Source: Candidatus Saccharimonas aalborgensis (GTDB taxonomy: Bacteria; Patescibacteriota; Saccharimonadia; Saccharimonadales; Saccharimonadaceae). From it: 32,000 bases of DNA. Shown one piece after another: positions 1-32,000 of the stretch. Under the pieces are notes generated by a model. The model saw nothing but the letters and a program-made list of their open reading frames with translations. It was not told the origin of the DNA and made no database searches. Position numbers and translations under genes: made by a program. The DNA lies in assembly GCF_000392435.1 (NCBI RefSeq), contig NC_021219.1, positions 960,001 through 992,000 on the forward strand, read 5' to 3'. The number at the start of each line of letters is the position of its first letter. Position 1 is the stretch's first letter.

Positions 1-1436
1 TGGTCTGATTTGCTCATGCCAATGCCAGTGTCCTGGACGGAAAACTTGAGTGTAGTATCGGCTGCCTTGACCGATACAAGCACACTGCCCTCTTTGGTGT
101 ATTTGATTGCATTGGTAACAAAGTTTTGCAACAGCTCCTTGAGGTAGAGACGGCTGGCTACCACTTCACCAAGGCCAGGATCAAGGTCAAGATTAAACTT
201 GAGGCCTTTTGTCTCGGCTTGAGGCGCGTATTCATTGTAGAGATCGTGGATGAGATCGCTCACATTGATAGACTCAGGTGCATCCGCGACACCACGTTCG
301 GCACGGCTGAGGGTACTGAGGTCATTGACCATTTTTGCGAGAAAGAGTACCTGATCGTGGGCGATAGTGACATTGGTTGCGAGCGTGGCTTTTGGAATGT
401 CCTCCCTGGTCATCATGAGCTGAACATTGCTCAGAGTACCCTCAGCAATGGTGATGGGCGTACGTAGCTCATGGCTCACTACCGAGATAAACTCGTCTCG
501 CTCTTCCTCGAGACTTTTTTGTTTTGTTATGTCGCGCAGAATAACAATATAGCCGTCGGTTTCATCGTCACTATCAGTTCCTCTGATAGGCGAGAAAATA
601 ACTGATAGATGGAGTGTTTCCTCTGATATGGTGGCACTGAGGTCATCTCTGGATATGACTCCGCGTGCAGATCGAAATGCACTCGAAAACTTGAAGCGTT
701 TGTTGTCCTTGTCGAGCAAGCGGATTACATCATCAATATGCTTGCCGTTAAGACTTGTATTAGTGTCGAGTAAATTGAGTGTCGCGGCGTTGAATACCTG
801 GATAACACCGTGATTGTCGGTGCTCAATATACCATCGGCAAGGTTATTGACGAGGGTCATGATACGATCACGTTGGTGAGATTCCTCGGATTGACTACGC
901 GCTAATTCGTCTCGGTCTACACGTTGGATCGACATAATTGTCGCTGCAACGTAGCCGACCAGAAGTGTACCGAGAAAGTACATGATATCACGCGCTATGT
1001 ACTCGGCCTGGTCCATAGTCAGTAAAATATCGGCGAGCATGGTGGCAAAAAGCGCCAGGATGCTCAGGTTGAGCCCATCTCTGCCCCAAAAGGTAAATGA
1101 TGCAAGGAGAAGTACTACCCAGGTTGCCATAAATGGCATATCAAGTCCTGAGACAAACAGGATATAGGCAACTGAGAGCGCATGGTACAGCACAAGCCGC
1201 ACGGCAGTATCAAGCCGTGTTTTTGCTGGGACGAGAAACTGGTACACACTCAATATAGCCCAGCCAACAGAGATATACGCAAATGCTGTGAGATTAAACG
1301 GATGCTCGTTTTTGACGGCGCCCATCATGAGAAGCAGCCCATAAAACATCAAAATAACAGGCACCAGAAACCCAGCAAATCGGATCAGTTGCTCGGTACG
1401 CGCGTTGACATTTGGCAGGCCACCCTCGCTCATCAT
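1..1436 (-). CDS. sensor histidine kinase, C-terminal end cut by window edge (multi-TM N-terminus, PAS-like middle, HisKA, HATPase_c)
   Basis: My translation of the reverse strand from ATG at 1436 (MMSEGGLPNV...) stays open to base 1. It contains the H-box SHELRTPITIAEG and the G1 box VQDTGIGM. It is absent from the ORF track because it runs off the window. Confidence 0.85.
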   Translation of the reverse strand, partial: MMSEGGLPNVNARTEQLIRFAGFLVPVILMFYGLLLMMGAVKNEHPFNLTAFAYISVGWAILSVYQFLVPAKTRLDTAVRLVLYHALSVAYILFVSGLDMPFMATWVVLLLASFTFWGRDGLNLSILALFATMLADILLTMDQAEYIARDIMYFLGTLLVGYVAATIMSIQRVDRDELARSQSEESHQRDRIMTLVNNLADGILSTDNHGVIQVFNAATLNLLDTNTSLNGKHIDDVIRLLDKDNKRFKFSSAFRSARGVISRDDLSATISEETLHLSVIFSPIRGTDSDDETDGYIVILRDITKQKSLEEERDEFISVVSHELRTPITIAEGTLSNVQLMMTREDIPKATLATNVTIAHDQVLFLAKMVNDLSTLSRAERGVADAPESINVSDLIHDLYNEYAPQAETKGLKFNLDLDPGLGEVVASRLYLKELLQNFVTNAIKYTKEGSVLVSVKAADTTLKFSVQDTGIGMSKSD

Positions 1437-1472
1437 TCTCTAGTATATCCATAAGCGAGACAAATGAAAAGC

Positions 1473-2171
1473 TTATACTGAGGGCGTTTCGCGGGCAATC
1501 TGTCGTCGATGCAATTTGTAGTGCGGATCGTACTGGCCGACAAGCTGCCAAAATGCCTTTGAGTGGTTCATGTGTCTCGTATGGCAGAGTTCGTGGATGA
1601 TGACATAGTCGATGAGCTCGTCTTTTAGTTTCATCAGGCCGATATTGAGGCTTATTGTGCCCGTCGAGCTACAGCTTCCCCACCGAGTACCTGCATGTGA
1701 GAAGCGAATCCGCTCATAGCTGAGCCCAAGCTGTTCCCCGAGGGTTGACAAGCGATTATTTAGATATGATTTTGCTTCTTTGCGCAACACTATTATGACT
1801 GAGTCGCGAATTAACTGCTGAACGGCTCTCGATTCGAGTGTATGACCAGGGGGTAAATAGACGAGCAGCTTCTTGCGCTCGATTTTTACCTTCGGGTGAT
1901 CAACCATCCCTGTTTTGATAACAGCGATAGTGTGAGTTTTTCCAATAATCGTGCCATCTTGGTAGGTTATTTTTTTTGGTTGCTTAGCTAGAAGTTCGCG
2001 TAAGTCGCCGCGTGATGATGCCACAACGCCTCTTAGGTAGACGAGCGGCGTCATGAGGGGTGCTTTGATCGAGAGCTTGCCTGAGGTATCAACGTGAATA
2101 CGGACACTACGCATGCGGGACGCACGGGTCACGGTGATGTCACCAAACTCTTTATCATGAAGTAGCGCCAT
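1473..2171 (-). CDS. YgjP/DUF45-type (M48-like) metal-dependent hydrolase
   Basis: 232 aa. WGSCS followed by the HExxH motif IIHELCHTRHMNH near the C-terminus, typical of the YgjP/SprT-like family. Confidence 0.75.
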   Translation of the reverse strand: MALLHDKEFGDITVTRASRMRSVRIHVDTSGKLSIKAPLMTPLVYLRGVVASSRGDLRELLAKQPKKITYQDGTIIGKTHTIAVIKTGMVDHPKVKIERKKLLVYLPPGHTLESRAVQQLIRDSVIIVLRKEAKSYLNNRLSTLGEQLGLSYERIRFSHAGTRWGSCSSTGTISLNIGLMKLKDELIDYVIIHELCHTRHMNHSKAFWQLVGQYDPHYKLHRRQIARETPSV

Positions 2172-2180
2172 AAAAAGTAG

Positions 2181-2735
2181 CTACCGCTTCTGGCTAATAG
2201 ATGCGGGTACGGGTTCGTCGCGAACAGCGATGACCCTTGAAGCACGTTCTTTTGTCAATCGACTAAGCACGGCTTTGACTTGCGTCGCGTAGGTGTGTTT
2301 ACCACTGATGACAACAGGTGTTTCAGACGGATGCGGCGGGCTAAACTTTCGAGCAATTTCGTCGTAGTCACCTGGCGTCATATCGTATGCCTTGAGAGTA
2401 CGATCTTGGGCTGTTTCGCTGTCAACCTGCACCCATACGATGACAGGCTTGTAGCCATGCTTTCGCACCCATTTGCAAAACTCGGTGCGGACAGTCCTCG
2501 AATCGGTGAATCCCTCATACACAAAACTCTGACCAGTTTTGACGATTTCGTTGGCAACGATTGCAGTGATTGCCTGTAAGGATGGCGTGTCTTTGGTAAA
2601 AGAAGCAAAGGCGCGACTATCGATACACGGCATATGAAACGTCTCAGCAAACTGTTTGGCAAAAAAGCTTTTTCCACTCCCAGGAAGCCCTACCATCATG
2701 ATCGCATGAGGATCGGTAAGATGTAATGATCTCAT
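2181..2735 (-). CDS. P-loop NTPase, kinase-like (AAA_33-like)
   Basis: 184 aa. Walker A GLPGSGKS close to the N-terminus. No further family assignment possible by eye. Confidence 0.55.
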   Translation of the reverse strand: MRSLHLTDPHAIMMVGLPGSGKSFFAKQFAETFHMPCIDSRAFASFTKDTPSLQAITAIVANEIVKTGQSFVYEGFTDSRTVRTEFCKWVRKHGYKPVIVWVQVDSETAQDRTLKAYDMTPGDYDEIARKFSPPHPSETPVVISGKHTYATQVKAVLSRLTKERASRVIAVRDEPVPASISQKR

Positions 2736-2863
2736 ACGATTTAGTATAGCAGATTTCTCTCAGGTGTAAGCATGAGCGATATAGTTATTATATAAAGTTG
2801 ACTGTACTCAAAGAAAGTGAGAAAATGGTAGTGATATCTGTACATGATAGTGAGGAGGCGTGT

Positions 2864-4462
2864 ATGAAACTAGCAAGAGCAGTTATTATTGGAGGCATCG
2901 TAGCGTTGTTGTCGCTCGTTGTACTCGGACATCTTGAGGGTGATAATGCCCTAGCGCTCAACCCAAGTGCGAGAGACTGTGACAACAATTCGATTATCTA
3001 TTGTGGTGCTATTACGCCTGATGAGCTAGCCACAAAATATGCTCAAAATAAAACCGGTGATTTGCCTGCTCTGTATAGCCATTATGGTATCAGCGCGACG
3101 ATGATCAACGCAAAGTCTCAAAAACAAGGCTATGTTACAAAAGCCGGCGACGTCTACTACAACGGCAAAGTTGTCGCAAAAAAAGCCATCAGCGTGGGCC
3201 GGCAGTACAATACCGGTAGTTGGGCGGTTGGCATCGACGGTCGCACCTATTATGAGCGCTATACTGGCACAAATTACGCTGCCGGAGTTGACGCGATCGC
3301 CGTTCATATTTGGTTCGATGCTAATGGCAAGTTTGTCGCCGCGGTTATGTACTCATGTGGCAATGCGCTTATCGCAACGCCTGTCGAAGTACCGACCGTC
3401 GCCTGTGACACGCTCACTGTTGAAAAGATCAGCCGTACACAATATCGTTTGACCGGCAAAGCACACGCAACTGGGGGTGCTACCATTAAGGCGATTCACT
3501 ATTATGCATTTGACTCAGTTAGCAAGCCAGTGGTGGGAGTAGCAGGTCCCGATGGACAGTCGACAAGCACCGTGACAATGACCATTCCTAATCCCGGAAC
3601 CTATAAGCTTCAAGCGATTGCTCTCACGAGTATGGGCAATACATCGAGCGATGGGTGTACCAAATCTGTCGTTGTCGATCAAGAACCCTGCCCTATTCCG
3701 GGCAAAGAGAATTTGCCAAAGAACAGCCCGCAATGTGTCGAGGATAAGCCCGGTGTTTCGATCACAAAGATGGTCAACAATGCCGAGCATCAGACGGTCC
3801 TTGTTGGTAGTATCTATGAGTATGAGATTTCAGTAAAAAATACCGGCAATGTGCCGCTCAAAGATGTTGTTGTGACTGATACGGCGCCGGCGGGGGTTGC
3901 CTTTATTTCAGCCAGTAGTGGTGAGATAACGGGCGGCACATGGCGCAACACGCTACCTACACTCGCTGTTGGCGAGTCACTCAGTTTCACCATTGCGGCA
4001 AAGATCGCCGCGTACAAGGCTGGTGTCATCAAGAACATTGCTTGTGTTGAAACGCCGACTGTACCTGGCGGCAATCCGGATGATTGTGACGATGCGACGG
4101 TCGAGACAGTTCGCATGATTGACGTGTGCGATTTGCGTTCACACACGATTGTTCGGATTAATGAAAAAGACTTTAATGGTGATCACATGACAAAAGACGT
4201 GTCGCAATGTGAAGACCTCAAGGTCTGTCGTCTGAGCGACAAGACAGTCGTTACTATCAAGAAAAGTCAATTTGACGCTCAGCTTTACTCAAAAACGCTC
4301 AATGACTGTGTGCCTAAGCCTCAGCCTACTCCCCCCGTAACTCCACCCACCGTCGAACTTCCTCATACCGGTATCATCGATACGTTCGGGAGCAGTCTTG
4401 GACTTGGAAGCCTGGTTGGTGCAAGTCACTACTACGTTGCGAGCCGTCGGTCGGTGCGTTAG
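2864..4462 (+). CDS. LPxTG-type sortase-anchored surface protein with DUF11/CARDB-like repeat
   Basis: The track ORF starts at 2798. The ATG at 2864 has GAGGAGG 6 nt upstream and opens with a signal/TM segment, MKLARAVIIGGIVALLSLVVLG. The C-terminus has LPHTG (4358-4372), a hydrophobic stretch and an RRSVR tail. The middle has a DUF11-like segment, ISVKNTGNVPLKDVVVTD. Confidence 0.75.
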   Translation: MKLARAVIIGGIVALLSLVVLGHLEGDNALALNPSARDCDNNSIIYCGAITPDELATKYAQNKTGDLPALYSHYGISATMINAKSQKQGYVTKAGDVYYNGKVVAKKAISVGRQYNTGSWAVGIDGRTYYERYTGTNYAAGVDAIAVHIWFDANGKFVAAVMYSCGNALIATPVEVPTVACDTLTVEKISRTQYRLTGKAHATGGATIKAIHYYAFDSVSKPVVGVAGPDGQSTSTVTMTIPNPGTYKLQAIALTSMGNTSSDGCTKSVVVDQEPCPIPGKENLPKNSPQCVEDKPGVSITKMVNNAEHQTVLVGSIYEYEISVKNTGNVPLKDVVVTDTAPAGVAFISASSGEITGGTWRNTLPTLAVGESLSFTIAAKIAAYKAGVIKNIACVETPTVPGGNPDDCDDATVETVRMIDVCDLRSHTIVRINEKDFNGDHMTKDVSQCEDLKVCRLSDKTVVTIKKSQFDAQLYSKTLNDCVPKPQPTPPVTPPTVELPHTGIIDTFGSSLGLGSLVGASHYYVASRRSVR

Positions 4463-4491
4463 TCCGGTGTGGTAAATACAAGCAAAAAATT

Positions 4492-4566
4492 TGGCAGGGG
4501 AGACAGGACTCGAACCTGCAACCAACGGTTTTGGAGACCGCTACTCTACCATTGAGCCACTCCCCT
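4492..4566 (-). tRNA. tRNA-Trp (anticodon CCA), CCA end encoded
   Basis: Hand-folded cloverleaf. Acceptor aggggag/ctcccct, anticodon arm gcggt-CTCCAAA-accgt, T arm gcagg-ttcgagt-cctgt. Confidence 0.9.
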
Positions 4567-4668
4567 CTACGAACACATATTGTAACAGAAAAGCCCCAAC
4601 CTCACTAGCTGAGATTTCCACAGATTCAAGAATGCTTAAAAATTAAGTCATATTTTTTGTACAATCTG

Positions 4669-4698
4669 TTGCAAAAGATACGACGCACAGCGTATACT
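4669..4698 (+). promoter_or_regulatory. candidate sigma70-type promoter of the glucan operon
   Basis: TTGCAA (4669-4674), 18-nt spacer, TATACT (4693-4698). Lies 64 nt upstream of the ATG at 4762. Confidence 0.4.
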
Positions 4699-4761
4699 GG
4701 TTATGAATACTTCTAATCAACACGAGAGGGGTACGTTAGGCAGGCCGTCTAATCTATAAAC

Positions 4762-5991
4762 ATGAACATACTGATGCTAGGGTGGGAGCTTCCACCTCAC
4801 TATGTCGGAGGTATGGGTGTCGTCTGTGACCAACTTACCAAACAAATGGTCGCTGATGGTGCTGATATCGAATTTGTTCTGCCTTTTAGGGCTGATTTTT
4901 CGGCTATCACGCACATGAAGGTGACGGCGGCAATAGATCAAGATGCGGAAACCTTGATGAAAAGCGGCGGTACCTACGATTCGACGAAGTTTGAGGTGAT
5001 TCGAAAGGACGGATCGAGCCAGATACGGACACTGTATGAGCAGGTCAACGCCTTTGCGCAAAACATCGGTCACGCTGTCGATTTTGGACGATTTGATGTT
5101 ATTCACGTTCACGACTGGTTGACGCTTCGTGCGGGTATCGAGGCAAAGCGCCAGAGCGGGCTCCCCCTCTTTGTGCATATTCATGCTACCGAGTACGATC
5201 GTGCTGGCGGTAAAGAGGGTAACCCACTGGTACGTGAAATTGAATATATCGGGTTACACATGGCGGACCATGTCTTTGCCGTTAGCGAACGCACCAAGCA
5301 AACCCTCATCGATCAGTATGATATTCCTGCCGAAAAGATTACGGTCGCGCGTAATGTCATGGAGATATCGCCCAAGCTCATCAATGAGTCACGTGAGACC
5401 TATCAGTACATCCAGGCGATGCGCGATGAGGGCTATAAGGTTGTGGTAAATGCAGGGCGGATGACTGTCCAAAAAGGTCTGGTGTTTTTGCTTCAAACGG
5501 CACGCCAAGTAATCGATCGAAACCCCAAAACGCTCTTTCTTTTTGTTGGTGGCGGCGAACAGATACCGGAGCTGCAACAGATAGCCAGTGATCTTGGCAT
5601 CGCAAAAAACGTTATTTTCACGGGACGAGTTGAAGGAATCGGCAAAGCATGGCGCGATGCATTTCGCGTCTCAGACTTGTATGTCATGCCTTCTGTCTCT
5701 GAGCCTCTCGGTATGGTCCCCTATGAAGCAATCTCCTACGGTACTCCCGCGCTTGTGTCGCGACAGTCTGGTATCAGCGAAGCGCTTGTCAATGTGCTCA
5801 AGGCTGATTATTGGGATACTCACCGCATGGCCGATCAGATAATAGCTGTTCTCACCCACCAATCGCTCCATGATACCCTGCTCAAAAATGCGCAGGAGGA
5901 GATCACGCGTCATACATGGGCCCCTGTTTCAAGCACAATTAAGAGACAGTATCACCATGTCATCAACCTCAGGAAAGGACAACCATCATGA
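4762..5991 (+). CDS. glycosyltransferase, glycogen-synthase-like (GT4/GT5 type)
   Basis: 409 aa. N-terminus MNILMLGWELPPHYVGGMGVV and GT-B style C-terminal half (PSVSEPLGMVPYEA). First gene of an operon with GH57 and GH15. Confidence 0.7.
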   Translation: MNILMLGWELPPHYVGGMGVVCDQLTKQMVADGADIEFVLPFRADFSAITHMKVTAAIDQDAETLMKSGGTYDSTKFEVIRKDGSSQIRTLYEQVNAFAQNIGHAVDFGRFDVIHVHDWLTLRAGIEAKRQSGLPLFVHIHATEYDRAGGKEGNPLVREIEYIGLHMADHVFAVSERTKQTLIDQYDIPAEKITVARNVMEISPKLINESRETYQYIQAMRDEGYKVVVNAGRMTVQKGLVFLLQTARQVIDRNPKTLFLFVGGGEQIPELQQIASDLGIAKNVIFTGRVEGIGKAWRDAFRVSDLYVMPSVSEPLGMVPYEAISYGTPALVSRQSGISEALVNVLKADYWDTHRMADQIIAVLTHQSLHDTLLKNAQEEITRHTWAPVSSTIKRQYHHVINLRKGQPS

Positions 5992-7238
5992 GTCAACGAG
6001 CGATTGTGCTCTACATGCACGTACATCAACCGTTTCGTATTCGTCCCTATAGTATCTTTGACGCAGGTACTGATCATAATTATTTTGATGCTCCCGACGG
6101 GTCGCGAACCAGCAACCGCGATATCTTGCTGAAAGTTGCTGAGAAATCGTATATCCCGACGAACGAATACCTTATGCGGATGATCGAAACATATCCGGAG
6201 TTTCGTTTATCTATCTCTATTACCGGTACTATCATCGAACAGTTTGAACGGTATGCTCCTGAGGTTTTGGAAAGTTTCCAGCGTCTGGTTGCAACAGGCC
6301 GTGTCGAAATTGTTGCCGAAACCTATTATCATAGTCTGGCTTTTTTCTACGACCGTGATGAGTTTCAGCGTCAAGTTGACATGCATCGACAGAAAATTGA
6401 GGAAGTGTTTGGAGTGACACCAACTGCGTTCCGAAATACAGAGCTTGCCTACAATAATGATCTTGCAGCATGGGCAGACAATGCTGGATACAAAGTAATT
6501 TTGAGCGAAGGATGGGATCCGGTGTTGGGTTGGCGTAGTCCAAACTTTGTTTATCGCCCGACCGGCACCCAGACTATTAGACTGCTGACAAAGAATTACA
6601 AGCTAAGTGATGATATCGCCTTTCGATTTAGTAACCGCGAGTGGAATGAGTTTCCGCTGACAGTCGATAAGTATATGGACTGGGTAAACGTGTCGTGGCG
6701 AGAGCCGCTCATCAATCTATTTATGGATTATGAGACATTTGGTGAGCATCAGTGGGCGGATAGTGGCATTTTTGAGTTTATGGAGGAGTTGCCAAAACAA
6801 TGGTTAGCAAAACACGATCATACATTTATGACAGTAAGCGAAGCTGCTGAGGCGTTTGAGGCAGTGGATGTTGTCGATTGCCCCGAAACCATAACATGGG
6901 CAGATACAGAGCGTGATCTGACGGCGTGGCTTGGCAATCAAATGCAGCAAGAAGCGATGAAATTTGTCTATGAACTTGGTCCAAAGGTGCTTGCTAGCGA
7001 CAACCTCGAACTCATCGGCGATTGGCGTAAATTGCAGACGAGTGACAACCCGTATTATATGTGTACAAAATATTTCAAAGATGGCGATGTGCACGCCTAC
7101 TTCAGTCCGTATGAATCACCCTATGATGCCTTCATGTATTATATGAATGCCCTTCATGATGTGCAGGCACGGCTGAGTCAGACCGCAGAAGAGCTAAAGG
7201 TGGAAGAGACGGATGGCGAGACCAATTGTACTGAGTAA
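5988..7238 (+). CDS. glycoside hydrolase family 57 protein (alpha-glucan acting)
   Basis: 416 aa. GH57 region-1 HQP motif (LYMHVHQPFR), TELAY and DYETFGEH regions. Start overlaps the upstream stop (ATGA). Confidence 0.75.
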   Translation: MSQRAIVLYMHVHQPFRIRPYSIFDAGTDHNYFDAPDGSRTSNRDILLKVAEKSYIPTNEYLMRMIETYPEFRLSISITGTIIEQFERYAPEVLESFQRLVATGRVEIVAETYYHSLAFFYDRDEFQRQVDMHRQKIEEVFGVTPTAFRNTELAYNNDLAAWADNAGYKVILSEGWDPVLGWRSPNFVYRPTGTQTIRLLTKNYKLSDDIAFRFSNREWNEFPLTVDKYMDWVNVSWREPLINLFMDYETFGEHQWADSGIFEFMEELPKQWLAKHDHTFMTVSEAAEAFEAVDVVDCPETITWADTERDLTAWLGNQMQQEAMKFVYELGPKVLASDNLELIGDWRKLQTSDNPYYMCTKYFKDGDVHAYFSPYESPYDAFMYYMNALHDVQARLSQTAEELKVEETDGETNCTE

Positions 7239-9165
7239 TGGTGAACTCCATGTTGGTATCAATAAGTACGCGCTTGTCCATGACTTCTATTACCCGTATG
7301 TTGGGTTAGAAAACCATGCTGCAGGACGCTCGCTTCGCCACCATGTCGGCATATGGGCGGATGGCACGATCTCATGGCTCGATGACGATACGTGGGAGTT
7401 TGACTATAGCTATCCTCACCAGGCACTTATAGGACACATCGTGGCGCGAAACCACACGTTAGGTATCATACTTGAGTTTGATGATACCGTTGATGCTGAG
7501 ATGAGTGTATTTATGCGAAACGTACACATTATCAATATGCGTGAAACTGTACGTGATCTTCGACTGTTTTTTCATCAAGCGTTTGTGATAGGTGACTCAC
7601 GCAGCAATACTGACACCGCTCAATATTTGCCGGATGCCGATGCGATATTGCATTATCGCGGACGCCGTGCATTTATTGTTTCGGCCCAGGACGACAATCA
7701 TGCCGTCTTTGATCAGTACAGTATCGGGCTATTTGATATCGAAGGCAGAGAAGGTACGTTTCGTGATGCTGACGACGGTGAACTTAGCATGTGCCCAGTT
7801 GAGCACGGTCGAGTTGACTCAACGATACGATTTAAGCTTGACCTGCAACCACATAGTTCGCTACGTGTGCACTATTGGATCGCATGCGGTTCGTCTACGA
7901 GAGAAGCCCTTTATATCCATCGTCAAGTGGCAAAACAAGGCATCAACGCACGGCTTGATCGCACCAACAAATGGTGGCATGAATGGCTCAAACCAGCCAA
8001 GGCTACCGCCGAAAAAATTGATGCTGCGCATCGCGACATGTTCATTAAATCAGTGATGCTCGTTAAGTCTCATATCGATAAACGCGGAGCAGTTATCGCC
8101 AGTACCGACACGGCCATGCTCAACTATTGGCGAGATGCCTATGGGTATTGTTGGCCGCGCGATGGGGCCTACGCACTCTGGCCACTAATCCGAATGGGTT
8201 ATAAAGACGAGGCTTACCGTTTCTTTGAGTTTTGCCGCCGTGGGCTGAGCTCTGGTGGCTATCTGATGCATAAGTATCGTGCCGACGGTGCACTGGGGAG
8301 TAGTTGGCATCCCTATGTCCATGAACATGGCGTGGTTGCGCCCCCAATTCAGGAGGATGAGACTGCGCTGACGCTGTTTGTATTTAGCCAATATTATCAC
8401 CTTCATGAAGATGAGAATCTGCTCAAAGAGTTTTATGAACCAATGATTTTGCCAATGGCAAATTTTTTGGCATCATATATCGATACTCGGACTGGGCTTC
8501 CAAAGCCGACCTATGATCTGTGGGAGGAAACATTTATCACTTCGACATATACGACGGCCGTGGTTTATGCGGCACTTCAGGCAGCCGCCGATTTGGCTGA
8601 GAAGCGTGATGATGCGGATAGTGTTGTCGCCTGGAGGGCGGCGGCTGATGATATCCGCTTGGCTGCGGTGAAGCATTTGTACAATGCTGACGTTGGAGTG
8701 TTTCGAAAGGGTCTTATAGTCAACGAAGCCGATGAGGTTGTATACAATGAGACAATTGATCTATCGAGCTTTTTTGGGTCATTTATGTTTGGGCTATTCG
8801 CCGTTGATAGCGATGAAGTAAGTCAATCGGCCAAAACAATCCAGCGCGTCTTTGGTCTTGATCAAGCCCACCCAGGTGTTCCTCGATATCAAAACGATAA
8901 CTATCGTCGTGCCCATGCGGAGACACCAGGAAATCTTTGGTTCGTTACCTCATTGTGGATGGCCCAATATTACCTCGAGACAAGTTTACCCGACGAAGCG
9001 ATGAATGTACTCAACTGGGTACGCGATTCGGCGTGGGCAACAGGCGTGATGACGGAACAACTCGACCCTCTCACACACAGAGAAGTATCGATTGCCCCCC
9101 TAACATGGAGTCAGGCTGAGTATCTGTCGACTCTCCTCGATACCATTCCCGAGGCGGTCGTATGA
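7213..9165 (+). CDS. glycoside hydrolase family 15 protein (glucoamylase/glucodextranase-like)
   Basis: 650 aa. YCWPRDGAYALWP and an (alpha/alpha)6-type C-terminal half ending PLTWSQAEY. Confidence 0.75.
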   Translation: MARPIVLSNGELHVGINKYALVHDFYYPYVGLENHAAGRSLRHHVGIWADGTISWLDDDTWEFDYSYPHQALIGHIVARNHTLGIILEFDDTVDAEMSVFMRNVHIINMRETVRDLRLFFHQAFVIGDSRSNTDTAQYLPDADAILHYRGRRAFIVSAQDDNHAVFDQYSIGLFDIEGREGTFRDADDGELSMCPVEHGRVDSTIRFKLDLQPHSSLRVHYWIACGSSTREALYIHRQVAKQGINARLDRTNKWWHEWLKPAKATAEKIDAAHRDMFIKSVMLVKSHIDKRGAVIASTDTAMLNYWRDAYGYCWPRDGAYALWPLIRMGYKDEAYRFFEFCRRGLSSGGYLMHKYRADGALGSSWHPYVHEHGVVAPPIQEDETALTLFVFSQYYHLHEDENLLKEFYEPMILPMANFLASYIDTRTGLPKPTYDLWEETFITSTYTTAVVYAALQAAADLAEKRDDADSVVAWRAAADDIRLAAVKHLYNADVGVFRKGLIVNEADEVVYNETIDLSSFFGSFMFGLFAVDSDEVSQSAKTIQRVFGLDQAHPGVPRYQNDNYRRAHAETPGNLWFVTSLWMAQYYLETSLPDEAMNVLNWVRDSAWATGVMTEQLDPLTHREVSIAPLTWSQAEYLSTLLDTIPEAVV

Positions 9166-9890
9166 AGCTCAGCAAACGACTTTCGCTCCGAACCAAGCAA
9201 CTACTACGTCACATGACGCCGAGACATGTCGTTCGTTCACGTATTACCCGATCTACGCTACGGCGGTTTGCCGAGAAAGTTGGACTTGTCTATTTTGGTT
9301 ATGTAGATCAACGTGATGATGATCATCGACTGGTGCGAGGGCACACTGTTTCTTCTACTCATGCCGACAATCACTACTGTGTAGGGTCAATTCGTGGCTA
9401 CGATGTTGTCTTGGTGGCTCGCAACGATACTATTCGCGCCAAACACTCACAGACGTATGAGCGCTGCCATTGGCTCATCGCTACAGTTGACCTCCATACC
9501 CGTTATGAGCTTCCTCACTTTTATATCGGACATGGGTCTCGTCGGTCAGCATTCGAAGCATCATTTGAGCAGCTGATTCCCCTGCAAATCGGTACGTTCG
9601 GAACTTACCCGCATGATTTTACGTCAAATTATACGGTCTACGGCATGGCTTCACATGCGCTGGAAATCGAACAAATTATCGTGCCGGGTGTTGCGGGCGT
9701 TATCGCATCGCACTTTCGAAGTGCGAGTATAGAAATCGAAGATAACTGCCTCTACCTCTATATCGAAAGCCAGCACCCCTCAGAAGAAGTGCTGGAAAAA
9801 CTTATATCAAACGCATTATGGCTTGCGGACACGCTCGACACGGCACTTGCGCCGCGTCTCGATGAATCTCCTAGCCCTTACGCGGCTTGA
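9162..9890 (+). CDS. hypothetical protein, fourth gene of the glucan operon
   Basis: 242 aa. Start overlaps the GH15 stop (ATGA at 9162-9165). I recognise no motif. Confidence 0.55.
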
Positions 9891-10080
9891 CTTCGTTTCG
9901 ACCCAGAGATTTCTTTGTCTCGACGTAGGTGGCGTGCTTGCGGGCCTTTGGGTCGTATTTCTTGAGCGTTAGTTTATCGGGAGTATTTTGGGTATTTTTG
10001 CGTGTCACATACGTGCGATGACCCGTCAGGTCGCTGACGAGAGCAATGATCTTTCGCTTGGTATTCGTTTTCTTTGCCAT
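9871..10080 (-). CDS. rpmG: 50S ribosomal protein L33 (Cys-less form, C-terminal extension)
   Basis: [54 protein letters not shown] matches the L33 pattern. AAGAGGA lies upstream. Confidence 0.85.
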
Positions 10081-10150
10081 AAAATCCTCTTATAGAAACT
10101 GCTATTACAATTCAACTACCAATTTTAGCACTCAACAGAGAAAAAAGCAA

Positions 10151-10578
10151 CTAGAGAGGTATGTCGCTAGCAGAAAAAACTGCCTGACGCGTGATATTGT
10201 CGAGGTTTAGTTTTGTGAGATCGCGGGGGCTCACCCACTGAAATGCAGAATGTTCTTCACTCAGAGTTAGAACGAACCGTGCGGTGGTAAGCCGATACGT
10301 GAGACGAACAACATGGATATCTCTCTTGGTAACGAAAATATCCTGCGCGGCGATTAGCAATGGTATTTCGTCTGGTACTACTCCAATTTCTCGTGTAACT
10401 CTCTTTTGAGCGCTGTCTCGAGCGATTCGTCCACGTTGATCCGGCCCCCAGGAATATCCCATGTCTCGGCAATATCATGCTGATCGCTTTTTGCGCGTTG
10501 AAGAACCAGCGTATTGCCAGATTCGTCGGTTATAATAACTTTGACGCCAATTTGGAGTTGCATAGTAGCCCTGTTCAC
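10151..10578 (-). pseudogene. Nudix hydrolase interrupted by a 1-nt frameshift inside the Nudix box
   Basis: Two track ORFs, 10378-10578 and 10151-10462. Frame 1 reads GGRINVDESLETALKRE and stops. The -1 frame continues VTREIGVVPDE. Joined they give GX5EX7REVxREIGV. The total span of 428 nt is not a multiple of 3. Confidence 0.7.
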
Positions 10579-11069
10579 CGGTAATTTGTAAATACTAAGG
10601 GAAAATCAAAGTCGGCTGCGCGGAGTGTTGACATGACAGCTTGCAATTCATCTTTGCTTGCACTCGTACAGCGTACCGCCGGCCCCTGTATCTGCGTCCT
10701 AACTTTTGGGTGAGAGTCTTTGAGCAATTTTGTGATCTTTTTGGCATCATCTTGGCTCAGCCCATCGCGAAACAGTACATCTTTCCAAGCTCGTAAGTTT
10801 GCTTCAGTTACCTTGCCGCTGAGGTCGAGGACTTTGCTGGTCATTACGCGCTTGGCAAGCTGTTTACCGATCATATCAATGATCGTCTCGAGCTGCCACT
10901 CGTTGCTTCCTATGACCTTGAAGCCCTTTTTGTCAGTCAGCCACTCCACGGCAGCTGGTGTACCCTTAAAATCATATCGACTAGAAATCTCTCTCATGAC
11001 AAGTTGCTCGACATTGTTCATCTCGGCTTTATCGTACGTGGATTCGATATCAAAACTATAGTTCGCCAT
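10575..11069 (-). CDS. yajQ: YajQ-family nucleotide-binding protein (UPF0234)
   Basis: 164 aa. SFDIESTYDKAEMNNVEQLVMREISSRYDFKG ... IQGPAVRCTSASKDELQAV ... FTNYR follows the YajQ pattern along the full length. Confidence 0.85.
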   Translation of the reverse strand: MANYSFDIESTYDKAEMNNVEQLVMREISSRYDFKGTPAAVEWLTDKKGFKVIGSNEWQLETIIDMIGKQLAKRVMTSKVLDLSGKVTEANLRAWKDVLFRDGLSQDDAKKITKLLKDSHPKVRTQIQGPAVRCTSASKDELQAVMSTLRAADFDFPLVFTNYR

Positions 11070-11156
11070 TGATCCGCCTTATTCCTGCATACATTTGCAA
11101 CTCCAAATACCTATACCACGATAATATCATATGCGATGGTTTAAGCAGCAACTACT

Positions 11157-11567
11157 TTAGTCTGCCGACAATCGTGAGCAACCGTTTGTGTTGTCACTCC
11201 GCATTGCTTTTTCAATTGGTATCATTCTGCAGTGAATTTTCTCCATGCCGAGTAGTTTTGCTTTGCACATCCTGTGAAGTCCATCAAATGGTACTAGCTT
11301 ATTGACGCGTGGGTTTAGCCCCAGGTCGATTGGGTATGACAGATCAGCAGTTTCTATTCTTTTGAAATGGTCGGGGTCGAGCTCGGGATTAGCCATGACT
11401 TCGTTTGGCGTTAGCGGATGCTCATCAGTGCCAAACCAATCAACGTCCAACAGCCATTCAATTTGCGATAGTTCAATGTCTGTGACAGGAGCATCTATCT
11501 TCCAGATGGCCTTTTCGTTCCACTCAAACGGAAAGAAGTAGTCTTCTTGTTTTAATTTTGGCTTCAT
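11157..11567 (-). CDS. hypothetical protein with possible ParB/Srx-like motif
   Basis: 136 aa. LSYPIDL...LVPFDGLHRMCKAKLLGMEKIHCRMIP resembles the DGxHR core of ParB-like domains. Assignment is tentative. Confidence 0.4.
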   Translation of the reverse strand: MKPKLKQEDYFFPFEWNEKAIWKIDAPVTDIELSQIEWLLDVDWFGTDEHPLTPNEVMANPELDPDHFKRIETADLSYPIDLGLNPRVNKLVPFDGLHRMCKAKLLGMEKIHCRMIPIEKAMRSDNTNGCSRLSAD

Positions 11568-11606
11568 ACGCGCTAACCCGTTTCTTAATATGTGGGAAAT
11601 TCAATC

Positions 11607-11682
11607 TGGAGCCACGACTGGGATTTGAACCCAGGACCCCGTCCTTACCATGGACGTGCTCTACCAACTGAGCTATCGCGGC
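11607..11682 (-). tRNA. tRNA-Thr (anticodon GGU), CCA encoded
   Basis: Hand fold. Acceptor gccgcga/tcgtggc, anticodon arm cgtcc-ATGGTAA-ggacg, T arm ctggg-ttcaaat-cccag. Confidence 0.9.
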
Positions 11683-11806
11683 ATATTATTTGTCCTAAAA
11701 AAGTGTACCACTTATAGAGAGAAAGTTCCAGTATTGCTCGACTCTAGTTTGCATAATCTTGCGTTTCCAAGACACTTGTTTCGAATGCGCGGTACACCGT
11801 GGGGAG

Positions 11807-12460
11807 CTATTGACCGATAATACTAACTGATCGAGCAATGATAAGCGCCAGTGTCGTAACCGAGATGAGAGCTTGTGCACTCATAAGCAGTTTGGCTTGT
11901 CGGGTCATTGGTACCGTATCGGCAGAAGCAAAGTTGATGGCATTGGTTACAGATATGTAAAGATAATCTATAAACTGGGGGCGCCATGCTTGAAATATGT
12001 GTGAGTGTATCTGCTGCGGGAACAAAAAATCTTTGTCGTACCGCGACCATCGTTTACCTGAGAACCCGGGGCTATCTATCTCCCAATACCATAACGCAAA
12101 GACAATAATATTTGTCAAAAATATCGCGATTGCCGTACCGAGCAAACGATAGCCGACTAACCCAGAGTTAGTCACGAGTAGATGCAATATTGTGGCGATA
12201 GAACTGACATTTTCAACTGAAATCAGCCCGAGAAGTATAAACGATACTATTCGGTAGGGAGCCGTGGTTAGGAGAGATGGGCGGAAGATAGTGAGTGACA
12301 TCAGGGCGATGAACGTCAACTCAGTTAGCATGATGAGTGTATGAGGACTGTAAGCAGTATTACCATTCATAATCCAGATTGAGGACTGCAACCCAAGAGC
12401 CGCAACAAGGGCGCCAAATGCTACAAGTAGTTCAGGACGGGAAATATGAGGCACGGTCAT
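11807..12460 (-). CDS. integral membrane protein (DUF1345-like, about 6 TM)
   Basis: 217 aa with hydrophobic segments throughout. C-terminal YISVTNAINFASADTVPMT resembles a pore-loop/DUF1345 motif. Confidence 0.6.
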   Translation of the reverse strand: MTVPHISRPELLVAFGALVAALGLQSSIWIMNGNTAYSPHTLIMLTELTFIALMSLTIFRPSLLTTAPYRIVSFILLGLISVENVSSIATILHLLVTNSGLVGYRLLGTAIAIFLTNIIVFALWYWEIDSPGFSGKRWSRYDKDFLFPQQIHSHIFQAWRPQFIDYLYISVTNAINFASADTVPMTRQAKLLMSAQALISVTTLALIIARSVSIIGQ

Positions 12461-12466
12461 AATGCT

Positions 12467-12475
12467 AGTATAGCA
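12467..12475 (-). promoter_or_regulatory. extended -10 element placing the TSS at the ATG (possible leaderless mRNA)
   Basis: The - strand reads TGcTATACT, then agcatt, then ATG (12460). There are only 6 nt between the -10 and the start codon and no SD. Confidence 0.3.
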
Positions 12476-12525
12476 CTCGGTGCCTCTCTTCGCCGTACCA
12501 ATGGTTTGAGTTTTACTTCGCGGCT

Positions 12526-12565
12526 AAAATAGTAGCCCTATCCATGAGGGATAAGGCTACTATTT
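12526..12565 (-). terminator. intrinsic terminator directly after tRNA-Tyr
   Basis: A 17-21 bp hairpin (aaaatagtagcc-ctatcc / ggataa-ggctactatttt). The single non-Watson-Crick pair is G-U only on the - strand RNA. Followed by UUUU. Confidence 0.6.
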
Positions 12566-12650
12566 TGGTACCGGAGGTAGGACTCGAACCTACGAAGGCT
12601 TGCGCCGAGAGATTTACAGTCTCTTGTCATTGCCGCTAGACGACTCCGGC
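12566..12650 (-). tRNA. tRNA-Tyr (anticodon GUA), long variable arm, CCA encoded
   Basis: Hand fold. Anticodon arm agaga-CTGTAAA-tctct, variable arm cggcgcaagccttc, T arm gtagg-ttcgagt-cctac, G1-U72 in the acceptor. Confidence 0.85.
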
Positions 12651-12665
12651 ATGCCGCTGTCGCTC

Positions 12666-12737
12666 ATGAGACAAACCGGAGGTTTTTCTCATCGCGCCGG
12701 GCGCGAAATAAATTCGCGTCTCGGGCTGCTCTTTTCC
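12666..12737 (-). repeat. copy 1 of a ~73-nt structured intergenic element (tRNA-Thr/tRNA-Tyr spacer)
   Basis: Shares atgagacaaa..ggtttttctcatcgcgc and ggctgctcttttcc with 27205-27278. The internal hairpin has a different stem sequence but a near-identical loop. Confidence 0.7.
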
Positions 12738-12774
12738 TAAATGCACACGCAACGCATAGGTTATGTGCACATCA

Positions 12775-12851
12775 TGGAGCCGCTTCTCGGACTTGAACCG
12801 AGGACCTACTGTTTACAAAACAGTTGCTCTAACCAACTGAGCTAAAGCGGC
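12775..12851 (-). tRNA. tRNA-Thr (anticodon UGU), CCA encoded
   Basis: Hand fold. Acceptor gccgctt/aagcggc, anticodon arm actgt-TTTGTAA-acagt, T arm ctcgg-ttcaagt-ccgag. Confidence 0.9.
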
Positions 12852-12860
12852 ACATACACC

Positions 12861-12890
12861 ATTTTACCAGAGGTTAGTAGTGTAAATCAA
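12861..12890 (-). promoter_or_regulatory. promoter of the tRNA-Thr/tRNA-Tyr unit
   Basis: The - strand reads TTGATT (12890-12885), 18-nt spacer, TAAAAT (12866-12861). The tRNA 5' end lies 9 nt downstream. Confidence 0.55.
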
Positions 12891-12911
12891 CAAAACCATT
12901 GTCAGTTATGA

Positions 12912-13568
12912 TCACATCACCACTTTTCGTACTTGCTGTACTGATTTTGCAGGTGGGTTTTTGCTTGCAATGGCTTTTTGGATTTTATCACGTAGTTCAA
13001 CTGACTTTTCGGTTTCACCTAAGCGATCGTAGGCATCTGCAAGGATATGGTATGACTGAATACTGGGTTCAATATCCGCTGCGCGTTCAAGCGACTCGAT
13101 CATTTTTTTATCATTCCCCAGCTTCTCCTGTACTTTCGCGTAGGCGATATAACGTGAGGCTAGACTATCCTCCATAGCCAGCGCTTGCTCAAAGGCAAGT
13201 GCCGCCTTGTCGTAGTGTGCTGTTTCGTAGTATATCAAGCCAACATTATGCAGGCTGCTTGCACTTGGCTCGAGACTTTGTGCGATCTCAAAACATTCGA
13301 TCGCATCGGAATACGCTTGCTGTTTGGCGTAGAGGATGCCGAGACGGTTGTAGGCGGTGGCATTTCGTTCGTCGACACGTAAAATAGTCAACAACGCTTT
13401 TTCGGCTCTAAGATATTTTCGCTCCTTTAGTGATTCCTGCGCGATGTCCCACAGCCGTTCAAGTTTAATAGACAACTTTTGAGGGATGTCCGCTGCTGCC
13501 TCTATAACAGTTTGCTGGCGAGACACAGTCCAGATTCCGAGGATAAGTATAAGAAGTAGCCCTAGCAT
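12912..13568 (-). CDS. membrane-anchored TPR-repeat protein
   Basis: 218 aa. N-terminal TM segment MLGLLLILILGIWTV. Repeated TPR-like units (AYNRLGILYAKQQAYSDAIECFEIAQSLEP, etc.). Confidence 0.7.
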   Translation of the reverse strand: MLGLLLILILGIWTVSRQQTVIEAAADIPQKLSIKLERLWDIAQESLKERKYLRAEKALLTILRVDERNATAYNRLGILYAKQQAYSDAIECFEIAQSLEPSASSLHNVGLIYYETAHYDKAALAFEQALAMEDSLASRYIAYAKVQEKLGNDKKMIESLERAADIEPSIQSYHILADAYDRLGETEKSVELRDKIQKAIASKNPPAKSVQQVRKVVM

Positions 13569-13580
13569 ATCTTACATGTA

Positions 13581-14411
13581 TTATACCACGAGTGAGAGGA
13601 GGTGGATACGGACGTTCCCGTTGGCGGAGATGGCACTATGCGCGGCAGCATACTGCTCGCAGCGCTCGATCAGTTCTTTTGTAGGTGCCGATGACAACGA
13701 TCGTTTCATGATGATAAGTGCGCTTTGGAGCAGAGTGAGGGCTGCAGTTCTATCGGTCGCATAATTATGGATCAACACTACTTTTTCGTACGCAGACCCC
13801 TGTAATAGTATACGGGCATCACCTATATTTTTTGCTTGAACAGAAAAGTACGCCGTATCCTCGACAAGCCTGGTGAGTTCACCTGGAAGACCCTCGGCCA
13901 AAAAAAGCATTTTCTGTATTGTCGACTCGTCTGTTATACCGAGAGAATTCAACAGCTGACGCGACTGAGTGCGGTCAATGGGTAGTACTGTTACCTGTTG
14001 GACGCGTGACAAAACTGTGGCAAGTAACAGCTGAGGCTTGTGTGCGAGCAAGATGAACTTGATGTGCTCGTTTGGTTCCTCAAGTAGTTTTAGGAAGGCA
14101 TTTTGCGCAGAATGGTTCATTGTATCAGCTTGATCAAGTATATATACCTGGTCATGGGGCGCGATGGTGCGTGTTTGACGATAGAGCTCGCGAATTTGTT
14201 CGACGCGAATGACACCTTTTTCGTTGTCAGGTTGACCGTCGACTGTGGTCGGTGAGATGACACCCGCAATAGCTGTACCGGCGATGCCTCGGGCGGCCGT
14301 CATAAGGCCTACTCCTGTTGGGCCCACCAGGAGGAGCCCATGAGGAGTGGTTTGCTTTAGGCGGCGAATTGCCGCCACTGTCGCGCTATTATAGACGTGA
14401 TGAGAGCTCAT
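13581..14411 (-). CDS. holB: DNA polymerase III delta-prime-like clamp-loader subunit
   Basis: 276 aa. LLLVGPTGVGLMTAAR (degenerate P-loop), ILDQADTMNHSAQNAFLKLLEEP and LLATVLSRV follow the delta-prime/AAA+ clamp-loader pattern. Confidence 0.6.
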   Translation of the reverse strand: MSSHHVYNSATVAAIRRLKQTTPHGLLLVGPTGVGLMTAARGIAGTAIAGVISPTTVDGQPDNEKGVIRVEQIRELYRQTRTIAPHDQVYILDQADTMNHSAQNAFLKLLEEPNEHIKFILLAHKPQLLLATVLSRVQQVTVLPIDRTQSRQLLNSLGITDESTIQKMLFLAEGLPGELTRLVEDTAYFSVQAKNIGDARILLQGSAYEKVVLIHNYATDRTAALTLLQSALIIMKRSLSSAPTKELIERCEQYAAAHSAISANGNVRIHLLSLVV

Positions 14412-15570
14412 GAGGTATCTCTGGAAATAGTTGTATAAACTCGTCAGGAATTGGTGCGGTGAATGTTTGCCGGGTACTCGCCCTTGGCGTAATCTCTAGC
14501 TGATACGCGTGCAAAAAGAGGCGGGTGTTTGATTTGCCATATATCCTATCGCCATGGATGGGTGTTCCTAGATGAGCCATATGGACGCGCAACTGGTGGG
14601 TACGTCCCGTGCTCGGATGGAGTAGTACTAGAGACTTTCCTGCTTTCGTTGCGATAACCTCATAGTCAGTACGTGCAGGTTTGCCATTGGGATCAACCCG
14701 AAAGGTGCTGGGGCTCGAAGGATTACGGCCGATCGGAAGATCAATAGTAGCCTTGGGATGCTTCGGTACTCCGTCCACAATAGCCAAGTAGTGCTTGTTT
14801 GCTTTTCTGTCAGAAAACTGACGCTTGAGACGCTGAAACGACTCTAGTGTCCTTGCGCCAACAATAATGCCACTTGTGTCTCTGTCGAGCCGATGGACGA
14901 TACCGGGTCGATTTGTCTCGAGTCCAACTGAGCTATATCGACGGAAAAAGTCAGCAACAGTAAACTCGTCAGACAGTGCACCCTTGGCGTGGGTGAGCAC
15001 GCCTGAAGGCTTGTTGACGACAATGATACCATCGTCGATATACATGATAGGAAGTTCTCGAGCACTGAAGTCGCTCGCTTCAGGAAGAGACACGGCGATG
15101 TAATCTGCTTCACTCACCTCTTGACGCACATTTTTTGCTGGTATTGAGTTGACAGTGACTGCACCGGCCTTGATATGTTTCTGCCAGGTACTTCGACTCG
15201 TGTCTGGGAAGCGTTCAGCGAGGATGATGTCGAGACGTTTCTTATCGCTTTCTTGACGAAACAAATAGACGTCTTTGCCCTTAAATGGCAACCCAAACGT
15301 TGTCAGCTCGCTCACGGCATTTTCAAGTAGCTGACCCTGAATGTTGCTATCCACGATTTTGATCTGATCTACGACGTATTGCTCGTTATCCTCGGCCGTG
15401 TCATCAAACAACACATAGTAGCGAGTTTTTGCGAAACGAAACGAAACAAGCTGGTTTATCGGACGAGGATGGTTTGACCGAAGTTGATCGATTTCTCGTG
15501 GTACGTTCGTCTCACCTGCAATATTAAACCGACGCAAAATTGCTAAGAGGTCTGATGAAGTTACCTTCAT
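14389..15570 (-). CDS. RluA-family pseudouridine synthase (RluD-like) with ~110-aa N-terminal extension
   Basis: 393 aa. S4-like segment RLDIILAERF...AGAVTVN and catalytic motif HRLDRDTSGIIV. Confidence 0.8.
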   Translation of the reverse strand: MKVTSSDLLAILRRFNIAGETNVPREIDQLRSNHPRPINQLVSFRFAKTRYYVLFDDTAEDNEQYVVDQIKIVDSNIQGQLLENAVSELTTFGLPFKGKDVYLFRQESDKKRLDIILAERFPDTSRSTWQKHIKAGAVTVNSIPAKNVRQEVSEADYIAVSLPEASDFSARELPIMYIDDGIIVVNKPSGVLTHAKGALSDEFTVADFFRRYSSVGLETNRPGIVHRLDRDTSGIIVGARTLESFQRLKRQFSDRKANKHYLAIVDGVPKHPKATIDLPIGRNPSSPSTFRVDPNGKPARTDYEVIATKAGKSLVLLHPSTGRTHQLRVHMAHLGTPIHGDRIYGKSNTRLFLHAYQLEITPRASTRQTFTAPIPDEFIQLFPEIPHELSSRL

Positions 15571-16601
15571 TATGCTCTCAAGCCTATGGCTCGCTGAACA
15601 CGGAGTAGCGTGCTATTTGCAACGTCATTCATAGCTGCCTCGCTGGTTTCTAGCTTGTGGAGGATCAGCTGGTCGTCAACGCTCTGTAAGCGTTCCTGAA
15701 AACTGCGGAGGAATTCTGCCATTTCATCTGCCACAACTTGCTTGAAGTCCCCGTATCGCTGGCTCCCCTTGAACTCGGCTTCTACTTCTAGGGGTGATGT
15801 ATTACGGAGAAGGGCCAGGATGTCGATCAAGTTTGCAATCCCTGGTTGGTTGACTTTGTCGTACTGAATATTGGCCTTATCATCAGTGGTGGCGCCCATG
15901 ATTTTTTTACGCGCAACCTCAGGATCATCACTGAGAAAGATCACGCCCTTGCCTGTTTCGTCGCTTTTGCTCATTTTTTTGCTCGGATCGAGCAGGTCTT
16001 TAATACGCAACCCCTGATCTTTACCAAAGAACGCGTGCTGTCGAACAACAGGCTCGGGTACCGTAAATACTTCACCAAAGCGATTGTTCATACGCTCGGC
16101 GATATCACGGGTAAACTCAAGATGTTGGGTTTGGTCATCACCAACGGGCACATAGGCGGCATTGTAAAGCAAAATATCGCACGCCATAAGTACTGGATAA
16201 TTAAATAATCCTACACTTACCTGATCTTCACCTGACTTGTATGATTTTTCTTTGTATTGGATCATGCGACCCATCTCACCCATGCCAGTGAAGCAGTCTG
16301 CTATCCATGTCAACTCACTGTGAGCTGGCACATAGCTCTGACGATACAGGTGGATCGCATCATTATCGAGTGGTAGTCCGGCTGCGACAAACACACGGGC
16401 GTTATTCATGATGCTTTCATTGAGAGTCGAGTGGTCTATTGGGGTTGTGAAACTATGAAGATCGGGGATAAAAAGATTGATATCAAACTCGTCTGAACGA
16501 GTCTTTGCCATATCGATGATCGGGAGCATCGCTCCGAAATAGTTGCCGATGTGGAGGTCGTTGTTGGCACGAATACCAGTGAGAATAACTTGCTTTGTCA
16601 T
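15570..16601 (-). CDS. trpS: tryptophan--tRNA ligase
   Basis: 343 aa. Class I signatures: HIGH-like TGIRANNDLHIGNYFG, and KMSKS. Overall TrpRS-like length and motifs (GDDQTQHLE). Confidence 0.9.
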   Translation of the reverse strand: MTKQVILTGIRANNDLHIGNYFGAMLPIIDMAKTRSDEFDINLFIPDLHSFTTPIDHSTLNESIMNNARVFVAAGLPLDNDAIHLYRQSYVPAHSELTWIADCFTGMGEMGRMIQYKEKSYKSGEDQVSVGLFNYPVLMACDILLYNAAYVPVGDDQTQHLEFTRDIAERMNNRFGEVFTVPEPVVRQHAFFGKDQGLRIKDLLDPSKKMSKSDETGKGVIFLSDDPEVARKKIMGATTDDKANIQYDKVNQPGIANLIDILALLRNTSPLEVEAEFKGSQRYGDFKQVVADEMAEFLRSFQERLQSVDDQLILHKLETSEAAMNDVANSTLLRVQRAIGLRA

Positions 16602-16618
16602 ATGTTACTCCTATTGTA

Positions 16619-17332
16619 TCACTTATCGATTGTTATTTTCTCTGGCGCAGAGGCCTTAAAACCCAGATAGTTGGTCTGTTTTTTATAAGAATTCTCGCCA
16701 GTCATGATGGGGACAAATCCGAGCTTTTTGTTCATCTTGAAGTTAACGAACCCATCGGCTTCTCTAGTCGTGACGTCCTTTTTGTAGATCTTGTCGACCA
16801 TATGGTAGACATCCTTTGTGACAGCACCTCGAGTGCCTCGGACAAAACGACGCAAATCATTAGTGATATGGTTTAGGAGTTCGAGCGTAATATGATCGTT
16901 TGGCACCTCGTAGCCGACGACATTGGTTACTGCGGAGGCAATATCGTTAAGGGACTTTACTTCGAGGACCGTCTTGATGTGGCTGGCTCTGAGGAAGCGT
17001 CGAAGCGCAGTGTCCTCAAGATTACCGACAATAAGACAGTTCGGCTGCTTGCATGTCGTTGTATGCATATCGAGAATGATATCAGGCTTAGTGGTATCGA
17101 TATAGCGTAGTATCTCTCTCGCGCGCTGCTCCTCGTAGCGCGCGCCGTTACTTTGATAGCTTCGGTTGAGGTCGGACTGAATATAGCGCTTGTGTGCGGC
17201 ATAGGCGCGCGGGTTACCGATCACAAAGTCGATTGATTCAAGGAGCGCTGAATGTTGCGCAAGCAAGAATTGATATAGTTTGATACCAAGTAACTCGTTA
17301 CCGTGTGTGGCTGCAATTATCAGTAACTTCAT
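16619..17332 (-). CDS. succinylglutamate desuccinylase/aspartoacylase (AstE/AspA) family zinc hydrolase
   Basis: 237 aa. IIAATHGNELLG, GNPRAY...SDLNRSY and ILDMHTTT match the family's metal and substrate motifs. Confidence 0.65.
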   Translation of the reverse strand: MKLLIIAATHGNELLGIKLYQFLLAQHSALLESIDFVIGNPRAYAAHKRYIQSDLNRSYQSNGARYEEQRAREILRYIDTTKPDIILDMHTTTCKQPNCLIVGNLEDTALRRFLRASHIKTVLEVKSLNDIASAVTNVVGYEVPNDHITLELLNHITNDLRRFVRGTRGAVTKDVYHMVDKIYKKDVTTREADGFVNFKMNKKLGFVPIMTGENSYKKQTNYLGFKASAPEKITIDK

Positions 17333-17953
17333 CTCTCATACTCCTCTTTGACCCGAGCAGCCACTACGAGCGCATGACGCACGCTCTGGAGTGCTGGGAA
17401 TTGTTCTTTTAATGGTACTCCACCTTTTGTCGCGGGTCTATCTGCAGGATCATTGCCTTGAAACAACCCTGCTTCGCTATATCGGTTCATATGATATGTT
17501 ACATTGCCTCGTAGCGATGCGTGGGGTTGAGCCGCGGCAAGTGCCATCAATTCATGATCATCATCGAGCGGCGCAAGTGATGAGGTCACATGACGCATCA
17601 TACGCAGTATCGCGGGGTTTCGCGTGTAGGTTGTCAGATAGAGTGGTTTTTCATTTGCAACGAGTCGTGTTAGTAAGTCAGTTGCAATCCCGAGTCCTTG
17701 ATACTCTGGGTGAACAACTCGCCCCGCAAGCTCAATCGCTTTACCGCCAAAGATGTCTCCGGGCCATCGAAAATGCGATGAGCTGGTTTGAGTCATATAG
17801 TGTGGCGATAAAATCAGACGAATAGATATGACTAATAGTGTCTTTAAGCATCGCGGGAGTATCACCTTGACCAAAGCCCCGACCCGCCAAGTGTGCAATA
17901 GCAACATGTTCTTTATCTGATAATTGATTCGAGTTTTTTTGTACGTATTCCAT
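17329..17953 (-). pseudogene. GNAT acetyltransferase split by a frameshift
   Basis: The N-terminal half is ORF 17741-17953 (...NQLIAFSMARR). The acetyl-CoA motif half, GKAIELAGRVVHPEYQGLGIATDLL, lies in the next frame within ORF 17329-17907. The frames can be joined at the GGG/CCC run at 17761-17763. Confidence 0.65.
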
Positions 17954-17979
17954 GATAGTTTATTCCTTTCATACCGATT

Positions 17980-18000
17980 AAAAAAGTCGCCAGTGGCGAC
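17980..18000 (-). terminator. intrinsic terminator in the leader of the GNAT operon (attenuator)
   Basis: The - strand reads GTCGCC-ACT-GGCGAC followed by TTTTTT. The downstream ATG (17953) follows 26 nt after the T-run. Confidence 0.6.
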
Positions 18001-18024
18001 CTACAATTTTTTTGAAATAATTAA

Positions 18025-18084
18025 CTAGAGATCGCCACGTGAAGTGTCGATATACCAATATGAGCTGTTAGTAATATGACTCAT
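18025..18084 (-). promoter_or_regulatory. candidate 19-codon leader ORF (MSHITNSSYWYIDTSRGDL)
   Basis: The ATG lies 6 nt after the -10 hexamer, so it would be leaderless. The last codons cover GTGGCGA, which can pair with the terminator 5' arm. Confidence 0.25.
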
Positions 18085-18090
18085 ACTTTC

Positions 18091-18119
18091 ATTATACTAC
18101 TTCATTAAGCTTGTGTCAA
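18091..18119 (-). promoter_or_regulatory. consensus sigma70 promoter
   Basis: The - strand reads TTGACA (18119-18114), 17-nt spacer, TATAAT (18096-18091). Both hexamers match consensus exactly. Confidence 0.65.
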
Positions 18120-18129
18120 TAGCCACCAA

Positions 18130-18158
18130 AGAACCACCCTCAGAGGTGGTTCTTTTTT
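18130..18158 (-). terminator. hairpin terminator after rpsI (bidirectional shape)
   Basis: agaaccacc-ctcaga-ggtggttct, a 9-bp stem. Flanked by an A-run and a T-run, 18 nt downstream of the rpsI stop. The U-tail on the - strand is short (UUUGG). Confidence 0.5.
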
Positions 18159-18175
18159 GATAAAACAAGAGACTA

Positions 18176-18577
18176 TTAGCGTTTTGAGTATTGCTCGCGT
18201 TTGCGGGCACTGCGAAGGCCGTATTTCTTGCGTTCCTTTTCGCGAGGATCGCGCTTCATGAAGCCGGCTTTTTTGAGAACACTACGGAGATCGGGTGCAC
18301 CGACAGTGATCGCTTTTGCGATGGCAACTTTGATCGCGTCAACTTGGCCGCTGAGGCCGCCGCCGCTTACTTTGATGGTCACGTCGAAGTCCTGTTGTTT
18401 ACCGGCGACCGCGAGTGGATCGGTTACTTCTGCCATCATTGCTTTGTTGCCGCTCAGGTACTCAAGAGCTGGTTTATCGTTGATAACGATAGCTCCTTTG
18501 CCCTTTACAAGCCGTGCGCGCGCTGTTGCGCTTTTACGGCGACCGAGGCCATAGTCATATTTCTTGGTTTCAGCCAT
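18176..18577 (-). CDS. rpsI: 30S ribosomal protein S9
   Basis: 133 aa ending ...RKREQYSKR. Start overlaps the rplM stop (TAATG). Confidence 0.95.
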   Translation of the reverse strand: MAETKKYDYGLGRRKSATARARLVKGKGAIVINDKPALEYLSGNKAMMAEVTDPLAVAGKQQDFDVTIKVSGGGLSGQVDAIKVAIAKAITVGAPDLRSVLKKAGFMKRDPREKERKKYGLRSARKREQYSKR

Positions 18578-19008
18578 TATCGTACCTCAACTTTCTCTGG
18601 TTTTTGCGCCTCATGGGTGTGCTCGCTTCCACTAAACACACGCAGTCGCGCCATACGTTCAGGAGAGAGCTTATTCTTGGGGAGCATGCCACGGACGGCA
18701 TTCTCGATAATCCTCTCGGGAAACTTTTCACGAACTTCCTTGAGCTGTGCATCTTTGATACCACCGGGGAAACCACTGTGACGATAGTAAATCTTATCAG
18801 TCTCTTTTTCGCCAGTGACAACAGTGTCTTTGGCGTTGATGACGATTACGTAGTCGCCACCGTCAACGTGGGGCGTATAGGTGGGTTTGTACTTGCCAAT
18901 GAGGTACTTTGCCACTTCTGTTGCAACACGTCCCAATGGTGCAGACGTTGCATCGATCAGAATCCAGCGCCTCGTGACATCGGCAGGTTTTTGGATAAAG
19001 GTTTTCAT
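18577..19008 (-). CDS. rplM: 50S ribosomal protein L13
   Basis: 143 aa. MKTFIQKPADVTRRWILIDA... is the canonical L13 N-terminus. Confidence 0.95.
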   Translation of the reverse strand: MKTFIQKPADVTRRWILIDATSAPLGRVATEVAKYLIGKYKPTYTPHVDGGDYVIVINAKDTVVTGEKETDKIYYRHSGFPGGIKDAQLKEVREKFPERIIENAVRGMLPKNKLSPERMARLRVFSGSEHTHEAQKPEKVEVR

Positions 19009-19404
19009 TTATTTTGCCTCCTTTTCAGGTTTTGGCATGGCTTTGAGCGTGTCAACAAACTCGATTGAGGCCATTTGTGTGCCGTCGCCGACGCGAATGC
19101 GCGTGCGGGAGACGCGGACGTGACCACTTGTGCGACCGCTTAACTGTGGTGCAATTTGGTCTACCAATTTGCTAGCAGCAGCTTGTGTGCTGAGACCAGC
19201 AATAACTTGACGTCGATTCGCCAGATCACCACGCTTTGCTTTGGTGATGAGTTTTTCGATATAGCGTACGAGTTCCTTGGCCTTGGGGAGGGTCGTTTCG
19301 ATCTTTTCCTCCATCACCAAACTTGTGGCGAGGCCGCGGATAAGCGCACGACGCTGGTCAGTTTCTCTGGCCAACTTGCGTCCTTTGTATCCGTGTCGAT
19401 GCAT
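19009..19404 (-). CDS. rplQ: 50S ribosomal protein L17
   Basis: 131 aa. MHRHGYKGRKLARETDQRRALIRGLATSL. Confidence 0.95.
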   Translation of the reverse strand: MHRHGYKGRKLARETDQRRALIRGLATSLVMEEKIETTLPKAKELVRYIEKLITKAKRGDLANRRQVIAGLSTQAAASKLVDQIAPQLSGRTSGHVRVSRTRIRVGDGTQMASIEFVDTLKAMPKPEKEAK

Positions 19405-20328
19405 TTAGAGCTCCAATTCTGCCAATTTATCTTTGACTTCATCGAGGGCTTTGCTACCAAAGCCCTTGAGATCACGCAAATCTTGTTCACTGAGAGTGAC
19501 TAGGTCATGCACAGTACGAATCTCGTTGTTGATAAGTGCATTGGCAGTGCGAGCGCTGAGGCCCAATTCCTCGATTGGCGTATTGAGCTCACCCTCGTCA
19601 TCTTCCTTTTGGGTACCAAGTGCTGGTGCTGACTCAACAGTGGTGCTACCGGCAAGTGCGGTGTATTGGTTAACCAGAATCGCATTTGCTTCCTCGAAGG
19701 CAGCTTGAGGGCTAATGCTTCCATCAGTCTCAATTGTAATTTCGAGTCGATTAAGGTTTGTCTCTTGTCCAACACGAGTCGCCTCAACCTTAAATCGAAC
19801 GCGTGTTACCGGGCTAAACATGGCATCAATCGCAATCATATCGCTGTGGAGGCGATTTTTGCTCGATGCTTCCATGTCGTAGTAGCCACGGCCTGCTTCG
19901 ACGACAAGATCGATGACAATCGATTTCTTAGGATCGTCAATGGTGCAGATAACATGATCGGGATTGATGACCTCAACATCTGCAGACGTCTTGATGTCAC
20001 CAGCTACAACTGGGCCTGAGCCTTTTTTCTCAAGGCGAAGTTCGACAGGATCATCTGTCTCAACTTTCAGCTTGACGCCTTTGAGGTTGAGCATGATATC
20101 GACGACATCTTCTTTGACCCCAGGAATCGTCGCAAATTCATGGGTGACGCCTTCGATACGAAATGCAACGATTGCTGCACCGCGGATACTCGAAAGCAAG
20201 ACGCGGCGAATGCTATTGCCTAGCGTATCGCCGTAACCAGCATGCAGCGGCTCGATAACAAAACTAGAAGTATTGTCGCCAGATGGCGTAACACGAGCGA
20301 GTGCTGGATTGTGAATAACTTTTGACAT
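19405..20328 (-). CDS. rpoA: DNA-directed RNA polymerase subunit alpha
   Basis: 307 aa. N-terminal domain EPLHAGYGDTLGNSIRRVLLSS and C-terminal domain LGLSARTANALINNEIRTVHDL. Confidence 0.95.
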   Translation of the reverse strand: MSKVIHNPALARVTPSGDNTSSFVIEPLHAGYGDTLGNSIRRVLLSSIRGAAIVAFRIEGVTHEFATIPGVKEDVVDIMLNLKGVKLKVETDDPVELRLEKKGSGPVVAGDIKTSADVEVINPDHVICTIDDPKKSIVIDLVVEAGRGYYDMEASSKNRLHSDMIAIDAMFSPVTRVRFKVEATRVGQETNLNRLEITIETDGSISPQAAFEEANAILVNQYTALAGSTTVESAPALGTQKEDDEGELNTPIEELGLSARTANALINNEIRTVHDLVTLSEQDLRDLKGFGSKALDEVKDKLAELEL

Positions 20329-20349
20329 AGATAGTTCTCCTTACCCTTT

Positions 20350-20967
20350 TTAGCGTGAGTAGTACTCGACGATGAGCTGTTCGTTGATATCGGCCTCTGC
20401 TTCTTCGCGCTTTGGCAATCCAGTGACCTGGATGGTGAGTTTCTTTACATCGCCTTTGAGCCAGCTGAGCGGCACTTGGGCGGTGTTACCATAAACATCA
20501 TTGATCTGAGAGAAATACCCAGACTTGGTACTTTTGGGACGCACAGTGAGCACATCGCCTGCTTTGAGACGGATCGATGGAATATCGACGCGTCGATCAT
20601 TGAGGAGAAAGTGGCCGTGGCTCACAAGTTGTCTTGCGGCGCGGCGACTAGTTGCAAATCCCGCACGGTAAACCGCGTTATCAAGACGTAGTTCGAGGAA
20701 CTGAAGTAGGTTTTCGCCGCTGAGACCTGGTCGCTTTGAGGCTTCACTCATGAGTTTTGCAAATTGCTTCTCCAGGAGTCCATACATACGACGAACTTTC
20801 TGCTTCTCGCGAAGTTGGGTTGCGTACATGCTTTGTTTGCCCTGACGGCCTCCGGCGTGCTGACCGGGAATGCCACTTTTGCGTGCCATAATCTTGTGTG
20901 CTTTTGGATGCAGTGCGACGCCTTCTCGGCGGCTCTGCTTGACAATAGGACTTCGATCACGTGCCAT
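20350..20967 (-). CDS. rpsD: 30S ribosomal protein S4
   Basis: The track ORF extends to 21015. MARDRSPIVKQSRREG at 20967 has AAGGAGGG upstream and abuts the rpsK stop. Confidence 0.93.
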   Translation of the reverse strand: MARDRSPIVKQSRREGVALHPKAHKIMARKSGIPGQHAGGRQGKQSMYATQLREKQKVRRMYGLLEKQFAKLMSEASKRPGLSGENLLQFLELRLDNAVYRAGFATSRRAARQLVSHGHFLLNDRRVDIPSIRLKAGDVLTVRPKSTKSGYFSQINDVYGNTAQVPLSWLKGDVKKLTIQVTGLPKREEAEADINEQLIVEYYSR

Positions 20968-20968
20968 A

Positions 20969-21376
20969 TTATGCCCTCCTTGCCTTTCGTGGACGAACAC
21001 CGCCATGCGGTACACCCGTCACATCTTTGATGCTATTGACTGAAATGTCGTAGTTGCCAAGGGTACGAATCGCTGCATCGCGACCGAGCCCGACACCTTT
21101 GACGAAAACATCGACTGAGGAAAGGCCATAGCCACTCTTAGCTGCCTCAGCAGCTTTTTCGGCAGCAACTTGGCTGGCGTAGGCGGTGCCTTTTTTGCTC
21201 CCACGGAACCCACATGCTCCTGCGCTGCTGGTTGCCAAAACATTTCCCTTGTTGTCAGCAAACGTCACAATTGTATTGTTAAAGGTTGCTTGAATATGCA
21301 ACTGACCGGTCGGAACTGATCGGCGTTGCTTTTTTTTGCTGCTGGCGGTCTTGCCAGTGACTGCTGTCTCTGCCAT
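20969..21376 (-). CDS. rpsK: 30S ribosomal protein S11
   Basis: 135 aa. HIQATFNNTIVTFADNKGNVLATSSAG... PHGGVRPRKARR. Confidence 0.95.
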   Translation of the reverse strand: MAETAVTGKTASSKKKQRRSVPTGQLHIQATFNNTIVTFADNKGNVLATSSAGACGFRGSKKGTAYASQVAAEKAAEAAKSGYGLSSVDVFVKGVGLGRDAAIRTLGNYDISVNSIKDVTGVPHGGVRPRKARRA

Positions 21377-21394
21377 ATCTTTGCTCCTTCCTGA

Positions 21395-21781
21395 TTAGGT
21401 CTTACTTGCTGCTTTAGGTTGTGCGCCACCAACTGCTACTGCTCTACCCTTACGAGTTCGTGCGTTCGTACGAGTACGTTGACCACGTGTAGGGAGGCCA
21501 GCTTTGTGCCTGAGGCCTCGATACGCATTGATGTCTTTGAGACGCTTGATATTGTTTGTCACCTGGCGCTGGAGGTCACCCTCGGTGGTATAATCGTTGC
21601 CGATAATATCCCGAATACGTCGTTCTTCAGCCTCGGTGAGATCTTTCACCCGAGTGGTCGGCTCAATCTTAGCCGCCGCAAGGATGTCTCGAGAGTACTT
21701 GGGGCCAATGCCGTAGATATACGTCAATGCCACATGTACTTGCTTCTCTGCGGGTATAACTACCCCAGCAATTCGAGCCAT
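21395..21781 (-). CDS. rpsM: 30S ribosomal protein S13
   Basis: 128 aa. [26 protein letters not shown]. Confidence 0.95.
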
Positions 21782-21783
21782 GC

Positions 21784-21900
21784 TTAACCCTGCCTTTGCT
21801 TATTCTTAGGTTTTTTCTTGTTGATGACACGGAGACGACCTTTGCGCCGAACCAGCTGATCATCAGGGCTGATTTTTTTGACACTCGCACGAACTTTCAT
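21784..21900 (-). CDS. rpmJ: 50S ribosomal protein L36 (Cys-less form)
   Basis: Not in the track (38 aa). My translation is [45 protein letters not shown] lies 11 nt upstream. Confidence 0.9.
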
Positions 21901-21978
21901 GAGCGTACAAATCTCCTCCAGGAAAAACCTGTATTAGAGAGAAATCAAGTGATATCGTCTCAACTTCTCGGTTATTAT

Positions 21979-22203
21979 TTAATCACGTGCGCGGAAAACG
22001 ATTCTGCCCTTTGTGAGATCATAAGGGGTTAGCTCGACTTCCACGATATCGCCCGGTACCAGACGGATATAATGCTTGCGCATCTTGCCGCTAATATGAG
22101 CGATGATACTTAGGCCGTTTTCCAATTCCACCCTAAACTGAGTATTAGGCAGTGCTTCCACCACCTTGCCTCGCAGTTTAATAACTTCTTTGGTACTCGC
22201 CAT
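21979..22203 (-). CDS. infA: translation initiation factor IF-1
   Basis: 74 aa. [60 protein letters not shown]. Confidence 0.95.
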
Positions 22204-22219
22204 AGATATACAGCATTTT

Positions 22220-22248
22220 ATTATACGGTATCATATGACAAAAGTAAA
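22220..22248 (-). promoter_or_regulatory. candidate promoter for infA-rpmJ-rpsM...
   Basis: The - strand reads TTTACT (22248-22243), 17-nt spacer, TATAAT (22225-22220). Lies 16 nt upstream of the infA ATG. Confidence 0.5.
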
Positions 22249-22305
22249 CAGATTTAACAGAGAATCGCGGTATAGTTAGTCTACCGCAACTAAATTGATA
22301 GTTTT

Positions 22306-22333
22306 ATTGTAGCGAATATCGTTCGTGAGTCAA
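22306..22333 (-). promoter_or_regulatory. second candidate - strand promoter, divergent from the 22353 promoter
   Basis: The - strand reads TTGACT (22333-22328), 16-nt spacer, TACAAT (22311-22306). Its -35 box and the + strand -35 box form the inverted repeat agtcaagt...acttgact. Confidence 0.4.
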
Positions 22334-22352
22334 GTCAAAAGAGTGAGGATAC

Positions 22353-22381
22353 TTGACTTTTATATAAATATAGTGTAAAAT
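22353..22381 (+). promoter_or_regulatory. near-consensus promoter of G+C-rich unit A
   Basis: TTGACT (22353-22358), 17-nt spacer, TAAAAT (22376-22381), in AT-rich DNA. Confidence 0.6.
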
Positions 22382-22434
22382 AGTACACGAGTCCATTGTA
22401 GTTTGACAACCCCAACCCCCTGAAAGGATACCTG

Positions 22435-22785
22435 ATGGGAAAGAGATGGCCTGGCATGGGTCGCCTGCGCGCAAAGCGCAAAGCGACTGCCCAGCTCGCC
22501 GCTGCTAAGGCAGCGGCGGCGGTGAGGGCTCAGGAGGTCGTGAACGACCTCCTGTATCCCCACCAACGGGAGCACGGTACTTCGCTTCTCGAGCGGCTGC
22601 ACCCAGAGCCGCTCGACGTGTCGGATCACTCCGGCACGCCCAACCCTCGACGTCGTGTGCGCCATCGGGCAGACCGTCGGCGACGGCTGCCCGAGGCGCT
22701 TGTCACCGAGCGGCCCTGCGCCGCTCGCGGCCACCACCGTGGCTGCGAGTGTGCTGACTACGTCTGGGAGCCGCTTCACGCATGA
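22435..22785 (+). CDS. orphan G+C-rich ORF A (116 aa, Arg/Ala-rich); coding status uncertain
   Basis: AAAGGA lies 7 nt before the ATG. Hand-counted GC1/GC2/GC3 is about 79/55/72%. The codon-aligned antisense ORF (22360-22779) is also open. I recognise no motif. Confidence 0.4.
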   Translation: MGKRWPGMGRLRAKRKATAQLAAAKAAAAVRAQEVVNDLLYPHQREHGTSLLERLHPEPLDVSDHSGTPNPRRRVRHRADRRRRLPEALVTERPCAARGHHRGCECADYVWEPLHA

Positions 22786-22813
22786 AGCGTGCTCCCGACA
22801 CCTACAATGGATT

Positions 22814-22850
22814 GGCCCTTACTGCACTCGCGGTAGGGGCCTTTCCTTTG
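22814..22850 (+). terminator. intrinsic terminator of unit A, convergent on the secY 3' end
   Basis: ggcccttac-N10-gtaggggcc (9 bp including one G-U) followed by tttcctttg. Ends 18 nt before the secY stop. Confidence 0.55.
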
Positions 22851-22867
22851 CAGCTACTTTCGAAATA

Positions 22868-24277
22868 TTATTTGTAATCGTCGTACGTCACCATGAGGGC
22901 GCGTGAGTTGACCTGTCGCAGAGTTTCGAGCCCCACTGTCACGACGATGAGAAGACCCGTGCCTCCAATCGCCAAATTGGCAGCGTTGAGCCCTAGTTTG
23001 ACAAAGACATACTCAATGATGAATGGCATCACGGAGATAAAGCCGAGAGCAATAGAACCAAACAGAATTAAGCGATTGACCGTCCGTCCCAGATATTTTT
23101 CGGTCTGAATCCCCGGACGCACTCCCTCGATGAAGCCACCTTGCTTTTGCAGGTTTTCGGCAATCTCATTTGAATTAAAGACGATGCCCGTATAGAAGTA
23201 CGTAAACAATATTACGAGGAGGAAATAGGCAGCCGGATAGATAAATACGCCCAGATCACCACTTGCAAAGGACTGGGCGTTTGGTGCCTGGAACCACTTG
23301 ATAAGATCGGCGCTCAGCTGAGTATACGAGGGGTTATTGGTTGCTTTGAGCACTTGACCTGCAAAGGCAGGGAGGCTGAGAAACGCGACCGCAAAAATCA
23401 CCGGGATAACACCCGCAGCAATGAGCTTGACGGGGAGGATGCTTTTGATACCGCCGTAACTCGTATTGCCAGCGACACGTTTGGCGTAGTTGATAGTGAT
23501 GATACGCTGAGCTTCATTGATTTTAACGAGGAAATACAATATAAAGAGCGATAAAAGACCGATAACAAGTGCTACCCAAAACGCCGTCGGGCTCACCGGT
23601 AGGTCAAACCAGCCAAAGACGCTTAACTTTCCTGCCGTTGTGTCCAATAGCGAGGCGATGACCGTACTGAGGGTTGCTGGTAGCTGACTGATGATACCGG
23701 CAAAAATAATGAGTGAAATACCATTACCAATACCTTGCTCAGTGATGAGCTCTCCTAGCCACATGAGGAGAATGGAACCGGCGGTCATAGCAGTGACGGC
23801 TACTATCCACTCTGTTGGTGTGGTCGTGACAGTACCGGCAGTACTGCCTGCAAGAACTGACTGGCGCAGAATATAGATAATTGCAACAGACTGAATGACT
23901 GCGAGTGGTACGGAGATGATACGCGTCCACTGGTTTATCTTGCGACGGCCAGATTCACCATCCTTATGGAGTTCTTCTAGCTTTGGGATTGCTTTTGTGA
24001 GCAACTGGGTGATGACGCTGGCAGTGATAAACGGACTCATTCCGACCAGGACGATAGACAACTGGCTGAGTGCACCACCGCTCATAAGGTTGAGGAATCC
24101 GCCGAAGTCACTTGAGCCGATCACCGTATCAATGATACTCTTTAGCTTACTCGGTTCAGCAATGGGCACAGGGATATGCGACATGAAACGAAACGCGACG
24201 ATCAGTCCAAAGACGATCAAGAGGCGTTTTTGCATATCACGGTTTTTGAGTGATCGAAGGATAATTTTCCAATTCAT
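22868..24277 (-). CDS. secY: preprotein translocase subunit SecY
   Basis: 469 aa, 10-TM pattern. LNLMSGGALSQLSIVLVGMSPFITASVITQLL and GELITEQGIGNGISLIIFAGI. Confidence 0.95.
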   Translation of the reverse strand: MNWKIILRSLKNRDMQKRLLIVFGLIVAFRFMSHIPVPIAEPSKLKSIIDTVIGSSDFGGFLNLMSGGALSQLSIVLVGMSPFITASVITQLLTKAIPKLEELHKDGESGRRKINQWTRIISVPLAVIQSVAIIYILRQSVLAGSTAGTVTTTPTEWIVAVTAMTAGSILLMWLGELITEQGIGNGISLIIFAGIISQLPATLSTVIASLLDTTAGKLSVFGWFDLPVSPTAFWVALVIGLLSLFILYFLVKINEAQRIITINYAKRVAGNTSYGGIKSILPVKLIAAGVIPVIFAVAFLSLPAFAGQVLKATNNPSYTQLSADLIKWFQAPNAQSFASGDLGVFIYPAAYFLLVILFTYFYTGIVFNSNEIAENLQKQGGFIEGVRPGIQTEKYLGRTVNRLILFGSIALGFISVMPFIIEYVFVKLGLNAANLAIGGTGLLIVVTVGLETLRQVNSRALMVTYDDYK

Positions 24278-24376
24278 ACGGAGTAATTCTGCCTGTTTTC
24301 TGTGCGTTAGATGATACTACTTTACCTACAGTATACAGGACATGTTGCTGCGGTGCTAGCGGATTGTGCCGGATAC

Positions 24377-24405
24377 TTGTACGACATGACGATCTGTTGT
24401 ATAAT
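24377..24405 (+). promoter_or_regulatory. near-consensus promoter of G+C-rich unit B, divergent from secY
   Basis: TTGTAC (24377-24382), 17-nt spacer, TATAAT (24400-24405). Confidence 0.6.
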
Positions 24406-24443
24406 ATGGTTATTGATAGCATTCGTGGGCATGCTTGATCATT

Positions 24444-24458
24444 GACAAGCAAGCATGT
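24444..24458. repeat. left arm of a perfect 15-bp inverted repeat bracketing ORF B
   Basis: gacaagcaagcatgt is the exact reverse complement of 25084-25098. It also forms a local hairpin with catgcttg at 24430-24437. Confidence 0.8.
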
Positions 24459-24548
24459 AGCCTACGGTGCTCCTACGAACTCCTAGCTCACTCGAGCTGG
24501 TGAGAAAAAGACCCTATCAAGACGGGTCACTATGGAAGGAGTTGCCTC

Positions 24549-25004
24549 TTGCCCAAGAAGGTCAAGAATCTGTTCGGTAAGACATTCGGCTACGAAGGAG
24601 GTGTGGTCAACTTTGACGGACATATGGGCATGTTCGTCGGCGACGACAACGAACCCTTCGCCGGACGTGAGGGTGAGCAGGTGGTTCCGTACCCCATTGT
24701 TCCTCCTGCCGGGGAATCGTCGGCTCGTCGGGCACTCGTCGAGCTGGTGAACCAGACGCTTGCGTCGAGGTACGGTTCCAAGTTGGATGGAATCATCGTC
24801 AGCCCACGGATGGCACGAAACCTCTTCCTCGAGGGGCTGATCACGCCGGTCCATCTGGCTGCGGCCATCGAAGAGGCATTCGAGGGAGACCTCGTTCTCG
24901 TCATCCCGGATGTCAACATCGCTGGGCACCTCCTGTACATCGAGGTCGACAGCAACGCCGCGGTGAACTCATTCGCCATCGACCGAAAGGGGTATCTGAT
25001 CTGA
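24549..25004 (+). CDS. orphan G+C-rich ORF B (151 aa), unknown function
   Basis: TTG start with GGAAGGAG (24534-24541) 7 nt upstream. Third codon positions are mostly G/C. Balanced, globular-looking composition. I recognise no motif. Confidence 0.6.
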   Translation: MPKKVKNLFGKTFGYEGGVVNFDGHMGMFVGDDNEPFAGREGEQVVPYPIVPPAGESSARRALVELVNQTLASRYGSKLDGIIVSPRMARNLFLEGLITPVHLAAAIEEAFEGDLVLVIPDVNIAGHLLYIEVDSNAAVNSFAIDRKGYLI

Positions 25005-25023
25005 TGTCGATCCGATCGATGAC

Positions 25024-25057
25024 GAGGGGCGGCGTAGCAGTTTTTGCGCCGCCCCTC
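25024..25057 (+). terminator. 11-bp G+C hairpin after ORF B (no U-tail)
   Basis: gaggggcggcg-N12-cgccgcccctc, a perfect stem. A second small hairpin with a T-rich tail lies at 25104-25125. Confidence 0.4.
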
Positions 25058-25083
25058 AGGGGGGTCTCCGTTACCATCGCTAC

Positions 25084-25098
25084 ACATGCTTGCTTGTC
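25084..25098. repeat. right arm of the perfect 15-bp inverted repeat
   Basis: acatgcttgcttgtc is the reverse complement of 24444-24458. Confidence 0.8.
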
Positions 25099-25134
25099 GC
25101 AATACCCCATAAAGGGGTTTTATTTATATCGTTT

Positions 25135-25569
25135 CTACGCAGCTTGTTCGGAAGCGCGACGAAACACGAGCACTGTATCTGCTTGTGCATCTCGATCTTT
25201 GCGCACAATGGGTAGGGGTAGCTCACCAGCGATCTCTTTGAGTGCTCCCGCAAGAAATAAATCTAAGTCCATTGTTCCTGAAGCAATCTGACGCCACCCT
25301 GTCTCGGAGACAACAACTTTCCCATCGAGGAAGTCTATAAGTTTCTCTGGCAAAAAGCCCTCTATTGCGCCGATAGTCTCGTCGCTCACCGTCCAACCTG
25401 CATCTCTGGCCAGATGCTCTAGGCGCCCCACCTGTGCGCCAATGAACTGCCTGCGGAGATTTCCGTACCCCTCGCGAATGGCACGTGCTAGTCGCTCACG
25501 ACCAGCTTGCTCGTAGTTGCGCCGATGTTCATTCCAATCGATCGCTATTTCGGGTACGCGTGGCATCAT
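25135..25569 (-). CDS. orphan 144-aa protein between rplO and secY
   Basis: GGAGGACAG lies directly upstream of ATGATG. It sits downstream of the rplO terminator. I recognise no motif. Confidence 0.6.
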   Translation of the reverse strand: MMPRVPEIAIDWNEHRRNYEQAGRERLARAIREGYGNLRRQFIGAQVGRLEHLARDAGWTVSDETIGAIEGFLPEKLIDFLDGKVVVSETGWRQIASGTMDLDLFLAGALKEIAGELPLPIVRKDRDAQADTVLVFRRASEQAA

Positions 25570-25626
25570 CTGTCCTCCAGTTTAGCTACTAACAAACTAT
25601 AGCATGCTTTGTCACACCATCTATAA

Positions 25627-25658
25627 CAAAAGTATGCGCCAATACTGCGCATACTTTT
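25627..25658 (-). terminator. intrinsic terminator immediately after rplO
   Basis: agtatgcgc-caatact-gcgcatact, a 9-bp stem extended by A/T pairs. The - strand tail is UUUUGUUAU. Lies 23 nt after the rplO stop. Confidence 0.65.
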
Positions 25659-25680
25659 GGCAAAACCAAGCGAGTTGTCG

Positions 25681-26160
25681 CTATTTTTTATCTGTAGCTT
25701 CAGCTTCTTTGGCTGATTTTTGGATGGGTGTTGCGACTTTATCGAAACTACCACCTGCCTTTTCTATAGCAGCCACAACGTTCCTTGATGCGCCCTGAGT
25801 CTTGAGAGTGATCTTGCTCCCCAGTTCACCACGAGCGATTACCTTGACGGTATGGAACGGTGTCGCGATAAGATTTGCTTCGTACAGAGCATAGTTATCG
25901 ACGATACCCTTGAGTCCTTCAAGCCGATCAAGGTAGACAACCTGAGCTGGTGTTCGCAAACTTTTGAATCCTCGTGATTTTGGCACCGCAGTAGCGATGC
26001 CGTTTTGGCCACCCTGAAACATCGGACGCAGCTTCTTGCCAGTACGAGCATTCTGACCTTTTGTTCCGCGACCTGCTGTCTTGCCACCACCGGCAGCAAT
26101 TCCGCGGCCGACGCGCTTGCGATCCTTGTGCGTACTCATCTGGAGATCATTGTATTTCAT
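25681..26160 (-). CDS. rplO: 50S ribosomal protein L15
   Basis: 159 aa. RVGRGIAAGGGKTAGRGTKGQNAR. Start overlaps the rpsE stop (TAATG). Confidence 0.95.
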   Translation of the reverse strand: MKYNDLQMSTHKDRKRVGRGIAAGGGKTAGRGTKGQNARTGKKLRPMFQGGQNGIATAVPKSRGFKSLRTPAQVVYLDRLEGLKGIVDNYALYEANLIATPFHTVKVIARGELGSKITLKTQGASRNVVAAIEKAGGSFDKVATPIQKSAKEAEATDKK

Positions 26161-26822
26161 TACTTAGTCTCCTTTTTTGGCGCAACTTTTTTGGCGGGAG
26201 CTTTTTTGACAGCAGGCTTATCATCAGATTGAGCAGTCTTTTTCTCTGCAAGTGCGGCCTTTCTAGTTGTCTTTTCAGTAGTGGTCAACCATTTCTCGCG
26301 GGGAACAAGGCTCGAGAGTGCCTCAACAGTAGCGTAGGCAATGTTTACCTTGTTTGTGCTCCCGAGACTCTTTGAAAGCATGTTCCGGATACCGGTAACG
26401 CTGATAACCGAACGAACCACGCCGCCAGCAATGATACCAGTACCAGGTGCGGCCGGCTTGATGAGGACGCGTGCTCCTGAGAGCTTTACCTCAGTTTCAT
26501 GCGGAATGGTCTCGTTGACAACCGGAATCGTGACGAGATGCTTCTTGGCGACATCGGTTGCCTTGGCGATTGCTGTTTGCACATCGCTGCCTTTAGAAAC
26601 ACCAACGCCGATCTTATTTTTTCGGTTTCCTACGACGACAAGCGCCTTAAAACGAAACCGTCGGCCGCCGCTGACAACACGTGCCACACGGTCAATATTG
26701 ATAACGACTTCTTCGAACTCTTTTGGCGCCTCTGGCGTCTGGTTGCGCCGGTCATCGCGGCGACCACCACGAGCTGGGCGTGAACCCCGTGGCGTAGTTT
26801 GTGCAGTTGTATCTGCCATCAC
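26160..26822 (-). CDS. rpsE: 30S ribosomal protein S5 (N- and C-terminal extensions)
   Basis: 220 aa. VINIDRVARVVSGGRRFRFKALVVVGN core. GTG at 26822 or ATG at 26819 as start. Confidence 0.93.
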   Translation of the reverse strand: MMADTTAQTTPRGSRPARGGRRDDRRNQTPEAPKEFEEVVINIDRVARVVSGGRRFRFKALVVVGNRKNKIGVGVSKGSDVQTAIAKATDVAKKHLVTIPVVNETIPHETEVKLSGARVLIKPAAPGTGIIAGGVVRSVISVTGIRNMLSKSLGSTNKVNIAYATVEALSSLVPREKWLTTTEKTTRKAALAEKKTAQSDDKPAVKKAPAKKVAPKKETK

Positions 26823-27175
26823 TAAAACTCCAATCCTTCTTTACGTGCTGCATCTGCAAGTGCTCCCAGTCGGCCAGCATACTGGCGACCATTGCGGTCA
26901 AACACAACAGTGGTTATTTTTACTTTCTTAGCCTTCTTTGCAATTTCGGTACCGATACTGGCGCACTTTTCAGTCATCCTACCAGTCAGTTTGCTGCCTA
27001 CTGAGGTTGCGCTCGCAAGTGTATGTTGCTTGTCGTCATCAATTAACTGTGCGCTAACGTGCATATTGCTGATAACAACACTTAGTCGTGGTCTCTCGGC
27101 AGTACCGTGTACTTTTGCGCGAACACGACTCTTACGGAGGCTTCGGTTAAGCAGTTTTTTTGCTAAATTAGTCAT
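26822..27175 (-). CDS. rplR: 50S ribosomal protein L18
   Basis: 117 aa. RKSRVRAKVHGTAERPRLSVVISNMHVSAQLIDD ... FDRNGRQYAGRLGALADAARKEGLEF. Confidence 0.95.
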   Translation of the reverse strand: MTNLAKKLLNRSLRKSRVRAKVHGTAERPRLSVVISNMHVSAQLIDDDKQHTLASATSVGSKLTGRMTEKCASIGTEIAKKAKKVKITTVVFDRNGRQYAGRLGALADAARKEGLEF

Positions 27176-27195
27176 TACTTCTTCCCTGCCTTTCC
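27161..27195 (-). repeat. copy B of the duplicated rplF/rplR junction (functional rplR start)
   Basis: The - strand reads gga aag gca ggg aag aag taATG act aat tta gca. 28 of 35 nt identical to 27289-27323. Confidence 0.75.
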
Positions 27196-27303
27196 AGTCT
27201 GTGTATGAGACAAATCTACGGTTTTTCTCATCGCGCGGCGCACAGGAGTAAATCCTGATGCTCCGGCTGCTCTTTTCCCTTGGGTTATAGCTAGATCAGA
27301 CAT
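27175..27303 (-). CDS. 42-codon ORF exactly filling the rplF-rplR spacer
   Basis: My translation is MSDLAITQGKRAAGASGFTPVRRAMRKTVDLSHTQTGKAGKK. The ATG overlaps the rplF stop (TAATG) and the stop overlaps the rplR ATG (TAATG). Not in the track (under 60 aa). Confidence 0.4.
   Translation of the reverse strand: MSDLAITQGKRAAGASGFTPVRRAMRKTVDLSHTQTGKAGKK
27205..27278 (-). repeat. copy 2 of the ~73-nt structured element (rplF-rplR spacer)
   Basis: Aligns with 12666-12737. Flanks are conserved and the hairpin stems differ in a compensatory way. Confidence 0.7.
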
Positions 27304-27323
27304 TATTTTTTACCTGCCTTTCC
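27289..27323 (-). repeat. copy A of the duplicated rplF/rplR junction (functional rplF end)
   Basis: The - strand reads gga aag gca ggt aaa aaa taATG tct gat cta gct. Differences from copy B in the GKAGKK tail are all synonymous. Confidence 0.75.
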
Positions 27324-27839
27324 TGCTTTGCGGAGGATATGTTCACCAACGTATGCGATTCCCTTGCCCTTATATGGTTCGGGCTTCTTGATGGCTCGGA
27401 TCTCAGCGGCTACCTGACCGACAAGTTGCTTGTCAATCCCAGCGACTTTGATCGTCATCTTATCATTGATGATCTGAATACCAGCGGGTGCTTTGTACTT
27501 GACCGGGTGACTAAACCCGAGGCTCATATCGAGCTCGTTGTTGCTGGTACTCACGCGGTAGCCGACACCCTTGACCTCGAGTTGTTTCTCGAAGCCTTTG
27601 GTGACGCCCTCGACAGCATTGTTGAGGAGTGCACGCTGCAACCCATGCTGGGCCTTAGCGATGCGCTCGTCATCTTTGCGGGCGACAGTTAATTTACCGT
27701 CCTCGTGAGTGACAGTAACATCGGACAGATGCGGGACAGTCAACTCGCCCTTGGCGCCAGTGACCTTGATGACATCTGAATCGACTGTGATTGTCACACC
27801 CGAGGGAACAGTGATTGGTAGTTTTCCAATTCGACTCAT
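27303..27839 (-). CDS. rplF: 50S ribosomal protein L6
   Basis: 178 aa. MSRIGKLPITVPSGVTITV ... GYRVSTSNNELDMSLGFSHPV. Confidence 0.95.
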   Translation of the reverse strand: MSRIGKLPITVPSGVTITVDSDVIKVTGAKGELTVPHLSDVTVTHEDGKLTVARKDDERIAKAQHGLQRALLNNAVEGVTKGFEKQLEVKGVGYRVSTSNNELDMSLGFSHPVKYKAPAGIQIINDKMTIKVAGIDKQLVGQVAAEIRAIKKPEPYKGKGIAYVGEHILRKAGKAGKK

Positions 27840-27857
27840 ATCTTTACCTTTCTTTAC

Positions 27858-28040
27858 TTATTCAAGTTCTTCATCGTCGTTAACCGGAACATAAGTATTA
27901 AACATGTGCAATACCTGCTCTCGATGCTCTAGCGTTATGCCCAGCAAGGAAGATCCAGCAATTTTCTTGTAAAACTCAGTTGCCGCAGTATCGAGATAGT
28001 CTCGTTGCTCGGGTGTTAATTCTGCTCGTGCCTTGACCAT
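27858..28040 (-). CDS. orphan 60-aa ORF between rpsH and rplF
   Basis: The ATG lies 1 nt after the rpsH stop and the stop lies 18 nt before the rplF ATG. Helical-looking sequence with an acidic tail, NDDEELE. Confidence 0.5.
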   Translation of the reverse strand: MVKARAELTPEQRDYLDTAATEFYKKIAGSSLLGITLEHREQVLHMFNTYVPVNDDEELE

Positions 28041-28041
28041 A

Positions 28042-28443
28042 CTAGTAAACCTTTAGGAGGACCTCTCCGCCTAGTTTGTTGCGTACGGCCTCGCTGCCGG
28101 TCATCACACCCCTTGAGGTTGAGACAAGCACGATGCCACGGCCACTCTTGACCTTCGGAATCTCGCTTGCACTGGCATAGACACGACGTCCAGGCTTGCT
28201 GACACGGGCGATTTCATTGATAGTGCTGTTTTCGCCTTCGTTGTTGATCGTCACGACAAGTGTACCACGTGGTTTGCCATCCTCGAGCTTGACATCAACA
28301 AGATAGCCGTTTTTGACAAGTTGCTCGGCAACGACGTGCTTGATTTTGCTGGTAGGGACACGGATTTCACGCTTGCCAACAGCGGCAGCGTTCCTGATGC
28401 GAGTCAGGAGGTCAGCGATGGGGTCGGTTGTTTGTAAACTCAT
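28042..28443 (-). CDS. rpsH: 30S ribosomal protein S8
   Basis: The track ORF extends to 28467. MSLQTTDPIADLLTRIRNA at 28443 has AGGAGA upstream. Confidence 0.93.
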   Translation of the reverse strand: MSLQTTDPIADLLTRIRNAAAVGKREIRVPTSKIKHVVAEQLVKNGYLVDVKLEDGKPRGTLVVTINNEGENSTINEIARVSKPGRRVYASASEIPKVKSGRGIVLVSTSRGVMTGSEAVRNKLGGEVLLKVY

Positions 28444-28460
28444 GAATTGATCTCCTTTCT

Positions 28461-28730
28461 TTACCAACTACTCTTAGTGATACCAGGGATTTCTCCCTTG
28501 ACTGCTTTTTCACGGAAATTGATACGGCTCAGGCCAAAGCGGCGCATAAATCCTCGGGGTCGTCCGCTCAAAACATCGCGGTTTTTCCAACGAGTAGGGC
28601 TCGAGTTTCGAGGTAACTTCTGGAGGCCATCGACATCTCCCAACTCCTTGAGCTCTGCACGCTTGGCGGCGTATTTCTGAATCATTCGCTGACGCTTTGC
28701 ATCTTTTGCGATCATAGATTTCTTAGCCAT
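28461..28730 (-). CDS. rpsN: 30S ribosomal protein S14 (long, Cys-less form)
   Basis: 89 aa ending ...[21 protein letters not shown]. Confidence 0.93.
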
Positions 28731-29315
28731 TTAGCGGCCTCCTTCTTTCTCAAACGGTAGTCCAAATTTCTCGAGTAACGCGCGGCTTGCTAGTTTGTTG
28801 CCTTGCTTGATGGCAAACGTGATTTGCATGCCGTGGACGAGTTGTGTTTCCTCGAAACTTAGTTCGGGGAAAATGCTCTGGTCGGTGATACCGAGATTGT
28901 AGTTACCGCCGCGATCAAACTTGAGGCCGACGCCGTGAAAGTCGCGGACACGTGGCAATGCGACATTGACAAAACGATCGAGGAACTCGTACATTTGTGT
29001 ACCACGAAGGGTGACGTTGATGCCAACAGGCGCACCCATACCAGCACGGATCTTGAACGTCGCAATTGATTTCTTTGCGAGACGTTCGACGGGCGCTTGG
29101 CCTGTGACGCGAGTCAGTGTATTCTTGACGGTTTCAAGCATACGCTTGTCGTCTTTTGTCTTACCTGTTCCTACGCTGACGACGATTTTCTCGAGAACTG
29201 GTACTTCATGTACGTTATCGAGCTTCAGTTCGGCTTGCAGTTCCTTGACATAGGTGTCACGGTACAAGGCTTTCAAGCGAGGAGTGTAGACGGCTTGTTT
29301 CTTGGATTCTGCCAT
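28731..29315 (-). CDS. rplE: 50S ribosomal protein L5
   Basis: 194 aa. Core segments VPVLEKIVVSVGTG and ATFKIRAGMGAPVGINVTLRG. Confidence 0.95.
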   Translation of the reverse strand: MAESKKQAVYTPRLKALYRDTYVKELQAELKLDNVHEVPVLEKIVVSVGTGKTKDDKRMLETVKNTLTRVTGQAPVERLAKKSIATFKIRAGMGAPVGINVTLRGTQMYEFLDRFVNVALPRVRDFHGVGLKFDRGGNYNLGITDQSIFPELSFEETQLVHGMQITFAIKQGNKLASRALLEKFGLPFEKEGGR

Positions 29316-29632
29316 TACTTAATCTCCTTATTTTTGAGTTGGCGAGCGACGCGCGCTTTGCCACCATCAACTTTATGTACGTAGCCGACGCGGCTTGTCT
29401 TGCTCGTCTTTTCATCGACGACAAGGGCAAGCTTGTGTAGGCTAACGGCAACATGAATGTCTTTTTTGCCACCACGCGGGTTGAGCTGACTTGGTTTGAC
29501 ATGTCGATGTCCGAGGCCAACTCCCTCAACAAGTGCACCTTGAGCAGAGAGTGCGAGCACTTTGCCTGTGGTACCTTTTTGTGATCCGCTTATGATCTTG
29601 ACGATATCACCAGTACGAATACGCTGAGCCAT
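29315..29632 (-). CDS. rplX: 50S ribosomal protein L24
   Basis: The track ORF is over-extended to 29737. MAQRIRTGDIVKIISGSQKGTTGKV at 29632 has GGAGG upstream. Confidence 0.93.
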   Translation of the reverse strand: MAQRIRTGDIVKIISGSQKGTTGKVLALSAQGALVEGVGLGHRHVKPSQLNPRGGKKDIHVAVSLHKLALVVDEKTSKTSRVGYVHKVDGGKARVARQLKNKEIK

Positions 29633-29633
29633 A

Positions 29634-30002
29634 CTAGAGTACCTCCGGCGCAAGGCTGATGATCTTTGCGTAGCCCAGATCGCGCAGCTCGCGGGGTACG
29701 GGACCAAAGACACGCGTTGCCTTGGGGGTCTTGTCATCGTTGATAATTACTGCGGCGTTATCATCAAAGCAGATTGTGCTACCGTCGCGGCGGCGAATTT
29801 GATCGCGTGTGCGAACGATAACTGCCTTGACAACTGACTTTTTCTTGACGTTTCCGGTGGGGTTGGCATCTTTTACGCTTGCGGTAATGATATCACCAAC
29901 TCTCGCATAGCGACGCCTAGAGCCACCAAGCACCTTGATACAAAGGATTTCCTTTGCACCACTGTTGTCGGTGACCTTGAGACGAGTTTCTTGTTGGATC
30001 AT
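29634..30002 (-). CDS. rplN: 50S ribosomal protein L14
   Basis: The track ORF is over-extended to 30125. [27 protein letters not shown] starts at 30002. Confidence 0.95.
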
Positions 30003-30003
30003 G

Positions 30004-30333
30004 CTATGCGCCCTCCTCGTCTTTCTTGTCATGGTCGAGGTCAATCTTGTCCTCGACGGCTTCGTTGACCTCAGATTTGAGTTCGATCGAGCCCTTGCTG
30101 CGCTCAACAATCTTTTCGAGCACAAATGACTTTGTCTTGCTCACTGGTCGACATTCGACAATTGTCACCTTGTCGCCTTTGTTGGCGTCGTTTTTGGGAT
30201 CATGAGCAGCATAGGTACGGTTTACCGTATACTGCTTGCCATAAATCGGGTGCGTCTCTCGACTTGTCACGGTGACGACAATCGTCTTGTCGGCAAGGCT
30301 TGAGGTCACCACACCGGTCAATGATTTGGCCAT
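30004..30333 (-). CDS. rpsQ: 30S ribosomal protein S17 (acidic C-terminal extension)
   Basis: 109 aa. [29 protein letters not shown]. Confidence 0.93.
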
Positions 30334-30564
30334 TTAGTTACCTTCCTTTCCTGCCAGCTCGGCTGCACGTTTGGCAGTCATGAGACGGGCGATTTCTTTA
30401 CGTGTCGTACGGAGGATGCGTGGGTTGACGAGCTCTCCGGCACGGTGTGAACGGCGGCTCTCAAAGAGGTCTTGGCGCTTAGCGGCAAGCTGCTCTGTCA
30501 CACTGGCGGCTGGCTTCTCTGACTTAGGGGTAGACGTTTTGGTTGTCTTTTTAGGTTCAGCCAT
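30334..30564 (-). CDS. rpmC: 50S ribosomal protein L29
   Basis: 76 aa. LFESRRSHRAGELVNPRILRTTRKEIARL. Confidence 0.9.
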   Translation of the reverse strand: MAEPKKTTKTSTPKSEKPAASVTEQLAAKRQDLFESRRSHRAGELVNPRILRTTRKEIARLMTAKRAAELAGKEGN

Positions 30565-30565
30565 A

Positions 30566-30979
30566 TTATGCCTCCTCTCTCTTTACAAACCGTGTCTTGA
30601 CGGGCAATTTGTGTCCAGCGAGACGCATCGCTTCGCGAGCAATCTCTTCAGTAACACCTTTCATTTCAAATAGCACGGTTCCGGTCTTGACCTTTGCGAC
30701 GTAAAATTCGGGGTTGCCCTTACCACCACCCATTTTGAGGCCCAGTGGCTTACGCGTTACTGGTGTGTGCGGGAAGATGCGAATCCAGATCTTACCACCA
30801 CGCTTGATGTAACGTGTCATCGCCTGACGAGCAGACTCGATCTGGCGGCTCGTAATGCGCTCATTGTCGAGGCTTTGGAGGCCGTAGTCGCCGAAGGCAA
30901 CATAGTGGCCACGCGTCGCGACGCCATCGTTTTTGCCGATGCGAACTTTGCGATGCGGAACTTTCTTTGGCAGAAGCAT
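30566..30979 (-). CDS. rplP: 50S ribosomal protein L16
   Basis: 137 aa. [24 protein letters not shown]. Confidence 0.95.
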
Positions 30980-31623
30980 TAGACGTCACTCCTTTCACCC
31001 TTGTAGACCCATACTTTGACACCGATAATACCGGTACCATTAGGGCCAAGTGCACGTGCAGTATGGAAATCAATGTCAGCGCGAAGCGTATGAAGCGGGA
31101 CGGAACCCTCGATCACTTTTTCGCGACGGCTCATCTCGGCACCATTGAGTCGACCAGCGACCTCTATACGGATGCCTTTTGCACCAGCGTTCATGGCGTT
31201 TTGGGCAGCCATTTTGACCGCACGGCGGAAGTTGGCGCGGCGCTCAAGCTGACGAGCGATGTTTTCTGCAACCAGCTTTGCAGCGAGCTCGGGGCGTTTG
31301 ACTTCCTCAATATTGATGCGAACTGGCAAACTCGTGATTTTTTCGATATCTTTTTTGAGCTCAGTGACACCAGCACCACCTCGGCCGATGACGACGCCCG
31401 CTTTCGCAGTGTGAATTGTCACCGTGATGAGGTTTGCACTTCGCTCTACCTCAATTAAATTGATCGTTGGTCGACTCGCAAACTTAGCTTCGATGAGTTC
31501 GCGGACCCTTGCATCCTCCACCAGCCACTTGGCAAAATCACGCTTGTTTGAACTAAACCATCGTGAACTCCAGTTTTTGTGGACTTGGAGGCGGAAGCTA
31601 ATTGGGTTTACTTTTTGGCCCAT
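30979..31623 (-). CDS. rpsC: 30S ribosomal protein S3
   Basis: 214 aa. [23 protein letters not shown], and a KH domain [11 protein letters not shown]. Confidence 0.95.
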
Positions 31624-31628
31624 ACTAT

Positions 31629-31829
31629 TTAAACCTCCTGTTCTTCTAGTTGAGCGAGAATTGCAGCTGCTTGTGCAACGCTCTCAGGTGAATGTACTGG
31701 AACCGGAGATGCTTCACGCAACTCTTGTGCGGGATACCAATCCCAGGGCATCGATACCTTACCTGGTTTATATTCTGCACCCTTAGGTAAGCCAAATTGG
31801 ATAACGTGCTTGGCTTGAGAGGTAATCAT
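31629..31829 (-). CDS. orphan 66-aa ORF between rplV and rpsC
   Basis: The ATG overlaps the rplV stop (TAATG). Its 3' end carries the rpsC SD (GGAGG) and stops 5 nt before the rpsC ATG. No motif recognised. Confidence 0.5.
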   Translation of the reverse strand: MITSQAKHVIQFGLPKGAEYKPGKVSMPWDWYPAQELREASPVPVHSPESVAQAAAILAQLEEQEV

Positions 31830-32000
31830 TATTTTTCCCCCTTTGTAGTAGCCTCAGTTTTCTTCTCGGCTGGTTTCTTACGAACTTTTTCGGTACCACT
31901 TACCTCGACGAGGATGTGGCTACTGCGCTTTTGGAATGGCAAGGCGCGTCCGCGTGATGCAGGCTTGAACCGTCGCATACGAGGACCGGCGGTAACGCTT
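31829..32000 (-). CDS. rplV: 50S ribosomal protein L22, C-terminal part (5' end outside window)
   Basis: My translation is ...SVTAGPRMRRFKPASRGRALPFQKRSSHILVEVSGTEKVRKKPAEKKTEATTKGEK stop. This matches the L22 C-terminal pattern. Confidence 0.88.
   Translation of the reverse strand, partial: SVTAGPRMRRFKPASRGRALPFQKRSSHILVEVSGTEKVRKKPAEKKTEATTKGEK

Follow-up and report, generated by a model that had tools for sequence, protein, structure and literature searches.

The two structured sequences in the window, as we call the whole 32,000-nucleotide stretch of DNA analysed here, are probably members of a small, non-autonomous family of mobile repeats, a reading to which we assign a probability of about 0.68. 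The family consists of small hairpin-forming repeats, about 75–80 nt long with variants of 48–105 nt, and is confined to Saccharibacteria. An earlier note on this DNA had described a structured element of ~73 nt present twice on the + strand, at 12666–12737 and 27205–27278, and we verified both positions. It had also placed the two copies in the same orientation within − strand transcription units, copy 1 in a tRNA spacer and copy 2 in the spc operon, as is indeed the case. The label 'RNA motif' is too narrow for these sequences because the family is dispersed and apparently mobile and because copy 2 is very probably translated through.

Copy 1 (12660–12739, + strand) matches the full length of covariance model R1, which was built from 113 family members, with 82.7 bits. 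It comprises a loosely conserved 6-nt 5' extension and a core at 12666–12739, made up of hairpin H1 (12666–12692), the sequence CGCGC (12693–12697), a variable hairpin H2 (12698–12723; CGGGCGCGAA-ATAAA-TTCGCGTCTCG) and a conserved pyrimidine-rich tail (12724–12739; GGCTGCTCTTTTCC plus TA). The structured reading is that of the + strand, and the host transcript, which is on the − strand, carries the complement of the element. Copy 2 (27199–27280, + strand; 83.7 bits) has the same layout, with a core at 27205–27280 divided into H1 (27205–27231), CGCGC (27232–27236), H2 (27237–27264) and tail (27265–27280). The 17-mer GGTTTTTCTCATCGCGC occurs at 12681–12697 and 27220–27236, its sole matches in the window even when up to three mismatches are allowed (0.14 expected by chance), and GGCTGCTCTTTTCC is exact at 12724–12737 and 27265–27278.

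The stems differ between the copies in the way that had been proposed. In copy 1, H1 reads ATGAGACAAACC-GGA-GGTTTTTCTCAT, with a fixed C.T mismatch; in copy 2 it reads ATGAGACAAATC-TAC-GGTTTTTCTCAT and contains a T.G wobble. The copy 1 version of helix 2 is CGCGAA-ATAAA-TTCGCG and that of copy 2 is CAGGA-GTAAA-TCCTG; both versions pair, and the pairing that flanks the helix is flipped, its closing pair changing from C..G in copy 1 to G..C in copy 2. It was likewise correct that the copies differ in length by 2 nt and that, upstream of the ATG which they share on the − strand, their frames differ. Single-strand folds of both copies, computed for both strands, beat shuffled sequences in all four cases (z from −2.2 to −2.8). 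Scanning the window with R1 revealed no third copy, the next match scoring 10.3 bits; the matches on the reverse strand (24.7 and 13.4 bits) correspond to the palindromic H1 of the two known copies.

We scanned species-representative genomes with the query CAAANNNNNGGTTTTTCTCATCGCGC, in line with the earlier note's call to look for further copies in related genomes, and found at least 120 loci. All of the loci listed are labelled Saccharibacteria, Saccharimonadia or Patescibacteria except five, which carry the labels Limnocylindria, Verrucomicrobiia (two loci from one MAG), Acidobacteriota and an unclassified 'bacterium'. The genes at these five look saccharibacterial (L6 and L18 of locus L067 are 58–63% identical to those of the window), and the odd labels probably reflect binning errors. 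The window itself is saccharibacterial, relatives of its L18 being named Candidatus Saccharimonas. In the first 100 loci (682 kb), the model found about 13 copies beyond the seeds, roughly one extra per 50 kb, with a density that goes up in ribosomal-protein operons.

From 118 full copies, we derived the + strand consensus ATGAGACAAACC-TAC-GGTTTTTCTCAT (H1), CGCGC, N-[H2]-N' and the tail GGCTGCTCTTTTCCCT. The distance from ATGAGA to the end of CTCTTTTCC is 71–74 nt in 113 of the 118 full copies, with a final CT adding about 2 nt. The boundaries are sharp, information content falling from about 1.5–2 bits inside the element to less than 0.3 bits at both ends, and 5' of ATGAGA there is only a weak GC-rich extension of 6 nt that is able to pair with CGCGC. 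The two hairpins behave very differently: the C/T mismatch column of H1 is invariant (113/113 copies), whereas the 118 copies contain 110 different versions of H2, all of them foldable, with closing pairs C-G in 73, G-C in 24, A-T in 12 and T-A in 1. Covariation, another check that had been named for the element, is strong. When 104 copies were aligned under the guidance of the model, 96% of cells paired, five of the seven modelled H2 pairs covaried and 140 cells had changed on both sides. Shuffles gave 42 such cells, none of the 500 reaching 140, and slid controls gave no more than 28.

The invariance of H1 among the scanned copies is due in part to ascertainment; searching with the covariance model also brought up divergent members whose inner H1 stem has changed in a compensatory way, as in L094:140-218 (ACCTGC/GCAGGT) and L054:218-324 (ATGAGAGG/CCTCTCAT). 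A further divergent variant is L018:5747-5851. Other variants include minis of 48–56 nt that lack H2, a double hairpin at the H2 position and a 105-nt form. No named motif had been recognized by eye, and no Rfam family matches: at gathering thresholds Rfam 15 reported only four tRNAs across the whole window, and at E≤10 copy 1 and the L022 copy drew only chance matches, such as rydB (13.4 bits; cutoff 50) and petD (13.3 bits; cutoff 65.5). A limited full-text search of the literature found no description of the repeat. The results thus support a structured element that is conserved at the level of RNA or DNA, not of protein: further copies exist and their stems covary, Rfam contains no known counterpart, and the two window copies, which differ in their flanks and in their H2 stems, are not the product of one recent local duplication.

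Comparison with relatives revealed that both window sites also exist without the element. Copy 2 lies between the gene for ribosomal protein L6 (27303–27839, − strand; identified from its translation and from the tblastn and Pfam labels of homologous loci), which is its upstream neighbour, and the gene for L18 (26822–27175, − strand; PF00861, with matches named 50S ribosomal protein L18), which lies downstream. This junction is filled, with the same flanks, in L123–L126, whose L18 is 98% identical to that of the window, and empty in L127/L128, L129/L130, L135, L136 and L137 (L18 85–88% identical) as well as in four more distant relatives. The empty junctions are plain overlapping or near-overlapping stops and starts, that of L127/L128 reading GGAAAGGCAGGGAAGAAGTAATGAC... 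The L127 empty site, GGAAAGGCAGGGAAGAAGTAATGACAAATCTTGCTAAAAAA, is represented twice in the window, at 27157–27195 and 27285–27323, and the insertion therefore added a target duplication of ~40 bp, which corresponds to the L6-stop/L18-start junction, plus about 88 bp.

These direct repeats (39 nt, 79% identity, spacing 128) are absent from the earlier note. The one on the ATGAGA side of copy 2 (27157–27195) contains a duplicated L6 tail (GKAGKK*), TAATG and the real L18 start and is the translation initiation region of L18; the one on the tail side (27285–27323) contains the real L6 C-terminus and stop together with a diverged copy of the L18 start. The latter opens a bridging mini-ORF of 42 codons (27175–27303, − strand) that crosses copy 2 between L6 and L18. 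It begins at the duplicated ATG, which overlaps the L6 stop (TAATG), and ends at the duplicated stop, which overlaps the L18 start (again TAATG); its product, ORF42, matches no Pfam family.

Copy 1 fills the 124-nt spacer between tRNA-Thr(tgt) (12775–12851, − strand), which lies upstream in the transcription unit and is preceded by a promoter-like site at 12890–12861, and tRNA-Tyr(gta) (12566–12650, − strand), the 5' end of which is 15 nt from the ATGAGA end of the copy. The Thr-Tyr spacer is 40 nt long and has no element in L132 and L133, and in L134 it holds a decayed copy that is negative with the model.

Long flanking repeats of the kind seen at copy 2 recur in the family. Direct repeats scoring at least 14.5 flank 23 of 113 copies, about a fifth; in a control with mismatched flanks the mean was 7.4 and the maximum of 14.5 was reached once. 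Where present, the repeats are 14–88 nt long, and near-identical ones are 37–54 nt long; pairs with at most two mismatches measure 50 nt (L027), 43 nt (L107), 44–48 nt (L093), 44–49 nt (L034), 54 nt (L083), 45 nt (L113) and 37 nt (L020). On one side they end 3–14 nt short of ATGAGA, consistent with the weak 5' extension, and on the other they resume 0–23 nt past the tail, leaving a variable filler there. Copies that follow the stop codons of PcrA, LepA, AlaRS and other genes have the last 43–54 nt of the gene repeated. No short target duplication of fixed length was found among the copies, their repeats being either long or absent, and the tRNA-adjacent copies have no duplication at all; a single simple cut-and-fill mechanism therefore does not account for every copy. 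Nor did the consensus have terminal inverted repeats: comparing its first 30 nt with the reverse complement of its last 30 nt gave a score of 5 against a shuffle mean of 5.5, with 81% of shuffles scoring at least as high.

Copies residing in one genome share variants of the second hairpin. H2 identity is 0.656 within genomes and 0.554 between them (p = 5e-5), and near-identical H2 pairs at unrelated loci (L004/L052, L061/L062 and L018/L099) differ only by compensatory double changes. The same sites are occupied in several species (the tpiA start four times, the AlaRS end four times, the PcrA end two to three times, the LepA end twice and the L5/S14 junction three times), and there too H2 tracks the genome, not the site, the L020 copy resembling that of L007 and the L026 copy that of L032. 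Recurrent sites with a genome-specific H2 indicate either reinsertion at hot spots or conversion among copies.

We propose that an enzyme acting in trans would recognize and join the element at H1 with CGCGC and at the tail, H2 being required only to fold. New copies might be pasted at staggered breaks some 40–55 bp apart or arise by target-primed copying, either of which would leave a duplication and, on the tail side, a short filler of variable length. Selection in these very compact genomes would then keep only insertions that spare tRNA and rRNA processing and translational coupling. Surviving copies are found almost exclusively in transcribed, harmless places: pre-tRNA and pre-rRNA leaders or spacers, 23S terminal loops, positions just past stop codons and coupled junctions. 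At such junctions the duplication rebuilds both gene ends, and the open mini-ORF very probably takes ribosomes through the element to the next start. We also entertain, tentatively and as an unlikely extension, a mechanism undescribed in bacteria, either SINE-like target-primed copying of a small structured RNA or a new form of single-strand integration with nicks about 40–55 bp apart, directed towards the heavily transcribed genes for stable RNAs and ribosomal proteins; a subset of copies may have been domesticated as tRNA or rRNA leaders or as obligatory translated bridges. The mobile-repeat reading has against it that no mobilizing gene was identified at the loci, that terminal inverted repeats and a short fixed duplication are lacking, that tRNA-adjacent copies have no duplication and that truncated copies are rare, in contrast to LINE-type retroelements. 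Three further observations, namely the recurrence of sites, the synonymous differences between duplication halves described below and the conservation of H1 and tail, would also fit a host function or a site-specific or recombinational spread.

A host function would take the form of a cis-acting leader RNA on the − strand, the one transcribed at most copies, placed before a tRNA, an rRNA or a ribosome-binding site, with dispersal only secondary; we consider this unlikely, though it is the main rival. Such a leader might shield the transcript from 5'-exonuclease by means of a 5' hairpin, mark a site of processing or modify the polymerase. At the listed loci the neighbouring genes are both on the opposite strand in 54 cases and both on the same strand in 14, and the host gene is opposite to the ATGAGA reading by about 4:1; the orientation shared by about 80% of copies favours a leader, and the roughly 20% that lie the other way round weaken the idea. 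About 30 copies have an opposite-strand tRNA whose 5' end lies 3–15 nt from the ATGAGA (H1) end, the L040 copy lies 8 nt upstream of 16S and a mini copy in L054 abuts the 5' end of 23S. The H1 end is also 7–32 nt upstream of start codons, the other end being variably spaced. By eye, extended −10 boxes, for example TGCTACAAT, lie about 20–30 nt past the other end of the tRNA-adjacent copies; these copies thus sit between the −10 box and the tRNA, so that the pre-tRNA leader includes the element's complement. The near-identity of H1 and tail in lineages whose L18 proteins are just 55–62% identical would be expected of a functional leader, as would the recurrence of sites across species and the persistence of the tpiA copy, although its near-identical flanking repeats should favour deletion.

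Several observations argue against this function. The element is missing from close relatives at both window sites, the L134 copy has decayed in place, and some copies lie past stop codons far from the next gene (L107, L027 and L083) or inside 23S. Four copies are located in terminal hairpin loops of 23S rRNA (those of L116 at model positions of about 283 and 583), and all 23S-internal copies are antisense to the rRNA. The 5' ends of tRNAs, 16S, 23S and mRNAs are matured by different enzymes, which makes a common processing role hard to picture. Base pairing gives evidence in both directions. In 110 of 118 copies the + strand gives the better H2 fold, and G.U pairs number 78 on that strand against 16 on the − strand; 63 of the 78 represent one conserved G.T at the third H2 pair (63/113 copies), which pairs on the + strand only and so speaks against a − strand leader, but the H1 variant ATAAGA (14/113 copies) gives a G.U pair on the − strand only.

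The arrangement at coupled genes fits a tolerated mobile repeat. At ribosomal-protein junctions of the TAATG type, a bridging mini-ORF is open in all 11 insertions (the window, L010, L012, L013, L017, L038, L059, L067, L098, L101 and L114), running from a duplicated start that overlaps the upstream stop, through the element, to a duplicated stop beside the real downstream start. Same-orientation copies with duplications (four at tpiA, one each at msrA and truB) likewise have a uORF from the duplicated ATG in six of six cases. This uORF reads the element in one frame (..ETNLRFFSSRR..RAALF..) and stops at or just before the real start, overlapping codons 2–3 of the gene in the four tpiA cases, and the filler carries a Shine-Dalgarno sequence. 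The mini-ORFs through the element are very probably translated.

Spread of the element as a structure-specific recombination site is improbable. In this scheme, the element, folded in one DNA strand, would be recognized as in an integron attC site, or as in a REP served by a RAYT or an IS200-type HUH enzyme, and the duplications would come from small circles, carrying the element with a fragment of a gene end, that integrate by homologous recombination. Conserved ends around a variable central hairpin and a strand-specific conserved G.T would suit such a site, as would the targeting of the same gene ends in several species and the length of the 37–54-bp duplications, which is near the RecA pairing minimum. 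It would further account for the way in which the halves of duplications differ, mostly synonymously, like alleles from different genomes: a hand count of eight pairs gave 29 synonymous and 4 non-synonymous codon differences, and in the L030 duplication all 8 differing codons are synonymous, including a TCT/AGC serine switch. By eye, however, the consensus lacks both the attC core sites (RYYYAAC/GTTRRRY) and the REP GTAG signature. The sequence of H2 is not conserved, unlike both end hairpins of IS200/IS605, and duplications are missing from most copies, including those at tRNA and rRNA genes. None of the loci showed an integrase or HUH gene adjoining a copy.

In the window, the half of the duplication that serves L18 initiation keeps GGGAAGAAG, like the L127 empty site, and GGTAAAAAA stands in the half that encodes only the L6 tail; relatives vary at the first of the three codons, which is GGT in L135–L137. 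We infer that the two halves of a duplication are under different constraints. Elsewhere, synonymous divergence must be explained by invoking either recombinational import of diverged alleles or translation of both halves.

Two further readings fare worse. An antitermination signal resembling nut in the + strand RNA, with a boxB-like variable hairpin followed by UGCUCUUU, which equals the core of the E. coli rrn boxA (UGCUCUUUAACAA), was suggested by the tail GGCTGCTCTTTTCCCT, which contains TGCTCTTT directly 3' of H2, and by the rRNA, tRNA and ribosomal-protein operons that host the element. In all of the rRNA cases and nearly all of the tRNA and ribosomal-protein cases, however, the strand with TGCTCTTT is antisense to the transcript, and because it is antisense the boxA-like sequence cannot act on those transcripts; orientation brings this very improbable reading close to refuted. 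That the conserved blocks encode a small protein or peptide can practically be dismissed: two of the three frames are open on each strand and translation of mini-ORFs through the element is very probable, yet H2 varies in length, which makes the element 71–74 nt long regardless of codon phase, the window copies lie in different frames upstream of the shared ATG, insertions use differing frames, tRNA and rRNA copies lie outside ORFs and ORF42 has no Pfam match, so that a peptide gene was rejected for want of a single conserved reading frame.

Other candidates were also rejected. A phage or viral origin found no backing in a scan of IMG/VR with the 17-nt core: its two matches were due to chance, and the remainder of the element was missing from them. 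By eye, the core motifs of hammerhead, group II domain V, SRP-RNA and tRNA-like structures do not fit, and Rfam is silent on them. The element contains no conserved −35/−10-like hexamers that would make it a promoter, and the −10 boxes lie upstream of the tRNA-adjacent copies.

Dispersed hairpin repeats such as REP, MITE and RPE are known as a kind, but the saccharibacterial family is absent from Rfam and from the literature searched. It is set apart by ends that are not inverted repeats, by one fixed and one free hairpin, by 37–54-bp duplications that rebuild gene ends, by translated bridges in coupled operons and by residence in tRNA and rRNA leaders and within 23S. With REP/BIME sequences and REPINs, which are served by RAYT, an IS200/IS605-like HUH enzyme, it shares the form of short non-coding hairpin repeats in transcribed intergenic parts of operons, as well as orientation patterns, conserved stem mismatches and genome-specific sequence variants. 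It differs from them in having two hairpins, one of them conserved in sequence, and no GTAG-type 5' motif, and in lying also inside rRNA and across coupled gene junctions; REP and IS200/IS605 make no target duplications, whereas this element is often flanked by duplications of 37–54 bp. No RAYT gene came to light at the loci, and their 0.92 Mb contained no inverted copy pair around a protein gene, the arrangement typical of RAYT; L054 does have an inverted pair, but within 23S rRNA. PATE, which derives from IS200/IS605, has two similar subterminal hairpins, a fixed tetra- or pentanucleotide 5' of the insertion and no target duplication, whereas here H1 is invariant and H2 free, the flanks show a weak preference for T and A/C, and ~20% of copies are duplicated. 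Integron attC sites, apart from the missing core sites (by eye), occur in cassette arrays, and copies of this element occur in tRNA, rRNA and ribosomal-protein operons.

Bacterial MITEs such as the Neisseria Correia elements, RUP and ERIC are likewise small, non-autonomous, dispersed repeats with sharp ends and presence/absence polymorphism, co-transcribed with host genes and with effects on the expression of neighbours. The saccharibacterial element has neither their terminal inverted repeats nor their short duplications of fixed length, its own duplications being long and variable or absent. Unusually long direct target duplications are found in the IS1634 group of the IS4 family, in which they are also variable in length, but these are autonomous elements of 1.5–2 kb with inverted-repeat ends and a DDE transposase, and the element has nothing comparable. 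An autonomous long version, sought as an H1 without a nearby tail, was not found in 0.92 Mb of loci. Rickettsia palindromic elements (RPEs) offer a parallel in a reduced genome, as hairpin repeats lacking stops in several frames that are tolerated inside translated regions and RNA genes. RPEs lie in frame inside proteins, whereas this element is read by separate bridging mini-ORFs with gene ends rebuilt by duplication, and the two have no sequence similarity. The copies in terminal loops of 23S in L116 and L054, including the helix-25-type site that is usual for 23S intervening sequences, resemble such sequences, but the same element also occurs in tRNA leaders and between protein genes.

Elements of the SINE type, which move by target-primed reverse transcription (TPRT), share with the family long target duplications of variable length, a short filler at one end, tail-only relics (L004), targets that resemble the 3' tail (L093 and L030) and a bias towards tRNA genes and strongly transcribed genes. 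On the other hand, the 3' end of the element is CTCTTTTCCCT and not A-rich, truncated copies are rare and many copies lack a duplication; moreover, we know of no SINE-type target-primed enzyme in bacteria. Truncation at the 5' end as a hallmark of a retroelement was rejected as unsupported given that rarity, and tail-only matches numbered 9 against 7 in shuffles, so that truncated copies are not generally enriched. L004 alone shows the tail-only relics. The targets in L093 and L030 already resembled the element tail. Taken together, the tail-like targets and the L004 relics hint at microhomology-guided joining.

Saccharibacteria have very gene-dense genomes of about 1 Mb and are thought to be poor in mobile elements. 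For the Candidate Phyla Radiation, a repeat seated in the loci that are most essential and most heavily transcribed (tRNA and rRNA genes, the interior of 23S and the spc operon) would represent a new kind of genome parasite or else a regulatory module that has been recruited. Because the duplications rebuild stops, ribosome-binding sites and starts and create translated bridging mini-ORFs, they are a clear natural example of harmless insertion into translationally coupled operons, and they point to an integration mechanism as yet unnamed. In practical terms, the family can serve as a lineage marker and is a source of assembly breaks and spurious small ORF calls in Saccharibacteria MAGs. We also considered RNA-templated duplication that starts exactly at RNA 5' ends (a leaderless ATG or the +1 of a tRNA) and set it aside because independent events were too few; the L034 repeat seems to run further upstream, where a Shine-Dalgarno block takes the place of the −10 box.

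The contents of the S8/L6 junction of the spc operon differ between the window and four relatives whose L6/L18 junction is empty (L127, L129, L135 and L136). In the window, the S8 and L6 genes are separated by a 60-codon ORF (27858-28040, - strand) for which there was no Pfam match. L127 has an unrelated ORF of 71 codons at this position (1746-1961), L129 has approximately 1 kb between the two genes (931-1991), including a 132-codon ORF, and in L135 and L136 the gap is just ~15 nt. On this evidence, the spc operon seems to have a second variable insertion point at S8/L6. The L6/L18 spacer of L067, a contig that itself carries the element, contains a 127-nt insert (4998-5125) in which GGAGTGCGAAGT...ACTCCGCACTTC forms a long inverted repeat. 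This insert has no relation to the element, indicating that another palindromic sequence entered the same junction. L067 is one of four element-bearing contigs, with L079, L097 and L101, from MAGs labelled Limnocylindria, Verrucomicrobiia or Acidobacteriota. In L067, the locus checked, the ribosomal proteins are as similar to their window counterparts as are the proteins from labelled Saccharibacteria loci, and all four contigs are probably mis-binned.

The 23S rRNA gene of L116 (719-4065) is 3347 nt long, compared to 2925 nt for the model, and contains two copies of the element plus extra insertions of ~70 nt and ~20 nt around model positions 312 and 400. At the L004 locus, a full element is immediately followed by two additional tail-like pieces (2229-2330), one being GACCTGCTCCTTTCCCT and the other a small hairpin plus CTCGGGCTGCTCTTTTCCCT, which suggests repeated or abortive insertion at a single site. 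Just upstream of tRNA-Thr in L134 (CP064995.1) lies an ORF of 92 codons (2740-3018) that matches HNH weakly; the Thr-Tyr spacer of the same genome contains a decayed copy of the element.

In L034 (6020-6200), the duplication flanking the element seems to continue for ~20 nt beyond the msrA ATG on its upstream side, where TTTAGGTG compares with TTTAGCTG. The repeats are otherwise identical, and the -10 box TAAAAT and its spacer have been swapped for a block with GGAGGTGA. The result is a change of msrA from a leaderless to a Shine-Dalgarno-led start. Extended -10 boxes (TGnTACAAT or TGnTATAAT) are found repeatedly in front of tRNA genes and leaderless-looking ORFs, as in the flanks of tRNA-adjacent copies (for example, L008, L025, L039 and L087) and in L026 and L102, with no obvious -35 nearby; promoters in these genomes may typically be of this kind. 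In the leaderless-looking ORFs of L034 and L102, the extended -10 box lies 6-7 nt upstream of the ATG.

The element tail includes TGCTCTTT, which is identical to the E. coli rrn boxA core, after the variable hairpin in both window copies (12726-12733 and 27267-27274, + strand). This strand is antisense relative to the host operons, so the match to boxA is probably a coincidence.

Follow-up and report, generated by a model that had tools for sequence, protein, structure and literature searches.

The usual junction of the spc and alpha operons, in Bacillus subtilis and many other bacteria, has the gene order rplO-secY-adk-map-infA-rpmJ. We have analysed a window of 32,000 nucleotides from the reference genome of Ca. 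Saccharimonas aalborgensis, in which rplO, secY, infA, rpmJ and rpsM are likewise in this order and on one strand. However, adk and map are absent, genes on the opposite strand flank secY, and predicted terminators and internal promoters split the cluster (Table 1). The initial annotation of this DNA had reported two autonomous opposite-strand units of common build on either side of secY, in gaps of 664 nt (22204-22867) and 857 nt (24278-25134), and no mobility gene in the window; that observation is confirmed, with the gap lengths exact, and its interpretation as a whole is partly supported. The same layout is present in more than 15 independent assemblies (ENA, Logan, NCBI, JGI) and is thus not an assembly artefact.

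Table 1. Features around secY, in positions of the window.
Feature	Position	Strand	Basis
infA	21979-22203	-	Pfam eIF-1a, E = 2.6e-26
infA promoter-like site TTTACT-17-TATAAT	22248 to 22220	-	consensus 10/12
infA promoter-like site TTGACT-16-TACAAT	22333 to 22306	-	consensus 10/12
p116 promoter TTGACT-17-TAAAAT	22353-22381	+	consensus 10/12; predicted
p116 promoter and 5' UTR region including SD AAAGGA	22353-22434	+	
5' arm of predicted p116 closing stem, AGTCCATTGTAG	22390-22401	+	pairs with 22802-22813
p116, gene for 116-aa Arg/Ala-rich basic protein	22435-22785	+	open frame, dN/dS, in-frame indels, GC3
3' arm of predicted p116 closing stem, CTACAATGGATT	22802-22813	+	pairs with 22390-22401
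p116 intrinsic terminator, 12-bp G+C-rich stem, then TTTCCTTT	22814-22849	+	predicted; hairpin 22814-22841
secY	22868-24277	-	Pfam SecY, E = 3.3e-91; AGL62699.1
Predicted p151 promoter TATAAT and ~136-nt 5' leader	24400-24548	+	alignment, consensus fold
p151, gene for 151-aa orphan protein, TTG start	24549-25004	+	homologues, dN/dS, GC3
G+C-rich hairpin past p151 stop, GAGGGGCGGCG...CGCCGCCCCTC	25024-25057	+	read from sequence
3' arm of predicted p151 closing stem, ACATGCTTGCTTGTC	25084-25098	+	perfect 15-nt inverted repeat I6 with 24444-24458
p151 terminator-like hairpin ACCCCATAAAGGGGT and T-run	25104-25128	+	scan; hairpin 25104-25118
p144, 144-aa ORF	25135-25569	-	homologues, dN/dS
Putative rplO intrinsic terminator hairpin, CAAAAGTATGCGC / GCGCATACTTTTG	25627-25659	-	perfect 13-bp inverted repeat I7
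rplO (ribosomal protein L15)	25681-26160	-	Pfam Ribosomal_L27A, E = 1.4e-10

With regard to adk and map, their reported absence is borne out, as there is no ADK or Peptidase_M24 domain among the 27 largest ORFs of the window that were scanned. It is not a peculiarity of this locus, however, since neither gene lies between secY and infA in any of 80 Saccharibacteria secY loci, and their absence beside secY is normal for the group. Nor are insertions rare in this cluster, as had been assumed: across the Saccharibacteria loci the rplO-secY spacer ranges from 76 to 3166 bp and the secY-infA spacer from 63 to 2678 bp, and the spacers contain dozens of orphan ORFs and, in 19 loci, a sortase gene. 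In L023 the same slot is occupied by a cassette that is built like the units described here but is not homologous to them.

The explanation that we think probable is that both spacers flanking secY are plastic slots throughout Saccharibacteria, which in the Ca. S. aalborgensis clade would be filled by three accessory protein-coding orphan genes, p116, p151 and p144. The first two would have been acquired long ago and then retained under moderate purifying selection, with homologous recombination shuffling the units among strains and one lineage at the start of p151 loss. In each of the p116 and p151 units its own sigma-70-type promoter, set in AT-rich DNA, would be followed by the 5' UTR, by a Shine-Dalgarno sequence and by a CDS of high GC3, after which a 3' segment able to pair with the 5' UTR would precede an intrinsic terminator. 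The presence of opposite-strand units in the slots would split the r-protein supercluster into separate transcription units, one ending with rplO and its terminator, then p144, then secY, and then infA-rpmJ-rpsM and the genes that follow.

At the upstream end rplO is the final gene of its transcription unit, and the terminator reported to follow it is present as a perfect hairpin starting about 21 nt past the stop codon. The stem includes A and U tracts and is kept in relatives with sequence changes, and it probably acts as a terminator. At the other end the two promoter-like sites before infA suggest that infA-rpmJ-rpsM forms a separate transcription unit. Next to rplO, p144 has homologues that are 79-96% identical, with a dN/dS of 0.11-0.13 against L009, and is absent from the relatives L001, L007, L015 and L097. 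It has native composition (GC3 0.49) and no match in the family databases searched, and is a real clade-restricted protein gene that is variably present among strains.

The p116 and p151 units differ in composition from their surroundings. The G+C contents given in the initial annotation had been counted by hand and agree with the computed values of 66.7% (22441-22560), 59.2% (24601-24720) and, inside secY, 43.3% (23041-23100). The window has a mean of 49.1% (sd 3.5% for 400-nt segments), and all eight of its most G+C-rich 400-nt segments are inside these two units. The claim that the units are foreign in composition also holds at synonymous sites, with GC3 of 0.71 for p116 and 0.73 for p151 against 0.39-0.58 (about 0.50) in 21 neighbouring genes. 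Such outliers are few: of the 1247 ORFs in 82 loci 14 (1.1%) qualify, 8 of them in slots flanking secY. The GC3 values set both genes apart from the resident gene pool.

The p116 gene has strong coding signatures. All 8 homologues have just one open frame in common, variable columns fall mostly at third codon positions (67 against 39 and 37), indels of 9 and 3 nt are in frame, dN/dS is 0.36-0.65, and the C-terminus RPCAARGHxxGCECADYxWEPLHA is conserved. From these substitution patterns we take p116 to be a protein-coding gene. The near-consensus promoter reported for it stands as a prediction, with hexamers unchanged in 8 sequences, as does its terminal G+C-rich hairpin, a predicted terminator (helix 17) that loses none of its 12 pairs in 7 sequences, three of the pairs showing one-sided, wobble-compatible changes. 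The inverted repeat reported to bracket the unit is also present. With about 10 exact bases it is not significant by itself, and is supported by position and conservation rather than by length: as the predicted closing stem (helix 1) it is paired in 98.8% of cells, and its 3 variable pairs switch only among G-U, A-U and G-C.

Coding does not appear to be the sole constraint on p116, as there are indications of selection on RNA structure. The CDS (68% G+C) is predicted to form a chain of hairpins, with a z-score of -9.7 against dinucleotide shuffles and -5.5 against synonymous-codon shuffles of the window sequence; the 66% identical p116 of L096 is 4.5 sd more stable than its own synonymous-codon shuffles. 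The predicted structure of the mRNA thus exceeds what the protein sequence requires. Across 7 sequences 95.6% of cells are paired, and 12 pairs have compensatory double changes compared with 4.4 +/- 1.6 in shuffles, none of 500 shuffles reaching 12 and slid controls giving 0-7. These data could be read to mean that unit 1 is chiefly a structured non-coding or dual-function RNA, a multi-hairpin molecule of about 465 nt in which the ORF is incidental or secondary. We regard this as unlikely given the coding signatures, and some of the hairpins, several in number, do not hold in L096 and L001. In addition the 7 related sequences that gave the structure are also those behind the covariation counts, the covariation term is only -0.2 kcal/mol, and there is no Rfam match even at E = 10. 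A purely non-coding unit 1 is very unlikely, but a dual constraint of coding and structure is plausible.

The p151 gene, found by exact-sequence look-up to be GenBank AGL62700.1 (hypothetical protein L336_1001), has homologues in the same position with 62-97% amino-acid identity and a dN/dS of 0.27-0.55. As for p116, indels are in frame inside the ORF and out of frame in the UTRs, and by these indications p151 is likewise a protein-coding gene; a 19-nt frameshifting deletion in four assemblies is a sign of its decay. The near-consensus promoter reported for this unit does not stand, as the TATAAT at 24400-24405 is conserved but the -35 is weak and the best + strand site reaches only 9/12; the transcription start that we place for the leader is putative. 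The 5' stem arm (24444-24458) lies in the leader and could instead pair locally with 24429-24437. The leader also holds two small hairpins, both conserved, and an SD, AGGAG, at 24537-24541. This region has 95.9% DNA identity to L001, compared with 83% for the CDS, and on the opposite strand the secY promoter must lie in it as well.

The inverted repeat reported around p151 is present and perfect, and we estimate that about 0.006 such 15-nt pairs would be expected by chance in 3.5 kb. When the full transcript is folded, its arms pair as the closing helix of the MFE structure, and the 3' arm is conserved in all 7 aligned lineages, with one base change, in L007. As the arms are near-invariant no covariation is available. 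The hairpin that had been taken as the end of the unit (25024-25057) is paired in the MFE fold and kept in relatives with minor changes, but has no U-run; the smaller, terminator-like hairpin further on is nearly unchanged in 7 lineages. The predicted 5'-3' pairing that closes both mRNAs would sequester their ends and so stabilise the transcripts. As to the proteins, p116 is very basic, its N-terminal part is predicted to be a long helix and its Cys/His cluster is conserved; it may be a small zinc-dependent nucleic-acid-binding protein, and p151 may be globular. The structure models are poor (mean pLDDT 62 and 38 respectively), so these proposed functions are weakly grounded.

All three accessory genes are found almost only in the Ca. 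S. aalborgensis clade, where p116 and p151, which the initial annotation suggested may form one system, always co-occur. Neither of these two has a match in Pfam, NCBIfam, PHROGs, PADLOC or PDB. Phages searched by tblastn, plasmids searched by blastn and three scans of viral contigs, IMG/VR among them, were negative as well. A word-indexed search of 5.8 billion clusters gave no homologue of p116 outside its own clade. For p151 such a search, together with an HMM run exhaustively against 1.84 billion representative proteins with p151 as the only query, gave the clade and one distant relative on a metagenome contig (L103), and a scan of JGI metagenomes for p151 gave its own clade only. The only distant relatives of p151 are the paralogues P0018 and p137 on L103, which have GC3 of 0.86 and 0.92 and lie antisense between the housekeeping genes prfB and a Mur ligase gene, with no p116 relative within 6 kb.

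The initial annotation proposed acquisition from a high-G+C donor, the Actinomycetota hosts or their phages being the candidates. Recent insertion from such a source would account for autonomous cassettes with such GC3 values, those on L103 included, in genomes of about 50% G+C, but we consider it decidedly unlikely. The searches revealed no such donor, the units are conserved in place under purifying selection across a clade in which their amino-acid identity has fallen to 62-97%, and the alleles are old (dS 0.2-0.57) with their position unchanged. Furthermore McLean et al. 2020 (PMC7427843) report no strong signal that TM7x has received genes from Actinomyces. Between the window and L001 dS is 0 for rplO (DNA 100% identical), 0.105 for secY (dN/dS 0.00-0.05 for this gene) and 0.40 for p151, a mosaic best read as homologous recombination among strains. 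As no donor or outside homologue was found, composition is the sole basis for a horizontal origin, and on that basis an old acquisition of p116 and p151 from a G+C-richer source is most likely. The persistence of high GC3 after long residence (dS of up to 0.57) is contrary to amelioration and might reflect selection instead.

For p116 one could also envisage birth de novo from a G+C-rich palindromic spacer, stop-poor by composition, with selection following later. Arg, Ala and Pro abound in the protein, which is largely disordered by prediction and has no homologue elsewhere, the hairpin-encoding codon pattern goes beyond what its sequence needs, and in another clade the slot is occupied by a different G+C-rich antisense ORF that shares only an ECxxYxW tail. 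However an ancestral non-coding state was not observed, the nearest relatives lacking p116 have unrelated sequence in the slot, and the Cys/His motif with dedicated promoter, SD and terminator points to a mature gene, making such an origin improbable.

A third origin, as present or former non-autonomous MITE-like cassettes with terminal inverted repeats, is suggested by the perfect repeat around p151, by the mobile DNA in relatives' slots (an rve-family IS and a palindromic element of about 130 nt) and by the p151 family members at another locus in L103. It is highly improbable, as promoter and terminator lie outside the repeats, which have no target-site duplication beside them, there is no transposase and no second copy in the window or in 110 loci, orthologous positions aside, and by eye no comparable repeat surrounds the L103 paralogues.

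Long-distance 5'-3' pairing locks the hok mRNA, through its fbi element, and the mRNA of the Helicobacter type I toxin AapA1, and both units here likewise have a predicted helix joining the 5' UTR to a segment just before the terminator, in transcripts that are predicted to be compact, stable and highly structured. That they are type I toxin-antitoxin loci of the hok/sok or AapA1/IsoA1 kind can nevertheless hardly be right, as the products, with 116 and 151 aa, are neither hydrophobic nor as small as such toxins, no gene for an antisense sRNA was identified, and PADLOC and Pfam gave no match.

SgrS/SgrT, RNAIII/hld and SR1/SR1P are dual-function RNAs that both code and fold. The p116 transcript likewise shows coding constraint together with conserved predicted structure, but here the structure spans the whole CDS and is not a separate domain. 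Horizontally acquired islets and phage 'morons' are autonomous promoter-gene-terminator units of atypical composition. The units flanking secY lie outside any prophage and lack viral homologues, and throughout the clade they have been inherited stably in one chromosomal slot, with no donor found, but they resemble islets and morons in having their own predicted promoter and terminator, deviant composition, an orphan product and strain-variable neighbours.

The layout in which secY is flanked by two plus-strand genes within a ribosomal protein supercluster on the minus strand is real. One cassette, unit 1, carries a 116-aa ORF (p116) between infA and secY, and the other, unit 2, carries a 151-aa ORF (p151) between secY and rplO, with p144, a minus-strand ORF, on the rplO side of p151. 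Chimeric assembly can be excluded, because the contigs that carry p151 and p116 were drawn from independent assemblies in ENA, Logan, NCBI and JGI, and every one has the same order: rplO, p144 (in some strains), p151 (+), secY, p116 (+), infA. The spacer lengths of 857 and 664 nt given in the initial annotation are exact, and its hand counts of G+C for stretches of unit 1, unit 2 and secY agree with computed values of 66.7%, 59.2% and 43.3%. Against a window mean of 49.1%, the two units hold all eight of the most G+C-rich 400-nt windows in the 32 kb. The observation is confirmed and its interpretation is in part supported. By exact-sequence look-up the window belongs to the Candidatus Saccharimonas aalborgensis reference genome. 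No NCBI protein accession is on record for the exact p116 sequence, and our literature searches found nothing on the rplO-secY-infA locus.

Coordinates of the features discussed (positions without a prefix are in the window; those with an L prefix are in comparison loci or contigs)
Feature	Position	Strand	Remarks
P-loop kinase-like ORF, 184 aa	2181-2735	-	AAA_33 / Zeta_toxin matches
infA	21979-22203	-	
Unit 1 promoter, TTGACT-17-TAAAAT	22353-22381	+	predicted; invariant in 8 sequences
Unit 1 closing helix, 12 bp	22390-22401 / 22802-22813	+	predicted; directly before terminator 22814-22841
p116, 116-aa ORF	22435-22785	+	
secY	22868-24277	-	AGL62699.1 (exact-sequence look-up)
Unit 2 TATAAT	24400-24405	+	conserved
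Unit 2 perfect 15-nt inverted repeat	24444-24458 / 25084-25098	+	closing helix in whole-transcript MFE fold
p151, 151-aa ORF	24549-25004	+	AGL62700.1, 'hypothetical protein L336_1001' (exact-sequence look-up)
Unit 2 terminator	25104-25118	+	predicted; directly after closing helix
p144, 144-aa ORF	25135-25569	-	
rplO	25681-26160	-	r-protein supercluster
spc operon ORF, 42 aa	27175-27303	-	
spc operon ORF, 60 aa	27858-28040	-	
IS, rve-family integrase, 321 aa (HTH + rve)	L001:2621-3586, L003:2621-3586, L006:11-976		between p116 promoter region and infA
Palindromic element, ~130 nt	L001:4190-4320; also L002, L003, L004, L006, L096, L101, L102		
Split p151, 60-aa + 88-aa ORFs	L011:2429-2874, L016:4296-4580, L109, L110:5001-5434		
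p151-family tandem paralogues	L103:5337-6500		137 + 138 aa; GC3 0.86 and 0.92
Cys/His-containing ORF, 150 aa	L103:9260-9712		GC3 0.79
Sortase-domain gene, ~228 aa (example)	L095:6429-7115		
Antisense spacer ORF, 74-86 aa (example)	L048:6400-6651		

With regard to adk and map, said in the initial annotation to be missing, neither gene is at the window locus, and ADK and Peptidase_M24 domains are absent from the 27 largest window ORFs scanned. This is no local peculiarity. We fetched 80 Saccharibacteria secY loci (SecY identity 73-97%), and tblastn and phmmer searches with E. coli Adk and Map found neither gene between secY and infA or within 5 kb in any of them; nor did Pfam give PF00406 (ADK) or Peptidase_M24 in any of 99 spacer ORFs. 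The spacers range from 76 to 3166 bp for rplO-secY and from 63 to 2678 bp for secY-infA. Since none of the 80 loci carries adk or map and the spacers vary so widely, both the absence of the two genes, which is ancestral, and the interrupted cluster are lineage traits. The cargo includes a sortase in 19 loci and about 70 orphan ORFs, with occasional UbiA, OmpA, PP2C, polyprenyl synthase and PG-binding proteins, and both secY junctions are hot spots for variable cargo. The premise that insertions in this cluster are rare does not hold for these junctions, which vary across the class and accept diverse cargo and mobile DNA.

In this 80-locus survey p116, p151 and p144 are confined to the S. aalborgensis clade, and phmmer, family HMM and hhalign comparisons of the other Saccharibacteria slot ORFs with p151 and p116 gave nothing significant. 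One locus, L023 (SecY 81% identity), has in its secY-infA slot a non-homologous cassette of like build, with predicted TTGACA/TATAAT signals and terminator and an antisense CDS of 62% G+C; its protein has an ECxxYxW tail alone in common with p116 (hhalign probability 0.6%).

Several other genes may be recorded here. The sortase-domain gene follows secY, in the same orientation, at 19 of the 80 loci, all among L029-L095, in the place that adk occupies in other bacteria. A conserved secY-infA spacer of about 300 nt with a 74-86-aa antisense ORF, lacking any Pfam match, is found at 19 near-identical loci (L037 and, not all consecutive, L046-L069), one of them labelled Candidatus Nanosynbacter. 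In the window itself the sole nucleotide-kinase-like protein is the 184-aa P-loop ORF, which has no ADK-family match. Inside the spc operon, the two small ORFs (42 and 60 aa) on the operon's own strand lie in the rplR-rplF interval and immediately upstream of rplF; they are gene calls in relatives, have no Pfam match and by tblastn occur in the S. aalborgensis clade only.

Both units very probably encode proteins. For p116 and p151 the ORF is kept in homologues (66-91% and 62-97% identity respectively, in a handful of clusters), indels are in frame, variation is in excess at third positions and dN/dS is below 1. In the case of p116 the annotated frame is the sole frame open in all 8 homologues, the variable columns at codon positions 1, 2 and 3 number 39, 37 and 67, and indels are of 9 and 3 nt within the ORF as against 4 nt in the UTRs. 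The C-terminal motif RPCAARGHxxGCECADYxWEPLHA is kept in 7/7 full-length homologues, with changes confined to the x positions apart from one Glu-to-Gly. By the Nei-Gojobori method, dN/dS is 0.27-0.55 in p151, 0.36-0.65 in p116 and, against its most distant allele, 0.11-0.13 in p144, compared with 0.00-0.05 in secY, and because of these values we take all three to be real genes that evolve faster than their housekeeping neighbours. A 139-aa minus-strand ORF in unit 1 was rejected as the gene, having stops in homologues and the wrong codon phase.

Profile searches of Pfam, NCBIfam, PHROGs, PADLOC and PDB gave no significant match for p116, p151 or p144, so that neither anti-phage defence (PADLOC) nor phage protein (PHROGs) profiles match the proteins of the units. 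AlphaFold2 modelled both proteins with low confidence (pLDDT 38 in p151, 62 in p116), the sole confident element being a long N-terminal helix at residues 8-40 of p116. We would tentatively take p116 for a small, basic protein that binds zinc and nucleic acid. The two proteins define two new orphan families.

GC3 reaches 0.73 in p151 and 0.71 in p116, compared with 0.39-0.58 in 21 other window genes on either strand, p144 being native-like at 0.49. The compositional deviation noted in the initial annotation is thus seen at synonymous sites, as in islet or moron-like genes, and amino-acid content alone does not explain it. Among 1247 non-overlapping ORFs surveyed crudely at 82 loci, GC3 was at least 0.18 above the locus median in 1.1%, and 8 of these 14 outliers sit in the two spacers flanking secY.

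A p151 profile, run exhaustively by HMM against 1.84 billion representative proteins, matched only the family itself, the 138-aa protein P0018 and, weakly, a 2920-aa protein. P0018 is a genuine distant homologue of p151, with an hhalign probability of 96.8% and the motif ARxLFLEGLIxPxHL in common. On its metagenome contig (L103, 50% G+C) it adjoins a tandem paralogue, 43% identical; the pair lies in antisense orientation between prfB and a gene for a Mur ligase, each is preceded by a predicted TTGACA-type promoter, and their high GC3 compares with about 0.5 in the flanking genes. Nearby is an unrelated GC3-rich ORF containing Cys and His, and all three of the GC3-rich ORFs on this contig are antisense to their housekeeping neighbours (prfB, Mur ligase, M16 peptidase, secA).

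For p116 the family search was of a word-indexed protein collection, which yielded its own clade only. Blastn of unit 1 against phages and plasmids, tblastn of p116, p151 and p144 against phages, and IMG/VR scans gave no match, and a scan of JGI metagenomes with the p151 family returned its own clade only. Across the protein, phage, plasmid, IMG/VR and JGI searches no donor lineage was found and no homologue in other taxa or mobile elements. Composition and the dispersed, cassette-like distribution suggest a foreign origin, but nothing in the searches of phages, plasmids and IMG/VR supports the suggested Actinomycetota or phage donor, and the source cannot be named. McLean et al. 2020 (PMC7427843) report no strong signature, in TM7x, of genes derived from Actinomyces.

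The spacer between p116 and infA accepts mobile DNA, as shown by an rve-family IS there in one strain group (L001, L003, L006). At 8 loci a palindromic, MITE-like element of about 130 nt sits in the interval that separates the p116 terminator from the secY stop, with a DNA fold z-score of -6.8; it is absent from the corresponding window position (~22850-22867) and from the rest of the window. Terminal inverted repeats of the kind found in IS and MITE elements are present in the units, perfect over 15 nt around p151 and in unit 1 a 12-nt pairing including one G-T. There are no direct repeats beside the arms (target-site duplication), no transposase among the scanned window ORFs and no extra copies of the units in the window or comparison loci.

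The units are old residents, their alleles differing by dS 0.2-0.57. Between the window and L001, dS is 0 for rplO, 0.105 for secY and 0.40 for p151, and between the window and L007 it is 0.009 for rplO and 0.457 for secY; p151 and p116 can be 11-17% divergent while rplO and infA are identical. Local hypermutation, considered on account of that divergence, was rejected, since dS differs gene by gene in a mosaic pattern. Because adjacent genes differ so strongly in dS within one genome pair, the pattern points to homologous recombination among strains. In one S. aalborgensis lineage (L011, L016, L109 and L110, four independent assemblies) a 19-nt frameshifting deletion splits p151 in two, which is either pseudogenisation or a frameshift, and p144 is absent from several lineages. 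Both fit accessory status.

The two units were claimed to share one build, and this holds. For each, a promoter and terminator of its own are predicted from consensus matches, with the signals conserved, as is a helix that closes the transcript on itself. The unit 1 helix is paired in 98.8% of cells, its three variable pairs swapping only among G-U, A-U and G-C; the arms of the unit 2 stem are nearly invariant and so give no covariation. The unit 2 leader of about 136 nt has 95.9% identity as against 83% for the CDS. By analogy with hok-type fold-back mRNAs the closing stems may stabilise or lock the transcripts.

The p116 transcript is exceptional, with an MFE of -266 kcal/mol over 491 nt (z = -9.7 against dinucleotide shuffles), and its CDS exceeds the stability of shuffles preserving protein and codon usage by 5.5 sd, and by 4.5 sd in the 66%-identical L096; no such excess is seen in p151, p144 or rpsM. 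A consensus structure derived from the same seven, mutually related sequences used to score it reaches 95.6% pairing and contains 12 compensatory pairs, where shuffles give 4.4 +/- 1.6. Some hairpins are broken in L096 and L001. We conclude that p116 is probably under dual constraint, for its protein and for RNA or DNA structure. Rfam 15 at gathering threshold gave tRNAs alone in the window and no match in either unit, at E <= 10 there were only sub-threshold chance matches to hairpins, and ARAGORN found no tmRNA.

The divergent secY/p151 intergenic region (24278-24548) is 95-97% identical across most strains, and 85% in the most divergent, L009, despite differences of up to about 20% in the p151 CDS. 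It includes overlapping alternative hairpins (AGCTC/GAGCT and CTCAC/GTGAG, at about 24477-24505), and 24429-24437 offers the 5' arm of the unit 2 closing stem an alternative, local partner. One possible role for the region is as a regulatory leader, shared with the secY promoter.

We thus see the units as real, probably autonomous and compositionally atypical, yet long-resident, orphan genes in slots that vary across the class. It is improbable that p116, p151, the L103 paralogues and the L023 cassette form a new class of self-contained Saccharibacteria gene cassettes, antisense between essential genes. Such a class would be marked by a consensus promoter, a GC3-rich orphan CDS, an mRNA with paired 5' and 3' ends (hyper-structured in p116) and a terminator. 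The cassettes might persist through a distinct regime of expression or stability, or through products acting in the epibiont-host interaction, and the latter role could account for their host-like G+C-rich codon usage.

For Saccharibacteria the rplO-secY-infA junctions should not be regarded as frozen, being recurrent landing sites for accessory, compositionally atypical genes, and the expectation for adk and map needs correction, as they simply lie outside the cluster in this group. If expressed, p116 and p151 would be candidates for roles peculiar to their lineage, in a group that relies on small proteins about which little is understood; before proof of expression or function the practical impact is modest. 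What is unusual is the design of the mRNAs, with 5'-3' closure predicted in both units and apparent selection for RNA structure in the p116 CDS as well.

In comparison with known systems, the canonical order rplO-secY-adk-map-infA-rpmJ is contiguous and on one strand, with adk directly downstream of secY and map between adk and infA, whereas the window locus has neither gene there and is broken by plus-strand p151 and p116 on either side of secY. Long-distance 5'-3' pairing, as in the fold-back mRNAs of hok-type systems, is predicted and conserved in both units. In the remaining hok-type characters the units differ: hok-like type I toxins are small (below about 60 aa) and hydrophobic, whereas the products here are of 116 and 151 aa and basic or soluble, and hok-like loci have a cis-antisense sRNA, of which none was identified for the units. 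Islets of accessory genes with atypical composition, placed in an intergenic hot spot, are of a known kind, and it is the structured, end-paired design predicted for the mRNAs that appears to set these units apart.

Follow-up and report, generated by a model that had tools for sequence, protein, structure and literature searches.

A clade-specific insert between secY and infA in Candidatus Saccharimonas aalborgensis, with a predicted basic orphan protein and an mRNA that appears selected to stay folded

The gap between secY and infA in Candidatus Saccharimonas aalborgensis (TM7) contains an insert, antisense to the surrounding ribosomal-protein operon, which we read with somewhat better than even confidence as a self-contained, clade-specific gene for a 116-residue basic orphan protein whose mRNA is selected to stay folded. 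The insert lies in a 32,000-nucleotide stretch of contig NC_021219.1 (the window; Table 1) and was analyzed with a comparative set of eight distinct homologues, the most diverged of which, L081, has 70% identity in the coding sequence (CDS). An initial annotation of the DNA had proposed a structured RNA, an odd open reading frame (ORF) or both; the evidence favors both (fold z -9.8; ORF dN/dS 0.32).

Table 1. Features of the insert and its flanks, in window coordinates
Feature	Position	Strand	Description
infA	21979..22203	-	Pfam eIF-1a, E = 2.6e-26
infA-operon promoter, ancestral	22306..22333	-	TTGACT-16-TACAAT, just beyond the insert edge
Inserted unit	22340..22866	+	~520 bp, G+C 0.63-0.67; infA promoter on one side, secY stop codon on the other
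Sigma-70-type promoter	22353..22381	+	TTGACT-17-TAAAAT, 10/12 consensus matches; predicted 5' end near 22388
Promoter-like site	22380..22409	-	TTGTCA-18-TACTAT, 9/12 matches; predicted from the consensus only
5' leader	22388..22434	+	sole largely unpaired part of the transcript; Shine-Dalgarno (SD) AAAGGA at 22423-22428
Closing helix, 5' arm	22390..22401	+	AGTCCATTGTAG; pairs with 22802-22813
ORF A	22435..22785	+	116 aa, pI 10.7; N-terminal helix, Arg-rich middle, C-terminal C-x4-H-x3-C-x-C...H
Hairpin 1	22460..22487	+	5+5 bp; helices 5 and 6, with a stepwise U-A to C·A to C-G change
Hairpin 2	22495..22521	+	8 bp at 22498-22517; 9 perfect pairs at 22497-22518; 11 pairs in the MFE structure
Hairpin 3	22531..22554	+	11-bp palindrome, codon-aligned, encoding QEVV-N-DLL; largely lost in L081
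Hairpin 4	22589..22616	+	10 bp; arms CGAGCGGC/GCCGCTCG common to a hairpin at 22707-22727
Hairpin 5	22617..22638	+	9 bp including one G·U, loop UCAC; 98.6% paired across homologues
Hairpin 6	22659..22699	+	core 22665-22694, 13 bp (8+5) with an A bulge; up to 18 pairs in the MFE structure
Hairpin 7 region	22707..22753	+	alternatives: 8 bp at 22707-22727, or a 16-bp stem (core 22724-22749, 11 bp including one G·U, loop CACC)
Hairpin 8	22762..22799	+	core 22766-22796, 13 bp, one bulge; covers the TGA stop at 22783-22785
Closing helix, 3' arm	22802..22813	+	CTACAATGGATT; adjoins the terminator hairpin
Intrinsic terminator	22814..22850	+	G+C-rich 12-bp stem, then UUUCCUUUG
secY	22868..24277	-	Pfam SecY, E = 3.3e-91

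Genomic context and distribution of the insert

The insert has a G+C content of 0.67 in surroundings of ~0.49, so the description of this region as G+C-rich was correct. In relatives with an empty site (L006, L005 and L012 among them), the insert is absent and the same infA promoter follows directly after the secY stop codon. A terminator scan of the secY-to-insert interval found no terminator-like site on the - strand; read-through from secY could supply antisense RNA.

The element is restricted to the Ca. S. aalborgensis clade, where it occurs once per genome fragment and always between infA and secY. Among 80 secY-infA loci of Saccharibacteria searched with blastn, a homologous unit was found in L001 only. 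Metagenome and viral contigs scanned with an 18-mer from the leader gave 25 matches, 23 of them chance matches and two representing the same locus, and blastn against phage and plasmid collections returned nothing similar to the element. No target-site duplication is evident around the insert ends.

The secY-infA site is a hot spot: gaps range from 67 to 2682 nt, L082 carries an IS insertion, and unrelated inserts are present in other lineages. The secY-infA spacers of several other Saccharibacteria are also structured (z down to -6.2), and that of L022 resembles stacked terminators. One antisense unit, in L008, has an analogous arrangement, with a consensus promoter, an Arg-rich 134-aa ORF ending C...EC..Y.W and a terminator; we rejected it as a family member, as its pairwise match to ORF A (E = 0.1) is not significant and it is itself without homologues.

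Promoter, leader and terminator

A transcript of ~460 nt is predicted from the insert's own promoter to its intrinsic terminator. Both hexamers of the + strand promoter are invariant in all eight homologues, within a segment of 0.93 mean pairwise identity. On the - strand, the -35 of the promoter-like site is invariant, and the -10 variants of L089 and L081 still read TAnnnT. The -10 elements of the two strands overlap, so this may be a bidirectional promoter that also fires towards infA; the predicted - strand start, near 22373, is upstream of the mRNA 5' end, and transcription from it would run away from the mRNA.

The leader is distinctly more open than the coding region, with a mean unpaired probability of 0.64 (22402-22434) versus 0.30 for the CDS, and sequestration of the SD is weak in the structural ensemble. 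Its identity between the window and L081 is 0.90, with SD and ATG conserved. The terminator stem (22814-22841) forms 12 pairs with TTTCCTTTGC directly 3' of it. This stem is 100% paired across homologues (identity 0.96), and where it varies the changes are compatible with G·U pairing on the + strand alone; read on the - strand, the stem is mismatched and has no U tract. Identity in the promoter, leader and terminator is 0.90-0.96, versus 0.85 in the CDS.

ORF A and its predicted protein

ORF A is intact in all eight homologues, each of which keeps the SD and ATG. Indels within it are 9 and 3 nt long and in frame; those outside are 1-4 nt. In the sense frame, dN/dS has a median of 0.32, versus 1.05-1.54 in four other frames; antisense frame -1 gives 0.43, but has two to five stop codons in every sequence. 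Codon positions 1/2/3 have 39/39/68 variable columns. The codon-position G+C of 0.79/0.55/0.72 matches the earlier hand count of about 79/55/72%. Comparison of the homologous sequences thus shows that ORF A is under purifying selection at the level of its predicted protein, with dN reaching 0.26. The dS of ORF A is not below that of secY, suggesting that synonymous sites are not globally frozen. In five strains infA is 100% identical, and secY dS is sometimes above and sometimes below that of ORF A, a scatter that is probably due to recombination.

As had been pointed out, no stop interrupts the codon-aligned antisense frame in the window, and the same is true of frames +1 and +2. We rejected the antisense ORF as a real gene, given a dN/dS of ~1.05 in its frame and stop codons in four of the eight sequences; its 139-aa product has no match in Pfam.

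The predicted product of ORF A is hydrophilic (GRAVY -0.89), with no transmembrane segment (maximum Kyte-Doolittle hydropathy 0.68 over 19 residues); an example of a predicted tryptic peptide is AQEVVNDLLYPHQR. AlphaFold2, run with the eight-sequence alignment, gave a pLDDT of 61.6 and was confident only for a helix at residues 8-40, and the middle is predicted to be disordered. This middle part is under weak constraint (pN/pS 0.4-0.56). Of four comparisons of the C-terminal 24 residues, that with L082 gives a pN/pS of 0.48 and the other three give 0-0.15, with synonymous sites there varying. The Cys/His motif at this end is nearly invariant and may bind metal. We considered a zinc-binding anti-sigma (ZAS) motif and rejected it, since the spacing here, H100-x3-C104-x-C106 (GHHRGCEC), differs from the H-x3-C-x2-C of ZAS proteins.

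Searches of ORF A against Pfam, PHROGs, PADLOC, NCBIfam and PDB gave no match at E <= 0.1 to 1; a clear match to a known protein family, which the initial annotation had named as refuting its reading, is thus absent. A word-indexed search of 5.8 billion proteins yielded just seven close clusters, and a profile search of 1.84 billion protein representatives returned its own cluster alone.

Predicted fold of the transcript

For the segment 22388-22855, the MFE is -266.3 kcal/mol compared with -193.5 +/- 7.4 in dinucleotide shuffles (z -9.83), so the shuffled controls did not bring down the proposal of a structured transcript. The promoter, the terminator and all hairpins listed in the initial annotation are exactly where it had placed them, the hairpins on a base-by-base check. 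Its impression that hairpins exceed chance also held: there are four perfect hairpins of at least 8 bp with loops of 3-8 nt, against 0.08 +/- 0.28 in shuffles (maximum two among 1000), and the whole 32-kb window has only twice that number. Hairpins of 8-16 bp take up about 70% of the nucleotides of the CDS. The hairpins are mostly unrelated to each other, with one arm pair duplicated.

The transcript ends are joined by a closing helix, first recognized as a complementarity between the 5' end and the segment before the terminator. Its core, TCCATTGTAG (22392-22401), is the exact complement of 22802-22811, and the helix extends to 12 pairs with ensemble probabilities of 0.84-1.00 (at least 0.95 for most pairs). 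Over the eight sequences it is 99% paired, with one outer pair broken in L081; three variable pairs that stay paired are wobble-compatible only (U-A/U·G, G·U/A-U and C-G/U·G). Within the CDS, hairpin 2 encodes a poly-Ala stretch and has one C-G to U-A double change in L081, and helix 15, in the hairpin 7 region, is 98.4% paired with one compensatory C-G to U-A change. Hairpin 8 (helix 16) is 96.4% paired, and L081 forms another local hairpin in place of hairpin 6. Loop sequences differ from one homologue to the next, as in UAAG/UCAG/ACGA and UCAC/CGAC/UGAC; mimicry of the anti-SD by the hairpin 5 loop (GGAUCACUCC) was rejected because that loop varies.

Selection on the fold

Dinucleotide-shuffle z-scores are -8.4 to -9.8 in all eight homologues (-9.4 in L081). 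Native CDSs were also compared with synonymous-codon shuffles that keep both protein and codon composition, and fold 15-39 kcal/mol better (z -2.4 to -6.5). Across homologues, 96.2% of pair cells are paired. Double-sided changes number 11, where shuffles give 3.0 +/- 1.4 and slid controls 1-4. This covariation signal comes from only eight related sequences, with most double changes on one branch, which is too small a basis for R-scape-grade significance. In L081, both sides have changed in 12 pairs versus ~4 expected (Fisher p = 2e-5), and nine of the 12 are still paired. A substitution-placement control randomized the observed changes within their codon-position class or within 12-codon blocks. 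With the L081 substitutions so randomized, the MFE was about -195 to -198 kcal/mol versus -244 for the real sequence (z -6.7 and -6.3); under the same control, L001 gave z -4.5 and -3.0.

Stepwise intermediates are seen for U-A to C·A (three sequences) to C-G, and for C-G to C·A to U-A. Single-sided stem changes look neutral, with 21 leading to G·U, 17 to A·C and 15 to other combinations, the G·U versus A·C count being non-discriminating. Of 23 single changes in L081, 13 disrupt pairing, and this sequence has lost or replaced several hairpins. The single changes indicate selection on overall foldedness and not on each pair.

The fold persists at a dS of ~0.9. These comparisons of predicted structures show a fold preserved beyond what the protein sequence dictates, and protein and RNA structure both look to be selected. 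The initial annotation had named two patterns in homologues that would speak for a protein and against an RNA: protein-like substitution is indeed present (dN/dS, in-frame indels and the codon-position bias given above), and a loss of the stems is not, as stems are kept.

The + strand is 4-16 kcal/mol more stable than the - strand in eight of eight sequences, and the difference disappears when G·U pairs are forbidden, so the advantage can be traced to conserved G·U pairs; the - strand itself reaches z -9.06. Together with the promoter, SD and terminator, the G·U pairs point to RNA of the + strand as the folded species. The further suggestion of an origin or transfer site acting at the ssDNA level found no support, as the G·U-dependent + strand advantage in every sequence suggests RNA rather than an ssDNA-level function.

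Searches for known RNAs and mobile elements

At Rfam gathering thresholds, the whole 32-kb window contains four tRNAs only. For 22200-22900 at E <= 10, the best sub-threshold match, to a miRNA model, has 26 bits versus a threshold of 105. None of the Rfam models for RNase P, tmRNA, 6S, group II introns, retron msr/msd or hok/sok reaches its gathering threshold, in agreement with the earlier failure to match the unit to RNase P, tmRNA, 6S, group II or retron architecture, and no Rfam family was found. The models of the large structured noncoding RNAs OLE, GOLLD, HEARO, ROOL and raiA are likewise without a match at gathering threshold. Among 25 window ORFs scanned against Pfam (most of 1473-19404 plus the infA-to-rplO stretch), there is no reverse transcriptase, integrase, transposase or relaxase; the observation that no reverse transcriptase is nearby therefore stands in this set, as does the absence of the adjacent enzyme that marks a retron.

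Comparison with known systems

The hok/sok-type toxin mRNAs and aapA1 of Helicobacter pylori are stable, ~400 nt long, have their own promoter and terminator and are folded nearly throughout. Their 5' terminus is base-paired to the 3' end (fold-back inhibition), and translation of the small protein is restrained by structure. The predicted mRNA of the insert is similarly folded almost throughout and has long-range 5'-3' pairing in its 12-bp helix. Unlike the hok-type membrane peptides of at most 60 aa with a transmembrane helix, however, the ORF A product has 116 aa and is hydrophilic and basic. The SD is only weakly sequestered here, and no Rfam toxin-antitoxin RNA family matches the insert, both of which differ from hok/sok. 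As to the cis-encoded antisense RNA that in hok/sok systems overlaps the leader or translation initiation region, the - strand promoter-like site points away from the mRNA, and read-through from secY could be a source of antisense RNA.

RNAIII of Staphylococcus aureus is a very stable RNA of 514 nt with successive hairpins, long-range helices that join its ends and an ORF for delta-haemolysin; its targets are bound by base pairing with conserved C-rich loops. The unit in Ca. S. aalborgensis resembles it in size, in its many hairpins, in the bringing together of its ends and in having an ORF inside a folded RNA. Unlike RNAIII, its loops vary while the stems and overall fold are kept, its ORF, which is under purifying selection, fills 75% of the RNA, and there is no sequence or covariance-model similarity.

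Rickettsia palindromic elements (RPEs) are found inside translated sequence and REP/BIME clusters in operon spacers, and RNA hairpins can stabilize transcripts. The insert shares with these its palindromic, hairpin-forming DNA; however, RPEs and REP/BIMEs are multi-copy families with a consensus unit, whereas the insert is single-copy, with mostly unrelated hairpins and its own promoter, SD, ORF and terminator. The dispersed copies, consensus and target-site duplication by which MITEs, RPEs and REPs are recognized were not found for it. In its lack of homologues beyond a narrow clade, fast evolution and predicted disordered middle, it is like the taxonomically restricted orphan genes for small proteins, which unlike ORF A do not normally have an mRNA fold at z ~ -9 maintained by compensatory change.

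Alternative explanations

If the RNA came first, the closed, multi-hairpin molecule would be the main product (a regulatory RNA, a sponge for a protein or RNase III, or a scaffold), and ORF A would be secondary or recent, giving a dual-function RNA comparable to RNAIII. We consider this unlikely, although several observations agree with it: conservation is higher in the noncoding promoter, leader and terminator than in the CDS, pairing of 5' and 3' ends is typical of stable RNAs, the fold is retained at the dS noted above, constraint on the middle of the protein is weak, and the codon-aligned palindromes suggest that stems dictate part of the peptide. Disfavoring it are the unconserved loops, which leave no obvious loops for target pairing, the lack of an Rfam relative, and the clear purifying selection on the protein, whose C-terminal motif is kept while synonymous sites vary. 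The opposite position, that the fold is functionless, would make it a by-product of self-complementary SNS/GCN-rich codons (Ala, Arg, Glu, Leu), kept up by template-switch ('quasipalindrome') mutation, which converts both arms at once. Codons for poly-Ala and QEVV/DLL are intrinsically palindromic, the codon-aligned antisense phase accounts for 51 of 99 CDS pairs, double changes are for the most part direct switches from one Watson-Crick pair to another, single-sided changes look neutral, and the openness of four of six frames is expected by composition alone. Yet synonymous-codon shuffles with the same protein and codon composition fold worse, dinucleotide shuffles leave the large z-scores in place, stepwise intermediates such as U-A to C·A to C-G are seen, and L081 gains new hairpins in place of lost ones; the conserved G·U pairs and + strand advantage are also unexpected for a DNA-level mechanism. 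We judge a functionless fold to be quite improbable.

It is a slim prospect that the insert serves the operon on the - strand, as a REP/BIME-like cluster in secY-to-infA read-through RNA that would stabilize the 3' end of secY mRNA or act as a point of RNase III processing or attenuation between the operon halves. The - strand does fold (z -9.1), the site is within the operon, secY has no - strand terminator, and other Saccharibacteria have structured spacers at this position (the z of -6.2 above). Such a role, however, leaves the invariant + strand promoter, SD, ATG, terminator and protein selection unexplained; the + strand folds better in all eight sequences owing to G·U pairs, the terminator stem is mismatched on the - strand, and REP elements, unlike this one, are not single-copy. 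Very improbable, finally, is a DNA-level element, whether a MITE or mobile remnant with 10-bp terminal inverted repeats or a hairpin ssDNA origin, transfer or recombination site. A perfect 10-bp inverted repeat spaced by 400 bp, a foreign-looking composition and a hot-spot location with its variable gaps, IS and unrelated inserts would fit such an element; against it are the single copy at a constant locus, the absence of a target-site duplication around the ends, of transposase, reverse transcriptase and relaxase among the 25 scanned ORFs, and of similar phage or plasmid DNA. In addition, the inverted repeats vary in a G·U-compatible way, and the promoter and terminator lie outside them.

Proposed role of the folded mRNA

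Under the explanation we prefer, a protein gene with an mRNA selected for its fold, the + strand promoter would give rise to the ~460-nt transcript and this to a very basic protein of 116 residues, in which the Arg-rich part would be a linker. The closing helix, stacked on the terminator hairpin, would tie the transcript ends together, and the leader with SD and AUG alone would stay open. The fold might then act as both armor and brake: paired ends would stop end-dependent exonucleases, the double-stranded interior would withstand single-strand-specific nucleases, and the structure would slow ribosomes and keep the mRNA from annealing to the fully complementary secY read-through RNA. Such a message would be long-lived and weakly translated, much like the hok-type mRNAs.

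A more specific version, which we regard as a long shot, is a new, non-membrane relative of type I modules in a bacterium of the ultra-small CPR kind. Its long-lived mRNA, armored by hairpins and closed at its ends, would encode a basic Cys/His protein acting as a growth arrester or nucleic-acid binder, and operon read-through RNA would be the antagonist. The ORF A protein could conceivably bind its own hairpins. No dedicated sRNA antagonist would be involved; the complementary transcript of the ribosomal-protein operon would take its place, and expression of ORF A would then be inverse to ribosomal-protein transcription and amount to a growth-rate sensor. In a related scenario, ORF A might have been born de novo from a structured RNA that was already present.

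Were the fold a compositional or mutational by-product, the finding would shrink to an ordinary orphan gene. As it stands, nearly every nucleotide seems to be under two constraints, selection on the protein and a fold kept by compensatory change, and for a genome-reduced Saccharibacterium, keeping a 520-bp insert in a core ribosomal-protein operon is unlikely to be cost-free. The locus offers a compact natural test bed for the co-evolution of orphan genes and RNA structure. If the fold sets the lifetime of the mRNA or shields it from antisense read-through, hok-type logic would extend to a non-membrane protein and to the candidate phyla radiation.

Genomic setting of the ORF A insert

The window derives from a saccharibacterium (TM7) whose SecY shares 97% identity with the SecY of a Candidatus Saccharimonas aalborgensis MAG (locus L001). 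ORF A sits in an insert within the spc/alpha ribosomal-protein operon, which lies on the - strand in the order rplO, secY, infA, then rpsM, rpsK, rpsD, rpoA and rplQ. The secY-infA spacer, of 665 nt, holds a block of ~520 bp with a G+C content of 0.67, versus ~0.49 around it. Among 80 Saccharibacteria secY loci this gap ranges from 67 to 2682 nt. Because short-gap relatives have the infA promoter (- strand, TTGACC-17-TACAAT) directly after the secY stop codon, we could delimit the insert; comparison with these relatives gave no evident target-site duplication.

Features of the window discussed in the text
Feature	Position	Strand	Remark
infA	21979-22203	-	ribosomal-protein operon
Insert	about 22340-22860		
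ORF A promoter	22353-22381	+	TTGACT-17-TAAAAT
Promoter-like site	22380-22409	-	TTGTCA-18-TACTAT
Closing helix	22390-22401 with 22802-22813	+	12 bp
ORF A	22435-22785	+	116-codon frame
Terminator	22814-22841	+	followed by T-rich tail
secY	22868-24277	-	ribosomal-protein operon
ORF	24549-25004	+	151 aa
ORF	25135-25569	-	144 aa
rplO	25681-26160	-	ribosomal-protein operon
Long hairpin	12524-12568		A and T tracts; adjoins tRNA gene
~75-nt motif	12666-12740 and 27205-27280 (- strand)		also L001:1056-1087 and L116:1320-1351 (related genomes)

In one strain group (L082:1868-2833, also L083 and L085) an IS element with an rve-family integrase (321 aa) lies between infA and the ORF A promoter, so this junction tolerates insertions. 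The infA gene itself has 100% nucleotide identity in five strains (window versus L001, L082, L086, L089 and L092), where secY differs by 2-8% and ORF A by 7-14%, pointing to extreme constraint on this gene or to recent recombination. Two further ORFs are wedged between secY and rplO, one again antisense to the operon; neither has a match in Pfam, PHROGs, PADLOC or NCBIfam, and the 151-aa ORF is kept in related strains (L082-L084).

ORF A as a protein-coding gene

All features listed in the initial annotation were found in place: a consensus scan recovered the promoter and terminator, the nine hairpins were re-verified, 22802-22811 complements the 5' sequence TCCATTGTAG without a mismatch, and codon-position G+C (0.79/0.55/0.72) equals the earlier count. 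Openness of ORF A alone is uninformative, since in the window frames +1, +2 and -0 are likewise open. In alignment A2, the SD, ATG, ORF and stop codon are kept by all eight distinct DNA versions of the unit. Within ORF A, indels are limited to 9 nt in L001 and 3 nt in L081, and in the leader and 3' UTR they measure 1-4 nt. Median dN/dS (Nei-Gojobori) is 0.32 in the sense frame versus 1.05-1.54 in four other frames; the fifth alternative gives 0.43, yet each of the eight sequences has 2-5 stop codons in it. The first, second and third codon positions account for 39, 39 and 68 variable columns. Different parts of the protein are constrained to different degrees: over the last 24 residues (RPCAARGHHRGCECADYVWEPLHA) pN/pS is 0-0.15 in three comparisons and 0.48 in the fourth, versus L082, while synonymous sites vary, and in the middle it is 0.40-0.56. 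The product has a pI of 10.7, a GRAVY of -0.89 and no TM segment, and AlphaFold2 gives a confident model of residues 8-40 alone, as a helix. No family match was found in Pfam, NCBIfam, PHROGs, PADLOC or PDB. Judged by its sequence, ORF A is a real protein-coding gene, but an orphan.

Only seven related protein clusters (66-91% identity) were found among 5.8 billion, and nothing beyond ORF A's own family came up when 1.84 billion representatives were searched by profile. All copies lie between infA and secY in identical orientation; of the 80 Saccharibacteria secY loci, only the Ca. S. aalborgensis one carries the unit. The invariant leader 18-mer, used to scan the whole collection, revealed no copies except at this locus. 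Given these results, the element is single-copy and limited to one clade. No phage or plasmid similarity was found, nor any reverse transcriptase, transposase or integrase among 25 ORFs scanned against Pfam.

Evidence of selection on the fold

The MFE of the unit is -266.3 kcal/mol, versus -193.5 +/- 7.4 in dinucleotide shuffles (z -9.83), and in a sliding-window scan no other part of the window is over-folded to this degree on either strand. The initial claim of a stem excess over chance held: there are four perfect hairpins of at least 8 bp, versus 0.08 +/- 0.28 in 1000 shuffles, and they make up half of all those in the 32-kb window. The closing helix, in which the predicted transcript 5' end pairs with the stretch before the terminator, extends to 12 bp with pair probabilities of 0.84-1.00 over a 400-nt span (partition function).

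The fold persists in all eight sequences (z -8.4 to -9.8), including L081, whose CDS is only 70% identical (dS about 0.9). Native CDSs are 15-39 kcal/mol more stable than synonymous-codon shuffles, which preserve protein and codon composition (z -2.4 to -6.5). Pairing is retained in 96.2% of pair cells of the consensus structure, and 11 pairs have changed on both sides; column shuffles give 3.0 +/- 1.4 (0/500 reach 11) and slid controls 1-4. Along the L081 lineage such two-sided changes affect 12 of 138 pairs, about 4 being expected (Fisher p = 2e-5), and nine of the 12 are still paired. Random re-placement of the real substitutions within their codon-position class brought the MFE to the shuffled-sequence level (-195 +/- 7 versus -244 observed; z -6.7), and with placement restricted to blocks of 12 codons the effect persisted at z -6.3 in L081 and -3.0 in L001. 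Stepwise intermediates are present, such as U-A to C·A to C-G. Selection is loose at the single-pair level: changes on one side of a stem pair look neutral, with 21 giving G·U, 17 giving A·C and 15 another state, and in L081 some hairpins are gone and others stand at shifted positions. What is conserved is dense local pairing, the closing helix and the terminator, not a precise architecture with conserved loops.

Proposed mechanism and alternatives

Identity is 0.90-0.96 in promoter, leader and terminator versus 0.85 in the CDS; the leader is the only open region (unpaired probability 0.64 versus 0.30 in the CDS), and the SD is only weakly sequestered in the predicted fold. Without a - strand terminator-like site after secY (none was found in the window or in empty-site relatives), operon read-through RNA is probably fully complementary to ORF A mRNA. 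We propose that the fold would protect both mRNA ends, take away single-stranded nuclease targets, slow translation and leave the mRNA kinetically incapable of annealing with the antisense read-through RNA.

The fold might instead be a by-product of composition and mutation, through quasipalindrome template switching. A dual-function molecule, RNA first, is another rival.

Two further rivals place the function elsewhere, in a REP-cluster-like role of the - strand within the operon or in a DNA-level mobile element or origin. The - strand also folds well (z -9.06), but the + strand fold is 4-16 kcal/mol better in 8/8 sequences, an advantage that vanishes once G·U pairs are disallowed. Apart from one outer pair lost in L081, variation in the closing helix and terminator is confined to wobble states compatible with the + strand. 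Added to the promoter, SD and terminator, this sequence evidence identifies the + strand RNA as the putative folded molecule and argues against ssDNA or cruciform function.

The -10 of the - strand promoter-like site overlaps that of the ORF A promoter on the opposite strand, as in a bidirectional promoter, and firing would be towards infA; this candidate promoter could explain the invariant TTGACAA in the leader.

Other structured elements

A different, non-homologous unit occupies the same site in the same antisense orientation in a related Saccharimonas (L008:5486-5890, - strand of the locus, and flanks). This unit consists of a perfect TTGACA-17-TATAAT promoter, an Arg-rich ORF of 134 aa that starts at GTG and ends CGMPAWECQQYEWV, and a terminator; its spacer folds with z -3.8, and a search for homologues found none. 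A conserved 300-nt secY-infA spacer (fold z -6.2) occurs at L022:5392-5705 and about 25 similar oral Nanosynbacter-type loci, apparently as stacked G+C-rich hairpins between A and T tracts that are probably bidirectional terminators. The same is probable for the long hairpin beside a tRNA gene, which is responsible for the second most over-folded stretch of the window.

The ~75-nt motif lies once between two tRNA genes and once between L6-like and L18-like ribosomal protein genes. It comprises a conserved GGAAAAGAGCAGCC..GAG, a hairpin that covaries between copies (CGCGAA/TTCGCG versus CAGGA/TCCTG) and a hairpin GCGCGATGAGAAAAACC-loop-TTTGTCTCAT. It has no Rfam match and could represent a small RNA or regulatory motif not yet described.

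Relation to known systems

In architecture the unit most closely resembles hok-type type I toxin mRNAs, with which it shares the 5'-3' fold-back, the length of about 400 nt, the extensive folding and a small ORF whose translation would be throttled; with RNAIII it shares many hairpins, joined ends and an embedded ORF. It belongs to neither: ORF A does not encode a small hydrophobic peptide, the leader has no dedicated antisense gene across it, loops are not conserved and no Rfam model matches. REP, RPE and MITE elements are multi-copy, which the unit is not. The element is confined to one clade; its dual constraint, on protein and on fold, is unusually strong and well supported. The ORF A unit is a predicted structured, end-closed mRNA for a small protein, encoded by an orphan gene of a CPR bacterium.

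Follow-up and report, generated by a model that had tools for sequence, protein, structure and literature searches.

In Bacillus subtilis, a 14-bp duplex that joins the 5' UTR of the hbs mRNA to its 3' UTR modulates the access of RNase Y to the leader and its cleavage there (Braun, Durand and Condon 2017, PMC5737220). A comparable arrangement has been described for the icaR mRNA of Staphylococcus aureus, whose 3' UTR forms base pairs with its own 5' UTR and affects both translation and cleavage by RNase III (Ruiz de los Mozos et al. 2013, PMC3868564). Here we describe a locus of Candidatus Saccharimonas aalborgensis (CP065015.1), unit B, for which a single mRNA is likewise predicted to base-pair its 5' UTR with its 3' UTR. 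Where the two hbs UTRs are complementary over 14 bp, the two arms of unit B are complementary at 15/15 positions. This conserved pair of 5' and 3' arms is real and only moderately unusual, and its layout has precedents in a few other bacterial mRNAs. Stems processed by RNase III arise from the flanks of rRNA genes or of early phage mRNAs; in these, as in unit B, long-range complements bracket a functional RNA segment several hundred nucleotides long. All coordinates below refer to the 32,000-nucleotide stretch of DNA that was analysed (the window).

Layout of unit B

All sequence features that the initial annotation had listed for unit B were found where it had placed them. ORF B (24549-25004, + strand, 151 aa) lies antisense between rplO and secY. 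Its predicted sigma-70-type promoter (24377-24405, + strand) is divergent from secY and lies outside the inverted repeat. As read from the sequence, this promoter is composed of the -35 element TTGTAC (24377-24382), a 17-nt spacer and the -10 element TATAAT (24400-24405). All 10 alleles share the TATAAT without change. The -35 element reads TTGTAC in nine alleles and TTGCGA in L016; it is weak, with a match at only 3/6 positions, for which reason the promoter was not among the hits of a consensus scan.

The predicted 5' UTR (24412-24548, + strand, ~137 nt) is structured and conserved, judging from its fold and from allele comparison. It holds the inverted repeat's left arm of 15 nt, GACAAGCAAGCATGT (24444-24458), in which none of the 15 columns varies among 10 alleles, as well as CATGCTTG (24430-24437) and two copies of CCTACG (24462-24467 and 24473-24478). 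A local hairpin spans 24418-24471; its helix 1 pairs 24418-24430 with 24460-24471, and its helix 2 pairs AUGCUUG (24431-24437) with CAAGCAU (24450-24456). Two further hairpins follow at 24480-24504 and 24510-24528. The Shine-Dalgarno sequence GGAAGGAG (24534-24541), of which AGGAG is invariant, and the TTG start codon (24549-24551) are kept in all alleles.

Downstream of the ORF, the 3' UTR carries a G+C-rich 11-bp hairpin (25024-25057, pairing 25024-25034 with 25047-25057) with a U tract on neither strand. It is followed by the right arm, ACATGCTTGCTTGTC (25084-25098, + strand), the exact reverse complement of the left one at a distance of 625 nt, with two of its 15 columns variable. A terminator-like hairpin, ACCCC-ATAAA-GGGGT, and then TTTATTTATA (25104-25125, + strand, 4/27 columns variable) close the unit. 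This terminator is weak, with a stem of only 5 bp and a T tract behind it, and its position means that the right arm falls inside the predicted transcript.

ORF B codes for a genuine protein

The alleles of ORF B carry the marks of a coding sequence. Its dN/dS is ~0.3 (range 0.27-0.55), differences at codon positions 1, 2 and 3 are 36/16/48, with position 2 the least and position 3 the most variable, and the indels in the allele alignment are in frame. Together with the conserved TTG and AGGAG and a predicted structure with a pTM of 0.75, these observations bear out the proposal of the initial annotation that ORF B encodes a genuine protein. The G/C-rich third positions that it had also noted are evident, with a third-position G+C of 0.73 vs 0.39-0.58 in the neighbouring genes. 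Two ORFs of 148 and 170 aa on the - strand are shadow ORFs of G+C-rich DNA, given that the + frame best fits the codon-position pattern; their frames fuse in an allele with a 19-nt deletion.

The protein is acidic (pI 5.0) and has no match in Pfam, PHROG, PADLOC, NCBIfam or PDB. A first AF2 run with close alleles only reached a pLDDT of 38 and was discarded; the model obtained with a distant relative included in the alignment is confident (pLDDT 75.6), and a fold search with it gave no match either. ORF B is, as had been anticipated, without an assignable family, and it matches no housekeeping family. Its homologues comprise six allele clusters, the protein P0011 and a tandem paralogue of P0011. 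The two tandem paralogues, at ~30% identity, lie at a different locus in another Saccharimonas-like lineage and share the motif AR.LFLEG[LV]I with ORF B; relatives are otherwise limited to close alleles at the same site. The bracketing inverted repeat is absent from the distant family members in L023. On sequence comparison, ORF B is a member of a new and tiny family restricted to Saccharimonas-like bacteria. One further candidate relative, a 2920-aa Flg_new repeat protein (P0010, profile E = 2e-5), proved spurious, with an hhalign probability of 0.3. A phage origin found no support: tblastn on 50,697 phage genomes and scans of IMG/VR returned nothing for ORF B or for the neighbouring 144-aa protein.

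ORF B evolves fast, and its alleles are mosaic. Their synonymous divergence reaches 0.4-0.6 vs 0-0.1 in the flanking genes, and the divergence within unit B concentrates in the ORF's 3' half and is not bounded by the arms. In one widespread allele ORF B is frameshifted, and the arms are still present there. The region is recombinogenic, with an adjacent indel and, in L010, an IS nearby. Overall, ORF B is a strain-variable, recombining and dispensable gene, which suggests for it an accessory rather than a housekeeping role. Two cases were set aside: the deletion in L008 is a scaffold gap of Ns, and L030, from a metagenome scan, is a chance match. Diversification as the target of a diversity-generating retroelement (DGR) was rejected, since no template-like direct repeat occurs within 5 kb and the variation is mostly at third positions, with a dN/dS of 0.3 in the variable C-terminal half.

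Neighbouring genes and the sibling unit A

Unit A (22353-22841, + strand) has a layout like that of unit B. Its promoter (22353-22381) and terminator (22814-22841) enclose a 10-bp bracket repeat, TCCATTGTAG (22392-22401) and CTACAATGGA (22802-22811), and a G+C-rich ORF of 116 aa that is rich in Arg (22435-22785), all on the + strand. The ORF has a dN/dS of 0.26-0.65, with position 2 the least variable. In the right arm, an A-to-G change in three alleles gives a U-G pair on the + strand. For unit A, the gain from cofolding falls in the range of the shuffled sequences, 17% of which reach it. The common layout that the initial annotation had recognised in the two units (promoter, bracket repeat and G+C-rich ORF, with unit A ending in a terminator) stands; the related origin that it had proposed as one possibility is not supported, as neither the proteins nor the arms share sequence. 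The unit A protein had a single hit in IMG/VR, which is spurious and falls in the shadow frame of a gene for a transporter.

Convergent with ORF B lies an orphan gene of 144 aa (25135-25569, - strand), within a strain-variable indel at ~25126-25620. It has a dN/dS of 0.12 and homologues only in Ca. Saccharimonas aalborgensis, and its product is acidic, like the ORF B protein, and without a family match. The gene is absent in L010-L015, L019 and L032. Several strains without it keep ORF B and both arms, so the co-occurrence of the two genes that the initial annotation had considered does not hold, and ORF B is independent of this neighbour. For the same reason, and because the genes are convergent and have no PADLOC, Pfam or NCBIfam hits, we rejected a toxin-antitoxin or known anti-phage defence pair. 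Further along, a good bidirectional terminator behind rplO (25627-25659) carries a compensatory change, which indicates that the operon is interrupted upstream of unit B.

Folding and conservation of the untranslated regions

The 5' UTR of unit B folds at -51.9 kcal/mol (z = -3.0), and across 10 alleles 98% of the cells in its helices are paired. The seven one-sided changes in these helices keep pairing without exception, mostly as G-U pairs valid only on the + strand. In the local 5' hairpin, a C-to-U change in helix 1 (five alleles) and an A-to-G change in helix 2 (L010 and L016) both give G-U pairs. The hairpin at 24480-24504 has three pairing-neutral changes in L016 (A-U to G-U, U-G to C-G and U-A to U-G), and that at 24510-24528 combines an invariant stem with a variable loop. 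The G+C hairpin of the 3' UTR shows a compensatory change from G-C to A-U in L018 and, in L022, a G-U pair valid on the + strand.

At -300 kcal/mol (z = -5.4, against z = -1.4 for the CDS on its own), the minimum-energy fold of the whole transcript includes the long-range helix, and cofolding of the two UTRs gains 14-23 kcal/mol in nine alleles, against a mean of 7 with shuffled 3' UTRs. The duplex between the arms is therefore thermodynamically favoured and competitive with local structure, in agreement with the earlier observation of two alternative partners for the left arm, one local and one distal. Folding of the + strand is favoured by 21 kcal/mol over that of the - strand, which also forms a panhandle (z = -4.6). 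A pairing of the Shine-Dalgarno with CUCC in the 3' UTR (25068-25071), suggested by cofolding, was discarded because it is not conserved among alleles. As for known RNA families, Rfam gathering thresholds returned only tRNAs, and nothing credible appeared at E up to 5 across 22100-25800.

How unusual is the repeat itself? In 400 Markov-1 simulations, the mean count of perfect 15-mer inverted repeats (non-overlapping, within 1 kb) was 0.0375 per 32-kb window, with such a repeat in 2.25% of simulations, close to the 0.03 estimated in the initial annotation. About one such repeat is expected per 1-Mb genome (~1.2 per genome), so that the 15-bp repeat alone is not decisive. The a-priori chance of a 15-mer complement between this particular 5' UTR and this 3' UTR is ~1e-5. 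Moreover, both arms are conserved islands among 9-10 diverged alleles and hold the most conserved non-coding columns of unit B: 2/30 arm columns vary, vs 81/237 (34%) in the other non-coding sequence (Fisher p = 0.0014). By comparison, variability is 57% in the 26 nt next to the right arm and 95% in the 19-nt spacer behind the stop codon. On the strength of the UTR-by-UTR probability and the conservation of the arms, we judge the repeat to be more than chance. No other copy of the 15-mer occurs in the window with up to three mismatches. In IMG/VR its 62 hits are compatible with chance, and the multi-copy cases (L068) belong to an unrelated hairpin repeat.

Variation within the arms is confined to the right one. 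The variant C25098T gives a G-U pair on the + strand; G25092A (L014, L015 and L032) gives a C-A mismatch in mid-helix on the + strand and a G-U pair on the - strand. The long-range helix has zero compensatory (double-sided) changes among these closely related alleles, in which 13/15 pairs never vary, and the covariation score, reached by 52/500 shuffles, is not significant. This lack of covariation, the mid-helix mismatch in one allele group and the genome-wide expectation would all suit a functionless repeat, a chance complement kept by the close relationship of the strains. We consider this rather unlikely, given that the arms vary less than the non-coding sequence around them and that unit A, too, has its arms placed just within the two predicted ends of the transcript.

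Discussion

We tentatively read unit B, with confidence a little short of even, as a self-contained single-gene accessory transcription unit in which a predicted duplex of the 5' UTR with the 3' UTR rivals the local 5' hairpin. The promoter of ORF B would drive a transcript of ~715 nt made up, in this order, of a structured leader of 137 nt, ORF B, the G+C hairpin and the weak terminator at 25104-25125, and the product would be a cytoplasmic, acidic protein of 151 aa. The 5' arm, ~33 nt from the predicted 5' end, could then pair with the arm just upstream of the terminator to form an mRNA panhandle. Such a long-range duplex would exclude the local 5' hairpin (24418-24471), leaving the leader with two alternative conformations. 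By analogy with the hbs and icaR mRNAs, the duplex might determine how long the mRNA lasts, either by masking ribonuclease sites at the ends of the transcript or by creating them there. A coding gene, conserved arms and UTR helices, and a favoured duplex are established for unit B. Where the transcript ends, that its arms pair in the cell and that this affects decay we infer rather than observe.

Alternatively, the repeat could act in RNA of the - strand. Read-through from rplO or the 144-aa gene toward secY would carry both arms, and the 625-nt antisense spacer would fold as a giant stem-loop, whose stem might be a processing site (e.g. for RNase III) or bring the secY leader beside the upstream message. 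Processing stems around rRNA work in this way, and secY is normally a member of the spc operon; here, the promoter scan detected no strong secY promoter. A perfect Watson-Crick repeat can pair to the same extent on either strand, the panhandle is also present in the - strand fold (z = -4.6), and only on that strand does the mid-helix variant G25092A form a G-U pair. We nevertheless hold this reading to be improbable: the good bidirectional terminator behind rplO (25627-25659) stands in the path of such read-through, C25098T and all wobble changes of the neighbouring UTR helices fit the + strand only, and the + strand fold is the more stable by the 21 kcal/mol given above.

Equally doubtful in our view is that the arms are DNA sites, for example operators through which a sequence-specific DNA-binding protein would loop the locus or co-regulate it. 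In the palindrome and the neighbouring helices, the changes are of the G-U type, as expected for RNA, and the repeat of unit A differs in sequence and is alike in its UTR placement; the analysis identified no DNA-binding protein, and both the ORF B product and the 144-aa protein are acidic and without a family match. What speaks for DNA sites is that both arm sequences are conserved without covariation, that CATGCTTG-N12-CAAGCATG (24430-24457) resembles a palindromic operator, and that a third, imperfect copy, GCATGCTTTGTC (25601-25612), lies where the 144-aa gene has its promoter region, only in alleles with that gene.

Least credible, and very improbable in our estimation, is that the repeat is a relic or active end of DNA rearrangement, whether as terminal inverted repeats of a non-autonomous cassette or as recombination sites of an invertible segment: a perfect 15-bp repeat does bracket a foreign-looking, G+C-rich gene to the exclusion of its promoter, in the recombinogenic setting described above and with the ORF B family at a different locus in another lineage, but the flanks (GATCATT before the left arm, GCAATAC after the right arm) share no target-site duplication, neither unit B nor the ORFs scanned in the 32-kb window include a transposase or recombinase, the window has no second 15-mer copy, the divergence sits in the ORF's 3' half with the arms not at its borders, all ~30 contigs show one orientation, and the inverted junction had 0 hits in assembled metagenome contigs, a search of low power given that only three true normal junctions occur there. 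A MITE or IS is accordingly rejected despite the terminal inverted repeats, with no transposase domain in ORF B or its neighbours, and the comparison of flanks and the domain search agree with the initial annotation, which had seen no target-site duplication, no transposase and no obvious MITE or IS. An inverton is rejected as well, on the single orientation (~30 contigs and the low-power junction search) and the lack of a site-specific recombinase among the genes of the locus and window that were scanned.

Returning to unit B as an accessory transcription unit, a broader reading would place ORF B, unit A and four orphans of L023 in one class of accessory cassettes in Saccharimonadia, acquired from or traded with high-G+C partners and lodged inside core operons, with end-pairing mRNAs that insulate them and products that take part in episymbiont-host or phage interaction. 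To this class as a whole we give little credence. Its common features would be G+C-rich third positions, an own promoter and terminator, an orientation antisense to the neighbours and, often, matching sequences at the transcript ends. The partners would be actinobacterial hosts or their phages, the insulation would be from the strong convergent transcription nearby, and the products would be fast-evolving.

If the pairing between the 5' and 3' ends is true, unit B would be a natural, conserved mRNA panhandle outside Firmicutes, in an uncultivated, ultrasmall episymbiont, and the panhandle would occur twice, on either side of secY. This would suggest that end-pairing is a more general bacterial means to control or insulate small stand-alone genes. 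Independently of the RNA, the spc/alpha cluster, the most conserved bacterial gene cluster, tolerates antisense, recombining and strain-variable orphans in Saccharimonas, and these orphans, given their mosaic alleles and their high G+C at third positions, are candidates for horizontally exchanged accessory functions. At present, unit B is an uncharacterised orphan gene with a plausible, unproven RNA feature.

Patescibacteria/CPR genomes carry lineage-specific hypothetical proteins, and ORF B resembles these in being small, without a Pfam family and limited to a narrow clade. It differs from them in its unusually high third-position G+C, its mosaic alleles and its antisense position within the spc/alpha cluster and, unlike them, it has a sibling unit across secY. 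At the level of RNA, the stems processed by RNase III are longer than that of unit B, belong to stable-RNA operons and have known cleavage sites. In icaR the 3' UTR masks the Shine-Dalgarno, whereas the conserved duplex of unit B lies ~75 nt upstream of it. The hbs mRNA encodes a nucleoid protein, whereas ORF B is an orphan and its duplex is predicted from sequence; a further difference from hbs is that the duplex of unit B rivals a local 5' hairpin.

Results

In Ca. Saccharimonas, unit B is a genuine accessory gene that forms a self-contained unit, and its predicted mRNA carries a conserved 15-nt complement at its ends. All elements listed in the initial annotation are present: a predicted promoter read from the sequence (TTGTAC-17-TATAAT, 24377-24405, + strand), a 5' UTR in which CATGCTTG (24430-24437) is accompanied by two small hairpins and by CCTACG in two copies, the SD GGAAGGAG seven bases upstream of a TTG start at 24549, ORF B (24549-25004, + strand, 151 aa), an 11-bp G+C hairpin in the 3' UTR (25024-25057) and the perfect 15-bp inverted repeat that brackets the ORF (arms at 24444-24458 and 25084-25098). 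To these we add a predicted terminator-like hairpin with a T tract (25104-25125, + strand), so that the predicted transcript includes the right arm. The chance expectation of 0.03 put forward earlier for such a repeat was correct, as 0.0375 perfect, non-overlapping 15-mer inverted repeats (arms at most 1 kb apart) are expected per simulated window. Chance alone would supply about one per genome; the a-priori probability of a 15-mer match between this 5' UTR and this 3' UTR is about 1e-5. A viral contig (L068, IMGVR_UViG_3300048637_000152, 3384-7197) also has the 15-mer, within a hairpin repeat of roughly 35 nt, TAGAAAAGACAAGCAAGCATGTCTTTTCTA, that is present there six times; we judged this to be a coincidence.

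Across 9-10 alleles, the best-conserved parts of unit B are non-coding. None of the 15 left-arm columns and two of the 15 right-arm columns are variable, followed by the terminator (15%), the 5' UTR outside the left arm (16-25%), the N-terminal (25%) coding sequence, the G+C hairpin (41%), the C-terminal coding sequence (45%), the 26 nt between hairpin and right arm (57%) and the 19 nt 3' of the stop codon (95%). The arms are less variable than the other non-coding columns (Fisher p = 0.0014). Of the cells in the 5' UTR helices, 98% are paired, and all seven one-sided changes preserve pairing, mostly via G-U pairs that would be C-A mismatches on the opposite strand. In the G+C hairpin, allele L018 shows a single change that is truly compensatory (G-C to A-U), and there is one + strand G-U change. 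The covariation score was reached by 52 of 500 shuffles and is not significant, because there is so little divergence among the alleles. Within the long-range helix, 13 pairs are invariant; C25098T turns one pair into G-U on the + strand, and G25092A, found in three alleles, breaks one pair on the + strand and would give G-U on the - strand.

The panhandle, in which the two arms are paired, is energetically favoured. It is part of the minimum-energy fold of the whole predicted transcript (-300 kcal/mol, z = -5.4), whereas the coding sequence alone folds unremarkably (z = -1.4). When the two UTRs are cofolded, every allele shows a gain of 14-23 kcal/mol, compared with a mean of 7 when the 3' UTR is shuffled. 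The fold of the - strand likewise contains the panhandle and is 21 kcal/mol weaker than that of the + strand. Two mutually exclusive leader structures had been proposed, and this was borne out: a local 5' hairpin (24418-24471) and the panhandle exclude each other because both need the same left-arm bases.

ORF B is a real protein gene: between alleles dN/dS ranges from 0.27 to 0.55 and the differences are split 36/16/48 among codon positions 1/2/3, indels (9 and 3 nt) are in frame, and AGGAG and the TTG start are invariant. Long - strand ORFs over the same region were rejected as shadow ORFs of G+C-rich DNA. Among 5.8 billion proteins searched, only six allele clusters matched (62-97% identity), every one located between secY and rplO. 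Exhaustive profile searching with HMMER over 1.84 billion representatives brought in a single true distant relative, P0011 (138 aa, about 30% identity, hhalign probability 96.8). P0011 and an adjoining tandem paralogue are flanked by prfB and a Mur ligase gene in L023, a contig of another Saccharimonas-like lineage, and share with ORF B the motif AR.LFLEG[LV]I.P.HL. L023 carries four + strand orphan genes inside a - strand housekeeping block (7442-7855, 8001-8417, 11260-11712, 14973-15257; third-position G+C 0.73-0.92), two of them the ORF B relatives. As the initial annotation had found, no family could be assigned to ORF B: profiles from Pfam, PHROGs, PADLOC, NCBIfam and PDB gave no match. 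The structure prediction it recommended yielded an AlphaFold model (pLDDT 75.6, pTM 0.75, distant relative included in the alignment) with a predicted N-terminal beta-meander, disordered linker and confident alpha/beta C-terminal domain, for which Foldseek found no match in PDB or BFVD. The protein that ORF B encodes belongs to a very narrow family that had not been described before.

An identical ORF B protein is encoded on CP065015.1 (GCA_016700355.1) and on many contigs from wastewater and aquatic metagenomes; where the genes next to it have close relatives, the sources name these Candidatus Saccharimonas aalborgensis. The - strand order is rplF-rplR-rpsE-rplO, a 144-aa ORF, [ORF B, +], secY, [unit A, +], infA-rpmJ-rpsM-rpsK-rpsD-rpoA-rplQ. 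No genes of this block other than ORF B and unit A are on the + strand, and these two are also the only G+C peaks of the window (61% and 69% versus about 49%). Directly 3' of rplO, a 13-bp perfect hairpin (25627-25659) looks like a bidirectional terminator because an A tract precedes it and a T tract follows; its loop differs among strains, in L016 its stem carries a compensatory change from G-C to A-T, and the hairpin would break the spc operon upstream of secY. One strain group (L010 and L012, 2621-3586) has an insertion between infA and unit A, an IS transposase gene of the rve family (integrase-type). The small ORFs that are called in the gaps of the ribosomal protein genes vary by strain (window 27858-28040 and 27175-27303; r-protein operon of L001/L002/L005/L010): 60 versus 44 aa at rpsH/rplF, 42 aa at rplF/rplR, 81 aa at rplW/rplB, 66 aa at rplV/rpsC and 35 aa at rplE/rplX. 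These are either real mini-genes or spacer artefacts.

The 144-aa gene (25135-25569, - strand) lies within a separate indel (about 25126-25620), present or absent among otherwise near-identical strains. Strains without it still have ORF B with both arms, and they retain a remnant of the 144-aa gene's promoter region, which points to deletion. It is also an orphan, under purifying selection (dN/dS 0.12).

Unit A, a second antisense stand-alone unit (22340-22867, + strand, 69% G+C) on the opposite side of secY, has a promoter TTGACT-17-TAAAAT (+ strand), a perfect 10-bp repeat in its 5' and 3' UTRs (22392-22401 and 22802-22811), a strong terminator and a G+C-rich, Arg-rich 116-aa ORF with a C-terminal Cys/His motif (dN/dS 0.26-0.65, codon position 2 least variable); NCBI calls no gene there. 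An A-to-G change in the right arm of three alleles gives U-G on the + strand, and the energetic gain of the duplex falls inside the shuffled range. The proposed kinship of the two units holds for layout (promoter, bracketing repeat, G+C-rich ORF); a common origin is not supported, because they share no sequence. In the L023 paralogues the promoters are AT-rich and G+C hairpins occur, but the bracketing inverted repeat is absent; in the P0011 gene, codons 19-23 (8055-8069) and the terminator's 3' arm (8455-8469) instead share a perfect direct repeat of 15 nt. In L002, a MAG, unrelated sequence replaces the 5' half of unit A (7352-8037 and upstream) and the gene calls for several members of the alpha operon are fragmentary, which may reflect assembly errors or real decay.

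The flanking genes are almost identical among strains, with dS of 0-0.01 in rplO and 0.1 in secY (the window compared with L010), while dS in ORF B is 0.40 overall and 0.58 in its C-terminal two-thirds. With dN/dS about 0.3 in each half, ORF B bears no sign of positive selection. Its alleles are mosaic, and the pattern of divergence indicates recombination among old alleles. The clear mosaic in L032 (WBZP01000193.1, 2960-3693), joining L018-like, window-like and L010-like segments, is direct sequence evidence for recombination within ORF B. A deletion of 19 nt in one widespread allele breaks the ORF into overlapping frames of 60 and 88 aa, so the protein is either dispensable or functional as two pieces. 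This allele retains the UTRs and both arms and is carried by the GTDB species representative of Ca. Saccharimonas aalborgensis (sites: L018, 2429-2874; L028, about 5001-5446; also L029 and L031). Third-position G+C is 0.73 in ORF B, 0.71 in unit A, 0.86-0.92 in the L023 paralogues and 0.39-0.58 in neighbouring genes, a pattern consistent either with acquisition by horizontal transfer from a donor of high G+C or with a recombination hot spot subject to GC-biased gene conversion. Neither phage collections nor other sources yielded a donor.

Discussion

That the arms act as DNA operator sites is improbable in our assessment; in its favour is an imperfect third arm copy, GCATGCTTTGTC, in the promoter region of the 144-aa gene (25601-25612). 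Inversion was rejected, as about 30 contigs all have one orientation; the predicted inverted junction was also absent from metagenome contigs, a weak search because these held only three true normal junctions. The early reading that unit B lacks a target-site duplication and a transposase stands and, with no recombinase or second 15-mer copy in the window, a mobile element was dismissed. A DGR was rejected (template repeat absent, variation mostly at third positions), as was a toxin-antitoxin or defence pair with the 144-aa gene (convergent genes, dispensable partner, no PADLOC matches).

Being variable, mosaic and dispensable, the ORF B protein points to an accessory role, possibly, as a speculation, in host or phage interaction. 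For the arms, the most economical mechanism would be a panhandle joining the 5' UTR to the 3' UTR, which would compete with the local leader hairpin and tune the fate of the unit B mRNA; pairing in vivo, the transcript ends and any effect on decay or translation are our inferences. Such 5'/3'-UTR duplexes have experimental precedents in icaR of S. aureus (PMC3868564) and in hbs of B. subtilis, in whose mRNA a 14-bp duplex controls RNase Y access (PMC5737220).
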